Part shown: piece after piece, positions 1-42,427 of the stretch | Layout: every line of letters starts with the position of its first letter | How positions within the stretch are numbered: position 1 is the first letter of the stretch | IMG/VR virus record: IMGVR_UViG_3300037780_000085 | Coordinates: 1-42,427 of that record | Length of the DNA stretch: 42,427 nucleotides | DNA from: a virus | Lineage: Duplodnaviria; Caudoviricetes | Reading direction: 5' to 3' (one strand) | Position numbers and translations under genes: made by a program | Notes under the pieces: generated by a model | What the model was told of the DNA's origin: nothing | Seen by the model: the letters and a program-made list of their open reading frames with translations, nothing else | Database searches by the model: none

Positions 1-369
1 AAAGTTCAGGTAAATTTGCGATGTGTAATGAAAACCCGGCGGCAAATCTTCGCTGTCGGGGTCAGTCATTTTATAGAGATATTCTGGTACATGATTACCG
101 AACCTATGAAAAAACTCATTGCGATCCAGTACTTCTGCACCCCGAGCATAGAATCCGTCAAACTGTTCGGCAAACTCTCTCAGCGCACGGATCTGGGGTG
201 TGTTTTTTTCTACGCCAGGATTGTAACCTTGTTCAGTGAAGCTGGGCTCTATTTGATAATCATCTCGGCGCGGCCTGGCACGTGTAATCAATATCATTAC
301 AGTACGGCCTTCACCAGTGGCTGTATAGTCAGACACTACATAGCAATTAGGGTCGTTATTGTAATTCAT
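1..369 (-). CDS. hypothetical phage protein (3' end runs off window)
   Basis: ATG at 369, open frame MNYNNDPNCYVVSDYTATGEGRTV... continues to position 1; collinear with neighbouring minus-strand genes. Confidence 0.6.
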   Translation of the reverse strand, partial: MNYNNDPNCYVVSDYTATGEGRTVMILITRARPRRDDYQIEPSFTEQGYNPGVEKNTPQIRALREFAEQFDGFYARGAEVLDRNEFFHRFGNHVPEYLYKMTDPDSEDLPPGFHYTSQIYLNF

Positions 370-377
370 TCGTTAAA

Positions 378-644
378 CTATACGTTTCTATTATACTGTT
401 CGCTGCACTCTTCACTATACTTGATTGATTTTAAAAATTTACTTTGTTCTGTAGATTCGCTCCAAGTTTCGTTGTCATACCACTGACCTTTCCTGCGTAT
501 AATATAGTATGTTTGTTTAACATAGTATTTTTCTAACCATACAAAGTAGTTGTCACCAAGAACTTTAGGAAAATATGCATAACGTTGAATAACACGCTTT
601 GAGTATTCTTCAATTTCTGCTTTAACTGGCATTTTACGTCTCAT
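378..644 (-). CDS. hypothetical protein
   Basis: ORF track; AGGAG SD upstream. Confidence 0.6.
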   Translation of the reverse strand: MRRKMPVKAEIEEYSKRVIQRYAYFPKVLGDNYFVWLEKYYVKQTYYIIRRKGQWYDNETWSESTEQSKFLKSIKYSEECSEQYNRNV

Positions 645-839
645 TTAATTCAATCTCCTTGTGTAATATTTTACAACAACTTTTTTGAAAAGTCTAGAAT
701 TATTTGAACAGATCAGTCCATGCCTTGATAATTACACCACCGAGCCACCAGCCGAGCCACCAGCAGATGATGAAGACAACGACGAAAGCAAGAATTTCCA
801 TGTGATTTCTCTTATTAGGTCTTCAGTAGATGATGCAGT

Positions 840-1232
840 TTATACCAAATCATAACCGGTGCCGGCTAATTCTCGTCTCAGTTGGTTATAGTGTTCGACG
901 CTCCAAGTGCCGTCGATGACACCAATATTTTGGTCAGCAGCATCGGCTACATCTTTTGCTTCTTTGAGACCAAATCGTGTAACACTGCGAATGGCTTTGA
1001 TAGCAGAAATCTTGCTACCGTTGCCCGCATTACTGATTCTCTTTACACGCAGGACGCCACCACTATGACCCATCAGCATTTCCATAAAGATTTGTCGTTG
1101 CAGGCTTGGATCAAACGCATCAAACATACGCTCGATTCGTTCATCGCCTAGTTCGTCGCCGAGTTCTTCTCGAGCAGCACGAACAAAGTCCATAGCTTTC
1201 CAAATAAGATTTTGACTAAACTTGCGTTTCAT
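840..1232 (-). CDS. ribosomal protein L7/L12 C-terminal-domain-containing protein
   Basis: C-terminal KISAIKAIRSVTRFGLKEAKDVAD matches the bL12 CTD motif KIxxIKxxRxxTxLGLKEAKxxV; GGAGG SD. Confidence 0.75.
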   Translation of the reverse strand: MKRKFSQNLIWKAMDFVRAAREELGDELGDERIERMFDAFDPSLQRQIFMEMLMGHSGGVLRVKRISNAGNGSKISAIKAIRSVTRFGLKEAKDVADAADQNIGVIDGTWSVEHYNQLRRELAGTGYDLV

Positions 1233-1268
1233 TGTGCTTCCTCCGCAAAATCGCCTTCGGTTCTTCTA

Positions 1269-1619
1269 TCAAATCGCCTCAAGCCGGCTTTCACCCATTT
1301 CAATACGTTCAATCATGGCTGGACTGTACCAAACACCATCGACAATGATGCCCTGAGTTCCACAGCGAGATATCCATCTAATTAGTTCGTCTCTGAAAGA
1401 ATCAATGTTGCTTGCCCAACGAACCGGTTCGCCAGTACCTAGCATCCAATCTTTTGCCATATACTCAACCACAAACGGTTCATCGACCTCCCCTTTGATG
1501 AACACATGCAATTCTTGTGTGCGGCACTGTAGAGGAGTATTTCGGTCCCACTCCTCATAGGCTTTTTGTTCATCTGTGCGAGGGTCCCACAGCCATTTGA
1601 TTGTGTCGATAATTTTCAT
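1269..1619 (-). CDS. hypothetical protein
   Basis: ORF track; GGAG SD; sigma70-like promoter at ~1650-1678. Confidence 0.7.
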   Translation of the reverse strand: MKIIDTIKWLWDPRTDEQKAYEEWDRNTPLQCRTQELHVFIKGEVDEPFVVEYMAKDWMLGTGEPVRWASNIDSFRDELIRWISRCGTQGIIVDGVWYSPAMIERIEMGESRLEAI

Positions 1620-1705
1620 TCGATTTCTCCGTATGTGTTCTACATTACTAATATAGCACAGACTAGCGAAAACGCAAGAACTATGATTCCTGCGTTTTCA
1701 ACGGT

Positions 1706-2848
1706 TTACATGCCCATCCAAGCAGCACATGCATCCCACTTGACATTGGTGCTGATGTTCTTCTCGATGTGTTTCAACATTAGATCACGAAGATCATGCC
1801 CGTCAAGTTGACGAAAGATGAACTGAGCGTCCGCCTTGTTTGGTAGAGTTGGAACGTATTCCAAAGCAATACGCTTGCGATCATCTTTGTACAACTGCGA
1901 ACAGATGTCACGATCTGCCAAGAGCATGTCTTCCTTGGTTTTGAAAGCCTTCCAGAAGCGCCGTTCAAAATCACGAATGCGATCAACTTGAGCGGCAGGT
2001 AGAGTCGGAATCACATCATCCACCTCTTCATTGATGATGAGATCAACGATGTTACGATCAAAGGTGATACGATCAATGCATTTGTGGATACGCACGTACC
2101 AATCATTCTTGACCTTCAGGCGATGGCCGTCTGCAAATGCGATGATGTCACCTTCACGACCCTCTGCTTCACGCTGCCGAGAGATGTAGTCGATGATATT
2201 ACCCTGCATTGAACCGTAGCGAGGAACCTTAGTGAATGGCGGATCAACCTCTTCGACATAATCAAAAAAGTATTTACCAGACACAGTCTCACGACTACCA
2301 AGATACACAAGGTCCGGCTCTTCGTATGCCAACACGATCTGATTGAATGGACTTACCCACTCGAACAGCGGAGTAATTCCACCCTCAACCATCTCATGCA
2401 ACCATGCTTTCAACGAAGGGTCTTGAGCAGCAAGCCATTCTTCTGCTTGCATAGCAACGTTAGTCACGCCCATCTTGGTAGCAAGACGCAAGTAACCATC
2501 GACAAGAATGGGACGAATCATTGATCCATCCATTTTTTCCATGATAATATGCGGCTGCGACATATCAATCTCGTGAGTCTGAGTCTCAGCCCGTTCATTG
2601 ACATTGAAAAATTTGTGGAAAGGGCGACTCATGATGACTCCATCACGGTCGAAGATGATACCCCTGCATTCCCGTCGAATGGCACCACCGAGATCATCAG
2701 GGCCCGTCATGTCAAACGTATCTGCCATGGCCACAACGTAATTGATAACAGTACCGAAGTCACGCTCTGCCACAACGAATTCTTCACGTCCTTCGATGTG
2801 AGGAAGCACGTCGCTGATGTGACGGATTTCAGGGAATGTGTAATGCAT
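1706..2848 (-). CDS. T4 Rnl1 (RnlA)-like ATP-dependent RNA ligase
   Basis: RECRG, FHKFFN, motif I EKMDGS, FEW, EGDII, KVKN motifs typical of the Rnl1 family. Confidence 0.9.
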   Translation of the reverse strand: MHYTFPEIRHISDVLPHIEGREEFVVAERDFGTVINYVVAMADTFDMTGPDDLGGAIRRECRGIIFDRDGVIMSRPFHKFFNVNERAETQTHEIDMSQPHIIMEKMDGSMIRPILVDGYLRLATKMGVTNVAMQAEEWLAAQDPSLKAWLHEMVEGGITPLFEWVSPFNQIVLAYEEPDLVYLGSRETVSGKYFFDYVEEVDPPFTKVPRYGSMQGNIIDYISRQREAEGREGDIIAFADGHRLKVKNDWYVRIHKCIDRITFDRNIVDLIINEEVDDVIPTLPAAQVDRIRDFERRFWKAFKTKEDMLLADRDICSQLYKDDRKRIALEYVPTLPNKADAQFIFRQLDGHDLRDLMLKHIEKNISTNVKWDACAAWMGM

Positions 2849-3058
2849 TATATTCTCATTTCTTGTTTAAAGATACGTTCGATTTGAAGATAAGTTAGAC
2901 CTTTTACACGGTTACAAAAGTTATGATATTCAGATTGTTCGTAAAGTTCGTTGTCGACAAACCTTTCAAACCAATGATCGACCATTTTTTGGCGACCCTG
3001 TGTTCGGTCATTTCGAGTGTCATACATCTCAGCGCTCTTTGGGTGTATCTATGCTGAT

Positions 3059-3087
3059 ACTATAGCACAAGCATAGACCGTCGTCAA
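3059..3087 (-). promoter_or_regulatory. sigma70-type early promoter
   Basis: TTGACG-N17-TATAGT with TGTGC before the -10; similar elements recur at ~5564-5592, ~6995-7022, ~10158-10186 and ~13955-13982. Confidence 0.6.
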
Positions 3088-3095
3088 CTGGTACA

Positions 3096-3617
3096 TCAAT
3101 CTCTTGCTAAACTGATTGCTCGCAGAGCTTGAACAATGGCCCAGCTTTCTTGATGCATGTGATGATTGAGATCGCCCCAATGTGCATCAGCTTCTTTTGA
3201 CGTAAAGTCATGGCAACCTGCGATAATCGATCCATCAGATTGCAAAGTGAAAGTATATCCATCACTGCGAGTAATAGACAAAGGTGTGGTTGCATATTTA
3301 CCCCTTTTGACCCGAGCATTTCCGAAGACCTGAGCATAGCCGGAGACCCGAGCACTGCCGAAGACATGAGCCGTGCCGAAGACCTGAGCATTGTTGTAGA
3401 CCTCAGCATAGCCGAAGACCCGAGCATTTCCGAAGACCAGAGCATTGCCGGAGACCTGAGTCGTGCCGGAGACCCGAGCACGACCGTAGACCTGAGCATC
3501 AGGCCCGACATAGGCGGTGCCTGCCACACGAGCAGTGTCTGCTACCCAGCCACCACCATTAGGATGCTGGTGAGCAGGGACAGGACCATTGCCGTCCTGG
3601 AAATCAAAAGTAGTCAT
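3096..3617 (-). CDS. hexapeptide-repeat (left-handed beta-helix-like) protein
   Basis: Tandem 6-aa repeats [GN]xA[RQ]V[FSY], encoded by ~18-bp degenerate DNA repeats at 3310-3500. Confidence 0.8.
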   Translation of the reverse strand: MTTFDFQDGNGPVPAHQHPNGGGWVADTARVAGTAYVGPDAQVYGRARVSGTTQVSGNALVFGNARVFGYAEVYNNAQVFGTAHVFGSARVSGYAQVFGNARVKRGKYATTPLSITRSDGYTFTLQSDGSIIAGCHDFTSKEADAHWGDLNHHMHQESWAIVQALRAISLARD

Positions 3618-3639
3618 GATGTATGTTCCTAACTGGTTG

Positions 3640-3670
3640 AAAGAACCGGCAGCGTATCCGCTGCCGGTGT
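3640..3670 (-). terminator. probable intrinsic terminator
   Basis: ACCGGCAGCG-GATA-CGCTGCCGGT hairpin followed by TCTTTC, after the SPFH gene. Confidence 0.55.
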
Positions 3671-3683
3671 TTTCGCAATTGTG

Positions 3684-4574
3684 TCAGTCGCGGTTGACGT
3701 CAACAAATGGTACAGCCGATCCCGGAATCATCTGAGTAGGCAATACTCCATCCCAACGCTGTGCCAGACTGTAGTCGATGAACAGCGGATTACCGGAGAT
3801 TGCATCTTGGATTGATTCAATTCCCTCGGCCTCTGCTTCTGCACGCAACAGCGTCGCACGTGCATCAGCTTCTGCTTGTAGAACAGTTGCTTCCGCTTGA
3901 GCCGCGGCACGCTCGCGTGTTGCATCAGCTTCTGCTGCCGCAGTTTGCACAGACTGTTGAGCCTGCAATTCCTGTTGTTCCAGGAACAGTCGTTCGCGTT
4001 CGGTTACTTCACGCTGTTCTTCACGTGCTAGCACTGCGTTCCAGTAGCGTTCAGGCAGCGAGTAATCATCAAGCTGAATAGACGTGATGATAATGGGCAA
4101 GCCTTCGAGGTTGGACAGTGCCGTTTCCAACATGGTCTCTGCAACTACATTTCGTTCTTGAGCAAGCTCAATCGCGTTGTGCTGACCAATAGCTGCCTTC
4201 AGTGCCTGGTTCAGCCTGGGCAGAATGGTGTTGTTGGCAAACTCATCCGGAGAACCGTAATCGATGAAGATCTCCATGATACGGCTGGGATCCGGACGCC
4301 AGTTCATGCTCCAGGAAACATTGCTGCTCAGCTGGTTGCTGGTTGTTGCAGTAAATGTTCCAACCATTGCACGCTCACGAACATCAAACTCGTTTACGCC
4401 CTGTACGAACGGCGTTTTCCACTGAAGCCCTGCAGGCGTTTCCTGACGCACAGCTTGACCCATGTTGGTGATGACCGCCACTCGGCCCTCGTCAACGATG
4501 TATGCAGCATTGATGCCAGTTGTGAGCAGTGCTACTCCCGCAATCGCTGAAATAATAAGACCAGATTCACTCAT
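3684..4574 (-). CDS. SPFH/band 7/prohibitin family membrane protein
   Basis: N-terminal hydrophobic segment, GLQWKTPF motif, C-terminal AEAEA coiled coil, RWDGVLP tail. Confidence 0.88.
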   Translation of the reverse strand: MSESGLIISAIAGVALLTTGINAAYIVDEGRVAVITNMGQAVRQETPAGLQWKTPFVQGVNEFDVRERAMVGTFTATTSNQLSSNVSWSMNWRPDPSRIMEIFIDYGSPDEFANNTILPRLNQALKAAIGQHNAIELAQERNVVAETMLETALSNLEGLPIIITSIQLDDYSLPERYWNAVLAREEQREVTERERLFLEQQELQAQQSVQTAAAEADATRERAAAQAEATVLQAEADARATLLRAEAEAEGIESIQDAISGNPLFIDYSLAQRWDGVLPTQMIPGSAVPFVDVNRD

Positions 4575-4603
4575 TTAGCTTTCCTTTCTGTTTGGTCGGT
4601 TGA

Positions 4604-4816
4604 TTAGCTGTCTTCTAAGATTTGAGAGATCGCTAAGATTGCAGCCATTGGCAGCAACAGCGCCGTTGCGATCGGAACAAACGCATAATTACTTCTTTCG
4701 GTTTCTTGGTCGATGGTGTCCTCCCATTTTGAGACTCGTTTTTCTACAAAATTCTTACCTACGATATAGCCCATGGGCATACACATGATGTAGATAACAA
4801 GCATCGGTGCTAGCAT
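4604..4816 (-). CDS. small membrane protein
   Basis: Two hydrophobic stretches; AAGGAG SD. Confidence 0.55.
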   Translation of the reverse strand: MLAPMLVIYIMCMPMGYIVGKNFVEKRVSKWEDTIDQETERSNYAFVPIATALLLPMAAILAISQILEDS

Positions 4817-4988
4817 TTTTACTCTCCTTTGATGTTTCTAAATTGCTATTATCGATTATAAAGATTTTTTTCTACTTCATCCCACTTTTCGATCATAAGC
4901 CAAACAGTGTTTTCAAAAGCTTTACCAATCACATACAGAGTGCCGAAAAGCACAACATTGGGCAGTACATAGTGAAGTAAGATTTCCA

Positions 4989-5537
4989 TTATTTGATCCT
5001 CAGTTCTTCGATGTTGACGGGAGTATAGTCAATGGCTTCTACACTGACATTGCGATAAGGTCCTTCCGGACTTGGATTTTGATGGATGTGACCATGAACA
5101 TTTACTAGAGTATCGTGACCATCGGGCCATTTTGCATCTCGATCCACATAGCGTAACAGACTGCTAGGATGCAGTGGAACATGGCTAAACAGCAAGCCAA
5201 ACTCAGGGAACATTCTCCACATTAGAACTTTGGAGAAAAATCCTCCGCTGGTAAGAAACTTGATGTCGTCGTGGTTTCCGACAATCAGTCGTTTGCCGCC
5301 GTTCAGTCGAGGCCAATTCTGTTTGAACCATTCCTTGTCGCCCATTACGACATCACCAAGATGATAAACAATATCACCTGGTTTGACTACCGAGTTCCAG
5401 CGCTCAATCATATGTTCATCCATCTCGTCTACATCTGCAAACCCTGGACGAATGAGCTCGCCGGTACTACTATCGGTGAAGGATAGAATCTTGCTGTGTC
5501 TAAAATGAGTATCACTGATAACCCAGATATCTTTCAT
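4989..5537 (-). CDS. calcineurin-like metallophosphoesterase
   Basis: SDTH, HLGD, GNHD, SHVP, HGHIH motifs. Confidence 0.9.
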   Translation of the reverse strand: MKDIWVISDTHFRHSKILSFTDSSTGELIRPGFADVDEMDEHMIERWNSVVKPGDIVYHLGDVVMGDKEWFKQNWPRLNGGKRLIVGNHDDIKFLTSGGFFSKVLMWRMFPEFGLLFSHVPLHPSSLLRYVDRDAKWPDGHDTLVNVHGHIHQNPSPEGPYRNVSVEAIDYTPVNIEELRIK

Positions 5538-5624
5538 AGTTGCCTCTCTAAAGTTTCCCTAACAGTATAGGAGAAATCACTGGTGCAGTCAAGAGAAAAG
5601 ACGTCCTGGGGCGCCTAAAAGCGT

Positions 5625-5699
5625 TGGTGTCGCTGGAGAGATTCGAACACACAACCCTCGGATTTAATCCGATACTCTATTTAGTTGAGCTACAGAGGC
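5625..5699 (-). pseudogene. degenerate tRNA-like sequence
   Basis: GCCTCTG-TAGCTC..GAGT, TTCGAAT and ACCA end present, but 2 acceptor mismatches, 2 T-stem mismatches and only a 5-nt anticodon loop (TCGGA-TTAAA-TCCGA). Confidence 0.6.
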
Positions 5700-5740
5700 T
5701 TAAATTTTTTACGAAAATATTTATTTAAATAAATATTACT

Positions 5741-6322
5741 ATGAAAATAAATGAATTAATTGGTTTTAAAAAAGACACCGCTTATCAAGCAGCAGTTGAC
5801 ATGGACTCAGACCCTGACGAAGGATATACAGCTTATAGTAAAAATAGTGTAGATCCTATCGTTTCTAGATTAGAATCTTTAGGTTGGAATTTAATCGGTA
5901 AAGGGTATGAAGCTTTGGTTTTTGCTAATACAAATAAAAGCTACGTAATTAAACTTTTTATTCCTTGGGGTAATAGTGTAGATTTTTTAAAATTTATTAT
6001 AAACAATCAATCTAATCCTCATGTTCCTAAACTTAGGGGTAAGCCTGTTAAAATTAAACCCGGGTCTTCAGTTTACATAGCAAGAATGGAAAGACTGGCT
6101 CCTATTAGTAGCGAAACAGATCCAATTTTTTCTCAATACTTGCCATCTGACCAAAACAGTGTTTGGGACCTGTTTGAACCTAATAATGCAAAATGGATTC
6201 AAGAGAATAACCCCGAGTTATATACACTAATAAAGTTTATAAACAATTCTAAAAATGAGCCCGATCTTCATTTAGAAAATATAATGAAGCGTAGAAACAC
6301 TCTTGTGTTTATAGATTTTTAA
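5741..6322 (+). CDS. protein-kinase-like fold protein (AT-rich, late-type)
   Basis: GKGYEALV Gly loop, VIK lysine, MERL hinge, DLHLEN catalytic loop, IDF; TAAATA motif just upstream. Confidence 0.7.
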   Translation: MKINELIGFKKDTAYQAAVDMDSDPDEGYTAYSKNSVDPIVSRLESLGWNLIGKGYEALVFANTNKSYVIKLFIPWGNSVDFLKFIINNQSNPHVPKLRGKPVKIKPGSSVYIARMERLAPISSETDPIFSQYLPSDQNSVWDLFEPNNAKWIQENNPELYTLIKFINNSKNEPDLHLENIMKRRNTLVFIDF

Positions 6323-6416
6323 TTTCTATTATTCCACCATTCTCGCATCGGTTACTTTGGTGAGAAGTTCAGGATATTCTTGTGCCTAAAGTGTGTCTGA
6401 CACGACCCAAATATCT

Positions 6417-6947
6417 TTACTCATTAATGATCTCCATTGTCAAAAGGTTTCCGTGAATATCCCACTCGGTGATGTGTGCAAAGCCTTCCTCCGCAGTGGG
6501 CGCAACATAGCGTTGCACCATGTCGTGAATAACCGGCTCGGGCAGAGTCTTGCCCTCTCGACTGTGCAAGCGCCGATTCCACTCAGCAATGTCTTCCACA
6601 GTTTTGGGCACCGCAATGCTCTCGCACACCACAGTATAGCCCGCCTGCTTCGCGCGGTTGATGATCTTGCGGCGCTTTTTCAGCCCCAGATTGGTTTGAT
6701 CCCAGATGATATCCTGTTTGGAACGAATAGCAATAGCGAGTTTTTCATTCATGAGTTTAGTAGCATAAGCAGCAAATTCAGGCCACGCTTGGTCGTAGGT
6801 GAAATTGTTCTGCGCTGCACAGCGTTCGATCACCTCATCGATGCTGTAAACGAACGCATCAGGATAAGTCTCGAGAACCCGGTGAACAAGAGTGCTCTTG
6901 CCAGCAGCAGGCAACCCCACCATCACAGTGCAAACGGGATTAGACAT
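6417..6947 (-). CDS. P-loop polynucleotide-kinase-like protein (AAA_33 type)
   Basis: VMVGLPAAGKST Walker A, IWDQTNL..R motif, RxxxR lid. Confidence 0.85.
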   Translation of the reverse strand: MSNPVCTVMVGLPAAGKSTLVHRVLETYPDAFVYSIDEVIERCAAQNNFTYDQAWPEFAAYATKLMNEKLAIAIRSKQDIIWDQTNLGLKKRRKIINRAKQAGYTVVCESIAVPKTVEDIAEWNRRLHSREGKTLPEPVIHDMVQRYVAPTAEEGFAHITEWDIHGNLLTMEIINE

Positions 6948-7041
6948 AAATATCTCCTGTGTTGTTCCAAAGTTAAATCAGTTTTCTTACCAACACTATA
7001 ACTTCTTTTACGAGTTCGTCAACCATTAACTCCGTGACCCT

Positions 7042-7293
7042 TTATACTGCCAGGCGTGCTTCTTTGAAAGTCATTTCGTCTATCAATTCGATCTCGGCGT
7101 CGGTTTCGATCCATGCTCGTGCACCGCACTTTAGTTGGGTGCCATCGTACACCATTCGGCTGGGCCCTAGAATGTTCACTTCACGTGCATATCGTGTTTT
7201 GGAACCACTTTTGATTGTATAAACAGGTCGATTGCCGCTATCCCTGGCATTCATAGCAATATGTTGCCTATTAACATGTATAATATGTTTCAT
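7042..7293 (-). CDS. hypothetical phage protein
   Basis: ORF track, phage-like composition. Confidence 0.65.
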   Translation of the reverse strand: MKHIIHVNRQHIAMNARDSGNRPVYTIKSGSKTRYAREVNILGPSRMVYDGTQLKCGARAWIETDAEIELIDEMTFKEARLAV

Positions 7294-7462
7294 GATACGG
7301 TTTTGAAGTCTTTGAATAATGAGGTCATTATCCTACTATCATCCTTGCTATGGCTTCAAACAAGATACTATCTACAATTAGAGCACCAAGATAAAGAATT
7401 GTGGGCTGAAAGTCTCGATTAGTACCAAATGCGTGAGCAAATGCGATTCCGACGGTGATCAT

Positions 7463-7744
7463 TTACGCCACCATGCTCACATCAGTTACTTTGGCGAGAA
7501 GTTCAGGATTCTTGTATAGGCTTACCCATACTTGCACGTCTGCAATATCTGACTCAATCTCAAGGTCATAAGTTTCAGTGTCGTACGTATGGCCGTGATC
7601 GTAAACGGTGTTTCTATTACGTACAGCTCGAACATTATAATCCCAGCCATCAATAGTCACAGTGTCGATGTTGCGAACATCAACGAACGAACCATCTAGT
7701 GTCCAATCATAGTTTTCCCAGTTGTTATTTACTTGAAGTTTCAT
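7463..7744 (-). CDS. hypothetical protein
   Basis: ORF track, collinear. Confidence 0.6.
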   Translation of the reverse strand: MKLQVNNNWENYDWTLDGSFVDVRNIDTVTIDGWDYNVRAVRNRNTVYDHGHTYDTETYDLEIESDIADVQVWVSLYKNPELLAKVTDVSMVA

Positions 7745-7904
7745 TGTTCAATCTCGCAGTTATTTCTCAAGTTCATAACACCACCGTGTTCGATACAAGC
7801 GATCTTTTCTGCACTACGTTGACGTTGAGCATCCATTTCGCAGTATGCGAGAGGCACAACAAGCACGGCAAGTGCTAGTATGGTTTTCCAGTTTAGCCAT
7901 TCCA

Positions 7905-8111
7905 TTAGTTATATCCTCCATAAATTGCTCGTGTACATTCTAAGCGAATTGATTCTTCTGCTTCGTGAACATGATGATGAAGTACAACACCGACACAAGC
8001 AGCCATTGCACTTTCTCGCTCGTGACGGTTTGGACTGTTGTCTTCAATTACTGTATCTTTGCACCCAGCAAGAAAAAGAACCGCGGGAACAACAAGTATA
8101 AGTTTCCACAT
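7905..8111 (-). CDS. putative small lipoprotein
   Basis: Hydrophobic signal followed by LAGC lipobox. Confidence 0.6.
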   Translation of the reverse strand: MWKLILVVPAVLFLAGCKDTVIEDNSPNRHERESAMAACVGVVLHHHVHEAEESIRLECTRAIYGGYN

Positions 8112-8115
8112 TAGA

Positions 8116-8328
8116 TCAATCTACCAGTTGTTTGGGATTTTCCATCCAGTGTGTAAACGGACCTATAACTGTCTTTGCGTTCGGACACATCCAAAATCCT
8201 CCATCTGGATTATACTTGTTTGTCTCGGTTTCAAACCACCTTGCGGTTCTAGCCAAAACTATACTGTTCATTTCAACTATACCTAAAATGAGAGTTCCGT
8301 CTCTTGGTGCTGTTTCAATCTTTTTCAT
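8116..8328 (-). CDS. hypothetical protein (IETAPRDGT...THWM type)
   Basis: Begins with the IETAPxDGT motif and ends with THWM, a pattern common in small phage proteins. Confidence 0.7.
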   Translation of the reverse strand: MKKIETAPRDGTLILGIVEMNSIVLARTARWFETETNKYNPDGGFWMCPNAKTVIGPFTHWMENPKQLVD

Positions 8329-8655
8329 TGTACCAACTCTCTCAGTTGTTGGGGATCACGGCCAATGATCGCGGCCAGCGAGTCAATGGCTTGGTCGATA
8401 CGAATACCGCCATACATTTGTTTAGCATCTTGACGCTCTGCCCAAAGCAGAAAGAACACAAGGTTTGCGAAATGTTCGTTCATTGTGTAACATCCTTTGC
8501 AATACAATATGCTCGCAAATCCGAAATCAGTTCACGGTGAAGTTGCTCAATGGCAGCTTCGCATGATTCACGGTTGGTCATTTCTACTGCTGTTATTCCG
8601 CCTTCGTTATGAGATTGGAATATCAGCACAAGAATATAAGCGCCTGCTGTATTGA

Positions 8656-8889
8656 TCATTCAAAGAGCTCCTCTGCAGCTTCAAGTTCAATCAGTGCATC
8701 GGCATCAATGCACAATCCTCTGTACGTCACACCACCTTGTAGTTCACACTGGTGTTGCCACCCAGAATAGTCTACAAAAGTGATATCATTGGTACAGCCT
8801 CTTATAGACACGATTATGCCCAAAACACAACCTAGAACAATCAGGCGCGCTGACCAAACAAGAACTGTGCTGAGTTGATCCTTGTTCAT
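8656..8889 (-). CDS. small membrane protein
   Basis: One TM segment, then a Cys-containing tail. Confidence 0.55.
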   Translation of the reverse strand: MNKDQLSTVLVWSARLIVLGCVLGIIVSIRGCTNDITFVDYSGWQHQCELQGGVTYRGLCIDADALIELEAAEELFE

Positions 8890-9098
8890 TTTGCGATCCT
8901 ATATTCGAAAATAAACTTTTTCCGGTTGAGGGTACGCTGCATAATACCGCGATCATACAGCCATTGCAGAGCGTGATGATTGTAGTCACCACACCCCTTT
9001 TCATCACGAAAGCTCATGTCAGGGGTAAGTTGAGTAAACACCTTACCCTTGGCTTTTTCGTAAGCCTCGGCGATCACTTTGTTAGGAAACTTGTTCAT
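8886..9098 (-). CDS. hypothetical protein
   Basis: Start MNKFP at 9098 after GAGGAGG SD; overlaps the upstream stop codon. Confidence 0.6.
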   Translation of the reverse strand: MNKFPNKVIAEAYEKAKGKVFTQLTPDMSFRDEKGCGDYNHHALQWLYDRGIMQRTLNRKKFIFEYRIAK

Positions 9099-9315
9099 CA
9101 AAAGTCCTCCTCGCCTTGGTAGCGATAGTTGCGGGGACCATTTACGTCCCATGAAGATATTACCGCACGACGAACGTCCGCAATGAAATCGCAGTCTTCA
9201 TCTGACAATCCCGTTGCAGATTGGATATCATGGTCTTGCATTCCATCCATAATATCGCACAATGCATTTACAAGATCTTGATACGTTGGCATCAAAAGTC
9301 CTCCTCGCCTTGGTA
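9096..9315. repeat. 26-bp direct repeat pair flanking a 65-aa ORF
   Basis: CATCAAAAGTCCTCCTCGCCTTGGTA at 9096-9121 and 9290-9315. Confidence 0.85.
9098..9295 (-). CDS. hypothetical protein
   Basis: ORF track; ends YQGEEDF like the upstream gene. Confidence 0.6.
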   Translation of the reverse strand: MMPTYQDLVNALCDIMDGMQDHDIQSATGLSDEDCDFIADVRRAVISSWDVNGPRNYRYQGEEDF

Positions 9316-9741
9316 AACATTGAACACAAAGATACCGTTATCACGCCACATACGCACAACACGTGGCCTGTCATCAAACACCATGTCGGGCTTCTTGCCA
9401 TAGTCACGGATGATTTCGTCCAGGATTTCCTGCTTCACAATGTCATCACCGCGGAAGTCATCCGCCTTGCGCATGTAGAGCTTTTGGTATCCACTAAGAA
9501 GATTTCGAGCCAACCAATGCTCAGTTGCTTGGCGACTACGCTCATTACGACCGCTTGCGAGAACAATATCATGAATCTCTTGTTCTTGTAGTGCCCAAAA
9601 AATGGCAGCAACAGGCTCATTCAACTCGTCATTCGGGATCCCAGCATCAAACGCAGCCCAGTTCTTGGGCTTGCACCGAACATAGTCGAGACGATGCTCG
9701 ATGTTGGCCAGTGTTCCGTCAATATCAAACACAATCAGCAT
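9292..9741 (-). CDS. HAD-family polynucleotide 3'-phosphatase (T4 PNKP phosphatase domain-like)
   Basis: DIDGTLA, SGR, LYMR..D.R.D..VK, FDDR motifs. Confidence 0.88.
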   Translation of the reverse strand: MLIVFDIDGTLANIEHRLDYVRCKPKNWAAFDAGIPNDELNEPVAAIFWALQEQEIHDIVLASGRNERSRQATEHWLARNLLSGYQKLYMRKADDFRGDDIVKQEILDEIIRDYGKKPDMVFDDRPRVVRMWRDNGIFVFNVYQGEEDF

Positions 9742-10127
9742 TATTCCACATCTCCAAATTTGGCTTTCAAGCGCCGGTACTCTGCATACTCAGCATCTTT
9801 TTTCAACTTGCGTTTCTCAGCCGCGGCTTTGCGTTTTGCTACCTTGCGTTTGGCTTCTGCAGCTTCCCGCTGAGCGCGTTCTTTTTCATTTTCTGCACGT
9901 TCGAAATGGTAGGTGATTTCGGTGGTCCACGACTCAGTATAAAAACCATCATCTACAGTTTCAATGCTGAACCTGCCTTCGCCTACCATGCCCTTTTCTC
10001 GAGCTTCGGCTACAGCGTCATCAATCACAGCTTTTATATCATCGACAGTAGCACCATCCATACTCCAGTGATCGACTTTGATCGATTCCGCAACAACCCA
10101 AACGCCATCTTTGCAACGCGCCGTCAT
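9741..10127 (-). CDS. hypothetical protein
   Basis: ORF track; AGAGG SD; promoter at ~10158-10186. Confidence 0.65.
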   Translation of the reverse strand: MTARCKDGVWVVAESIKVDHWSMDGATVDDIKAVIDDAVAEAREKGMVGEGRFSIETVDDGFYTESWTTEITYHFERAENEKERAQREAAEAKRKVAKRKAAAEKRKLKKDAEYAEYRRLKAKFGDVE

Positions 10128-10233
10128 AACATAATCCTCTGTTTTACTTATACTACTACACTAGCATTAAAACATAGAGCAGTCAAGAGAAAAGGTACAT
10201 CTAGAAATAGATGTACCTTTTTTCTGCTCCATG

Positions 10234-10425
10234 TCATATCTGTACTGTTTCATAAAATTCGATTCGTGCTAACGGGCCCCAGATACGTGCTGCTTCTTGT
10301 GCTTCTTGTTTGGTATCGTATAGCACCGGTTTCGGTGATTCTATTGAGAAATCATCGCGGCGACCCGGATCGTCAAGGACCCATACGTAATCGTCTACTG
10401 CCAATGGCACTTTTATTCCATACAT
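10234..10425 (-). CDS. hypothetical protein
   Basis: AAGGAG SD; followed by a perfect hairpin at 10190-10221. Confidence 0.6.
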   Translation of the reverse strand: MYGIKVPLAVDDYVWVLDDPGRRDDFSIESPKPVLYDTKQEAQEAARIWGPLARIEFYETVQI

Positions 10426-10456
10426 AATATTCTCCTTTCAGATATACAAAATTAGA

Positions 10457-10531
10457 TGGTACCGACTCCCGTAGTCGAAACGGAATCCCCAGGGCCACAA
10501 CCTAGTGCTTTAACCATTAAGCTAAGTCGGC
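10457..10531 (-). tRNA. tRNA-His(GTG), no G-1, A73
   Basis: GCCGACT/AGTCGGT-A-CCA; anticodon arm CTAGG-TTGTGGC-CCTGG. Confidence 0.9.
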
Positions 10532-10537
10532 ATGATT

Positions 10538-10729
10538 TTATTCGAGTTTGAATCCTAGATCTTCTAGGTCTTCTCGCAACACAAAGTCATCCGGGAGAGT
10601 CACAGGCTTACCTTCTACGGCATCTTCGATCAATCTCCTGGATTCTACAAGACTCAAGTTGGTGTGGCGGTTTACTGCTTGAATAGCATCTGTAGTTTTT
10701 GCGCCGCTGCGCCATCCTATGATATACAT
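10538..10729 (-). CDS. small L7/L12-CTD-like protein
   Basis: Start MYIIGW after AAGGAG; TDAIQAVNRHTNLSLVESRRLIE resembles the bL12 CTD helix pattern. Confidence 0.55.
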   Translation of the reverse strand: MYIIGWRSGAKTTDAIQAVNRHTNLSLVESRRLIEDAVEGKPVTLPDDFVLREDLEDLGFKLE

Positions 10730-10745
10730 GTTTATCTCCTTTTGT

Positions 10746-10833
10746 TGGCACCCCCTGAGGGAATTGAACCCATTGTCTTCCATCCTGCATGTTTAAGACG
10801 ACGGTTTAGAAGACCGTTGCAGGGTCAGGAGGT
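10746..10833 (-). tRNA. non-canonical tRNA-Arg(TCT), D-arm rewired
   Basis: Acceptor ACCTCCT(GA)/(TC)AGGGGGT-G-CCA; ACGGT-CTTCTAA-ACCGT; no D hairpin, long segment after the anticodon arm. Confidence 0.75.
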
Positions 10834-10836
10834 ATT

Positions 10837-10923
10837 TGGTGAGCCGCCTGGGAATCGAACCCAGAAAGCTTTTTACGACAGATTAAGAGTCTGTTGTAGG
10901 TGACCAGTGCCCACACGCGACTC
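10837..10923 (-). tRNA. tRNA-Lys(CTT), atypical D arm and 13-nt variable region
   Basis: GAGTCGC/GCGGCTC-ACCA; ACAGA-CTCTTAA-TCTGT. Confidence 0.8.
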
Positions 10924-10937
10924 ATAGTGTAAATCTG

Positions 10938-11342
10938 TTAGTCAGCACCTACAATTTCAATATCAACACTTTCCGAATAGTATCCATTACTGTATCCATA
11001 CCATCGAATATCAACCGAACCTTTGATGGTTCTAAAACGATAGTAGGTCCATGTATAAGATTCCTCCCAATCATCAATCGGTTCTGCGTCGTTGCTAACA
11101 GCTTCTTCTGCCAGTAAGATAGGAGTTCCGACTAGGTCATCTAGGTCTCCCACAATATCTTCAATTGATACTGATTCACAACAATCTTGTCTGTGGTACA
11201 TTCTTAGGTAGTGATTATCAGTCAAATGAAAATGCAGCTCATCTCGATCAATTTCTACTATTTTTGTTAGAATTCTACCTTTAAGGTCCTCTAGACAGTG
11301 AATAGGGTCTTGAAGCCCGTTATATGTTTCATATTTGTTCAT
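10938..11342 (-). CDS. conserved phage hypothetical protein
   Basis: YHRQDCCESV and WYGYSNGYYSE motifs, which I recognise from many phage ORFs. Confidence 0.75.
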   Translation of the reverse strand: MNKYETYNGLQDPIHCLEDLKGRILTKIVEIDRDELHFHLTDNHYLRMYHRQDCCESVSIEDIVGDLDDLVGTPILLAEEAVSNDAEPIDDWEESYTWTYYRFRTIKGSVDIRWYGYSNGYYSESVDIEIVGAD

Positions 11343-11362
11343 TTGTGTTTTCCTTGCTTTAT

Positions 11363-11740
11363 TTACGGCTCTCCTAGCAGCAAACCCATCACAAAACCAA
11401 ACGCAGCGACACCGCCTGTCAAAGTTGCCCAGGCTGCTAAAAATTCACCCGGGGCCATACCCGATCCGGATAACACCAACAAAAAACAAGGTGCTGTAAT
11501 TATACCCAGCGCCCCTGCTGTTTTGATTCCTACTACAAAATTAGAGTCTCTTTGAGATTCGTTGATTTTTTCATCTTTGGCGATTGTATTGGCTCCGGCG
11601 CATCCTGTAACACCTCGGCCATGTTCTGAGTAAGGAGACAAAGTCTTTGTATCCTTGAACTCTTCATAGCGATCTTTTAGGCTCATGCCGTCGCCCCGGT
11701 TCTTTACCGAGTAAGTTTTGTTTTCATTCTCAGTCATCAT
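11363..11740 (-). CDS. membrane protein, hypothetical
   Basis: Two C-terminal TM segments; GGAG SD. Confidence 0.55.
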   Translation of the reverse strand: MMTENENKTYSVKNRGDGMSLKDRYEEFKDTKTLSPYSEHGRGVTGCAGANTIAKDEKINESQRDSNFVVGIKTAGALGIITAPCFLLVLSGSGMAPGEFLAAWATLTGGVAAFGFVMGLLLGEP

Positions 11741-11997
11741 TTCTCTCCGCTTTCATCAATCGGATAATTTGATTGATTTTTTTCTGTTTTTTCCATGAGT
11801 GTGGCAGCATCCAAAAAGATATAACGGCCAAAATTCCACACAAGGTCCCGGCGCTCAATAGAAAAAAGTCAGTCATCGTTTGGCATCAAGTCAAGATAAA
11901 CAATTACAGCAAATATCATTGCTGTAAGAAGGTACATTTCTCGAAACAACAGAGCCGTCCAAACGATGCCAATTAGAAACCAGATAGTTCTAGTCAC

Positions 11998-12246
11998 TTA
12001 TTCCTCCATGGCTTTGCTGATCACTGCCCGAACGTTTTCGGGATGAGCGACGGGGTTATCTAGAACCCACTGAGCAGCCCGCTCAATACGCTCACGACGC
12101 TCGGTCTCAGCAATTAGCGCACGGGCCATGTCGGGGGCTAGGTCTTCTAGCGGCGTGGTTTCACCGCCCATCCATGTGCCTTGGCTATCCCAAAAGGATT
12201 CATGTTCTTCTAGCGCATCTTTCACTTTCGTCAGTAGGTCGGTCAT
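11998..12246 (-). CDS. hypothetical protein
   Basis: ORF track; GGAGG SD. Confidence 0.65.
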   Translation of the reverse strand: MTDLLTKVKDALEEHESFWDSQGTWMGGETTPLEDLAPDMARALIAETERRERIERAAQWVLDNPVAHPENVRAVISKAMEE

Positions 12247-12354
12247 GATCTAGTATCCTCCTGGTCGTGGGCCTGTTCGCCCTGTGGTTGGAATAGTTGG
12301 TTGAACCGGTGCTTTGATTTTCATCGCAGTTTCTCCTGTGCGTTGTGCCACTGA

Positions 12355-12876
12355 CTATCTTTCATGCCATTGGCCCATGATGCTTTGAGCATTGCGCATG
12401 TGCTTGTATAGCAGTCCGTTTTCCGGATCGGTTTGAACCAATCTACGCTTGCCCAATGCAGTTTCGAAATTGTAGGCATTGTCGTCAAACAAGATGAAAT
12501 CCCTAACATCTGTGGCATGTGTGTCCAGATATTCTCTCACTTCGTCGCCGCGATCAAAGCCTCGGCGATGTATCGATTGTTCATCTGGGTCGGTTTTCCA
12601 AGGTGTTGCAAACGCTCCCCGGAATCCTGAATTACCAAATGCTGCACGAACCCAGTGTTCGATTTGAGTGCTTTTGACATCAATGAACTTCTTCCAGGTG
12701 CTCATTATCACAAACTCAGCAGGATAACGATCATGAATCCGATTCATGAAGTCAACAGCAACAGGATCAAACCGGTGCCACATGCCGTAGGTTGCTGCAT
12801 GTGCATAGTGAACACGGCTTGAGGTGAAAACACCGTCAATGTCTAGAAACACCAGATACTTGCGCTCGTTTTTCAT
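12355..12876 (-). CDS. HAD domain protein, Swiss-Army-knife RNA-repair type (HAD_SAK_2-like)
   Basis: FLDIDGV, STW, RGDEV..YL, ILFDD, VQTD...GL motifs. Confidence 0.8.
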   Translation of the reverse strand: MKNERKYLVFLDIDGVFTSSRVHYAHAATYGMWHRFDPVAVDFMNRIHDRYPAEFVIMSTWKKFIDVKSTQIEHWVRAAFGNSGFRGAFATPWKTDPDEQSIHRRGFDRGDEVREYLDTHATDVRDFILFDDNAYNFETALGKRRLVQTDPENGLLYKHMRNAQSIMGQWHER

Positions 12877-12974
12877 CTCAAGTTTCCTTTCTATGTCTAC
12901 TGTATACTATCTTTGCATGCAAGTCAACAGTCTAGTATCGCATTATATTTCTCTTACTACAGGAGGATTTATTT

Positions 12975-13054
12975 TGGTGCGCCTGGTAGGAGTCGAACCT
13001 ACATGTGTCCAGTTAACCTTTCTACACGTTCGTAGCGTGAGGGTATACAGACGC
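12975..13054 (-). tRNA. non-canonical tRNA-Arg(ACG), D-arm rewired
   Basis: GCGTCTG/CAGGCGC-ACCA; CACG-CTACGAA-CGTG; perfect T arm; no D hairpin. Confidence 0.75.
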
Positions 13055-13060
13055 AGATTT

Positions 13061-13135
13061 TGGTACAGCCTAAAGGATTCGAACCTTTCGCCTTCACCGT
13101 GTCGAGGTGCTGCTCTACCACTGAGCTAAGGCTGT
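13061..13135 (-). tRNA. tRNA-Val(GAC)
   Basis: ACAGCCT/AGGCTGT-ACCA; CACC-TCGACAC-GGTG. Confidence 0.85.
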
Positions 13136-13142
13136 GTGATTT

Positions 13143-13234
13143 TGGTGACCCTTGTGGGAATCGAACCCACACCACCTCTGCACAGGCTGCTGAATATAGT
13201 GCAGTCATCAGCATTCAAGGCAACCATTAGGGCC
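13143..13234 (-). ncRNA. tRNA-like RNA without a canonical D or anticodon arm (pseudoknot candidate)
   Basis: Acceptor GGCCCT/AGGGTC-ACCA and T arm GTGGG-TTCGATT-CCCAC intact; interior CTGCAC/GTGCAG hairpin with a 15-nt loop. Confidence 0.65.
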
Positions 13235-13240
13235 ATAACT

Positions 13241-13349
13241 TGGTGGAAAGGGATAGAATCGAACTACCGACGCGACACCCCTGTGCCCGCTCTACCGCGA
13301 CAAACGTCACCCTGCAGTGGTTCATAGTAAGTCTCTGAGCTACCTTTCC
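13241..13349 (-). ncRNA. tRNA-like RNA with ~38-nt D-loop insertion and 4-nt 'anticodon' loop
   Basis: GGAAAGG/CCTTTCC-ACCA; GCTC..GAGC D stem; GGCAC-AGGG-GTGTC. Confidence 0.7.
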
Positions 13350-13355
13350 AGTATT

Positions 13356-13460
13356 TGGTGGAGAGGGTTGGATTCGAACCAACGACGCGAAGAATTACCA
13401 GTTCTTCCGCTCTACCCAGACCATCTACAAGATTGGTGATCTTGCTGAGCTACCTTCTCC
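13356..13460 (-). tRNA. tRNA-Thr(GGT)-like with ~28-nt D-loop insertion
   Basis: GAAGAA-CTGGTAA-TTCTTC; T arm GTTGG-TTCGAAT-CCAAC; acceptor with a bulged A; ACCA end. Confidence 0.7.
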
Positions 13461-13466
13461 ATGTTT

Positions 13467-13541
13467 TGGTGAACCGGGGGAATTTCGAAATCCCGACACG
13501 AAGGTTAAAAGCCTCCTGCTCTGCCTCTGAGCTACCGGTCC
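13467..13541 (-). tRNA. tRNA-Lys(TTT)
   Basis: GGACCGG/CCGGTTC-ACCA; GGAGG-CTTTTAA-CCTTC. Confidence 0.88.
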
Positions 13542-13696
13542 ATCTGTGTTTGTAGAGAAATCTTGGCAGATCTGCGTTCTGCCTTGCGAGTTTTACCGTG
13601 CGCACCGGAGCGTCGAGTAGCAAGATGTGCTACAAATGGATTACGCTCTTTGCGCACTTTGGGTTTTCGTTTCATCGTCTTTTCTTTCAAATTCAT
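13532..13696 (-). CDS. small basic protein (54 aa) whose stop codon lies inside tRNA-Lys
   Basis: MNLKEKTMKRKPKVRKERNPFVAHLATRRSGAHGKTRKAERRSAKISLQTQMDR*; below the ORF-track cutoff. Confidence 0.6.
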   Translation of the reverse strand: MNLKEKTMKRKPKVRKERNPFVAHLATRRSGAHGKTRKAERRSAKISLQTQMDR

Positions 13697-13702
13697 CTCG
13701 AG

Positions 13703-13924
13703 TCAACCTACTACTGTCCAACGATGTCCATGCTCATGAACTGCAAACATATTGCAGAAGCCGTCAGGGTCATCGCCGTCTACGAATGCAATCATATTCT
13801 CGATAACAGGATCCTGGCCAGGCTCGATTGCGAGATCGCAGGTTTTGGTTTGGACGGGCTCAAACTGATTTGCACGAAGCTGCTCAAATGCCGCTTGAGG
13901 AGTGATACTGGGTCGTTTAATCAT
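13703..13924 (-). CDS. hypothetical protein
   Basis: AAAGGA SD and a TTGACA/TATAGT promoter upstream. Confidence 0.55.
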   Translation of the reverse strand: MIKRPSITPQAAFEQLRANQFEPVQTKTCDLAIEPGQDPVIENMIAFVDGDDPDGFCNMFAVHEHGHRWTVVG

Positions 13925-13992
13925 CTTGTGCTTCCTTTCGTTGCTTGCAGTGTTACTATACAGCTACAAACAATGTTGTCAACTGTTTTGTT

Positions 13993-14068
13993 TGGTGGAA
14001 CCCCGGGGACTCGAACCCCAACCTCGAGTTTTTCAGACTCGTGTGCGCACCGCTTACACCAGAGTTCC
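13993..14068 (-). tRNA. tRNA-Phe(GAA)
   Basis: GGAACTC/GGGTTCC-ACCA; CGAGT-CTGAAAA-ACTCG. Confidence 0.88.
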
Positions 14069-14076
14069 ATGTGTTT

Positions 14077-14168
14077 TGGTGAGGAGTGGAGGATTCGAAC
14101 CACTCGAGAAACCGACCGATCTTGTTTATACTCAACGGTGTTACAGACCGCCGACCGGAACACTCCCC
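14077..14168 (-). tRNA. non-canonical tRNA-Tyr(GTA), D-arm rewired
   Basis: GGGGAGT(G)/(C)ACTCCTC-ACCA; GCGGT-CTGTAAC-ACCGT; no D hairpin. Confidence 0.75.
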
Positions 14169-14783
14169 TTATTTTACTTTATATCCTTTATACCAGCCTT
14201 CTGGTATTACAGACTCTTTTTTTATTTTTTTATTTTCTTGTCCGTTTGTTATCCACATAGTTCCATATTGCGAATTTTGTTTTCCGGTCCCAGTATTTTT
14301 CTTAGCAAGGCTTATTTTTTCTTTAGATTCTGGTGTATGGTTTTTACCAGTAAATGTATCATAACGAATTTTTCCCTGTTTGTGAGCATTAGAAACTGCT
14401 TCTCTATTTTTAGCACCGGGCATAATTTTTTTTCTTTTTGCAGTTTCTGATATTTTTTTGTTAATTTCTGCGTTATGAGGAACTAAGCCGTTTTCATTAA
14501 TATATCCAAAGCCTCCGTGTCCTCCTGGACATAAATTGTAGTTTGTGCTTTCTTTAACAAAATCTTTAGTAACTAAACTAGCTTCTTTGGCATTCATATC
14601 AGATTCGTTATCGAACACAAAAAGTATCTCTTTTTTAAAATTATCTATTCCATATTTTTCAATAGCTCTCTTGAGATGTTTACCGGAACCCATATAGCCG
14701 TCATCTAAATTTTTAGTTTGATGCTTACCTATATATACTTTTTTATTGATAATGTTTGTTACTTTATAAATTGTATAGAACAT
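14169..14783 (-). mobile_element. free-standing GIY-YIG homing endonuclease (Seg-like, NUMOD3-like C-terminus)
   Basis: TIYKVTN..NKKVYIGKH..YMGSG, YNL, GKNHTPESKEKIS, GTMWITNG; AT-rich; TATAAATA upstream. Confidence 0.9.
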
Positions 14784-14839
14784 AATCTGTATTCCTAGTT
14801 TTATTGGCATTACTATTTATACAGATTATGCTCTCTATG

Positions 14840-14913
14840 TAGCCCCAACGGGTGTCGATCCCGTTTCTCCACTTTGAAAGAGTGGTATCCTAGCCAGCGT
14901 AGACGATGGGGCC
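14840..14913 (-). tRNA. tRNA-Glu(TTC), CCA not encoded
   Basis: GGCCCCA/TGGGGCT-A-CAT; CCACT-CTTTCAA-AGTGG. Confidence 0.8.
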
Positions 14914-15061
14914 ATTTTTTGACGTCGATTCGGAATTTTACCGCCGCCAGTTCAAAGCAATCAATCAGCAAATTGACTACTACCTCTACCACACTCACAC
15001 ACGATGTGGGGCGCTTTTCTGCTACTTCGTTGTCATTGCTGTAACAACGTTTCGCATATAT

Positions 15062-15137
15062 TGGTGGTTAGGGCGATGCTCGAAATCGCACTTTCATCCT
15101 TATGAGGGATGCTCTCTTCCTCTTAAGATACCTAACC
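15062..15137 (-). tRNA. tRNA-Met(CAT) (elongator Met or Ile2)
   Basis: GGTTAGG/CCTAACC-ACCA; CATCC-CTCATAA-GGATG. Confidence 0.8.
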
Positions 15138-15143
15138 GTGTTT

Positions 15144-15217
15144 TGGTTGTCCTAGGAAGAATCGAACTTCCGTCTAACGATTATCAGTCGTTTGCTCTGC
15201 CATTGAGCTATAGGACA
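15144..15217 (-). tRNA. tRNA-Ile(GAT)
   Basis: TGTCCTA/TAGGACA-ACCA; AACGA-CTGATAA-TCGTT. Confidence 0.9.
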
Positions 15218-15221
15218 ATGT

Positions 15222-15308
15222 TGGTGAACGGGGTGGGAATCGAACCCACGATGTGCTTTCGCAGCCGGATTAAAAGTCCGGACCCTTCGCCTCTCGGGTC
15301 ACCCGTCC
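15222..15308 (-). tRNA. tRNA with Lys(TTT) anticodon and long variable arm
   Basis: CCGGA-CTTTTAA-TCCGG followed by CTGCGAAAGCACATC; ACCA end. Confidence 0.8.
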
Positions 15309-15315
15309 ATATTTT

Positions 15316-15399
15316 TGGAGGTCGGTGCGTGAATCGAACACGCTACTTTACAGTGCTTCAGATTTGCAATCTGCCCCCTTACCATCCGGGCCACCGACC
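15316..15399 (-). tRNA. tRNA-Cys(GCA) with extended variable region
   Basis: GGTCGGT/ACCGACC-T-CCA (U73); CAGA-TTGCAAA-TCTG. Confidence 0.85.
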
Positions 15400-15506
15400 A
15401 ATTCTATTTTCAACTGCACTGCGGTAGGACTTGCACCTACACTTTGGCTTGCTCGCGAGCTACCCCATCAAGACCTGTTGCGGACAGTGCATGTGAAAAT
15501 AGAATT
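15400..15506 (-). ncRNA. long-stem RNA with T-arm (Y-RNA-like architecture, unassigned)
   Basis: AATTCTATTTTCA/TGAAAATAGAATT 13-bp stem, CA/GT internal loop, TGCACTG/CAGTGCA, T arm GTAGG-TGCAAGT-CCTAC. Confidence 0.6.
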
Positions 15507-15615
15507 TGTTTATCTCTCGGGTTTTTCAGCTAGTGCTTCCATCACCGAGGCCGCCCATTTGAGTTTGTTTATAGTGGTTACTCGCAGTCTCGTTCCGCAT
15601 CTCCACTTGGTTCAT

Positions 15616-15648
15616 AAAAAAACCCTCCTAAGCGTTTTGCTTGGAGGG
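15616..15648 (-). terminator. intrinsic terminator of attenuator 1
   Basis: CCCTCCAAGC-AAAAC-GCTTAGGAGGG-T7. Confidence 0.85.
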
Positions 15649-15678
15649 CGTTTAGAACGGTATATGTGTAAGTTCACA

Positions 15679-15771
15679 TCATCCGCCGCCAAACCCCTCC
15701 GAGCAGCAATAGCCACGCTCGCAGCATTTTCTAATGCTAGTAATAAACATATGTGCAATAGTTGCGTGCAT
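15679..15771 (-). CDS. putative attenuator leader peptide 1 (30 aa)
   Basis: MHATIAHMFITSIRKCCERGYCCSEGFGGG*; AAAGGA SD; 3' part complementary to the terminator 5' arm. Confidence 0.7.
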   Translation of the reverse strand: MHATIAHMFITSIRKCCERGYCCSEGFGGG

Positions 15772-15799
15772 GTCAATGTTGTCCTTTGTTTGTGCTAGT

Positions 15800-15828
15800 G
15801 TTATAGCATATGGTGTTTGGCGTGTCAA
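15800..15828 (-). promoter_or_regulatory. sigma70-type promoter of tRNA array 1 leader
   Basis: TTGACA-N17-TATAAC. Confidence 0.75.
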
Positions 15829-15906
15829 CAACTTTTTGTTGCGTCTACCGTTTTATTTATCTGTTGTCTGCAGTTATACAGTCTTTTTGGTGCTGTCAAC
15901 TGTTTT

Positions 15907-16131
15907 TTAGTACGAACCTATCCCTCGTCTTGGTTTTCTGATGTTCTCTTCGTCGTCGTATTGGTCGTGTATCCTGGCACCAAAGTCTATGATGTTGTTT
16001 TCATCGTAATTTTGTTTGGCATAGTCAAGCAGTTCTTTTTTAGTGGTGATGCCAAATTCTTTCTTTAGTTCTTTTACTTCATACTCGGTTGAGTATGTAA
16101 CGGTTGTATGTACTACAATTTTTTTGGCCAT
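15907..16131 (-). CDS. hypothetical protein
   Basis: AAGGAG SD. Confidence 0.65.
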   Translation of the reverse strand: MAKKIVVHTTVTYSTEYEVKELKKEFGITTKKELLDYAKQNYDENNIIDFGARIHDQYDDEENIRKPRRGIGSY

Positions 16132-16158
16132 TGGTCACGTCTCCTTTGACTAACCTAT

Positions 16159-16260
16159 TTATCTTCTTTTGGAACTTTTTCTTTTGATTCCTGATTTAGT
16201 AGCTCTTTTTGCAGCTTCTTTGATACGGCGTGGACCACTTGATTTTCTAGGTTTTCTCAT
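16159..16260 (-). CDS. very small K/R-rich protein (33 aa)
   Basis: MRKPRKSSGPRRIKEAAKRATKSGIKRKSSKRR*. Confidence 0.45.
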   Translation of the reverse strand: MRKPRKSSGPRRIKEAAKRATKSGIKRKSSKRR

Positions 16261-16282
16261 CTTAACCTACATGTATAAAATT

Positions 16283-16495
16283 TAGGACAGAGAGAAGAAA
16301 GCGAGTCGCAAGCCAGACAATGTGCAAGGAACAAGATGCAAATTACAACGTGCACAAGCGTCTCTTATATCCAGTCAGCAATATGCAAACCTGTAAAGGA
16401 TGTTATAGGACTGGAGCACAATGACATGCGGCATAAAGAGCCGTTTGACGGTGTAAGATCCGCTTACTCGGTGCTTGTTCTCTTTCTTTCTCCTA
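16283..16495 (-). ncRNA. candidate structured RNA with 7-nt TTGnnnn repeats
   Basis: Purine/pyrimidine closing stem TAGGAGAAAGAAAG...CTTTCTTCTCTCTGTCCTA; TTGTAAT TTGCATC TTGTTCC TTGCACA TTGTCTG. Confidence 0.5.
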
Positions 16496-16559
16496 CTCTG
16501 GTAGAGCCTTTCAATCAGATACACTGGGTATCCGTGCGGTGGCCCTACGAACCGTTGTC

Positions 16560-17123
16560 TTATAGGATGCCTTCTTTCTTGAGAAATTCGGCAGTTTCCT
16601 CAGTCAGCGTGATTTCTGTCTTGATGTTCAGTTCAAGCAGTAGATCCTGCACACGCTGCTTTTCGCGCTTGTGTTCAGCTGCACGTGCGCGAAAGTCACT
16701 GATCTCGTTTTCGGTGAAGATGCTGGTGGAGACATCCTGTGCCATGCGACCGTAAAGGTCATCCTTGCTCCCAGCCAATTTTTTCAACTGGCCAGTGAGC
16801 ACCATAAGCGACTGTTGCACACCTTTCCCCACCAACATAGTGTAGTGAGCAATCTGTTTTTCAAGATAGGCAGCGTTGGTGAGATGCGCGTTGATGCCCG
16901 AGTCTGCATTTGCTTGTGCAACTTTGGCACGAATCTCATAGAGCGCCATCATCAACCGGTGTTGAGTTTCTGTGTTTGTCCAGAAAAGATCCCGTGCTGT
17001 TTGAATTTGTCCTTTGACATCCTCAAACTCATTCAGTGTTACCGTCATGCCCAGCTTGAGATTTCGAAGTGCCTCGTTGATGCTGTTTTGAACAGCATTG
17101 GCTTTGCGTAAAGATAGTTTCAT
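16560..17123 (-). CDS. coiled-coil protein, possibly DIP1984-like
   Basis: All-helical; C-terminal KQRVQDLLLELNIKTEI resembles the DIP1984-family tail as I recall it. Confidence 0.6.
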   Translation of the reverse strand: MKLSLRKANAVQNSINEALRNLKLGMTVTLNEFEDVKGQIQTARDLFWTNTETQHRLMMALYEIRAKVAQANADSGINAHLTNAAYLEKQIAHYTMLVGKGVQQSLMVLTGQLKKLAGSKDDLYGRMAQDVSTSIFTENEISDFRARAAEHKREKQRVQDLLLELNIKTEITLTEETAEFLKKEGIL

Positions 17124-17135
17124 GTGCCTTTTTCC

Positions 17136-17405
17136 TTATTTTGACAGTGTGCCTAGTAACTCTAGTCTTGCATACAGCTTAAACTCTTTTTCTGCTGTGT
17201 CAACTGTTTTCAGTGCAGTGTCTAGAGATTTTTTCCTGTTAGTTTTTCTGTATTCTGCTATGTGTTTGTGATATTCGTATTCATAGTGTTCGAAGCGTTT
17301 TCTCAGACGAGCAGTAGTGCCCGGAGAAGTAGATCTATGCGCTTGGTGCCACTGTTCGATTGTTTCGCGAAAATGATCGAACCTATGCTGATACGAGTGT
17401 TGCAT
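17136..17405 (-). CDS. hypothetical protein
   Basis: ORF track. Confidence 0.55.
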   Translation of the reverse strand: MQHSYQHRFDHFRETIEQWHQAHRSTSPGTTARLRKRFEHYEYEYHKHIAEYRKTNRKKSLDTALKTVDTAEKEFKLYARLELLGTLSK

Positions 17406-17442
17406 GCTCGTATGATAATTTAGACACGGTGTTTTGTCAACA

Positions 17443-17955
17443 TCAAAATTCGTTTGTGGTCTTTGGTATGTTGTTGGCGCTCATACGGGGCAAAGGTTTT
17501 CTGGGATTGCGATAAGTGCTAGGCCAACGAGTTCCCAACAATCTGCTTTTGCTGATTCTGCTCACATTCACTGTGTTGCTTTGGTTACCGCCCAACACAT
17601 AGTAATCGTCGCTGTCCTCGCCTACCACAAAACCCACATGACCACCGTTGCCTCTTGAAAACACAATTATTGCTCCGTATACCGGCGGAGTAGGTTCGCC
17701 AAATTCCAACCAATTTCTGGCCCAGTAGGGATTTTCACCTAATCTTCCATCAAAAGGTTCGTTGGGCAAACTGTTTTTGATTGCAGTTTCTGTGTAGTCA
17801 CCGCACCATGGCAGTTCCGAAGGATTGCCCAATCGCGTGCCATCAGATTTCAACCAAGCTGTAAGCTCAGCGTTGTCTCTAGATTCGTGAAGTCCCCAGA
17901 CTTTTTTGCCTTCTGTTATCCAAGGCAGTTCTCTTGATCTTCTTCTAAACAACAT
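17443..17955 (-). CDS. TIGR02594-like NlpC/P60 (CHAP-like) peptidoglycan hydrolase
   Basis: PWC, ARNW, GHVGF, LGGNQ motifs; TAAATA late-type motif upstream. Confidence 0.85.
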   Translation of the reverse strand: MLFRRRSRELPWITEGKKVWGLHESRDNAELTAWLKSDGTRLGNPSELPWCGDYTETAIKNSLPNEPFDGRLGENPYWARNWLEFGEPTPPVYGAIIVFSRGNGGHVGFVVGEDSDDYYVLGGNQSNTVNVSRISKSRLLGTRWPSTYRNPRKPLPRMSANNIPKTTNEF

Positions 17956-18121
17956 TGCAGTTCTCCTTCTACAATGTTATTTAGTTCAAAGCTGGCATCA
18001 GCAATCTTCTAGTAAGAATTTAACGGTCCCAGCTGCCTTCAAACAACTATGTGTTTCTTTTTCCACCATTTAAGCAAGTACTAGAATTTCTGTTTAAACC
18101 TTGCTTCACTTTGAACTATTT

Positions 18122-18198
18122 TGGTAGGCCCCCTCGGACTCGAACCGAGATATCCAATCTTATGAGGATTGCTCATTAACCAATTATGATAAAGGCCT
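18122..18198 (-). tRNA. tRNA-Ile2(CAT)-like (lysidine substrate) or Met
   Basis: AGGCCTT/GGGGCCT-ACCA; CAATC-CTCATAA-GATTG; TilS encoded in the window. Confidence 0.8.
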
Positions 18199-18204
18199 AA
18201 ATAT

Positions 18205-18277
18205 TGGTTGCAGAGACAAGAATCGAACTTGCGTAGTCTAGGTTATGAGCCTAGATGGGATACCAATCCGCTCTGCG
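18205..18277 (-). tRNA. initiator-like tRNA-fMet(CAT)
   Basis: C1:A72 mismatch (CGCAGAG/CTCTGCA); CTAGG-CTCATAA-CCTAG; short D arm. Confidence 0.75.
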
Positions 18278-18287
18278 ATAAACATTG

Positions 18288-18384
18288 TTTAAAAGATACA
18301 CTATGCCGGATTCGCACCGGCTCCCCTTTCATTCCGCAGAAACCGCCTACTGACGCTTGGGTGCCTACTAGTGTATCATTTAAA
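18288..18384 (-). ncRNA. long-stem RNA with T-arm (unassigned)
   Basis: GATACACTA/TAGTGTATC closing stem; GCCGG-TGCGAAT-CCGGC next to the 3' strand. Confidence 0.55.
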
Positions 18385-18390
18385 CTATGA

Positions 18391-18468
18391 GTTTAGTGTA
18401 ACAGTCTCGGAAATGGAGTAGTCGCCTACTTCCAAATGGGTCGGAACACGAAAACTGTTACACAAAAC
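18391..18468 (-). ncRNA. stem-closed structured element (unassigned)
   Basis: GTGTAACAGT/ACTGTTACAC 10-bp stem enclosing smaller hairpins. Confidence 0.4.
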
Positions 18469-18522
18469 ACATTGTGGAACGGCGTCTAGCCTGTCCCTGA
18501 TCAATGCGTCGAAACTCGTTCA

Positions 18523-18616
18523 GTAGATACACTATGCGGAAGCCTCCGATCTCACTGCTGTGCAGTATAACACATGGCCTCAGTGCCCCGATGTGTCCAG
18601 GATATAGTGTATCTAC
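18523..18616 (-). ncRNA. stem-closed structured element (unassigned)
   Basis: GTAGATACACTAT/ATAGTGTATCTAC 13-bp stem, same core as the element at 18288. Confidence 0.45.
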
Positions 18617-18627
18617 AAAAATAGTCT

Positions 18628-19673
18628 TTTGCCTAGCCTGAGATTACAGCGTAGGACGGAGTCCTTTGATAGCCGTACCCGAACCCTTGCGAGGTTGGTT
18701 AGCCCATATCCACTAAAGTCCTTGCGGATCATTTAGTATACTCCAATGGTGCCTTTTTTGGAGAGTGGCGTTTCTCTCGTCATGTGCTGCTACTCGTCCC
18801 TTGGTCTTACGTCTGCCTTGCGAGCAGTTCAACCGCGCTAACGGTTTACGTCTTCTCTCCGAACAACCACATCCGCCTTGCGAGCTTCCGTGGGCCATAT
18901 TCTGCGAACAGTATGGCATTAACCATCTTTCGCAACACACCGGGGCAGGCTTTCGCTTTTTTATGGTGCGTGGAGTAGGACTTGAACCTACAATCCTCTG
19001 TGCCTAAAACAGATGCCTTTACCAGTTTGGCCATCTACGCGAACCCACTAAGAAGTGCTGCCCCAGTTGCTCCGTATCTTGTTAGATACAGAATACAACA
19101 CTCCTCCTGTCTTTCGTCTTGCGGACTACTCAACGTCACTTCAAGTATCCGGCTCCTACACCTTCAACTCTTGTGATACTACATTGCCTTTGCTTGCAGG
19201 CTTAGACTCTGTAGTTACTGGTTGGTATTCAGTACTCGTTAGTTTGGCTGAACAGTGTTTGGGCGCCAACCCTCTTAGCACTCACCGAGTGGCTCTGTGC
19301 CTATCCTTTCGGACACTATTCCTAACTTAATACCTACCGCCTTTCTACGGACGGGATTTGCTTTCGCATACAGGCGTCGCCGTGTAGCGAGTCAAATCTA
19401 ACCCCAGCTTGTTTAGATGGACCATTGCTGGCGCCGGTTTATGGGAAACCCGGCTTTGGGACAGTTACCTGCCTTACCCTTATATGGACGCTAAACCGCC
19501 CATCTTACTGTGTTTACAACGACATACTGTTACCCTATCGTTGGACTGGTAGACATAGTGGTCAACATTGCCATCCCAGCCTATTGTCGGAAGCGTTTGG
19601 CACTGCTGTTTCACTAGGAACCACCCTAGTTACTTGGCAGTGCTACTACCCAATATGCCTGTGTAAACACAGT
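18628..19673 (-). ncRNA. GOLLD-like giant structured RNA with nested tRNA
   Basis: ~1 kb with no credible ORF, many GCAA/GAAA-capped hairpins, own promoter and boxA; 3' part GAGTAG..AAACGCCACTCTCCAAAAAAGGCAC..GTAATCTCAGGCT resembles the GOLLD 3' domain as I recall it. Confidence 0.7.
18964..19040 (-). tRNA. tRNA-Leu(TAG), short variable loop, nested in the GOLLD-like RNA
   Basis: GCGTAGA/TCCACGC-ACCA; TCTGT-TTTAGGC-ACAGA. Confidence 0.8.
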
Positions 19674-19704
19674 TTTTGCTCATCATCGACTTGCGTCTAA
19701 AGCT

Positions 19705-19728
19705 GTGTCTAAATTATCAAAGAGCGTG
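19705..19728 (-). promoter_or_regulatory. boxA-like antitermination site
   Basis: CACGCTCTTTGATAATTTAGACAC; near-identical copy at 24560-24583. Confidence 0.7.
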
Positions 19729-19757
19729 TTAACAACAACGTTGCTAACTATGTAACT

Positions 19758-19785
19758 AATATAGCATCGCAAACGCTGTTGTCAA
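19758..19785 (-). promoter_or_regulatory. sigma70-type promoter of the GOLLD-like operon
   Basis: TTGACA-N16-TATATT. Confidence 0.7.
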
Positions 19786-19814
19786 CTGCTTTTTTGCTTC
19801 TCAGCAAACTTTTT

Positions 19815-19891
19815 TGGTAGGGGAAGTGGGACTCGAACCCACAAAACCAACTTTTTGAGAGTTGTATGTATACCTATTCCATCATTCCCCC
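19815..19891 (-). tRNA. tRNA-Leu(CAA), short variable loop
   Basis: GGGGGAA/TTCCCCT-ACCA; CAACT-CTCAAAA-AGTTG. Confidence 0.82.
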
Positions 19892-19893
19892 AT

Positions 19894-19969
19894 TGGTGCT
19901 GCCACGAGGATTCGAACCCCGGACATCGACATTACTAGTGTCGCGCTCTACCAACTGAGCTATAGCAGC
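19894..19969 (-). tRNA. tRNA-Thr(AGT)
   Basis: GCTGCTA/TGGCAGC-ACCA; CGACA-CTAGTAA-TGTCG. Confidence 0.9.
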
Positions 19970-19970
19970 A

Positions 19971-20525
19971 TCAAACATATACTACACACCATTTTAGTTT
20001 TTTACTAGATTTTACAGTAGAAGAATTCTTGAAATCAACAATTTCACAGTTGGTGCTGGTTCTGTAAACCCAACGCAGAAAAGGATTATCTGAGTTTCTA
20101 TACTCGTCTCTGCTCCAACGCCATCCATGACTCACATGAGTTAGATCCGTCCAATCTGCTAAATCCATTGCTTGTCGAATAGCAGCCCATTGCTGTTTGC
20201 GCTTGCCCCATAGGTTGCCCGCGCGGTCAATGCCCTGCGGTAACAATTTGGGATCGCTTTCCAAGACAATGATGTGGTTGGGCGGCGCTGCACGCTCCAA
20301 GCAGTAAAACTTTCGTTCTATGCGATCAAATCTGCCCGCCTTCAAGAACTCTAAAGCAATTTCATGTGCTCGGATCTCCTCGGGCACACGCCAATGTGCT
20401 TGACTCTGCAGGCTGCTCATTTCCAACAAGCCTTTGGTACCCAGCAGTGCTACACCATACATGGTGTCGAATCTGCTCTGCACTCTGCGCAATTCACGCT
20501 TTCTCTGATTTTGTTCGTCTCTCAA
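19971..20525 (-). CDS. hypothetical protein
   Basis: TTG start after GAGG SD; 184 aa. Confidence 0.55.
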   Translation of the reverse strand: MRDEQNQRKRELRRVQSRFDTMYGVALLGTKGLLEMSSLQSQAHWRVPEEIRAHEIALEFLKAGRFDRIERKFYCLERAAPPNHIIVLESDPKLLPQGIDRAGNLWGKRKQQWAAIRQAMDLADWTDLTHVSHGWRWSRDEYRNSDNPFLRWVYRTSTNCEIVDFKNSSTVKSSKKLKWCVVYV

Positions 20526-20700
20526 TTCCTCTAATCTGGTGTGTATATCGTAGATCTATGACATTTTATTTCTCCTTTTGTATGTTGTAAATTAGGCCGA
20601 GCACTCACAACCTCCAAGTTGGTGATCAATCCAACGCTGTTGTGTATTAGCCGGGTCGCCGCTAGCAACTCCCCTTACATCCATGATGCAGGCCTAAACT

Positions 20701-20775
20701 TGGTGCCTCTGACAGGAATTGAACCTGCTTGATCCGGGTTTAGAAGCCGTTGCACTACCATAGTGCTACAGAGGC
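20701..20775 (-). tRNA. tRNA with ambiguous anticodon (CTA amber or TCT Arg)
   Basis: Perfect acceptor, D and T arms; anticodon arm CGG-CTTCTAAAC-CCG. Confidence 0.7.
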
Positions 20776-20776
20776 G

Positions 20777-21013
20777 TTATCTCTTTGTGTAAGCACCTTC
20801 CGTGCTAGATATTGCTGCTATCAGTTCTTCCCACATCTGTGGGCCTACAGCAATGGTTTTGAATTTTTCTGTTTCATCGTCCCACTGTCTAATATACACT
20901 ATGTCGTCGAAGGCGTCAATTTTCAAATCCTCGTGAAACCCGCCGTCATCTACAACGGTGATTTCAATGTTGTCGTGATCAAATTCTACAGTGAACAATA
21001 TCTGTCCTTTCAA
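20777..21013 (-). CDS. hypothetical protein
   Basis: ORF track; FTVEFDHD..ITV.D type small phage protein. Confidence 0.6.
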   Translation of the reverse strand: MKGQILFTVEFDHDNIEITVVDDGGFHEDLKIDAFDDIVYIRQWDDETEKFKTIAVGPQMWEELIAAISSTEGAYTKR

Positions 21014-21245
21014 AAAGACCCGGGTGTATTGCAGTTAACTTACTACAACAGGGACGCCGGATCATATTGGCGATCCGTTAGCCTACACACGGTGGAAGGT
21101 GTGCGTTTGACCCCTATGCGTTTGAAAGCAGTCAGCAAGACAGTTTTTCAATTTCTGCTCGGTGCAATCGGTTTAGCATAAGACTTAGTGGTTCTATGTG
21201 GAAGACCGCCACGGATCAACGGCGGCACTCTTCCACAATTAAAAA

Positions 21246-22097
21246 TTATTTGGTTTCGAACATTTGCAGGTCGCGCTCTTTGGGTACAAAGAATCTTTCC
21301 ATTTTTCTTTTAACCCAAAACCATTTGCCCTGTACATTTGTCCCGTCGCTGAGATAAACTTCATAGTCTCTCGACGTAAACCAATCAAGAATTTCTTGAC
21401 ATGAATAACCGAATCTTTCGGGCTGACCATCAACCATTTCGAGTTGCACAACAGGGCGCTCTCTCATGATAGTATTTTCGGCACCTAAAATTACCGGGAA
21501 TTCATATCCTTCAGTGTCGACTTTGATAATATCAATTTCTGACAAAGGTTGATCATCCAGTCTCTCAACAACTACCAATTGTTTTTCAGGTTCGATTTTT
21601 CTCACTCTTTGTCTTCCAGATTTAAGAGGAATATTGATATTATCAATGTGATTATGACCAGCATTGTCCTTTTTAATTAGGATTTCAAAAGAACCGGCTG
21701 TGTCTCCTAGACCTATGTTGTGAGTAACAATGTTACCGTTAACAGTCATGTTTGCTCCGGCATCCTGCTTTTCAAACCAATTTTTAGTAGCGGCCATGCC
21801 TTTGTTCAAAGCAATATTCTTTTCTGCCATTTGAAATGTTTGGGGAGTAGGTTCAAAACCATGAACAGTGTCAGCAAAAGTAGCATACTCGATGGAATTC
21901 ATTCCAATATTCATACCCACGTCTAAAATAGTTCTTGCTTTTGGCACTAACTTTCTTAGAGCAATTAGGTTTTGTTTTTGATAAGGACCGGCATTGGCTA
22001 CTCTTTGTTGATAAAAACTATCGTTTTTATAAATCCAATACTGACGTCCATAGGTATTGGTTACCAACTGTTCTTCATATAGGTGTGAACCTGTCAT
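21246..22097 (-). CDS. FkbM-family SAM-dependent methyltransferase
   Basis: ILDVGMNIG, FEP, IKVDTEGYE..VILGA motifs. Confidence 0.88.
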   Translation of the reverse strand: MTGSHLYEEQLVTNTYGRQYWIYKNDSFYQQRVANAGPYQKQNLIALRKLVPKARTILDVGMNIGMNSIEYATFADTVHGFEPTPQTFQMAEKNIALNKGMAATKNWFEKQDAGANMTVNGNIVTHNIGLGDTAGSFEILIKKDNAGHNHIDNINIPLKSGRQRVRKIEPEKQLVVVERLDDQPLSEIDIIKVDTEGYEFPVILGAENTIMRERPVVQLEMVDGQPERFGYSCQEILDWFTSRDYEVYLSDGTNVQGKWFWVKRKMERFFVPKERDLQMFETK

Positions 22098-22157
22098 TTA
22101 AATCTCCTAGGTTTTTTATATAATAACAAAACAATTTTTTTTGTCAAGAGAAATGTT

Positions 22158-22232
22158 TGGAGCGGACAGGGGGTAACGCTCCCCCTTCTACTGATTGGCA
22201 ACCAGTCGTAATAACTTGTATACTATGCCCGC
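22158..22232 (-). tRNA. tRNA-Gly(GCC), atypical D and T loops
   Basis: GCGGGCA/TGTCCGC-TCCA; ACTGG-TTGCCAA-TCAGT; T loop AGCGTTA. Confidence 0.8.
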
Positions 22233-22484
22233 ACTAATGTGAGAAACTCAATGCTATCATACCTAAAAAACCTAGGAACATAAAAGCCGTGAGTGTGCTT
22301 AGAACGTTGATGTTTTTGTAAAAACTCACCATCAACAGCACCGGAAATATTGCGATACCCGATATTTTTATAATTAGAATAATCACTTCTGTCATACTGT
22401 ATTTATGAGGTAGATCCTGTTCTGCACAGACGTCTTGCTATGCTAAATCAGCGCACCCCATAGTGAAACTTTACAGCAGTGTAA

Positions 22485-22559
22485 TGGTGGAGGCCCAGGG
22501 AATCGAACCCTCGTAGACATCTTCCGTGCAAGGGAAAACCGTAGCCCACTACTGCCCCC
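22485..22559 (-). tRNA. tRNA-Ala(TGC), short D arm
   Basis: G3:U70 pair; TTCC-CTTGCAC-GGAA; ACCA end. Confidence 0.75.
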
Positions 22560-22685
22560 AACTCTCTCAACACACAGCCCCCACCGTCTCGCCTGTGTTG
22601 TGTTCCTGCTCTGCATCTTACGGCACAGATAGCCTAGGCACAGGAACTTACCTTATTGGTCTGTCTAGAGAGACAAACCCGAATG

Positions 22686-22758
22686 TCAGGGAGAGAGGAC
22701 TCGAACCTCCGGTCTTTGGTACCCAAAACCAACGCTTTACCACCTAAGCTACACCCTG
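22686..22758 (-). tRNA. tRNA-Pro(TGG), CCA not encoded
   Basis: CAGGGTG/CTCCCTG-A; TTGGT-TTTGGGT-ACCAA. Confidence 0.82.
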
Positions 22759-22828
22759 TACTCATTTGCCGATATATTCATCAACTATCGGCTGAACTTC
22801 TTCTTTATATCTACACAGATAAAAATTT

Positions 22829-22904
22829 TGGCTGGTCCTCCAGGGTTCGAACCCGGCCTCTTCTGAACCAAAATCAGATGTGTTACCAACTACACCAAGG
22901 ACCA
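22829..22904 (-). tRNA. tRNA-Gln(TTG)
   Basis: TGGTCCT/AGGACCA-GCCA; TCTGA-TTTTGGT-TCAGA. Confidence 0.88.
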
Positions 22905-22921
22905 ACGGATTGTATTGTATA

Positions 22922-22999
22922 TGGTACCCGGGGAGGGATTCGAACCCACACTGTACAGAACCTAAATCTGGCGCCTCCTACCTATTGGGCTACCCGGGC
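22922..22999 (-). tRNA. tRNA-Leu(TAG), short variable loop
   Basis: GCCCGGG/CCCGGGT-ACCA; CAGA-TTTAGGT-TCTG. Confidence 0.82.
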
Positions 23000-23008
23000 A
23001 TTGTTGAT

Positions 23009-23083
23009 TGGTGCTCCTGGAGAGATTCGAACTCCCGGCCAATGGTTTCGAAGACCACCGCTCTTCCACTGAGCTACAGAAGC
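23009..23083 (-). tRNA. tRNA-Arg(TCG)
   Basis: GTGGT-CTTCGAA-ACCAT; A20; ACCA end. Confidence 0.88.
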
Positions 23084-23088
23084 AGTTT

Positions 23089-23162
23089 TGGTGCCGGATG
23101 AGGGAATCGAACCCCCGTCTACTGCTTACAAGGCAGTTGCTAATCCCCTCAGCTAATCCGGC
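23089..23162 (-). tRNA. tRNA-Thr(TGT)
   Basis: ACTGC-CTTGTAA-GCAGT; GCCGGAT/ATCCGGC. Confidence 0.88.
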
Positions 23163-23212
23163 TGATCATTGATAGCGTTGCTCTACTAAATGAGCTACAC
23201 TTGAGACAGTAA

Positions 23213-23287
23213 TGGCGACCCTACGGGGACTCTAACCCCGTTCTCCCGGTAGACAGCCGAGCGTGATAAACCATATACTATAGGGCC
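23213..23287 (-). tRNA. tRNA-Asp(GTC)
   Basis: CTCGG-CTGTCTA-CCGGG; G73-CCA. Confidence 0.83.
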
Positions 23288-23292
23288 GTGTT

Positions 23293-23368
23293 TGGAGCGG
23301 GTAGCCGGTAACGCTCCGGTCTACTCTTGGGTGGAAGCCAAGTATGTATCTGTAAACACCTTACCCGC
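23293..23368 (-). tRNA. tRNA-Gly(TCC), atypical D and T loops
   Basis: CTTGG-CTTCCAC-CCAAG; T loop AGCGTTA; U73. Confidence 0.8.
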
Positions 23369-23374
23369 ATTTTC

Positions 23375-23464
23375 TGGCAGAGAGACAGGGATTCGAACCC
23401 TGGGAACCCGTAAAGGTTCTTCAGTTTTCAAGACTGACGCCTTCGACCGCTCGGCCACCTCTCC
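23375..23464 (-). tRNA. tRNA-Ser(TGA)
   Basis: TCAGT-CTTGAAA-ACTGA; long V arm; G73. Confidence 0.9.
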
Positions 23465-23470
23465 GTGTTT

Positions 23471-23545
23471 TGGTGCAGGATGAGAGATTCGAACTCCCGA
23501 CCCACGGTGTGTAAAACCGTTGCGCTACCACTGCGCCAATCCTGC
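23471..23545 (-). tRNA. tRNA-Val(TAC)
   Basis: ACGGT-TTTACAC-ACCGT. Confidence 0.9.
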
Positions 23546-23556
23546 GTTGTTCTTTT

Positions 23557-23644
23557 TGGCGGAGCGACTGGGAGTCGAACCCAGTGTACCCTTTCAGGTA
23601 CTACGGATTAGCAATCCGCTGCATTACCATCCTGCCCCCGCTCC
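23557..23644 (-). tRNA. tRNA-Ser(GCT)
   Basis: GCGGA-TTGCTAA-TCCGT; long V arm. Confidence 0.9.
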
Positions 23645-23663
23645 ACAAAGGTAAGATTTGTTT

Positions 23664-23739
23664 TGGCACCGGTGGTAGGATTCGAACCCACGCTGACGCG
23701 GTTTTGGAGACCACCGTTCTACCCCTGAGCTACACCGAT
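23664..23739 (-). tRNA. tRNA-Trp(CCA)
   Basis: GTGGT-CTCCAAA-ACCGC; G73-CCA. Confidence 0.88.
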
Positions 23740-23803
23740 ATAATTGAAAACGAGCGGCACCGTTACCACGCAATGGGTCTGCCGTGTTATTCCGCTCGTC
23801 AAT

Positions 23804-24200
23804 GGCTCTACCCATGGGGTCCTCTGCTATGGGCGATTTAACTGAACTTCACCGCGTTCAGTACCGTAATTTAGACCCAGCCCTGCGCGACCGGGTTTTT
23901 CACTGTTCTCAAAGTCGCAGTTAGAACAGCTACATTCTGTTTGGCAACACTGTGCCAGTTGTGTGGTTGGCTCTTACTCACGACGTTGAGCGACTTAGCT
24001 GAAGCGGGCGTGTGATATCTTCAGTACCGTGATTGGCTTTCCAGCTACCTTGGGAGAGGGACTTTCTCCTTTAGCTTTACACTAGGACAGCTTTGAACTG
24101 AGAGATCCTAGCAACCAAGACTGGAAATGTGTTAGGCTCTACCCAAGGAGACGAAAGCTTTAGGCGATTCACCAGTGCCGTTAACCCCCAGCACTGTACC
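23804..24200 (-). ncRNA. three copies of an unassigned two-hairpin RNA motif
   Basis: Consensus GGTA-C[stem]G-NTRARTCG-C[stem]G-TA(A)GAGCC at 23804-23865, 23969-24028 and 24135-24200; stems differ in sequence but keep pairing. Confidence 0.65.
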
Positions 24201-24208
24201 ATGTATTT

Positions 24209-24285
24209 TGGCTCCCTACCTTGGATTCGAACCAAGCGCAAACGGATTAACAGTCCGCCGCCCCCGCCGAGAGGGCCCGCAGGGA
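24209..24285 (-). tRNA. tRNA-Asn(GTT)
   Basis: TCCCTGC/GTAGGGA-GCCA; GCGGA-CTGTTAA-TCCGT. Confidence 0.85.
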
Positions 24286-24289
24286 ATAA

Positions 24290-24453
24290 ACTCTACTTAC
24301 AACTGCTAACGTGTAGGATTTGCACCTACAAGCGGACCGTCGTCCTATTTGCTACCCACGTAGTTAAGCTGACTCGAACAGCACACCGCATCCCAACAGG
24401 CCACGGACTCGAACCGTGTTTACTTCTATTACGTTAGCATGTGTAAGTAGAGT
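24290..24453 (-). ncRNA. long-stem RNA carrying three T-arms (unassigned)
   Basis: ACTCTACTTAC/GTAAGTAGAGT plus TGCTAACGT/ACGTTAGCA stems; CACGG-TTCGAGT-CCGTG, GCTG-TTCGAGT-CAGC, GTAGG-TGCAAAT-CCTAC. Confidence 0.65.
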
Positions 24454-24559
24454 ACTATGAATACATGTTGGTGCATGTATTCCTCTACTTACTCCCACTA
24501 TCATCGACTTCAGTCTAAGCAGGTGTTGTTTGAAGCTACAGTTTTGTAGCAAAACAACC

Positions 24560-24583
24560 GTGTCTAAATTGTCAAAGAGCGTG
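24560..24583 (-). promoter_or_regulatory. boxA-like antitermination site
   Basis: CACGCTCTTTGACAATTTAGACAC. Confidence 0.7.
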
Positions 24584-24611
24584 TAAGCATTATTGCCTAC
24601 GTTGTCTAGCT

Positions 24612-24723
24612 AATATAGCACCTTGTGTTGCTATGTCAACTGTTTTTTTGCATTGCTTGGAAATCTACATGTGCGTTCCTTGCTTTGCCCTACTGTTATA
24701 CTGTGTTGTGTGTGCCTTGTCAA
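24612..24723 (-). promoter_or_regulatory. tandem sigma70-type promoters of tRNA array 2
   Basis: TTGACA-N17-TATAAC (24695-24723) and TTGACA-N16-TATATT (24612-24639). Confidence 0.7.
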
Positions 24724-24745
24724 TGTGTTTTTTGCTGTGCCTATT

Positions 24746-24776
24746 AAAAAACCCTCCTAAGCTTGTGCTTGGAGGG
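24746..24776 (-). terminator. intrinsic terminator of attenuator 2
   Basis: CCCTCCAAGC-ACAA-GCTTAGGAGGG-T6; stem identical to the one at 15616-15648. Confidence 0.85.
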
Positions 24777-24803
24777 CTACTTGCATTTTGATGTTAGTGT
24801 ATG

Positions 24804-24893
24804 CTAACCGCCGTATCCCTCCAAAAATAGATCCGCACCGGGATTACTCTGTCCTGATGTCCATATTACGGATAAAGCGAGTGAATTTCTCAT
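24804..24893 (-). CDS. putative attenuator leader peptide 2 (29 aa)
   Basis: MRNSLALSVIWTSGQSNPGADLFLEGYGG*; AAAGGA SD; TAAATA motif upstream; TTGGAGGG complementary to the terminator arm. Confidence 0.7.
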   Translation of the reverse strand: MRNSLALSVIWTSGQSNPGADLFLEGYGG

Positions 24894-24973
24894 TGAATTC
24901 GTTTCCTTTTTAAAATTACAAAGTTATTTATCATCTCAACAAAAAAACTGCTAAATATATGAAAGGATTGAAC

Positions 24974-25573
24974 ATGAAAATCAACGAATTAACTGGATTT
25001 AAATCTCACCCTATATATCGATTAGCACAGCAGTCTTTCAGTTTATTTGATCTAGAGAAAAAATTAGAAAAGACTGAATATGAAAAACTAAAGTTGGGCT
25101 CTGGACTGTATGCTGTGGTGTATGCCAAACCTGGTTCAGATGTAGTATATAAATTTTTTGACAAAAACGATGAAGGTTACTTGAGATATTTTAATTACGT
25201 AAAACAAAATCAAAACAATCCACATGTTCCTAAAATAATAGGAAGATTAATACGCTTAGATTTTTCTAAAAGACAAAGCACTTCCGGAAACGAATCTGTA
25301 AATGCATATATGTTAAAGTTAGAAAAACTTGAACCATTAAATTTAGATAATCCCAAGCATCTAAAAACCTATCAAAATATTGTTGCATTGTTTAATACGA
25401 TTAGAATTAATTCTTCAGATTCAACTCGTTTTGTACAAAAAATGGAAAAATCCTCCCCTCAATTGGTTGAATTGGTTTCTGATATCGATCACATGACCAG
25501 TGGATATGTAGATATTCACCCCGGTAATGTTATGGTTAGAAAAAATGGAACACCGGTGATCACTGACGTATAA
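24974..25573 (+). CDS. protein-kinase-like fold protein, paralog of 5741..6322
   Basis: MKINEL start, LGSGLYAVV, VYK, NPHVPK, LEKL, DIHPGN, TDV. Confidence 0.7.
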   Translation: MKINELTGFKSHPIYRLAQQSFSLFDLEKKLEKTEYEKLKLGSGLYAVVYAKPGSDVVYKFFDKNDEGYLRYFNYVKQNQNNPHVPKIIGRLIRLDFSKRQSTSGNESVNAYMLKLEKLEPLNLDNPKHLKTYQNIVALFNTIRINSSDSTRFVQKMEKSSPQLVELVSDIDHMTSGYVDIHPGNVMVRKNGTPVITDV

Positions 25574-25728
25574 GACACTTCATTTTTGTTCAAGAATTTT
25601 GATGCGATCTTCCATCCAACTTATCACAGCTTGTGTATCGGGCTTGGGTTTAGACTTGAGGTTAGAAACAGCTATATACAACCCCATTAGTTCTGCATAC
25701 TCTGTACTGGTTTTGGCCATATGCGTTC

Positions 25729-25959
25729 CTATTGTAAAGTTGTAATACCATAGTGAGTTTGTTTTCTAACTGCAATTTCATCGTATAGATAATCTGTGTA
25801 GGCTTGTATTTCTTCTTCGGTGATGTCCTCATCGCTTTTTTCTAAGAAAATTCTATCTAGCCTAACCCAGTCGTCGTCTGTCATAGAATTTCTCAATGGA
25901 TGAATTGCATTCTCAGGATCAATCAGTCTTTTAACCATTACCGCCCCCAACAAAACCAA
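25729..25959 (-). CDS. hypothetical protein
   Basis: ORF track; real start probably MVKRL. Confidence 0.5.
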   Translation of the reverse strand: MVLLGAVMVKRLIDPENAIHPLRNSMTDDDWVRLDRIFLEKSDEDITEEEIQAYTDYLYDEIAVRKQTHYGITTLQ

Positions 25960-26272
25960 ATAGTCTATTTACACTTTTAACACGATTATAACGAAAACTA
26001 CGCCATCCTCTTGCATCCGTGTCCCAAACAACTATCACCTTCTCTTCGAGATTTCTGATCTTTGTTTGACTGAGCGGATCTTCTCGGCTAGCTTCGGGCA
26101 TATAGTTTCGATCAAGTGTACAGATCATTGTGCGTTCATCACCGTTCAGTTTATCAAAAGTTACTTCGAATACACCTTTGGATAAAGATTCAATCAGTTC
26201 TTGCTGTGTGGGTATTCCCTTGAGTGCTGCAACTGTATCAGCGACTTGTGATGACTCGGTCTGCGAATCCAT
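25931..26272 (-). CDS. SH3/WYL-like beta-barrel protein
   Basis: VTF.K.NG.ER.M.CTL and VWD....GWRSFR motifs. Confidence 0.7.
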
Positions 26273-26855
26273 TCTCTACTGCCTCCTCTGCCGTTAAAAA
26301 TGTATCAAACTTCATGGTTTCGAACAGTTCTTCGTAGGTCTTGCCTGCGGTGTTGTGCCTTACGTACAATTCTGTAAGCCTTTGATTAAGCCGTTTTGAT
26401 TCCTCAAAATAACGACGCGCATCTTCGAATTCAAGTTCTTGCACATGCACTGAACCACGTGTGCCCGGTGTACCTGAACTAACACGATGAATCATTGTGC
26501 GGCTTTCGGGTAGTACGAATCTCTTGCCTTTGGCCCCTGCCTGTGCAAGAAAACTGCCCATGCTAGCAGCCTGGCCCATCACGATGGTTTTTACATCAGG
26601 TTTGATAAACTGCATAGTGTCGTAGATTGCCAATCCTGCTGTTACTGATCCTCCTGGTGAGTTGATATAGAGGTTGATATCTTTTTCAGAATTGTCTGAT
26701 TCCAAAAACAACATCTGAGCAATGATTAGATTGGCCATACCATCTTCAACTTCTCCTTGCATCATAACAATACGGTCTTGAAGCAGTCTCGAAAATATGT
26801 CATAGGATCGTTCTCCTATGCTTGTTTTTTCAACTACGATTGGTACTAAAGACAT
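26238..26855 (-). CDS. clpP: ATP-dependent Clp protease proteolytic subunit
   Basis: [38 protein letters not shown] (Ser), MIH (His). Confidence 0.95.
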
Positions 26856-26888
26856 TTATTTTCCTTTTTGTGTGATTCGGTTCAAAAG

Positions 26889-27167
26889 TTAAACTTCGCC
26901 GGAGTTTTTGCTGCCGCGCAAGCCATTGAGTTTGATGTTAAGTACAAAATTTTCAACCAGCAGCTTGGCCATCGTACTCATGCTAACAATGCCACGTTGT
27001 TCTTCAGGCACTGTTTCTAACTGTTCAATAACATTAGAAGCCATCATTAGATAAGCTTCATCTTCTGTGAGAGTAAGTTGACTCCAGTCAATGGGCTCTA
27101 TCATTTTTGCTTCTTTTGCTAGGGCAGCAATTTGATGTATAGTATTAACTCTTTCTTCTTCGTCCAT
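26889..27167 (-). CDS. hypothetical protein
   Basis: AGGAG SD. Confidence 0.65.
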   Translation of the reverse strand: MDEEERVNTIHQIAALAKEAKMIEPIDWSQLTLTEDEAYLMMASNVIEQLETVPEEQRGIVSMSTMAKLLVENFVLNIKLNGLRGSKNSGEV

Positions 27168-27181
27168 TTCTATCTCCTAGT

Positions 27182-27376
27182 TTATATTGTATCATCGTTA
27201 TCTATATCTGGATTGATACCGAAAAAATGAACACAAAGTTCTACAATGCTATCGGGTATTTCTGTGTTTTGGTTGTCTTCCGGCACCCAAATACCTTTGA
27301 GTTTCCCTGTTTTGCCACAGACAATCAATCCATAATCTGTATCTTCTAGTGCATCATCAAAACTGATTTTAGTCAT
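27182..27376 (-). CDS. hypothetical protein
   Basis: ORF track; AAGGA SD. Confidence 0.6.
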   Translation of the reverse strand: MTKISFDDALEDTDYGLIVCGKTGKLKGIWVPEDNQNTEIPDSIVELCVHFFGINPDIDNDDTI

Positions 27377-27521
27377 TTGGCTGCATTCCTTTTTTTGTAA
27401 AACTTTTTGCTCTGCGTACTAATTCTTCTTCGGAAAGTCTACTGTCGCTGAGATAACGTTTCCACCTTTTATAAAGTTTTGCTTTATTCTTATTTTGTTT
27501 GCTCTTCATTTTGTTAAATCT

Positions 27522-27761
27522 TTAAAAAGTGAGACTGTTGTTTCTGGCGGCAAACACTTTTTCTCTAACACTTCGAGTATATATGTCACCGGGCAGATTG
27601 TCAAGCATTTCTAGAAGAAACTGCCAGTCTTCTCGTTGAAGTGTACCTTCGTTGCTGATCTCTGCTTTTCTGCTGCGCAGTTCTTCAAGGAGTTCTTGGT
27701 CGCTCCACTCACTGAGGTCGACTTCGACTTCCACATAGGTGTCTATGGTTTTATAGCTCAT
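27522..27761 (-). CDS. hypothetical protein
   Basis: VEVEVDLSEWSDQELLEEL motif; GAGGAG SD. Confidence 0.65.
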   Translation of the reverse strand: MSYKTIDTYVEVEVDLSEWSDQELLEELRSRKAEISNEGTLQREDWQFLLEMLDNLPGDIYTRSVREKVFAARNNSLTF

Positions 27762-28684
27762 TATCTTTCTCCTCGGGTTTTACAAAACGGTGATAATAAA
27801 AAACTGAGCCTACAGAGAGCAAAACTCCCGTTGCGATTACCCAACCGTCACCTAGCACAACACCGATGCCCAGAGTGAACCCGGCATATAGTGATAAAAC
27901 CGCAAGTGCTCCTGATTTACTCATCGTTTTTCACCATTGCTTGAGCCCATGTTTCTTTCCATCCGCTGTGAGGAGCAAACACAACACCACCTTGAGGAAC
28001 CCAACCAAGTTCGATGAGTTTTTTGACTGCATCCTGCAGATCGTATCTGGTTCTTTCTTCAACAATGCGATAGTTCATAATGTATTCCTTTACTCAATGT
28101 CTAAAACATCTACAGTACCTAGACCAAAAGCCAGTGGACCTAGAAAGAACATGCATCCACCTTTCCAGAACTCTACACCTAGAGTGAACATAGTAGGTTT
28201 AAAAAGCAGAAGAATGCCAAACTCTCGTTCTACCCAATATTTACCATACAGTGTGCGCCATTGTGCAGGTTCAATCACATACTTCATTTTCCAGTCTCCT
28301 TTAAATTTTCAAAATTACGATATTTGTCAAGGCGACGACGATATTCGTGTATGTGGATAAGATTGCGGTTAATCCAACTAAACATCGTCTTTTCCTTTCG
28401 TTAAATCAACTACAGTGTCAAGATTGCGCTTTGCTCGTGCTACACTAGGATATTCACGTTCTAAGTGTCGGGTTCCTTGGCGATACTGTAGCTGGGGTTC
28501 ACCTTCTTTATTGACTCCCCAGTAGTATTCTCGACCTTTTTCAAAACGGTTTACGACACGCTGTAAACTTCGACGTTGAGATGCAACAACGCCGACGAGT
28601 ATGTTCCTATCCTTTTTATATATTGACTCAAGTTCTTTCAGCGTGTCAATCTCTTCACGCATAGCGTCTAGCAGAGTGTAAGTT

Positions 28685-29086
28685 TCATTTGCCATATTGA
28701 TTACTTTCAAAAACTGAGTAAGGGGTTTCGTCTTCGTCATCGTCGTGCGCTGTTGTTGCAGGTCCCTGCAACATCTTCCAAGTTACATACCTGCTGCGAC
28801 GTTCGTCTTCATCGTTGACCCATGCTTGAACTGCTTCGTAGCTGCCGTATGCTGTAGTCGGTACATTTTTTTCAATTTCTTGCGCAATTTGTGCAATAGC
28901 AGGCTTGTTCCAATGATCTGCTTTAGCAACAGCACCGAACAAATCATTTGCTAGCATAGATGTAACGAATCCTCCAGGTTCAAATCCTCGCATAACATAG
29001 TGTTCTAAAGTCTGTGCAAGATATTTGTTGCGCAGATCCCAGTTGTGGTAGAATTCATGCTTAGAATATTCTTGTTCCATTACCAT
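28685..29086 (-). CDS. hypothetical phage protein
   Basis: PGGF..ANDL..A..AD motif. Confidence 0.7.
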   Translation of the reverse strand: MVMEQEYSKHEFYHNWDLRNKYLAQTLEHYVMRGFEPGGFVTSMLANDLFGAVAKADHWNKPAIAQIAQEIEKNVPTTAYGSYEAVQAWVNDEDERRSRYVTWKMLQGPATTAHDDDEDETPYSVFESNQYGK

Positions 29087-29272
29087 AGACTCACATCTGT
29101 AATATCTTCTTCGCCCAACACCTTAGGAGCAATCTTTCGAAAAAGATTTCCTCGATCGTAAAACACAGCAATGTCGTCGCTGCCGATGCCTGAGCCGTTT
29201 CCACGACTTTGTATTCCTACAGTATCTGCTTCAGGATAACAATCAAGCAGTTCGTTAAGCTGACGAATTTGT

Positions 29273-29878
29273 TTAGAACTCAGCATCATCATCTTTTACT
29301 TTCTTTGCAATAGTCTTGTGAATACCAGGATTTACTTTCAGTACGTGAGGCATCATCTCATGTCTAATGTAGTTACGAGTATAGTGTATATCTTCGTTGC
29401 TGTCATCCTCTATCCACGGTACGTTATGCAAACGACACCACATTTCCAAATCTCTCTTACGGGTGAGGCGAAACGGACGAATCACATGATTGCGACGATA
29501 GGGAATCCATTTGCCTGTGCCGTGCAAACTGCTCCATACCCAAGTTTCTACACAATCATCCAAGTGATGACAGGTAACAACCGGCGCACCAAGAAATCTG
29601 TCTAAAAATTCATAACGCTGCTCACGCCACCATTCTTCTCTGCTAGGTCCTGGCGGAATAGTACCATGCGTTTCACCGACGGTAAGCGGAATCTGGTTCT
29701 CAGTGCAGTAGCGTTCCATAAATGCTCGGGCCTGCTCGCCGTGGGCTGTTCCGTGATCAAAATGCAATACATGTACTTGGTGGTTACGACGGAGAAAATC
29801 CAATGCTGCCATAGAATCTACCCCGCCCGAACAAGCAAGCCAAATCTTTCTAGGAAGTTTACCTTGCAGCTTGATCAA
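29273..29878 (-). CDS. tilS: tRNA(Ile)-lysidine synthase, N-terminal catalytic domain only
   Basis: SGGVDSM PP-loop, R..RY, HHLDDCVET, IRP, EDDSN, RNYIRH. Confidence 0.88.
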   Translation of the reverse strand: MIKLQGKLPRKIWLACSGGVDSMAALDFLRRNHQVHVLHFDHGTAHGEQARAFMERYCTENQIPLTVGETHGTIPPGPSREEWWREQRYEFLDRFLGAPVVTCHHLDDCVETWVWSSLHGTGKWIPYRRNHVIRPFRLTRKRDLEMWCRLHNVPWIEDDSNEDIHYTRNYIRHEMMPHVLKVNPGIHKTIAKKVKDDDAEF

Positions 29879-30585
29879 CGAAAATACCTTGCTTTGCCAT
29901 ATCGCACTCGATTCATATTTGTGCCTTTGAGTATGTTCCAGGCTCGGCGCTTGTCTAGTCCGGGCCAGTCATCTGCAAAAAACTTGACCGAAAAGCCATA
30001 TCGGTTGTTATATATGCCGCCGCCTGTGCCAGTGTGAATACGAGTACCTTCCATGATATCAGAGCCAAAACAGGGCAGTTCATGACTGATTTGGTATTCA
30101 ATTTTTCCGTCCCAGCCAGGATAACCACAAGGAGCATTTTGATCTCTGCCGGCCCAGTTGGTAACACCGTTGTGCGGACAATCATGACTGTTGCTCACAC
30201 TGTCGCCCCACCATAGATCGAGATATGTGATCTTGACTGTGAAAGCGTCACGAATTCTGTCGTAGTGTTTTGTATCACTGGAAAATCCACGACGTCGAGC
30301 ATTGTCAAGAAACCATTCAGGATGAAGTTCTACCCACCGAACAATCTTTTCAAAACTGGTTTGATTCCACAGATCTTCGCCAAGACGCTGCCAGCGATTT
30401 TGTCGTGCCCTTCGATGCATACGAGTAGTACGCAAGGTTTTGAGATGCTTGACATAGGCAGATTTGGTGCTGTAGAGCTCGTCGGTCCAAGGACAGAGAT
30501 ATGCCCGGCCAATTTTAGCTTTTTCTAAAGGAATGATTTTGCCTTGGTATTTATAAGCTTTGATCGCAGGCACAAGAACCTCCAT
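29875..30585 (-). CDS. hypothetical protein
   Basis: 236-aa ORF overlapping the tilS start. Confidence 0.7.
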   Translation of the reverse strand: MEVLVPAIKAYKYQGKIIPLEKAKIGRAYLCPWTDELYSTKSAYVKHLKTLRTTRMHRRARQNRWQRLGEDLWNQTSFEKIVRWVELHPEWFLDNARRRGFSSDTKHYDRIRDAFTVKITYLDLWWGDSVSNSHDCPHNGVTNWAGRDQNAPCGYPGWDGKIEYQISHELPCFGSDIMEGTRIHTGTGGGIYNNRYGFSVKFFADDWPGLDKRRAWNILKGTNMNRVRYGKARYFR

Positions 30586-30637
30586 GAGTTTGTGAATCTA
30601 CATAAACAATTTACTTTCATCGTGCCTGCGTGTCAAT

Positions 30638-31264
30638 CTAAATCTCAAGATCGATATAGTCCAACTCACCCAGACAGATGAATTCAGTGCTGTTGATCTC
30701 TTGGCGTTTGCTAACGTGCCAGTGACCAAATACCCAAACCTCCGGCTGATGAATTTCAAACATCGTCTGAAATGCTTCACCTGTGCGTGTAAGAATTTGA
30801 ACATTTCCGCCCAGAGACTTACCTCCACGAATGAACATGTGATATGCAACTGTGGTTGGACAGTCGTGTGTGATCATCACACGTGGGCGTGCAGCAGCGT
30901 AAACGTCGATCAGCGTCTCCAGTTCACTGTAGCTGAGTTCTTCGTCTTCCCACCAGTCAACGCCAGGGATACGATGTTTGTGGTCAATGCTCCAAGCACC
31001 ACCGATGTACATCACATCATTTTCCACTGTGCCATCAGCGATGTAACCCGTCATCTCTGTGCGACATCGGTGAGGTTCATCGTGGTTTCCCCTGATGAAA
31101 CGATGTTGTCCCGAGCTGTGAAATTCGTTGACTGTGTCGTGCCAGTATTGCCCTCCGAAGCCTACGCCGAAGTCTCCCACCTGAACTGTTAGGTAGTCAA
31201 CATCAGCAATTTCACGATACCGGTCAAACTTGCCGTGAATGTCACCAATCAATCGTGTGGTCAT
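30638..31264 (-). CDS. calcineurin-like metallophosphoesterase
   Basis: GDIHG, VGDFG, GNHD, THDCP, FGHWH. Confidence 0.9.
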   Translation of the reverse strand: MTTRLIGDIHGKFDRYREIADVDYLTVQVGDFGVGFGGQYWHDTVNEFHSSGQHRFIRGNHDEPHRCRTEMTGYIADGTVENDVMYIGGAWSIDHKHRIPGVDWWEDEELSYSELETLIDVYAAARPRVMITHDCPTTVAYHMFIRGGKSLGGNVQILTRTGEAFQTMFEIHQPEVWVFGHWHVSKRQEINSTEFICLGELDYIDLEI

Positions 31265-31710
31265 GTCTTGTCTCCGTATTTGGCGATGAGGGCACGAGCG
31301 TCTAATAAATACTCGTCAGTCCAGTTTGGTGGGCGTCCCACCACCCTTATTACGGCTTCGTTCCAATCTTCGTTCTGTTTTACAAGTCGCCGCAACCCCT
31401 CCACCAGTTCCGCAATGGCGGAGGTGTGTAGATCAAGCGTTACCAGTTCTTCAACTGTACTTCCGGGACTTTCCGCCCGCGCAGTTTCAGCAACGTGACC
31501 GTCTTCCCAAAGACCAATATGCATACCCGTTGGGCTATAGACTGCGAACCTATGCCCGTGGTCTTTTTGTTTCTGTTCGTTAATTGTCATCACTTGTCTC
31601 CGTTGTTTGCACAGGCTGTGTTCGTTCTTCGAGAATGGTTCTAGTATCACAACTGTATAACATCACAAGAACAACTACAATCCACAAAAAAGTGTTATCG
31701 CTGTAGAGTT

Positions 31711-32037
31711 TCATCCCTCTCCCTCTAAACGCTTGGTTTCGTTTCTCAGATCCATTTCCGGAGGATTCTCTGCCTCGGTGATTGGTTGATGCTGTAGAGT
31801 GGCACGGGCACATTTTCCTCTGTCTTCATATGCAAGAGCGTAGAAAAAAAGCGCCTCGCGCAACCGCGCTGTTTCTGCTTTTTGCTCTTTACACTCTGCA
31901 GCAAGAGCACGAATCAGCGCCACGGCCTTGTGAAGAATTCGGTGCGGCCATGCAATTTTGGCGTGAGGGTGTCCTTTACAGTTGTCCAGTATTTCTTGAC
32001 AAATCAGATCAATTTCTTCTGTTGGAGTGTCTGGCAT
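31711..32037 (-). CDS. hypothetical protein
   Basis: ORF track; coupled to the upstream gene. Confidence 0.55.
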   Translation of the reverse strand: MPDTPTEEIDLICQEILDNCKGHPHAKIAWPHRILHKAVALIRALAAECKEQKAETARLREALFFYALAYEDRGKCARATLQHQPITEAENPPEMDLRNETKRLEGEG

Positions 32038-32354
32038 TAGTTATTGTCCCATTTCCAATCGTTTATCATTTCTTGAATATAATCTTCGGTGAAAATCTCT
32101 TCTTCACCGTATTCAAAACATCCACGCCCCGTTTGATGCTCAAAGGTGAGCAATCCTGCTCTCGGAGCACCCGGTTTACTGCACACACCCCAATCGGCAC
32201 CCAGCACACCTTCCAGTGGCACAAACCACTTGCAGCCCATGCTACAGTCGGGATAATCGTCGTCATCTGCCCAACGTTCGACATCACCGCCATAATCGGT
32301 GTAGTCAGTGGGCAAACGCTTGGTTACAGAAAAAAGTCGCTCATGCTCGGTCAT
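32037..32354 (-). CDS. Cys-rich protein (DUF3027-like)
   Basis: CxxGCxWFVPLxGxLGADWGVC...HxxGxGC. Confidence 0.65.
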   Translation of the reverse strand: MTEHERLFSVTKRLPTDYTDYGGDVERWADDDDYPDCSMGCKWFVPLEGVLGADWGVCSKPGAPRAGLLTFEHQTGRGCFEYGEEEIFTEDYIQEMINDWKWDNN

Positions 32355-32836
32355 TTTTTCTCCTTGAATACTCCGAGTCCCAATCGACTCTCGGGCCGTC
32401 TCAAACCCGCACGAATCACTAACTCATCATTTTCATTGTATTTGATTAACCAATTGAGATAATCTTTGTTAAACAAAGGAATGTTGGTAATGCGTCGCAG
32501 CATGTCTTTTGGATATTCATGCATGGCATACTGATCTCCAAGATACTTCTTGCCTTTGAGATAGAACCAAGTAGTACGCCGTTCGAAGTAGTCACGGGTG
32601 AGAGGCTTGAAAGAAACATCATAGGTTTGTTTTACACCAGCAGGTAGCTTCTTGATGTCACTTTCTCTCATGATGTAGTGTTTTTTGTATTTCATTTGAT
32701 TTCTCCCTTTGACTCCTTCTTGGTATGTCTGGGCCGCTAATTTATGCCAAAGATCCTGTTCTTTCTTTATCAATGACACTTCAAGATCTTCAAAATTTTC
32801 TCTCAGTACTTCTTCTATTTTTTGATAGGTTTTCAT
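32351..32836 (-). CDS. hypothetical protein
   Basis: ORF track. Confidence 0.65.
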   Translation of the reverse strand: MKTYQKIEEVLRENFEDLEVSLIKKEQDLWHKLAAQTYQEGVKGRNQMKYKKHYIMRESDIKKLPAGVKQTYDVSFKPLTRDYFERRTTWFYLKGKKYLGDQYAMHEYPKDMLRRITNIPLFNKDYLNWLIKYNENDELVIRAGLRRPESRLGLGVFKEKK

Positions 32837-32869
32837 ATCTATAGCCTTTTCAGATGCTTGAGATTAGCA

Positions 32870-33178
32870 CTATTCTCTAAAGGTGTCAATCTTTTTCACG
32901 GCTGCTATTCGTTCTTCTCGGGTCATGGGTGGCTCGGAGGGAGATTTAATCCAACGCCTGTATTGGTTCTCTTCATAGGTCAATTCTTTGCTCAAATACT
33001 CACCACTCCACGAGTCAATCACGTCGGCCGTTTCTAACAGACTTGCTATTACATTAGCAGTATCTCCCCGTCTATATTCTAGATCGCTGCTCGTTCCGGC
33101 TCCGAGAAATTCTGCACGTTCTCTCAATGCCTGTGCTAGACTTTTAATAGGATCGTATCCATGCATGATTTTCGTCAT
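32870..33178 (-). CDS. hypothetical protein
   Basis: ORF track. Confidence 0.6.
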   Translation of the reverse strand: MTKIMHGYDPIKSLAQALRERAEFLGAGTSSDLEYRRGDTANVIASLLETADVIDSWSGEYLSKELTYEENQYRRWIKSPSEPPMTREERIAAVKKIDTFRE

Positions 33179-33416
33179 AAACTGTTCCAGTATGCTCTAA
33201 TCGGTTTACATCAAACATCAAAAACAACAATGTTTCTTGTTTTTCATCTACGGTAGTGAGGGTTATTTCGTTTGATTTGAGAATTTGAAAATTTCCGCGT
33301 ATATTCATTTCTATTCGTTCAATATCAGATTCTATGTTAAAATCAATGCCAGCAGAATAGAGCTGATGTATTTGTCTATCTGATATGGTATCTCGCAATC
33401 GCCAAATTTTTTGCAT
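33144..33416 (-). CDS. hypothetical protein (distant member of the DE..F.L family)
   Basis: Start MQKIW after GGAG. Confidence 0.55.
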   Translation of the reverse strand: MQKIWRLRDTISDRQIHQLYSAGIDFNIESDIERIEMNIRGNFQILKSNEITLTTVDEKQETLLFLMFDVNRLEHTGTVYDENHAWIRSY

Positions 33417-33417
33417 G

Positions 33418-33687
33418 CTAACTCCAGCGTAGTAGAAATAAAGTGTACTGCGCTTCGCTGTCAAAGTCAAGATACTTCCACTGACTTTTAGCTGACACAG
33501 GCTGCGCATGGTGTTGTATCTGCCAGGCTTCGCTGATCAAATCCCAAACGTTGATTGCGTCGGTGTTTTTTGGGTCCAGTGTTGTGGTCTCGGCGAGATG
33601 TTGGGCACCACCCAAACTCTCAAGTATTGCTTCGTGAGCACGATGATACTGCTCGAGACAGTCTCGTATTTCAACTCTGTAGGTCAT
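33418..33687 (-). CDS. F-x-F-x-x-E...F-x-L-R-W family protein
   Basis: Ends YLDFDSEAQYTLFLLRWS. Confidence 0.65.
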   Translation of the reverse strand: MTYRVEIRDCLEQYHRAHEAILESLGGAQHLAETTTLDPKNTDAINVWDLISEAWQIQHHAQPVSAKSQWKYLDFDSEAQYTLFLLRWS

Positions 33688-33902
33688 CCCCACCTCAACA
33701 CGAACCAAGTGTATTTTGCTTCATCCTCAAATTCAATGACCCACCCGTCTTCGAAATTTCCACTGACGTTATCTGATCCTGATTCAAGTATCAGCCATTC
33801 ACGAAAACCATAATATACGGCGCCTTTGCGAAAGTGATCTCGCCACGCCCGGACTATTGGAGGATTGTCTGAGTAATATTGTGATGGGATAAGATATTTC
33901 AT
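33684..33902 (-). CDS. F-x-F-x-x-E...F-x-L-R-W family protein
   Basis: Ends IEFEDEAKYTWFVLRWG. Confidence 0.65.
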   Translation of the reverse strand: MKYLIPSQYYSDNPPIVRAWRDHFRKGAVYYGFREWLILESGSDNVSGNFEDGWVIEFEDEAKYTWFVLRWG

Positions 33903-34129
33903 GACCACTTCAGCGCAAAAAATACAGCATCTTTTTCATGAACAAAGAAAAAACTGTGGCCGCACCAGGTATAATTTTTGTCAAAGTGTCGCCGACACCA
34001 TTTGTGCAATTCATGCCACCGTGTCAATCCGTGTGCACCAACAACAACTTCACAGTAACCGGCGTCGCGGAACTGATGTGCATACAACAGGTTATTTGGA
34101 AAATTGGCTTTGAACAGGGAATCAAACAT
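33899..34129 (-). CDS. F-x-F-x-x-E...F-x-L-K-W family protein
   Basis: Ends FFFVHEKDAVFFALKWS. Confidence 0.65.
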   Translation of the reverse strand: MFDSLFKANFPNNLLYAHQFRDAGYCEVVVGAHGLTRWHELHKWCRRHFDKNYTWCGHSFFFVHEKDAVFFALKWS

Positions 34130-34560
34130 TAGCCCCACCTCAGTGTAAACATCAAATAATCTCGTTCGTCTTTGAACCCAAAGAACAATTTGTCGGTGCC
34201 GACTATGCCATTGGGCAAATACTGTCCCTGATGATCCTGTATCACACGCTCCCAATGGTGTCTAAACCTATGACTACAGTTCTGCTCGCACCATTCTACT
34301 ATATGGTTACAGCGTTCAACAGGACCCCAAAAAGGTTCGAACACTGTTTCCAAATGACAAAACGGTACTGGTGCTACATAGGGATATCCACATAGCTGAT
34401 CTCGAACAGTACGACCAGCAGGATCATAATCTGGATCGGTGGCCCGAAAGTAATTCTTCCAGTCTGTGTATCCATTGCGGCGTAGGACTCTGTCCCACTG
34501 CCACTCGAGGAATCTATACTTGATCCTCAGTATTGGATTTCGAGGCTGTATGTTGTTCAC
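34129..34560 (-). CDS. F-x-F-x-x-E...F-x-L-R-W family protein
   Basis: Ends FGFKDERDYLMFTLRWG. Confidence 0.7.
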   Translation of the reverse strand: MNNIQPRNPILRIKYRFLEWQWDRVLRRNGYTDWKNYFRATDPDYDPAGRTVRDQLCGYPYVAPVPFCHLETVFEPFWGPVERCNHIVEWCEQNCSHRFRHHWERVIQDHQGQYLPNGIVGTDKLFFGFKDERDYLMFTLRWG

Positions 34561-34840
34561 GATATCGTTTCATCTCTTGTAGTTGAAGGTAATAATCTTC
34601 AAAGGGCACAGGCTTGGCCATCAACTGTATTTTGAAAAACTCCGCACGATCAATCTCAGCGGCGCAGGTGCTGCGATCCATCACGGTTCGAATTCGATCA
34701 GTGCCGATTTCGAACTTCCATATGCGAACGCTGCGGTTGTCGAGGTTTTTCCTGTATCTGGCTTCTCTGTCAACGGGCATGTAATAGTATTCATAGCCTG
34801 TGGGTGATTCTATCTCATGGTACTCGATAAAACGTGTCAT
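34514..34840 (-). CDS. hypothetical protein
   Basis: Start MTRFIEY overlapping the upstream stop. Confidence 0.6.
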   Translation of the reverse strand: MTRFIEYHEIESPTGYEYYYMPVDREARYRKNLDNRSVRIWKFEIGTDRIRTVMDRSTCAAEIDRAEFFKIQLMAKPVPFEDYYLQLQEMKRYREQHTASKSNTEDQV

Positions 34841-35214
34841 GAAAAATGAACCAAGTTTACCAGACGCCATGGCTTCGAGTTGAGCCATTCGTAATGATCC
34901 GGATACAGTCGTCGAAACTTTGTCATATACTGTTCTCGCATACCATCAAGGATGGTTTGGTCAATGTCAACTTCGTTTGAGTTGGTCATTTCTCCCCAAC
35001 GAGCATCGCCGCTATCGTATAGCTGTACCCCGAACACCATATACTCGCAGCCCATGCCGTCCATGAGAACCTCCACTTGTGCGTCTGCGGGTTCTTTGTT
35101 CCAACCATACTGTTCAATATTTTTGTCATACAGTTCATTGTAAGCATCATTGAATGATGTGTTCCACTCGGTGCGAACACCCCAGATACTGTATACGTTT
35201 ACATTTACACCCAT
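34837..35214 (-). CDS. hypothetical protein
   Basis: GGAG SD. Confidence 0.65.
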   Translation of the reverse strand: MGVNVNVYSIWGVRTEWNTSFNDAYNELYDKNIEQYGWNKEPADAQVEVLMDGMGCEYMVFGVQLYDSGDARWGEMTNSNEVDIDQTILDGMREQYMTKFRRLYPDHYEWLNSKPWRLVNLVHFS

Positions 35215-35225
35215 ATTACAACTCC

Positions 35226-37258
35226 CTAAGGAAAATAACGATTGTTTTGTTTTAATTCTTCTAAAATTCTAACTGTGTATTCATGCAAGGTTCCGTAACT
35301 TGCATTAACAAATTCAGTTCCCCAACCACGTGGAGTAGTGCCGTAGACAGAACCCAAGTTCTGTCTAGTTAATTCATCTGCTTTGTTCAGCAACCTTTGA
35401 TGTGCCTCTGCTTCAGTTTTATTTCGGAAGTTCCTTCCATCAGTTGTTTGATAGTGCGGAATACTTACTATTTTTACACTAGACTGATCATTTTGATCTT
35501 TTTTAAGATTCACTATATTCATTGAATTATCCTTTGCTGTGTCCCATTGCTTTCATAATCTTGTGTATGCTGTGCCTACCACTGATAACATCGTCCTCAA
35601 ACTTATTATACCACGTTTCTACCCACGTGTCAACATATCCGAACTCATCTGCACACTCTTTTATTGGAAAACAATAGATATAATCCACGTGGGTGTACTG
35701 TGGATGGTCAGTTTGTACAACTACATGAGTGATGTGATCGCCTTCCCAGCGAAAGTCCCACCATACACGCCATGGTCTATTTGATTGCATTGATCAGTTT
35801 CCCCAACCATGAAGTGGGTTGCTGTTTTCGAGTTACTCGAGGAATAGTGGTTAGTTTTGAATAAGTACAAGAAGGATACTGCCCGGTTTTACCATCTAGA
35901 TCGTAATAGGCATCAATTCCACAAAACTCACATTCATAGTCGAAGTCGCCAACAGGAACAAATGAATGATCGTTCATGATCGAGCGATACCTCCTGAGAA
36001 TATATCACGATATGTAGGGTTCTTCGGTTGTACTGTGACCTTCACTTCTACTTCTTCGCCCAGTCGATAGATGCGATCTCGCTCTCTGTCAAAACCACTT
36101 CCATTCCACACCTCTACGGGATCGTCAATCAAATGAACCGTATAGGTTTCGTTTTGTGCTTGATTGGAGTAATGAACCCACACATAACGCATCGGTTCTA
36201 CTGTTTGCGCACCTGCCAAAGGCTCGCCTTTGCTGTATCCTGCTGGTTTCACGGTTCTCTCCTTTTTATTGCAGTCGGTGTCATCGCAATCACCGTACTC
36301 ATATGGTTCTCTGCCACACGCACATCCCCTGTCGTGGCTCATTTGCTTTCCTCAATCAGTTTCTTCAACTGAAAAATATGAAAATCATAATCGCCGTCTT
36401 CACTGCGAAGCAACACCGACAAAGCATTTTCTAAACCAGCAACATATGCTTGGCGAGCAATACCAAATGTATCATCGTTTTCCCAGTCATAATCATATCG
36501 ATGTTGTTCGATGTACTCATCCCAGTTCATTTACTCTTCTCCGTAAAGTTCAATGCCCACTCGTTCGGTGTAAACTTCGTGTTTGATTGGAACGCATTTG
36601 AATACTTGAACTCTCGCTCCGCAACTTTCAGCCTCATGGACTGCATCTGCTAATGCTTGCTTGTTGGTGAAGTATTCAATACCATCATTGGCATTTTTCT
36701 CGTAAGTGCTTTTGATTACATAGATTTCAGTCATTGATAATTTTCCTTAACGCGGAAGATATTGCACATGGGGTATTTTGTTACTTCTTCGCCTTTGTAA
36801 ACACAATACATACCATCCTTTGTGTAGGCGTTAGCTACATCTTTATATTCAATTGGTTTACTCTGTGAAAATAAATGTATAGTAATGTTCATGCTCTTTC
36901 CTTGCCGCACACCGGGCACGAGTTTTCCTTTACTGCGCCAGTTACTGTAAACTCACTACTGGTGCCGTGACTATAACCACGAACCCATTTTGCCGTTTTG
37001 TCGTATAGTGCATCGCAACTGCCACAACGAACGAGATTGTGTTGATTAGCTACATTCATTTCACCACCTGCAATAAGCATATTCACGAACTATGAGAATA
37101 GGAACATCATAGTCTCTGCTGTAAACTTCTACAAATTCTTCATAAACTTGTAATTCATCTGCGTATACTGTTGCAAAAGGTCGAGTCTCGCCACCGTGCC
37201 AAAACTCAACCAAAGACTCATCCAAGTCTGAGTGCAATTCCAAAGGTTCGTGGGTCAT
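35226..37258 (-). other. run of ~9 tightly coupled small hypothetical ORFs
   Basis: 35226-35522, 35527-35790, 35777-35977, 35974-36342, 36339-36530, 36531-36734, 36731-36919, 36889-37086 and 37061-37258 tile the minus strand with adjacent or overlapping stop/start codons. Confidence 0.6.
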
Positions 37259-37259
37259 A

Positions 37260-38303
37260 TCAGTTGCCTCCCTTCAAGAGAAACTTGTTAGAGATAGTTT
37301 TGAAACTGAAGCCGGGATCTTCGTTACACTTCCAAACAAGGCCTTCACGGATCTTGTGGTTGATACTCGGACCTTCTGCAAGAGCAAGCCCGGCATCAAC
37401 CGACTCAGGTGCCCGGCCCGCATTATCGAAAACAGAAACATGGTCAAGGCCACGATGTTTGCATTCCAATTGACGAGCATGGGGGCGCAGGTAAGCGTGT
37501 TCTTGAATGTCGAAGATGTCAAACACGAAGAACTTGTGCTCAGTGAATCCTTCGCGATTTCCTTGAATGCCTGGCCCCATCAATTCTCCCTGAAAGGCAA
37601 AACCATTGGGAATCCGGTCCGCAATCTTTAGAGCCATAGCAACAAGAGTGTTGTCTTTGTTCTCTTCATTGACTTTGAGTTCAAGGTTACGGCTGCAAAC
37701 ACGAAGTTCATCTTCCCAACGGAAGATAGTGCAGCTGGTGCCATCCAGTTTGAGAGTCACTTCATAAGTGACATCGCCCTTGGCAACGATTTCTTCGAAG
37801 CAGTTCTGAATACGCTCTTGATCGGTTTTAGGAATGAGGCTAGTTGGAAACACACCACGCACCTGTCCAGCAAGTTGTGGAGCAATAGGCGGTTCCCACT
37901 TCTGTACATTGAGAAGATCAGTAACATCCTCGCCTAAGTTGACTACTTTGTGACGAATGCGACCATCTTCGAGAAAAGAAACAGCATTACTGATTGCCTT
38001 CTCTGGTACAGTTTCCAGTTTTAGCAGCAATCCCTGGCTAACTTGCCCGCGCAATTTCACAGTGCGCAGACGCTCGCCTTTCACTCCATTGTATTCGCGA
38101 GGCTCAGAACCTTTGCTCAAGAAAGGAGCAAGTTCATGCGGAACCCAGCTGTCAATCTCAAGATAGACGGCAAGTTCACCTACAGCAAATTCACCTTTTT
38201 TGATTACTATTTTCCAACCATCAACGGTTGCTACCTCGATAGCGTCTGCACCTTCAATAGGCTGAATGTCAGCAATACGACGGATAGTGGCGAGTTTTCT
38301 CAT
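37260..38303 (-). CDS. RNA ligase, DRB0094 family
   Basis: N-terminal RKLATIRRI..I.PIEGADAIE OB-like domain, PKTDQERIQN, KLDGTS, CSRN, QGELMG, FDIFD, EGLVWK, SFKTISNKFLLK. Confidence 0.92.
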   Translation of the reverse strand: MRKLATIRRIADIQPIEGADAIEVATVDGWKIVIKKGEFAVGELAVYLEIDSWVPHELAPFLSKGSEPREYNGVKGERLRTVKLRGQVSQGLLLKLETVPEKAISNAVSFLEDGRIRHKVVNLGEDVTDLLNVQKWEPPIAPQLAGQVRGVFPTSLIPKTDQERIQNCFEEIVAKGDVTYEVTLKLDGTSCTIFRWEDELRVCSRNLELKVNEENKDNTLVAMALKIADRIPNGFAFQGELMGPGIQGNREGFTEHKFFVFDIFDIQEHAYLRPHARQLECKHRGLDHVSVFDNAGRAPESVDAGLALAEGPSINHKIREGLVWKCNEDPGFSFKTISNKFLLKGGN

Positions 38304-38436
38304 GCTAGACTCCTTGTTTACAGTCTACACTAACATGTAAATGTCCTGTAGTCAAGACCTTGTCAGTCCTTGCTCCAATAAAAGTATGTTCCTCTATTAG
38401 AGGTTTCTGTGTGGTAGAAATAATCTTCAAATTTGG

Positions 38437-39457
38437 TCATTGTGCTACATACCTATCTGCGATTGACATTGCTTCTGAGAGTGAGAAACGAGTAGCAGTA
38501 ACAAACTCGTCGGTTCTGTTGCTGGGCATAGGTTCACAGTGTCGTTGTAGATCACGGTCGAGAACTGTGCCTCCAAACACACTTACACACCACGCATCCT
38601 CACCACGCTTTTCAACATACACATCTTCGCCTACTTGGAAGCGAACTGCTCGTTCAAGCAACAGTTCCATCTCAGAAATTTCCGCTTGCAAATGCTCGAA
38701 AACTCGCTTTTTCAAGTTGGGTGTGTTCTCATCAGACATTGTTTTTTCCTATAATGGTTTAGTCATTGTATGTAATCTTTCTAAAAATTAGCACCATATC
38801 AGTCCTTCGGCGCACTCATGTGCAATCTTGTAAGTTGTTTCTCTGTGGAAATCAAAACCATATTTCCAAGGGCACTTTTTTGATCTATTGTATGCATATA
38901 GCGTAATAGCATCGTCGCCTGCCATTGCAAGCTCAGATTGTTCTAAAACAAATGAAGCATCACAAAGATATCGATGTTTCAATCTGCTATATATCCTCCG
39001 TCGGGATTCTTTTGATATTCAGCATCGCCAAGATTGATTAGCTTTTCGATATGCGCTAAATCGCAGTTGAATGCTGGTTCGGTGATGTATGCAAGATTGT
39101 AACCGTGCTCATGTCTGCAACGAGCATAATATAGTGCATAACCATCACCGTGTGGTTCGATGGTGTATCTTGGTTCACATTCGCATATTACAAAAGGATC
39201 AGTCATTGTACAGGCTCCAGTTGGTGTAGTTCTACATATCCCCGGACCAGGATACTGGGATCTGTCACACATGTCAACCATACATGCTGTTGTGTTTCAT
39301 CTTCTGCCGAATAATGATCTATTGCGAACTTGTGTCCGCGATAACTGTCATAATACGGAGCATAAGGCTTTTCGTAAACAAAGTCTCTAAAACGGTATTT
39401 CATCATTCTTCTCCGCATACAGGATGGTTGGGATTGTCTCGCAACACTTCTACACAA
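38437..39457 (-). other. cluster of small hypothetical ORFs
   Basis: 38437-38739, 38788-38982, 38979-39281 and 39203-39457 are collinear. Confidence 0.5.
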
Positions 39458-39550
39458 TAGAGATATTTGTAAATGTCTCGCTGATGCTGAACTTCAATCA
39501 CTGCCCAAATCAATAGGACAACAGCAATCGTCAGTGTTGAGATTGCGATA

Positions 39551-39910
39551 TTAGGCATTGATGTATTCCTTCAAAAAGTTTTCCATGTAGCGGAGAATAT
39601 TCTCCGCACCCACCGGGTTCATGCTATGCACATGATAGCTGAAGCCTTCTGGGATGTCGAGAGCATTGTCCATCACATAATCACAGAACCAGCGAGCAAA
39701 GGTGTAGCCAGTTTTTTCACCATCGCCGATGATGTAGTGAGCATCCGCAAGGTCGTGGTCGAAGTGAATTTGGTAGGGGATACCGTAGCGATGGATATAC
39801 CAAACAGCGTCATCCATTGAGCGAGCAATGATCACTAGATCTTTCTTGCTGAATGCTATTTTAGCATCAACGGGAAATCGTATGTCATCCAAAAACAAAA
39901 TCCACCGCAT
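39551..39910 (-). CDS. cyclic-phosphate-processing receiver-like domain protein
   Basis: LFLDDIR, FDHDL, TGY, HSMNPVG motifs. Confidence 0.8.
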   Translation of the reverse strand: MRWILFLDDIRFPVDAKIAFSKKDLVIIARSMDDAVWYIHRYGIPYQIHFDHDLADAHYIIGDGEKTGYTFARWFCDYVMDNALDIPEGFSYHVHSMNPVGAENILRYMENFLKEYINA

Positions 39911-39978
39911 GGTGTTCTCCTTTGTTCTTGCACTACACTAACATCACAAAACGAAGATGTCAACCGCCGATGCAGTCA

Positions 39979-41815
39979 TCATACATCTCCTGATTCAGTG
40001 TCAAATGGTGACTCTATCAGACTGTGCTTGGATCGTTCAACGCTTGGTTTATCAACACCTGGGTATGTGCTCGTCATGCGAGTTTTCAGACATTCATCGC
40101 AAACCACAATCAGGAGATACGATCCGTCCATAGGATCAAATACAGTTGATCCATAATGCCCGTAGGTGCGAAATACTGTTCCGCCAATTGGATGAATCTG
40201 AGACTCGTTGTCTGGATACGCTTCGTCCCAGTTTTCTACTTCGGTGTTGCATACAATACAATTTGTTTTCATAACAGCCCCATTAGTTTAGCGATATCGT
40301 AAAGCTTATAAATCAACGTGTTTGTTTTATTCATTATATCTGTTCTTCCACGACTTGCAAGACTTAACATTATTGCCCCGTCTTTCAATTTGAAACACGC
40401 TCGTCTGCGGCCCAAGTAATTTATTCAAGTTTGATTGCATTCGAGGTTGAGGAGGATCTAAATTATATTTTACAACATCCCAGTCGTTATTGATATACCA
40501 CCTTTCAATCTCGGTCATTGATGATATAGTAATCATAGTAACTCCATTAGTTTAGCAATATTGTAAAGCCCAAGAATCAAAGCAAGAAACAATCCTCCGA
40601 AAATGATAATCGACGAGGTGATCATAAATCTCCGATAAGAGCGGGGCGACATCAACGGATACCCATCATCTTTTTGAACTTCTCGATCAGTCTACCCACG
40701 GGTGTGTTACGAGCTTGTTCCTCGTAACAGCGTTTTTCTTGATGCAGCTGAGTGATACGCTGCACTGACTGCACAACTCTCTCGTCGCTGCGGCGCAGTT
40801 CTTCAGCGATTGTGCCGTCTGGTCGCCTGTATCGTGCAGGCTTCATCAGTTCCATACGGCGATCACTGAGCCGATTGATCTCGGGCATCACACTGTCATC
40901 ACCATCGAGCAGTTTCCCTAACAAAACTTTCATCTCACGATCAATGTCACCGATCTCTGAGCCGATGAACAGACCCGGTGCCACTTCATATTTGTTTCTT
41001 GGCTTCCACTCAGTCATTGATGTTCACCGGCTTCTTCAACACATTCGTCGAAGTATTCCAAATCAAAAGGACCAGATACTACTGCACCAGTTGCTTTGTA
41101 CAATGCATCAACCGCATCATTTGGCAATTCGATTACAGTTAGCGTATCTTCAGAAAAATTGAAGTACCCTTCACTGTGTTTCCCCAACAGTTCGTCCCAA
41201 TAAAAATTTTCAGTATATTTTTTATATTTCTCAACTTGTTCATCGGTGAGAAACAATAAGCCTTCAATTTGACCCATTCTACCATAATCTTCAAAATATC
41301 TATATAGTTTCATTGTCAGTCCTTGCTTTCGCTGATGTAAAAAACAGGTTTGAAGTCTACTTCAAAATGATAGTACAACTTGTTTCCCGATTCGTCGATG
41401 GCCAAGATGCGTTCGTCACTGTTTTTCATCCATTCCCAACCGTCACGCTCATTGTATAGATATTCGCAATAGTCTTTGAGTTCAATGTCTAACCAGTCAG
41501 GTTCACATTCAATCTCACGGTCAGGTTCGAGATCGTCCTCGTATTCATCTTCAAGATAGATTCGATATTTCATTGCTGTTCACCGGGTCCACAATCACAT
41601 TCGTAGTATTCCACCGACTCTTCATCGTACCACACAATGTTAGTTTTTTTTACCCATCGTGTGTAAGGTATAAATCCGAAGATCTTCAAACGCACTTTCT
41701 GGTATTCAGTGGTCTTACCATGTTGTTTGACACGTTTGCACTGAGGCAGCACTTCAACAGGAGTAAGATACCAGACCCAGTCAACAAAAACTTTTTCATA
41801 TGCTTGTTTTTTCAT
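39979..41815 (-). other. run of small hypothetical ORFs
   Basis: 39979-40272, 40327-40536, 40652-41017, 41014-41313, 41316-41573 and 41570-41815 are collinear. Confidence 0.55.
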
Positions 41816-42168
41816 AGATCAAACCATTCCTTTGTGAAAACTATATTGCTGGGAAGTGGTGCACACTCACGAATCAAATCAAAGATTTGTGTTTTACTAT
41901 AACCCGCCAGCCCAGTTCCAATGGGTGTTAGCAAAAACGTGTCCTCAGTGTGTTCAGTTGCGTATTCTACAAACTCAGCGATGTACTGGTGAATGAGATC
42001 CAGAGGTAGTACTTTGAGCTGAACACCTTTCGTTGCGATTGCATATGCATCGCCGGTTCTGCCTAGACCACTTCCATATACGGCGCCGTAGTTTTCTGCT
42101 GCGTATTTTGCAGCACCTGCACCATGTCTACCGGCGAGATTTGAACCGAACACGAACACATTAGCCAT
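41812..42168 (-). CDS. A1S_2505-like phage protein (macrodomain-like)
   Basis: VFVFGSNLAGRHGAGAA, YAIAT, TPIGTGLAG motifs; GAGGAG SD before MANVF. Confidence 0.75.
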   Translation of the reverse strand: MANVFVFGSNLAGRHGAGAAKYAAENYGAVYGSGLGRTGDAYAIATKGVQLKVLPLDLIHQYIAEFVEYATEHTEDTFLLTPIGTGLAGYSKTQIFDLIRECAPLPSNIVFTKEWFDL

Positions 42169-42427
42169 TGTGATACTCCTCACAGGTGTAGTCAAAAACA
42201 TGTTCTTGCTGTGTTTCATCCCATGTGGCTGTAATGTCGTACTGCACACACACTGCATGTGCAGAAGGTGCACTGTATGCAATAGCCACAACTACTACAA
42301 GTATCACTGTATAAAATAAAATTCTCATCATCTCATACTTATATCAACATTCGATTGACCGAATAGAATATTGGAGTTTATGGGTAGGTTTACGCTTGGC
42401 TTCTTTGAGTGCTCCAGCTTGATATTC

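Follow-up and report, generated by a model that had tools for sequence, protein, structure and literature searches.

A compact RNA outside Rfam, predicted to fold as a three-way junction, recurs in the tRNA arrays of large aquatic phages and resembles the junction of the ribosomal GTPase centre

What is the RNA that stands three times over between two tRNA genes of a phage, and what might it do there? The question is raised by IMGVR_UViG_3300037780_000085, of which the whole stretch analysed here (the window, 42,427 nt) holds 28 tRNA genes, every one on the minus strand. A prediction made from the letters alone (the original prediction) had described a triplicated RNA between tRNA-Asn and tRNA-Trp. 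That placement is borne out: tRNA-Asn(GUU) lies at 24209-24285 (-), 8 nt upstream of copy 1, and tRNA-Trp(CCA) at 23664-23739 (-), 64 nt downstream of copy 3, and the quoted stems and junctions of all three copies were found on the minus strand between them. (The tRNA-Asn gene at 24209-24285 has an unusual, GC-rich D arm; ARAGORN finds it, and the Rfam tRNA model does not.) A sigma-70-type promoter-like site at 24612-24639 (-), a consensus match only (11/12, with an extended -10), stands upstream of a structured leader (element E, below), tRNA-Asn, the three copies and the later tRNAs.

The copies share one order of parts. The core of copy 1 (24135-24200, -; 42.8 bits with the covariance model described below) is the deviant one, and reads GGU, the 5' strand of the closing helix P1 (24200-24198), an unpaired A (24197), the P2 hairpin (24196-24173), G-UGA-A (24172-24168) where a lone-pair triloop is expected, UC (24167-24166), G (24165), the P3b hairpin (24164-24142), UA (24141-24140), GA (24139-24138) and GCC (24137-24135), and is followed by a 3' tail of the form N4-R-C-A-U with its C at +6 (24127-24134, -). 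Copy 2 (23969-24028, -; 53.4 bits) consists of GGUA (24028-24025), P2 (24024-23999), a C-UAA-G lone-pair triloop (23998-23994), UC-G (23993-23991), P3b (23990-23977), UAA (23976-23974) and GA-GCC (23973-23969), with a tail at 23961-23968 (-), C at +6. Copy 3 (23804-23865, -; 54.7 bits) runs through GGUA (23865-23862), P2 (23861-23842), a U-UAA-A lone-pair triloop (23841-23837), UC-G (23836-23834), P3b (23833-23811), UA (23810-23809) and GA-GCC (23808-23804), and its tail (23796-23803, -; C at +6) overlaps the start of element B. A three-block pattern matches the window three times, compared with a mean of 0.00 and a maximum of 0 in 100 dinucleotide shuffles, and the covariance model, to which these copies contributed, detects no fourth copy in the window, the next-best score being 8 bits versus 43-55 for the copies. 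The description as triplicated thus stands as regards the three copies, but not as regards a single triplicated RNA, since other RNA elements stand between them; one long RNA of 469 nt was likewise rejected, because the copies and elements B and D also occur apart and are swapped.

The motif is not confined to this phage. Searching the 469-nt region against 50,697 phage records with blastn gave just three chance matches at E 6, and homologues were instead collected with patterns. A loose pattern that fixed only GGTAC, ARTCGC and GTAGAGCC was found in at least 120 viral loci; it demanded neither the YUAARUCG junction nor the stems, and 33 matches in 30 of those loci have that junction, with both stems in all but one, the remaining matches looking like chance. 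A tighter scan gave 50 loci, in 41 of which the model scores 28 bits or more; the other nine are exactly the nine without any tRNA. A metagenome scan added at least 121 loci, and a scan of 185,579 prokaryote genomes gave three matches, all in metagenome bins on contigs of 743-3149 nt, which are probably binned phage fragments. Two further loose scans reached 13 of 64 and 10 of 64 parts and yielded mostly chance matches, their use lying in the 5' variants that they revealed. The matches were judged with a covariance model (R1; 34 sequences, structure set by hand) at a cut-off of 28 bits, which kept 63/67, 81/105, 19/23 and 38/46 matches as well as the three window copies; the scan that gave 19/23, of which 100 loci were searched, added little. 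The resulting family comprises at least 119 distinct cores from 131 loci in 52 subfamilies, 45-96 nt long (median 55), with 1-4 copies per record (32 records). The absence of homologues or covariation, which the original prediction had named as grounds for giving it up, is thus not what was found.

Its carriers, as far as they were checked, are large. Four complete carriers (195, 195, 283 and 519 kb) all encode a T4-type Gp23 capsid protein and are T4-like phages; a fifth, half-complete carrier has no match to that protein. The closest cultured capsids are those of the Sinorhizobium phages phiM12 (68%) and Phosso (77%), and sequencing runs in which the window's region occurs carry the labels pond, marine, aquatic, estuary, seawater or marsh. 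In 10 cultured phages, selected for having the closest RNA ligase, GOLLD region or capsid protein, R1 gave no real match; one match of 14 bits was rejected, being without tRNAs. Rfam 15 reports nothing over the three copies at gathering score or at E<=10, and in 20 homologue loci no family fits the motif among the best 150 of 176 matches, so that the motif falls outside Rfam on these searches, a check that the original prediction had proposed. No description of the motif was found in the literature searched, where two of six words taken from the motif never occur together in one paper, although it may be among the 8,495 unannotated candidates of an IMG/VR candidate catalogue (PMC10690425). The motif is a well-supported RNA family absent from Rfam, in an already known kind of locus.

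The homologues support a functional three-way junction with a conserved core and covarying stems, as originally proposed. In the fitted structure 95.5% of cells are paired and 11 of 15 pairs show two-sided changes, a result reached in 0 of 500 shuffles and compared with 19-42% in slid controls, the structure having been set by the authors on the same sequences; 90 distinct metagenome rows fitted to the model give 93.2% paired, again with two-sided changes in 11 of 15 pairs. The closing helix P1 has three base pairs (GGU/GCC), and P3a (UC/GA) adjoins it with zero spacer. The first two pairs of P1, G1-C and G2-C, are invariant (119/119 each), and covariation therefore cannot prove them; the third is U·G in 116 cores, C-G in two (from two subfamilies) and C·A in one. 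Position 4, between P1 and P2, is A in 116, C in two and G in one. P2 begins with C-G in 115/119 and continues with pairs that covary freely below a loop of any length, while P3a has U-A as its first pair in 114 cores, A-U in three (three subfamilies) and U·G in two, with C-G as its second in 118. The small loop before P3b is mostly G opposite UA (95 cores), its R being G in 102, A in eight and absent in nine; P3b carries a free loop, and the outer loops of the motif differ in length and sequence. What had been described as conserved single-stranded junctions is accordingly a conserved core, but one that is largely paired (GGU/GCC, UC/GA and the Y·R lone pair).

The most distinctive part of the core is the five-base Y-UAA-R, whose outer bases are U·A in 59 cores, C·G in 58, U·G in one and G·A in one (copy 1 of the window, the sole such case), and never A-U or G-C; UAA itself is kept in 117/119. 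Both U·A and C·G occur inside each of three subfamilies, and the swap has therefore happened repeatedly. Because most cores came from patterns that fix these blocks, the blocks were freed in turn. With the 5' block freed, 21 of 21 members keep GG (18 GGUA, and one each of GGUC, GGUG and GGCA), one row being mis-parsed, though a known member. With the junction freed, 15 of 16 tRNA-linked members keep YUAAR and one has UGAAG (one row without a tRNA was left out as chance), and with the 3' block partly freed 18 of 18 keep G-CC, with one A-U swap. Folding predictions speak against the model: taken one by one, the copies are no better folded than their shuffles (z -0.75 to +0.95), and predicted pair probabilities average 0.53 in P1 and 0.16 in P3a.

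A junction of this design is known from the ribosome. In the type C junction of H42-H44 of 23S rRNA, where H42 stacks on H44, the strand linking H43 to H44 folds into a mini-hairpin. A single trans Watson-Crick pair closes it (U1082-A1086 in E. coli, C1186-G1190 in H. marismortui), and its two A's dock into the neighbouring helix, according to the relevant part of PMC2952862. The phage motif arranges its parts likewise, with a closing helix, a hairpin, a five-base lone-pair loop and a second hairpin in that order, and has the same Y-UAA-R with exchange of U·A and C·G, and its G-C pairs are predicted to be placed so as to receive the two A's. By analogy with that precedent and from the covariation, P1 (G-C, G-C, U·G) would stack on P3a (U-A, C-G) and P2 on the trans Watson-Crick Y·R pair that closes UAA, while the two A's of UAA would sit in the minor groove that the invariant G-C pairs form, with the R/YA loop probably packing onto the first pairs of P2. 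Such a fold would account for nearly all invariant bases of the core. In contrast to the rRNA junction, the motif is a free-standing phage unit of ~55 nt with a closing helix of only 3 bp, no kink-turn, variable outer loops in place of those of H43 and H44, an extra R/YA loop and a conserved 3' tail. Membership in the rRNA GTPase centre itself was rejected, as distal loops of the H43/H44 type vary and R1 does not score E. coli 23S. A lone-pair triloop also organises the junction of a picornavirus IRES (PMC6689051); junctions built around such a triloop are a general module, and the likeness to rRNA may therefore be one of architecture and not of mimicry.

One specific function to weigh is that of a decoy which would titrate L10(L12)4, the ribosomal stalk complex, or else factors recognizing the GTPase centre. 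The order of the junction and the UAA loop recur in the rplJ leader as well as in H42-H44: the leader has a hairpin followed by an unpaired UAA above a G-C helix, with two unpaired adenosines, which the motif shares, and a leader transcript can titrate L10(L12)4 (PMC4538822). The window, moreover, encodes a protein of 130 aa with an L7/L12 C-terminal domain (840-1232, -; domain match 35 bits), and L12-domain matches are found in 2/5 near-complete carriers. However, the L10(L12)4 site depends on a kink-turn in addition to its unpaired A's, as stated in sections of PMC3616713 and PMC4538822, and neither a kink-turn nor a helix is found below P1, which is only 3 bp long with unpaired flanks; L10(L12)4, the best partner candidate for a decoy, fails for that reason. 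Unlike the rplJ leader, the motif does not stand upstream of rplJL and has a full second hairpin, its loops equivalent to those of H43 and H44 are unconserved, the L12 domain occurs in just 2/32 records, and the L12-like protein of the window is without a match in the 5 near-complete carriers. Taken with the lack of an R1 score for the E. coli junction or leader, these points make a stalk decoy very improbable.

One conserved feature lies outside the junction. The 3' tail (N4-R-C-A-U) is unpaired, and its C stands at +6 in 107/119 cores and at +5 or +6 in 114/119; it is found in 43/45 subfamilies, and at +6 both in cores with a close downstream tRNA (49/52) and in those without one (58/67). 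Three of the 119 cores came from a pattern that requires the tail C, and 91 of 103 cores collected without a tail constraint have it. Among 756 tRNA trailers, by comparison, C makes up 1-20% at any position. The tail covaries with none of the core positions tested, and pairing of the tail with a loop is also absent. On the other side of the core, 112/119 leaders have a pyrimidine at -1, resembling tRNA leaders (661/756), and C-A, which recurs in the tail, occupies -3/-2 in 51/119 motif leaders versus 60/756 tRNA leaders. Pairing of leader with tail, which would extend P1, scores 2.95 versus 3.05 for swapped partners (the flanks are G-poor); a pseudoknot of the core with leader or tail pairs no better than swapped partners do, and loop-loop pairing is marginal (3.38 versus 3.21, 5/200). 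An encoded CCA end, as in a tRNA-like RNA, was rejected, as A follows the terminal CC in 82/119 cores (69%), the background level of 547/756 tRNA trailers (72%). An anticodon-loop decoy in P2 was not adopted (27/103 versus 19.2±3.8 in shuffles, 13/500; 9/45 subfamilies only).

The conserved tail C is the main support for reading the motif as a ribozyme or as a nuclease signal. As a self-cleaving ribozyme of an undescribed class, the RNA would cut either within the tail that follows it, the likeliest site lying after the conserved C, or at its 5' end, and so break up the long tRNA transcript. Its small size, its conserved core with free outer hairpins and its several diverged copies per genome are what such a ribozyme would have; its tail C, unlike anything in tRNA trailers, keeps a fixed register with or without a close downstream tRNA. 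The window also encodes two RNA ligases and a split polynucleotide kinase and phosphatase, part of a minus-strand group of RNA repair and tRNA genes that further comprises HAD_SAK_2, cREC and a TilS-like PP-loop protein (1706-2848, 6417-6947, 9292-9741, 12355-12876, 37260-38303, 39551-39910 and 29273-29878). Against a cutter stand the junction fold, which would explain most invariant bases, the variation at other unpaired positions (position 4 and R), a spacing from tRNA ends that is not constant, copies set back to back at 8-12 nt, from which a cutter would gain little, and the finding of RtcB in 0/5 near-complete carriers. On this balance self-cleavage, the main alternative to the reading preferred below, is unlikely, though it deserves serious weight, and the same doubt attaches to the fuller claim of a ribozyme class built on the GTPase-centre fold that cuts at or with the tail C and breaks up the tRNA operons of large aquatic phages.

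The known self-cleaving cores give this reading no help. The hammerhead is a three-way junction whose stems III and I are separated by a single nucleotide, and its cleavage triplet follows the rule NUH. The motif resembles a type III hammerhead in having one nucleotide between closing stem and first hairpin, usually within the triplet GUA; at this site GUA or GUC occurs in 115/119 cores, GCA in three and GUG in one. The hammerhead core CUGANGA/GAAA, however, was found in 0/119 on both strands and the twister loop likewise in 0/119, while loose hairpin-ribozyme and pistol words occur in only 14/119 and 11/119, with no Rfam match. The nested double pseudoknot of HDV and theta leaves no signal beyond the marginal loop-loop excess, its L3 word occurring in 1/119. 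The original prediction had set the motif apart from hammerhead, twister, pistol and HDV/theta cores, and the descriptor tests on 119 cores agree. Two other partial likenesses were set aside: the GAGCC helix is reminiscent of domain 5 of group II introns, and GGU/RCC of the RNase P-tRNA pairing, but each is a five-letter coincidence, and swaps of U-A to A-U also speak against the former.

Theta ribozymes deserve a closer comparison, since they occupy the same niche; as characterized in the portion of PMC10879173 that bears on the point, they are, like the motif, about 50-60 nt long, phage-specific, tRNA-associated and present several times per genome. In HDV-like and theta ribozymes an invariant catalytic C comes first after the P4-like hairpin, and its change to U inactivates (PMC10879173, same portion), whereas the matching position of the motif is U in 60 cores, C in 58 and G in one. 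Of theta ribozymes, 77% have their 5' end within 1 nt of a tRNA 3' end, and 4.5% of theta-linked tRNAs encode CCA (PMC10879173, same portion), as compared with 0/103 motif cores within 1 nt of a tRNA 3' end (9/103 within 5 nt) and 735/786 nearby tRNAs that encode CCA. The motif thus differs from theta in having no double pseudoknot, no invariant C and no flush junction with tRNA 3' ends, and it comes from aquatic phages, theta being described from gut phages (PMC10879173, same portion). A processing ribozyme in the sense of a cutter of tRNA 3' ends, one of the roles first suggested, is weakened accordingly.

For 116 of 119 cores the nearest tRNA is on the same strand, and for the other three no tRNA is present in the fetched DNA; in 55/103 an upstream tRNA lies 2-13 nt away, and in 52/103 a downstream tRNA 9-17 nt away. 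Spacers between tRNAs are mostly 4-8 nt, so that the 5' side of the motif is ordinary and its 3' side about 4-5 nt longer. These relations raise the alternative of a cis-acting processing or protection signal, whose fold and tail would be read by a host or phage nuclease, or would block an exonuclease, and so shape how neighbouring tRNAs and small RNAs mature. It is favoured by the shared strand (116/116 cores with a nearby tRNA), by the identity of the close upstream tRNA, which is Asn(GUU) in 33/55, and by the C-A enriched in leaders and repeated in the tail. Yet most tRNAs of the arrays have no adjoining copy, the distances are those of ordinary spacers, and the Asn link could come from inheritance, or else from recombination at GAGCC, the 3' word in common. 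Strains, moreover, lose or replace whole copies at their joints while the flanking tRNAs stay: copy 1 is replaced by 283 other letters in contigs from three of four DNA runs, and 23737-23962 (copy 3 with elements B and F) is skipped by one DNA-run contig, of which the shorter side is 30 letters, while 23747-23991 is covered in three other DNA runs with 0-2 differences. A cis signal is accordingly quite unlikely.

Eleven pairs of copies are directly in tandem, 8-12 nt apart and 23-65% alike. Such pairs, the ordinary spacer distances and the cassette swaps indicate that each copy behaves as its own small RNA gene. No protein family tracks the motif as a partner gene among 1273 ORFs from 62 loci; the commonest neighbouring family is a homing endonuclease (17/62 loci). 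The cassette behaviour, the diverged tandem copies and a core explained by architecture favour a product that acts by dosage over one that cuts. The reading that we tentatively prefer, with confidence somewhat short of even, is therefore that of an independent small RNA which would be freed from the tRNA transcript and serve as a decoy by binding a host protein, a role that the original prediction had also named. Each copy would be a conserved unit of 45-96 nt, predicted to form a compact three-way junction of the rRNA GTPase-centre type and probably cut from the tRNA transcript, perhaps by the tRNA-processing nucleases of the host. Four contig sets from RNA runs, in which the presence of this phage is not established, do not span the copies and carry no information on expression. 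With outer loops so free to vary, the junction, P1 and the unpaired 3' tail (N4-R-C-A) would form the working face, and the partner may be a translation protein or an anti-phage protein that targets RNA; the tail C is not explained by this decoy model. No Ro60/TROVE gene, as would suit an RNA of the Y RNA or YrlA type, was found in the 5 near-complete carriers (0/5). A conserved junction, a free periphery and several copies would also suit an aptamer acting as a sink for some small signalling molecule, for example a nucleotide messenger of anti-phage defence, but the motif has no riboswitch match and its fold would account for the invariant bases, leaving no evident pocket; the ligand sponge of the original prediction thus finds no support, and an aptamer is extremely unlikely.

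The motif is small enough to be synthesized and tested in days. Self-cleavage would make of it a new class of ribozyme whose fold is already familiar from the ribosome; binding to a host protein would mean that a phage RNA has turned the stalk-base junction into a decoy, and under either reading it is the smallest free-standing natural version of the GTPase-centre junction found in this analysis. Its setting has precedents in T4 RNAC and RNAD, non-tRNA RNAs of a phage tRNA region with unknown roles (in the part of PMC3014915 concerned), and in the GOLLD and ROOL RNAs that sit near tRNA islands (likewise from part of PMC12286853). With RNAC and RNAD the likeness is one of location and not a claim of sequence homology; GOLLD and ROOL are also non-tRNA RNAs of such regions, from which the motif differs in being much smaller, multi-copy and without an Rfam match. 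Together with elements B-E, it indicates that large aquatic phages keep several undescribed RNA genes among their arrayed tRNAs, a question that RNAC and RNAD had left open.

Element D (24034-24127, -; fold z -2.1, no Rfam match) has an acceptor-like outer stem ending in G-CCA and a conserved inner hairpin, with seven distinct blastn homologues in 786 loci (e.g. L328:505-601, L717:1266-1361 and L165:8230-8326); it constitutes a second uncatalogued family, and its junction strand contains UAA. Between copies 2 and 3 lies element F (23868-23962, -; fold z -2.9), three hairpins with a possible pseudoknot and no blastn homologue in the 786 loci. Element B (23745-23803, -), a stem with a conserved inner loop, is a third uncatalogued family with seven distinct blastn homologues (among them L343:372-415 and L306:3134-3169); it often stands directly downstream of the motif and overlaps the tail, yet the tail C stays in register. 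Ahead of tRNA-Asn stands element E (24288-24600, -; no Rfam match), a long structured leader that is conserved and has a T-arm and an acceptor-like end; pieces of it are found by blastn in many motif loci, and contigs similar to it occur in two marine RNA runs, which is not proof of transcription. A further element, motif C (~37 nt, a covarying hairpin followed by GUAAG), stands directly upstream of the motif in 19 loci, 13 of them distinct (e.g. L126 near 6070-6110, -; L138 near 5810-5850, +; L154 near 5960-5995, +), and was not seen upstream of the three window copies.

Elsewhere in the window, a tRNA with a CUA anticodon (amber suppressor type) lies at 20701-20775 (-), and despite it TAG is the stop of five of 41 long ORFs under the standard code. 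Rfam, and not ARAGORN, recognizes tRNA-like genes at 5628-5699 and 13359-13459 (-), one of them with an enlarged D arm. ORFs 5741-6322 and 24959-25573 (+) resemble the T7 protein kinase family and are the only long annotated plus-strand ORFs among those scanned. A GOLLD RNA is present at 18635-19106 (-; 187.8 bits) with tRNA-Leu(UAG) embedded in its linker (18964-19040), and in the roseophages MD18 and DSS3P8 the matching stretch encloses a tRNA-Arg.

Follow-up and report, generated by a model that had tools for sequence, protein, structure and literature searches.

A putative ribosome-coupled attenuator at the head of a phage tRNA block encodes the amino acids of the tRNAs behind it

In T-box riboswitches tRNA status selects between terminator and antiterminator, one tRNA binding the RNA directly and no leader being translated, and in arrest peptides of the TnaC/SecM type a peptide-dependent stall occurs at a fixed codon. 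Attenuation of amino-acid operons by the ribosome is described for trp, his, leu, thr, ilvGMEDA, ilvBN as well as pheA (accessible text of PMC1183508). General-stall upstream ORFs include P. aeruginosa PA5471.1/armZ (PMC12057347, in part) and E. coli toiL and the whiB7 uORF (PMC12121999, in part); these leaders are non-repetitive, stalls at various positions relieve termination, the targets are proteins, and the accessible portions of both papers describe no match between leader and product. A long tRNA array induced by translational stress, of the inducible L-array kind, is known from the trn operon of Anabaena (PMC8421152, in part), with the repressor TrcR in control (PMC10272220, in part); the terms “leader”, “terminat” and “uORF” are absent from the accessible text of PMC8421152. 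Why phages carry tRNAs has been an open question for more than 50 years, with codon compensation set against the countering of host tRNA depletion (PMC10264068, accessible part).

The locus considered here lies in a viral sequence of 42,427 nucleotides (IMGVR_UViG_3300037780_000085), the whole of which is referred to as the window. Leader 2, a minus-strand ORF at 24893-24804 encoding MRNSLALSVIWTSGQSNPGADLFLEGYGG and a stop codon, resembles the trp-type attenuators in being a short leader ORF written in codons for what its operon provides, and in having a mutually exclusive antiterminator and terminator, slow decoding being predicted to give read-through. Unlike them, it is found in a phage and before tRNA genes rather than biosynthetic enzymes, polls some 11-12 amino acids once to a few times instead of using runs of one to three, and has its antiterminator inside the last codons, while two leaders split the code. 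An untranslated leader 2 is predicted by an equilibrium model to be read through, whereas the trp leader terminates (super-attenuation; PMC1183508, in part). Leader 2 would thus work like the classical amino-acid attenuators without being one of them. With PA5471.1/armZ, toiL and the whiB7 uORF it shares the non-repetitive leader, and it differs from toiL, which acts via translation initiation and Rho (accessible part of PMC12121999). The long tRNA array is a feature in common with the Anabaena trn operon. As in a T-box, tRNA status would decide the switch, but through a translated leader; a T-box had no match in Rfam at the gathering score or at E<=5, no Rfam family falls on leader 1 or leader 2, and the leader 2 peptide is without a Pfam match. 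Judged by its anatomy, leader 2 appears to be a real, conserved leader-peptide attenuator, with a match to its block that is strong and limited by position. It is likely, in our assessment, that it acts as a ribosome-coupled transcription attenuator, raising tRNA transcription when the codons of its block are decoded slowly. The features involved, all on the minus strand, are as follows.

24925-24932, minus strand: promoter motif GATAAATA, upstream of leader 2
24904-24908, minus strand: Shine-Dalgarno-like AAGGA
24804-24893, minus strand: leader 2 ORF, 29 codons, of which codons 2-21 are the predicted stall window
24826-24865, minus strand: conserved stem inside the leader 2 ORF, 24860-24865 with 24826-24831 (RNAalifold consensus)
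24852-24857 with 24839-24843, minus strand: inner hairpin of this stem
24817-24824, minus strand: antiterminator segment TTGGAGGG (Leu-Glu-Gly codons), complementary to the terminator 5' arm
24746-24776, minus strand: intrinsic terminator, CCCTCCAAGC, loop, GCTTAGGAGGG and T6, -15.0 kcal/mol
24695-24723, minus strand: sigma70-like promoter TTGACA-17-TATAAC, directly 3' of the leader 2 terminator
24612-24639, minus strand: second sigma70-like promoter, 11/12 matches with TG
24569-24579, minus strand: boxA-like motif
22158-24285, minus strand: tRNA block 2a (ARAGORN): Asn, Trp, Ser(GCT), Val, Ser(TGA), Gly(TCC), Asp, then Thr, Arg(TCG), Leu(TAG), Gln, Pro, Ala, Gly(GCC)
18122-20775, minus strand: tRNA block 2b: CTA-anticodon tRNA, Thr(AGT), Leu(CAA), Leu(TAG) in a GOLLD RNA, two CAT tRNAs
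15679-15771, minus strand: leader 1 ORF, 30 codons, with its own GATAAATA at 15854-15861, AAGGA, and antiterminator at 15695-15702
15617-15648, minus strand: leader 1 terminator, near-identical to that of leader 2
10457-15399, minus strand: tRNA block 1: Cys, Lys, Ile(GAT), Met, Glu, Phe, Lys, Val(GAC), Lys, His
29273-29878, minus strand: TilS-type PP-loop gene (PF01171, E 1.8e-25), upstream of leader 2 and not behind it

The conservation of this anatomy was followed in related loci. A pattern for the scaffold alone retrieved 59 viral loci, 49 of them (duplicates included) with same-strand tRNA genes within 3 kb downstream, and peptide-only patterns gave 32 matches (8 viral, 24 from metagenomes), every one a leader 2 orthologue; a scan of loci L010-L024 returned no leader. 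The peptide matches, one ORF from a genome scan and the window itself make up a set of 21 distinct orthologous ORFs of 29-31 codons. All 21 have an open frame, a Shine-Dalgarno sequence (AAGGA) with a conserved TTC(A/T) immediately 5' of the ATG, and TAAATA within 60 nt upstream of the ORF. The divergent 5' part lay outside the search patterns; it contains in-frame stops in 0/21 orthologues, stops in one shifted frame in 14/21 and none in the other. The invariance of the antiterminator/terminator core is partly owing to the search pattern. The terminator is seen in 20 of the 21, the remaining contig ending there, and 95% of its cells are paired. A TAAATA motif upstream had already been reported by the sequence-only reading, a model's inspection of the letters without database searches, and it is present in GATAAATA; it may be a promoter of the T4 late type. 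The motif has three copies in the window, a number not in itself above chance, two of which precede the two leaders, and a 19-nt exact match to the window's promoter stretch precedes the leader of phage Atu_ph07. In one contig of a close relative (run X1, probably DNA), Pro replaces Ser4 at position 24884, an exchange for another amino acid of block 2, and the tail differs at 24810 by a synonymous substitution. Another orthologue, accompanied by tRNAs, comes from a bacterial MAG (L138:1998-2194); its 2.8-kb contig is probably phage DNA binned into that MAG.

Folding of the orthologues gives the switch its predicted form. The helices of the stem inside the ORF have 97% and 93% of cells paired (RNAalifold, 20 sequences), one pair showing two-sided changes in 6/20 sequences, and the stem is predicted to leave the antiterminator free. 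The antiterminator itself has 94% of cells paired in 20 orthologues, with a single two-sided change, and an alternative hairpin able to sequester it 89%; covariation in these two is negligible. The duplex of TTGGAGGG with the terminator arm is calculated at -15.4 kcal/mol against -15.0 for the terminator. In a folding model with an assumed ribosome footprint, the antiterminator forms for stalls up to Asp21 in 19-20/20 orthologues per position and is lost from the codon after Asp21 onward (0/20 above 0.5); at equilibrium without a ribosome it forms in 19/20.

We infer that RNA polymerase starts at the TAAATA promoter and that a ribosome trails it on leader 2. With the ribosome at the last eight codons or the stop, TTGGAGGG would be covered, the terminator would form and the transcript would end at about 24746, whereas a stall at codons 2-21 would allow the antiterminator to form and transcription to enter the tRNA block that encodes those very tRNAs. 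The expected triggers are uncharged, scarce or cut tRNAs for Ser, Thr, Leu, Gly, Asn, Ala, Pro, Val, Gln, Trp, Asp or Ile(ATA), and leader 1 would be the equivalent for Cys, Met, Glu, Tyr, Phe, Lys, Ile(ATY), His and Arg. Leader 2 combines an ORF led by a ribosome-binding site and open in relatives, an intrinsic terminator before the genes to be controlled, an exclusive antiterminator predicted to be exposed or covered by ribosome position, and codons cognate to the downstream tRNAs.

The last of these, the correspondence between leader and block, was quantified across regions of 36 viral records in which leaders and tRNAs were mapped. The match window was taken from the second codon to three before the antiterminator core, and a block as all tRNAs before another leader or a gap >2.5 kb is reached; window end and family labels were set after the data had been seen, and moving the end by three codons either way gives fits of 0.78-0.82 vs 0.59-0.60. 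The test comprised 34 leaders, with L149, L152 and L178 (repeats of the same leader), a second L180 candidate (no tRNA behind it) and loci with fewer than three tRNAs left out; the start of L170 was shortened by hand, and the structure-based candidate L202 was not carried into the test. The tRNA region headed by leader 2 contains 28-32 genes depending on the ARAGORN score cut-off, Gly-TCC and Ala-TGC of block 2a being called at the relaxed score only. Within its match window 19/20 codons of leader 2 fit its own block (0.69 expected from the window proteome, p=0.005), and 2/20 fit block 1. Five other phages with two leaders behave alike, with 20/20, 20/21, 17/20, 19/20 and 24/25 codons fitting the own block and 3, 2, 1, 6 and 1 the other, and leaders 1 and 2 jointly cover all 20 amino acids in five of the six phages and 19 in the sixth. 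Pooled over the 34 leaders, 633/777 codons fit their own block vs 463 expected, and permuting blocks among families yields p=5e-6 (11 families) or 6/5040 (7 merged groups).

The match also follows tRNA gains and losses, and it stops at a defined place. In the leader-1 family (18/5040 permutations), two leaders with blocks devoid of tRNA-Cys have no Cys, and blocks with Gln, Asn and Thr tRNAs go with leaders containing those residues; no such tracking within families was detected in the leader-2 family (180/720) or four others. The excess over expectation amounts to +0.09 to +0.43 at each codon before the window end and drops to around zero or below at seven of the eight that follow, leader tails fitting in 142/268 codons vs 152 expected; the point at which the modelled ribosome would block the antiterminator coincides with the end of the match in 20/20 orthologues. 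The window's own leader 1 matches weakly (11/20, p=0.08; 9/20 fit the other block), the leader of G011 does not match (10/32, 0.34 expected), several truncated or whole-array leaders give no significant match, and whole-array leaders are uninformative for this test, their expected fit being 0.94-1.0. At L180 (G029) the leader is made almost only of Ser, Tyr, Gly, Glu and Cys (22/26, p=1e-10), and the 20 tRNA calls that follow it, one of them unassigned, are restricted to these same five amino acids.

What had drawn attention to leader 2 was its variety of codons, and a re-count gives the same figures: 25 distinct among 29 sense codons and 17 amino acids, with Leu as CTC, TTA, CTA and TTG, Ser as TCA twice, TCC and AGT, AGA, ATA and GGA (twice) also present, and each codon used at most two times. 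Of the three codons called typically rare, ATA is rare in the phage's own genes (RSCU 0.44) but AGA (1.20) and GGA (1.04) are not. Compared with random windows, the diversity lies above the mean, but modestly: 5,910 overlapping 29-codon windows from 48 ORFs of the window average 21.0 distinct codons (sd 2.1; P(>=25)=0.037). Other nulls give P=0.074 (independent draws from phage codon usage), 0.23 (uniform codons), 0.22 (shuffled leader nucleotides) and 0.38 (synonymous redraw of the leader 2 peptide), and 17 amino acids have P=0.094. The orthologues range from 20 to 28 distinct codons, so diversity is not fixed, and leader 1 has 18/30. In view of these values, codon diversity was rejected as the signature of leader 2, for which it is weak evidence; what marks the leader is instead that its residues are those carried by the tRNAs of the block downstream.

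The original proposal went further, in that leader 2 would poll many isoacceptors once each, every codon being chosen for one tRNA species and selection keeping both diversity and synonymous sites. The tRNAs it invoked are all present, namely tRNA-Leu(CAA) at 19815, tRNA(CAT) at 18122 and two Leu(TAG). Inside block 2b or ahead of it are internal promoters (22147 and 19785) and a terminator (near 21016), and promoters and a terminator intervene between leader 2 and the Leu-CAA and CAT tRNAs. Of its three codon links, that of ATA holds: Ile is ATA in 15/15 cases in the leader 2 orthologues (13/21 sequences, four positions; 5/15 at sites whose third base pairs in the stem), against a background of 0.16 and 0/18 in the leader-1 family, whose blocks usually hold Ile-GAT. 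The tRNA at 18122-18198 has a CAT anticodon and readable C4-G69 and C5-G68 pairs, which we take to be tRNA-Ile2 determinants; the anticodon may be modified by TilS, and a TilS-type gene is in the window. TTG lies in the antiterminator beyond the predicted stall window and is kept in only 11/21 orthologues. CTA is kept in 20/21, but because the A of this codon is base-paired to the U of the Trp codon, pairing and codon sensing are confounded as causes.

The same ambiguity affects the rest of the core. The synonymous sites ACA, GGA, AAT, GAT and CTA are kept in 20-21/21 orthologues, and Pro and Val third positions vary freely. In GGA, AAT, GAT and CTA the conserved third base is in each case part of a stem pair, whereas in ACA it is unpaired; most synonymous conservation in the core therefore cannot count as codon sensing, and invariant synonymous sites were rejected as proof of it. 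The base 5' of the leader 2 Trp codon is invariably a purine, though the amino acid there varies among seven. More favorable to isoacceptor polling is the unpaired 5' part, with Thr as ACA in 18/28 (0.25 in the background), fitting Thr-TGT, and Ser as TCA/TCG in 28/35 (0.26), fitting Ser-TGA, as well as an overall count of 157/240 cognate codons vs 132.7 expected, obtained from related and hence non-independent sequences. Against it, leader 2 of the window itself has cognate isoacceptor codons at 5/11 informative places (6.0 expected), which is no excess, CTC is used 14 times yet block 2 is without Leu-GAG, and the diversity varies as given above. Polling of every isoacceptor is thus possible but doubtful as the principle of the leader: sensing by amino acid is well supported, and sensing by isoacceptor only partly.

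The amino-acid content might instead be incidental, any stall opening the switch, as in general translation-stress sensors of the PA5471.1, toiL and whiB7 uORF kind. Such a sensor agrees with the antiterminator being predicted at all stall positions up to Asp21 and without a ribosome, and with the GGAGGG/CCCTCC scaffold and a non-repetitive leader preceding RtcB in Hyphomonadaceae, but leaves unexplained the block match, the tracking of tRNA moves and the loss of the match at the antiterminator; we regard it as unlikely to be the whole account. General stalls probably open the leader 2 switch as well, which would add to the attenuator reading and not replace it. Nor does the peptide itself seem decisive. 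The motif W-T-x-G-x-x-N-P-G-x-D-L-C is near-invariant, including in leaders retrieved by the terminator pattern alone, as would befit an arrest peptide or a trans-acting product that sets the switch independently of decoding; however, the codons of the motif make up the paired stem, other families have unrelated peptides on the same scaffold, and Pfam offers no match, and to this reading we give the least credence.

A different role for the terminator, to halt late transcription while sigma70-like promoters run the tRNA block and read-through stays minor, draws on the sequence behind it. TTGAC occurs within 200 nt behind the leader 2 terminator in 19/20 orthologues, which probably allows transcription of block 2 independently of the switch, and the window has up to three TTGAC motifs there together with a boxA-like motif. 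The latter, which may resemble the boxA of rRNA operons, is found as GCTCTTTRAYAA in 27/200 loci, in several immediately 3' of leader terminators. A mere stop nevertheless gives the match no purpose and does not require the promoter motif, Shine-Dalgarno sequence, open frame and antiterminator that are kept in 20-21/21 orthologues, and a stricter sigma70-like pattern is present past the terminator in 5/6 leader 2 units vs 0/7 of the leader-1 family; such a stop is very improbable as the main function of the terminator. Under the attenuator reading, the promoters behind terminator 2 would probably secure basal or early tRNA supply, and leader 2 would probably set a late, demand-driven top-up rather than being the sole gate of block 2. 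The earlier suggestion that it may govern late tRNA supply fits this promoter layout.

The design is not confined to one search pattern. Leaders with terminators outside the pattern also match their blocks (10/15, 9/13 and 7/13; p 8e-5 to 0.007). In G008 each of three blocks has its own leader (12/15, 10/15 and 9/13, the first being the earlier pattern match), the leader of G033 fits in 7/13 (p=0.004) and that of L183 in 7/9 (p=0.47, not significant). Among cultured phages, the Atu_ph07 leader, recognized by eye, fits in 23/28 codons (p=0.09), with 11/13 block amino acids occurring within the leader window, and in Sinorhizobium phage Phosso, whose candidates came from a structure-based look, Cys is the sole amino acid absent from both leader and block. 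Both leaders are annotated as hypothetical proteins (AUZ95228.1 in Atu_ph07, XYS97753.1 in Phosso), and their presence in cultured phages makes the design open to experiment. The pattern and the structure-based look revealed no leader in Paride and XacN1, the GGAGG pattern matched 0/4 cultured jumbo phages, and blastn and tblastn of leader 2 against cultured phages gave chance-level matches only, except for the 19-nt promoter match to Atu_ph07. ClpP of the window is ~60% identical to that of Pseudomonas PA5oct-like phages and 52-54% to those of Atu_ph07 and Phosso.

Bacterial genomes have this scaffold ahead of a class II synthetase, inferred to be ThrRS, with Thr-run leaders (11 cyanobacterial loci of 31 matches), of a DAHP synthase with a Tyr-run leader, and of RtcB with a leader free of repeats, which supports the scaffold being an attenuator. 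The cyanobacterial Thr-run loci are L117, L118, L120, L122, L123, L126, L128, L130, L131, L135 and L142, mostly ahead of the class II synthetase, and one such leader resides on the Acaryochloris plasmid pREB2. The non-repetitive leader and terminator before RtcB belong to Hyphomonadaceae-like genomes (L139, L141). Similar leader-terminator units occur in Amesbacteria, Gracilibacteria and Roizmanbacteria (L124, L132, L140, L144).

As far as searched, the leader 2 attenuator is unpublished: among the title and abstract matches listed, no account of such phage tRNA control was found, and “attenuat” and “leader” are absent from the accessible text of the Atu_ph07 paper (PMC6102473) and of PMC11242549, PMC7824862 and PMC11555353. 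It is tempting, if still tentative, to hypothesize that large phages take stock of everything the infected cell is able to decode, each tRNA block being gated by a translated listing of what it contains, partly down to single isoacceptors (ATA vs ATT/ATC), so that when a tRNA is lost to a host anticodon nuclease or to starvation just the block that replaces it is transcribed. If leader 2 is a switch that reads decoding speed at the codons its block serves, phage tRNAs would be an inducible replacement set, which favors the depletion view of their purpose, read-through at each leader would report which tRNAs fail in infection, and attenuation would extend from amino-acid supply to tRNA supply.

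Several further elements of the window deserve mention. A set of RNA repair genes on the minus strand (1706-2848, 9292-9741, 12355-12876 and 37260-38303) comprises two RNA ligases, a PNKP phosphatase and a HAD_SAK_2 protein, in keeping with a defense against tRNA cleavage. Back to back with leader 2 lies a divergent kinase-like gene (24959-25573, plus strand; PHROG 15752, E 1e-13) with its own plus-strand TAAATA motif just upstream; the gene was not seen at this position in the orthologue flanks that were read. The minus-strand stretches 23745-24200, 24290-24560 and 19110-19700 have no evident coding gene and no Rfam family, and some of them have T-arm-like hairpins; they are possible undescribed structured RNAs, the non-tRNA stretches of 19050-24300 giving nothing in Rfam but the end of the GOLLD RNA. 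The latter (18635-19106, minus strand; 187.8 bits) contains tRNA-Leu(TAG); upstream of it are a boxA-like motif (19714-19724) and the 19785 promoter. Two Lys-called tRNAs have long 87-base bodies (15222-15308 and 10837-10923, minus strand), and a CTA-anticodon, amber-suppressor-like tRNA (20701-20775, minus strand) and a Thr tRNA with A34 (19894-19969, minus strand) both recur in relatives.
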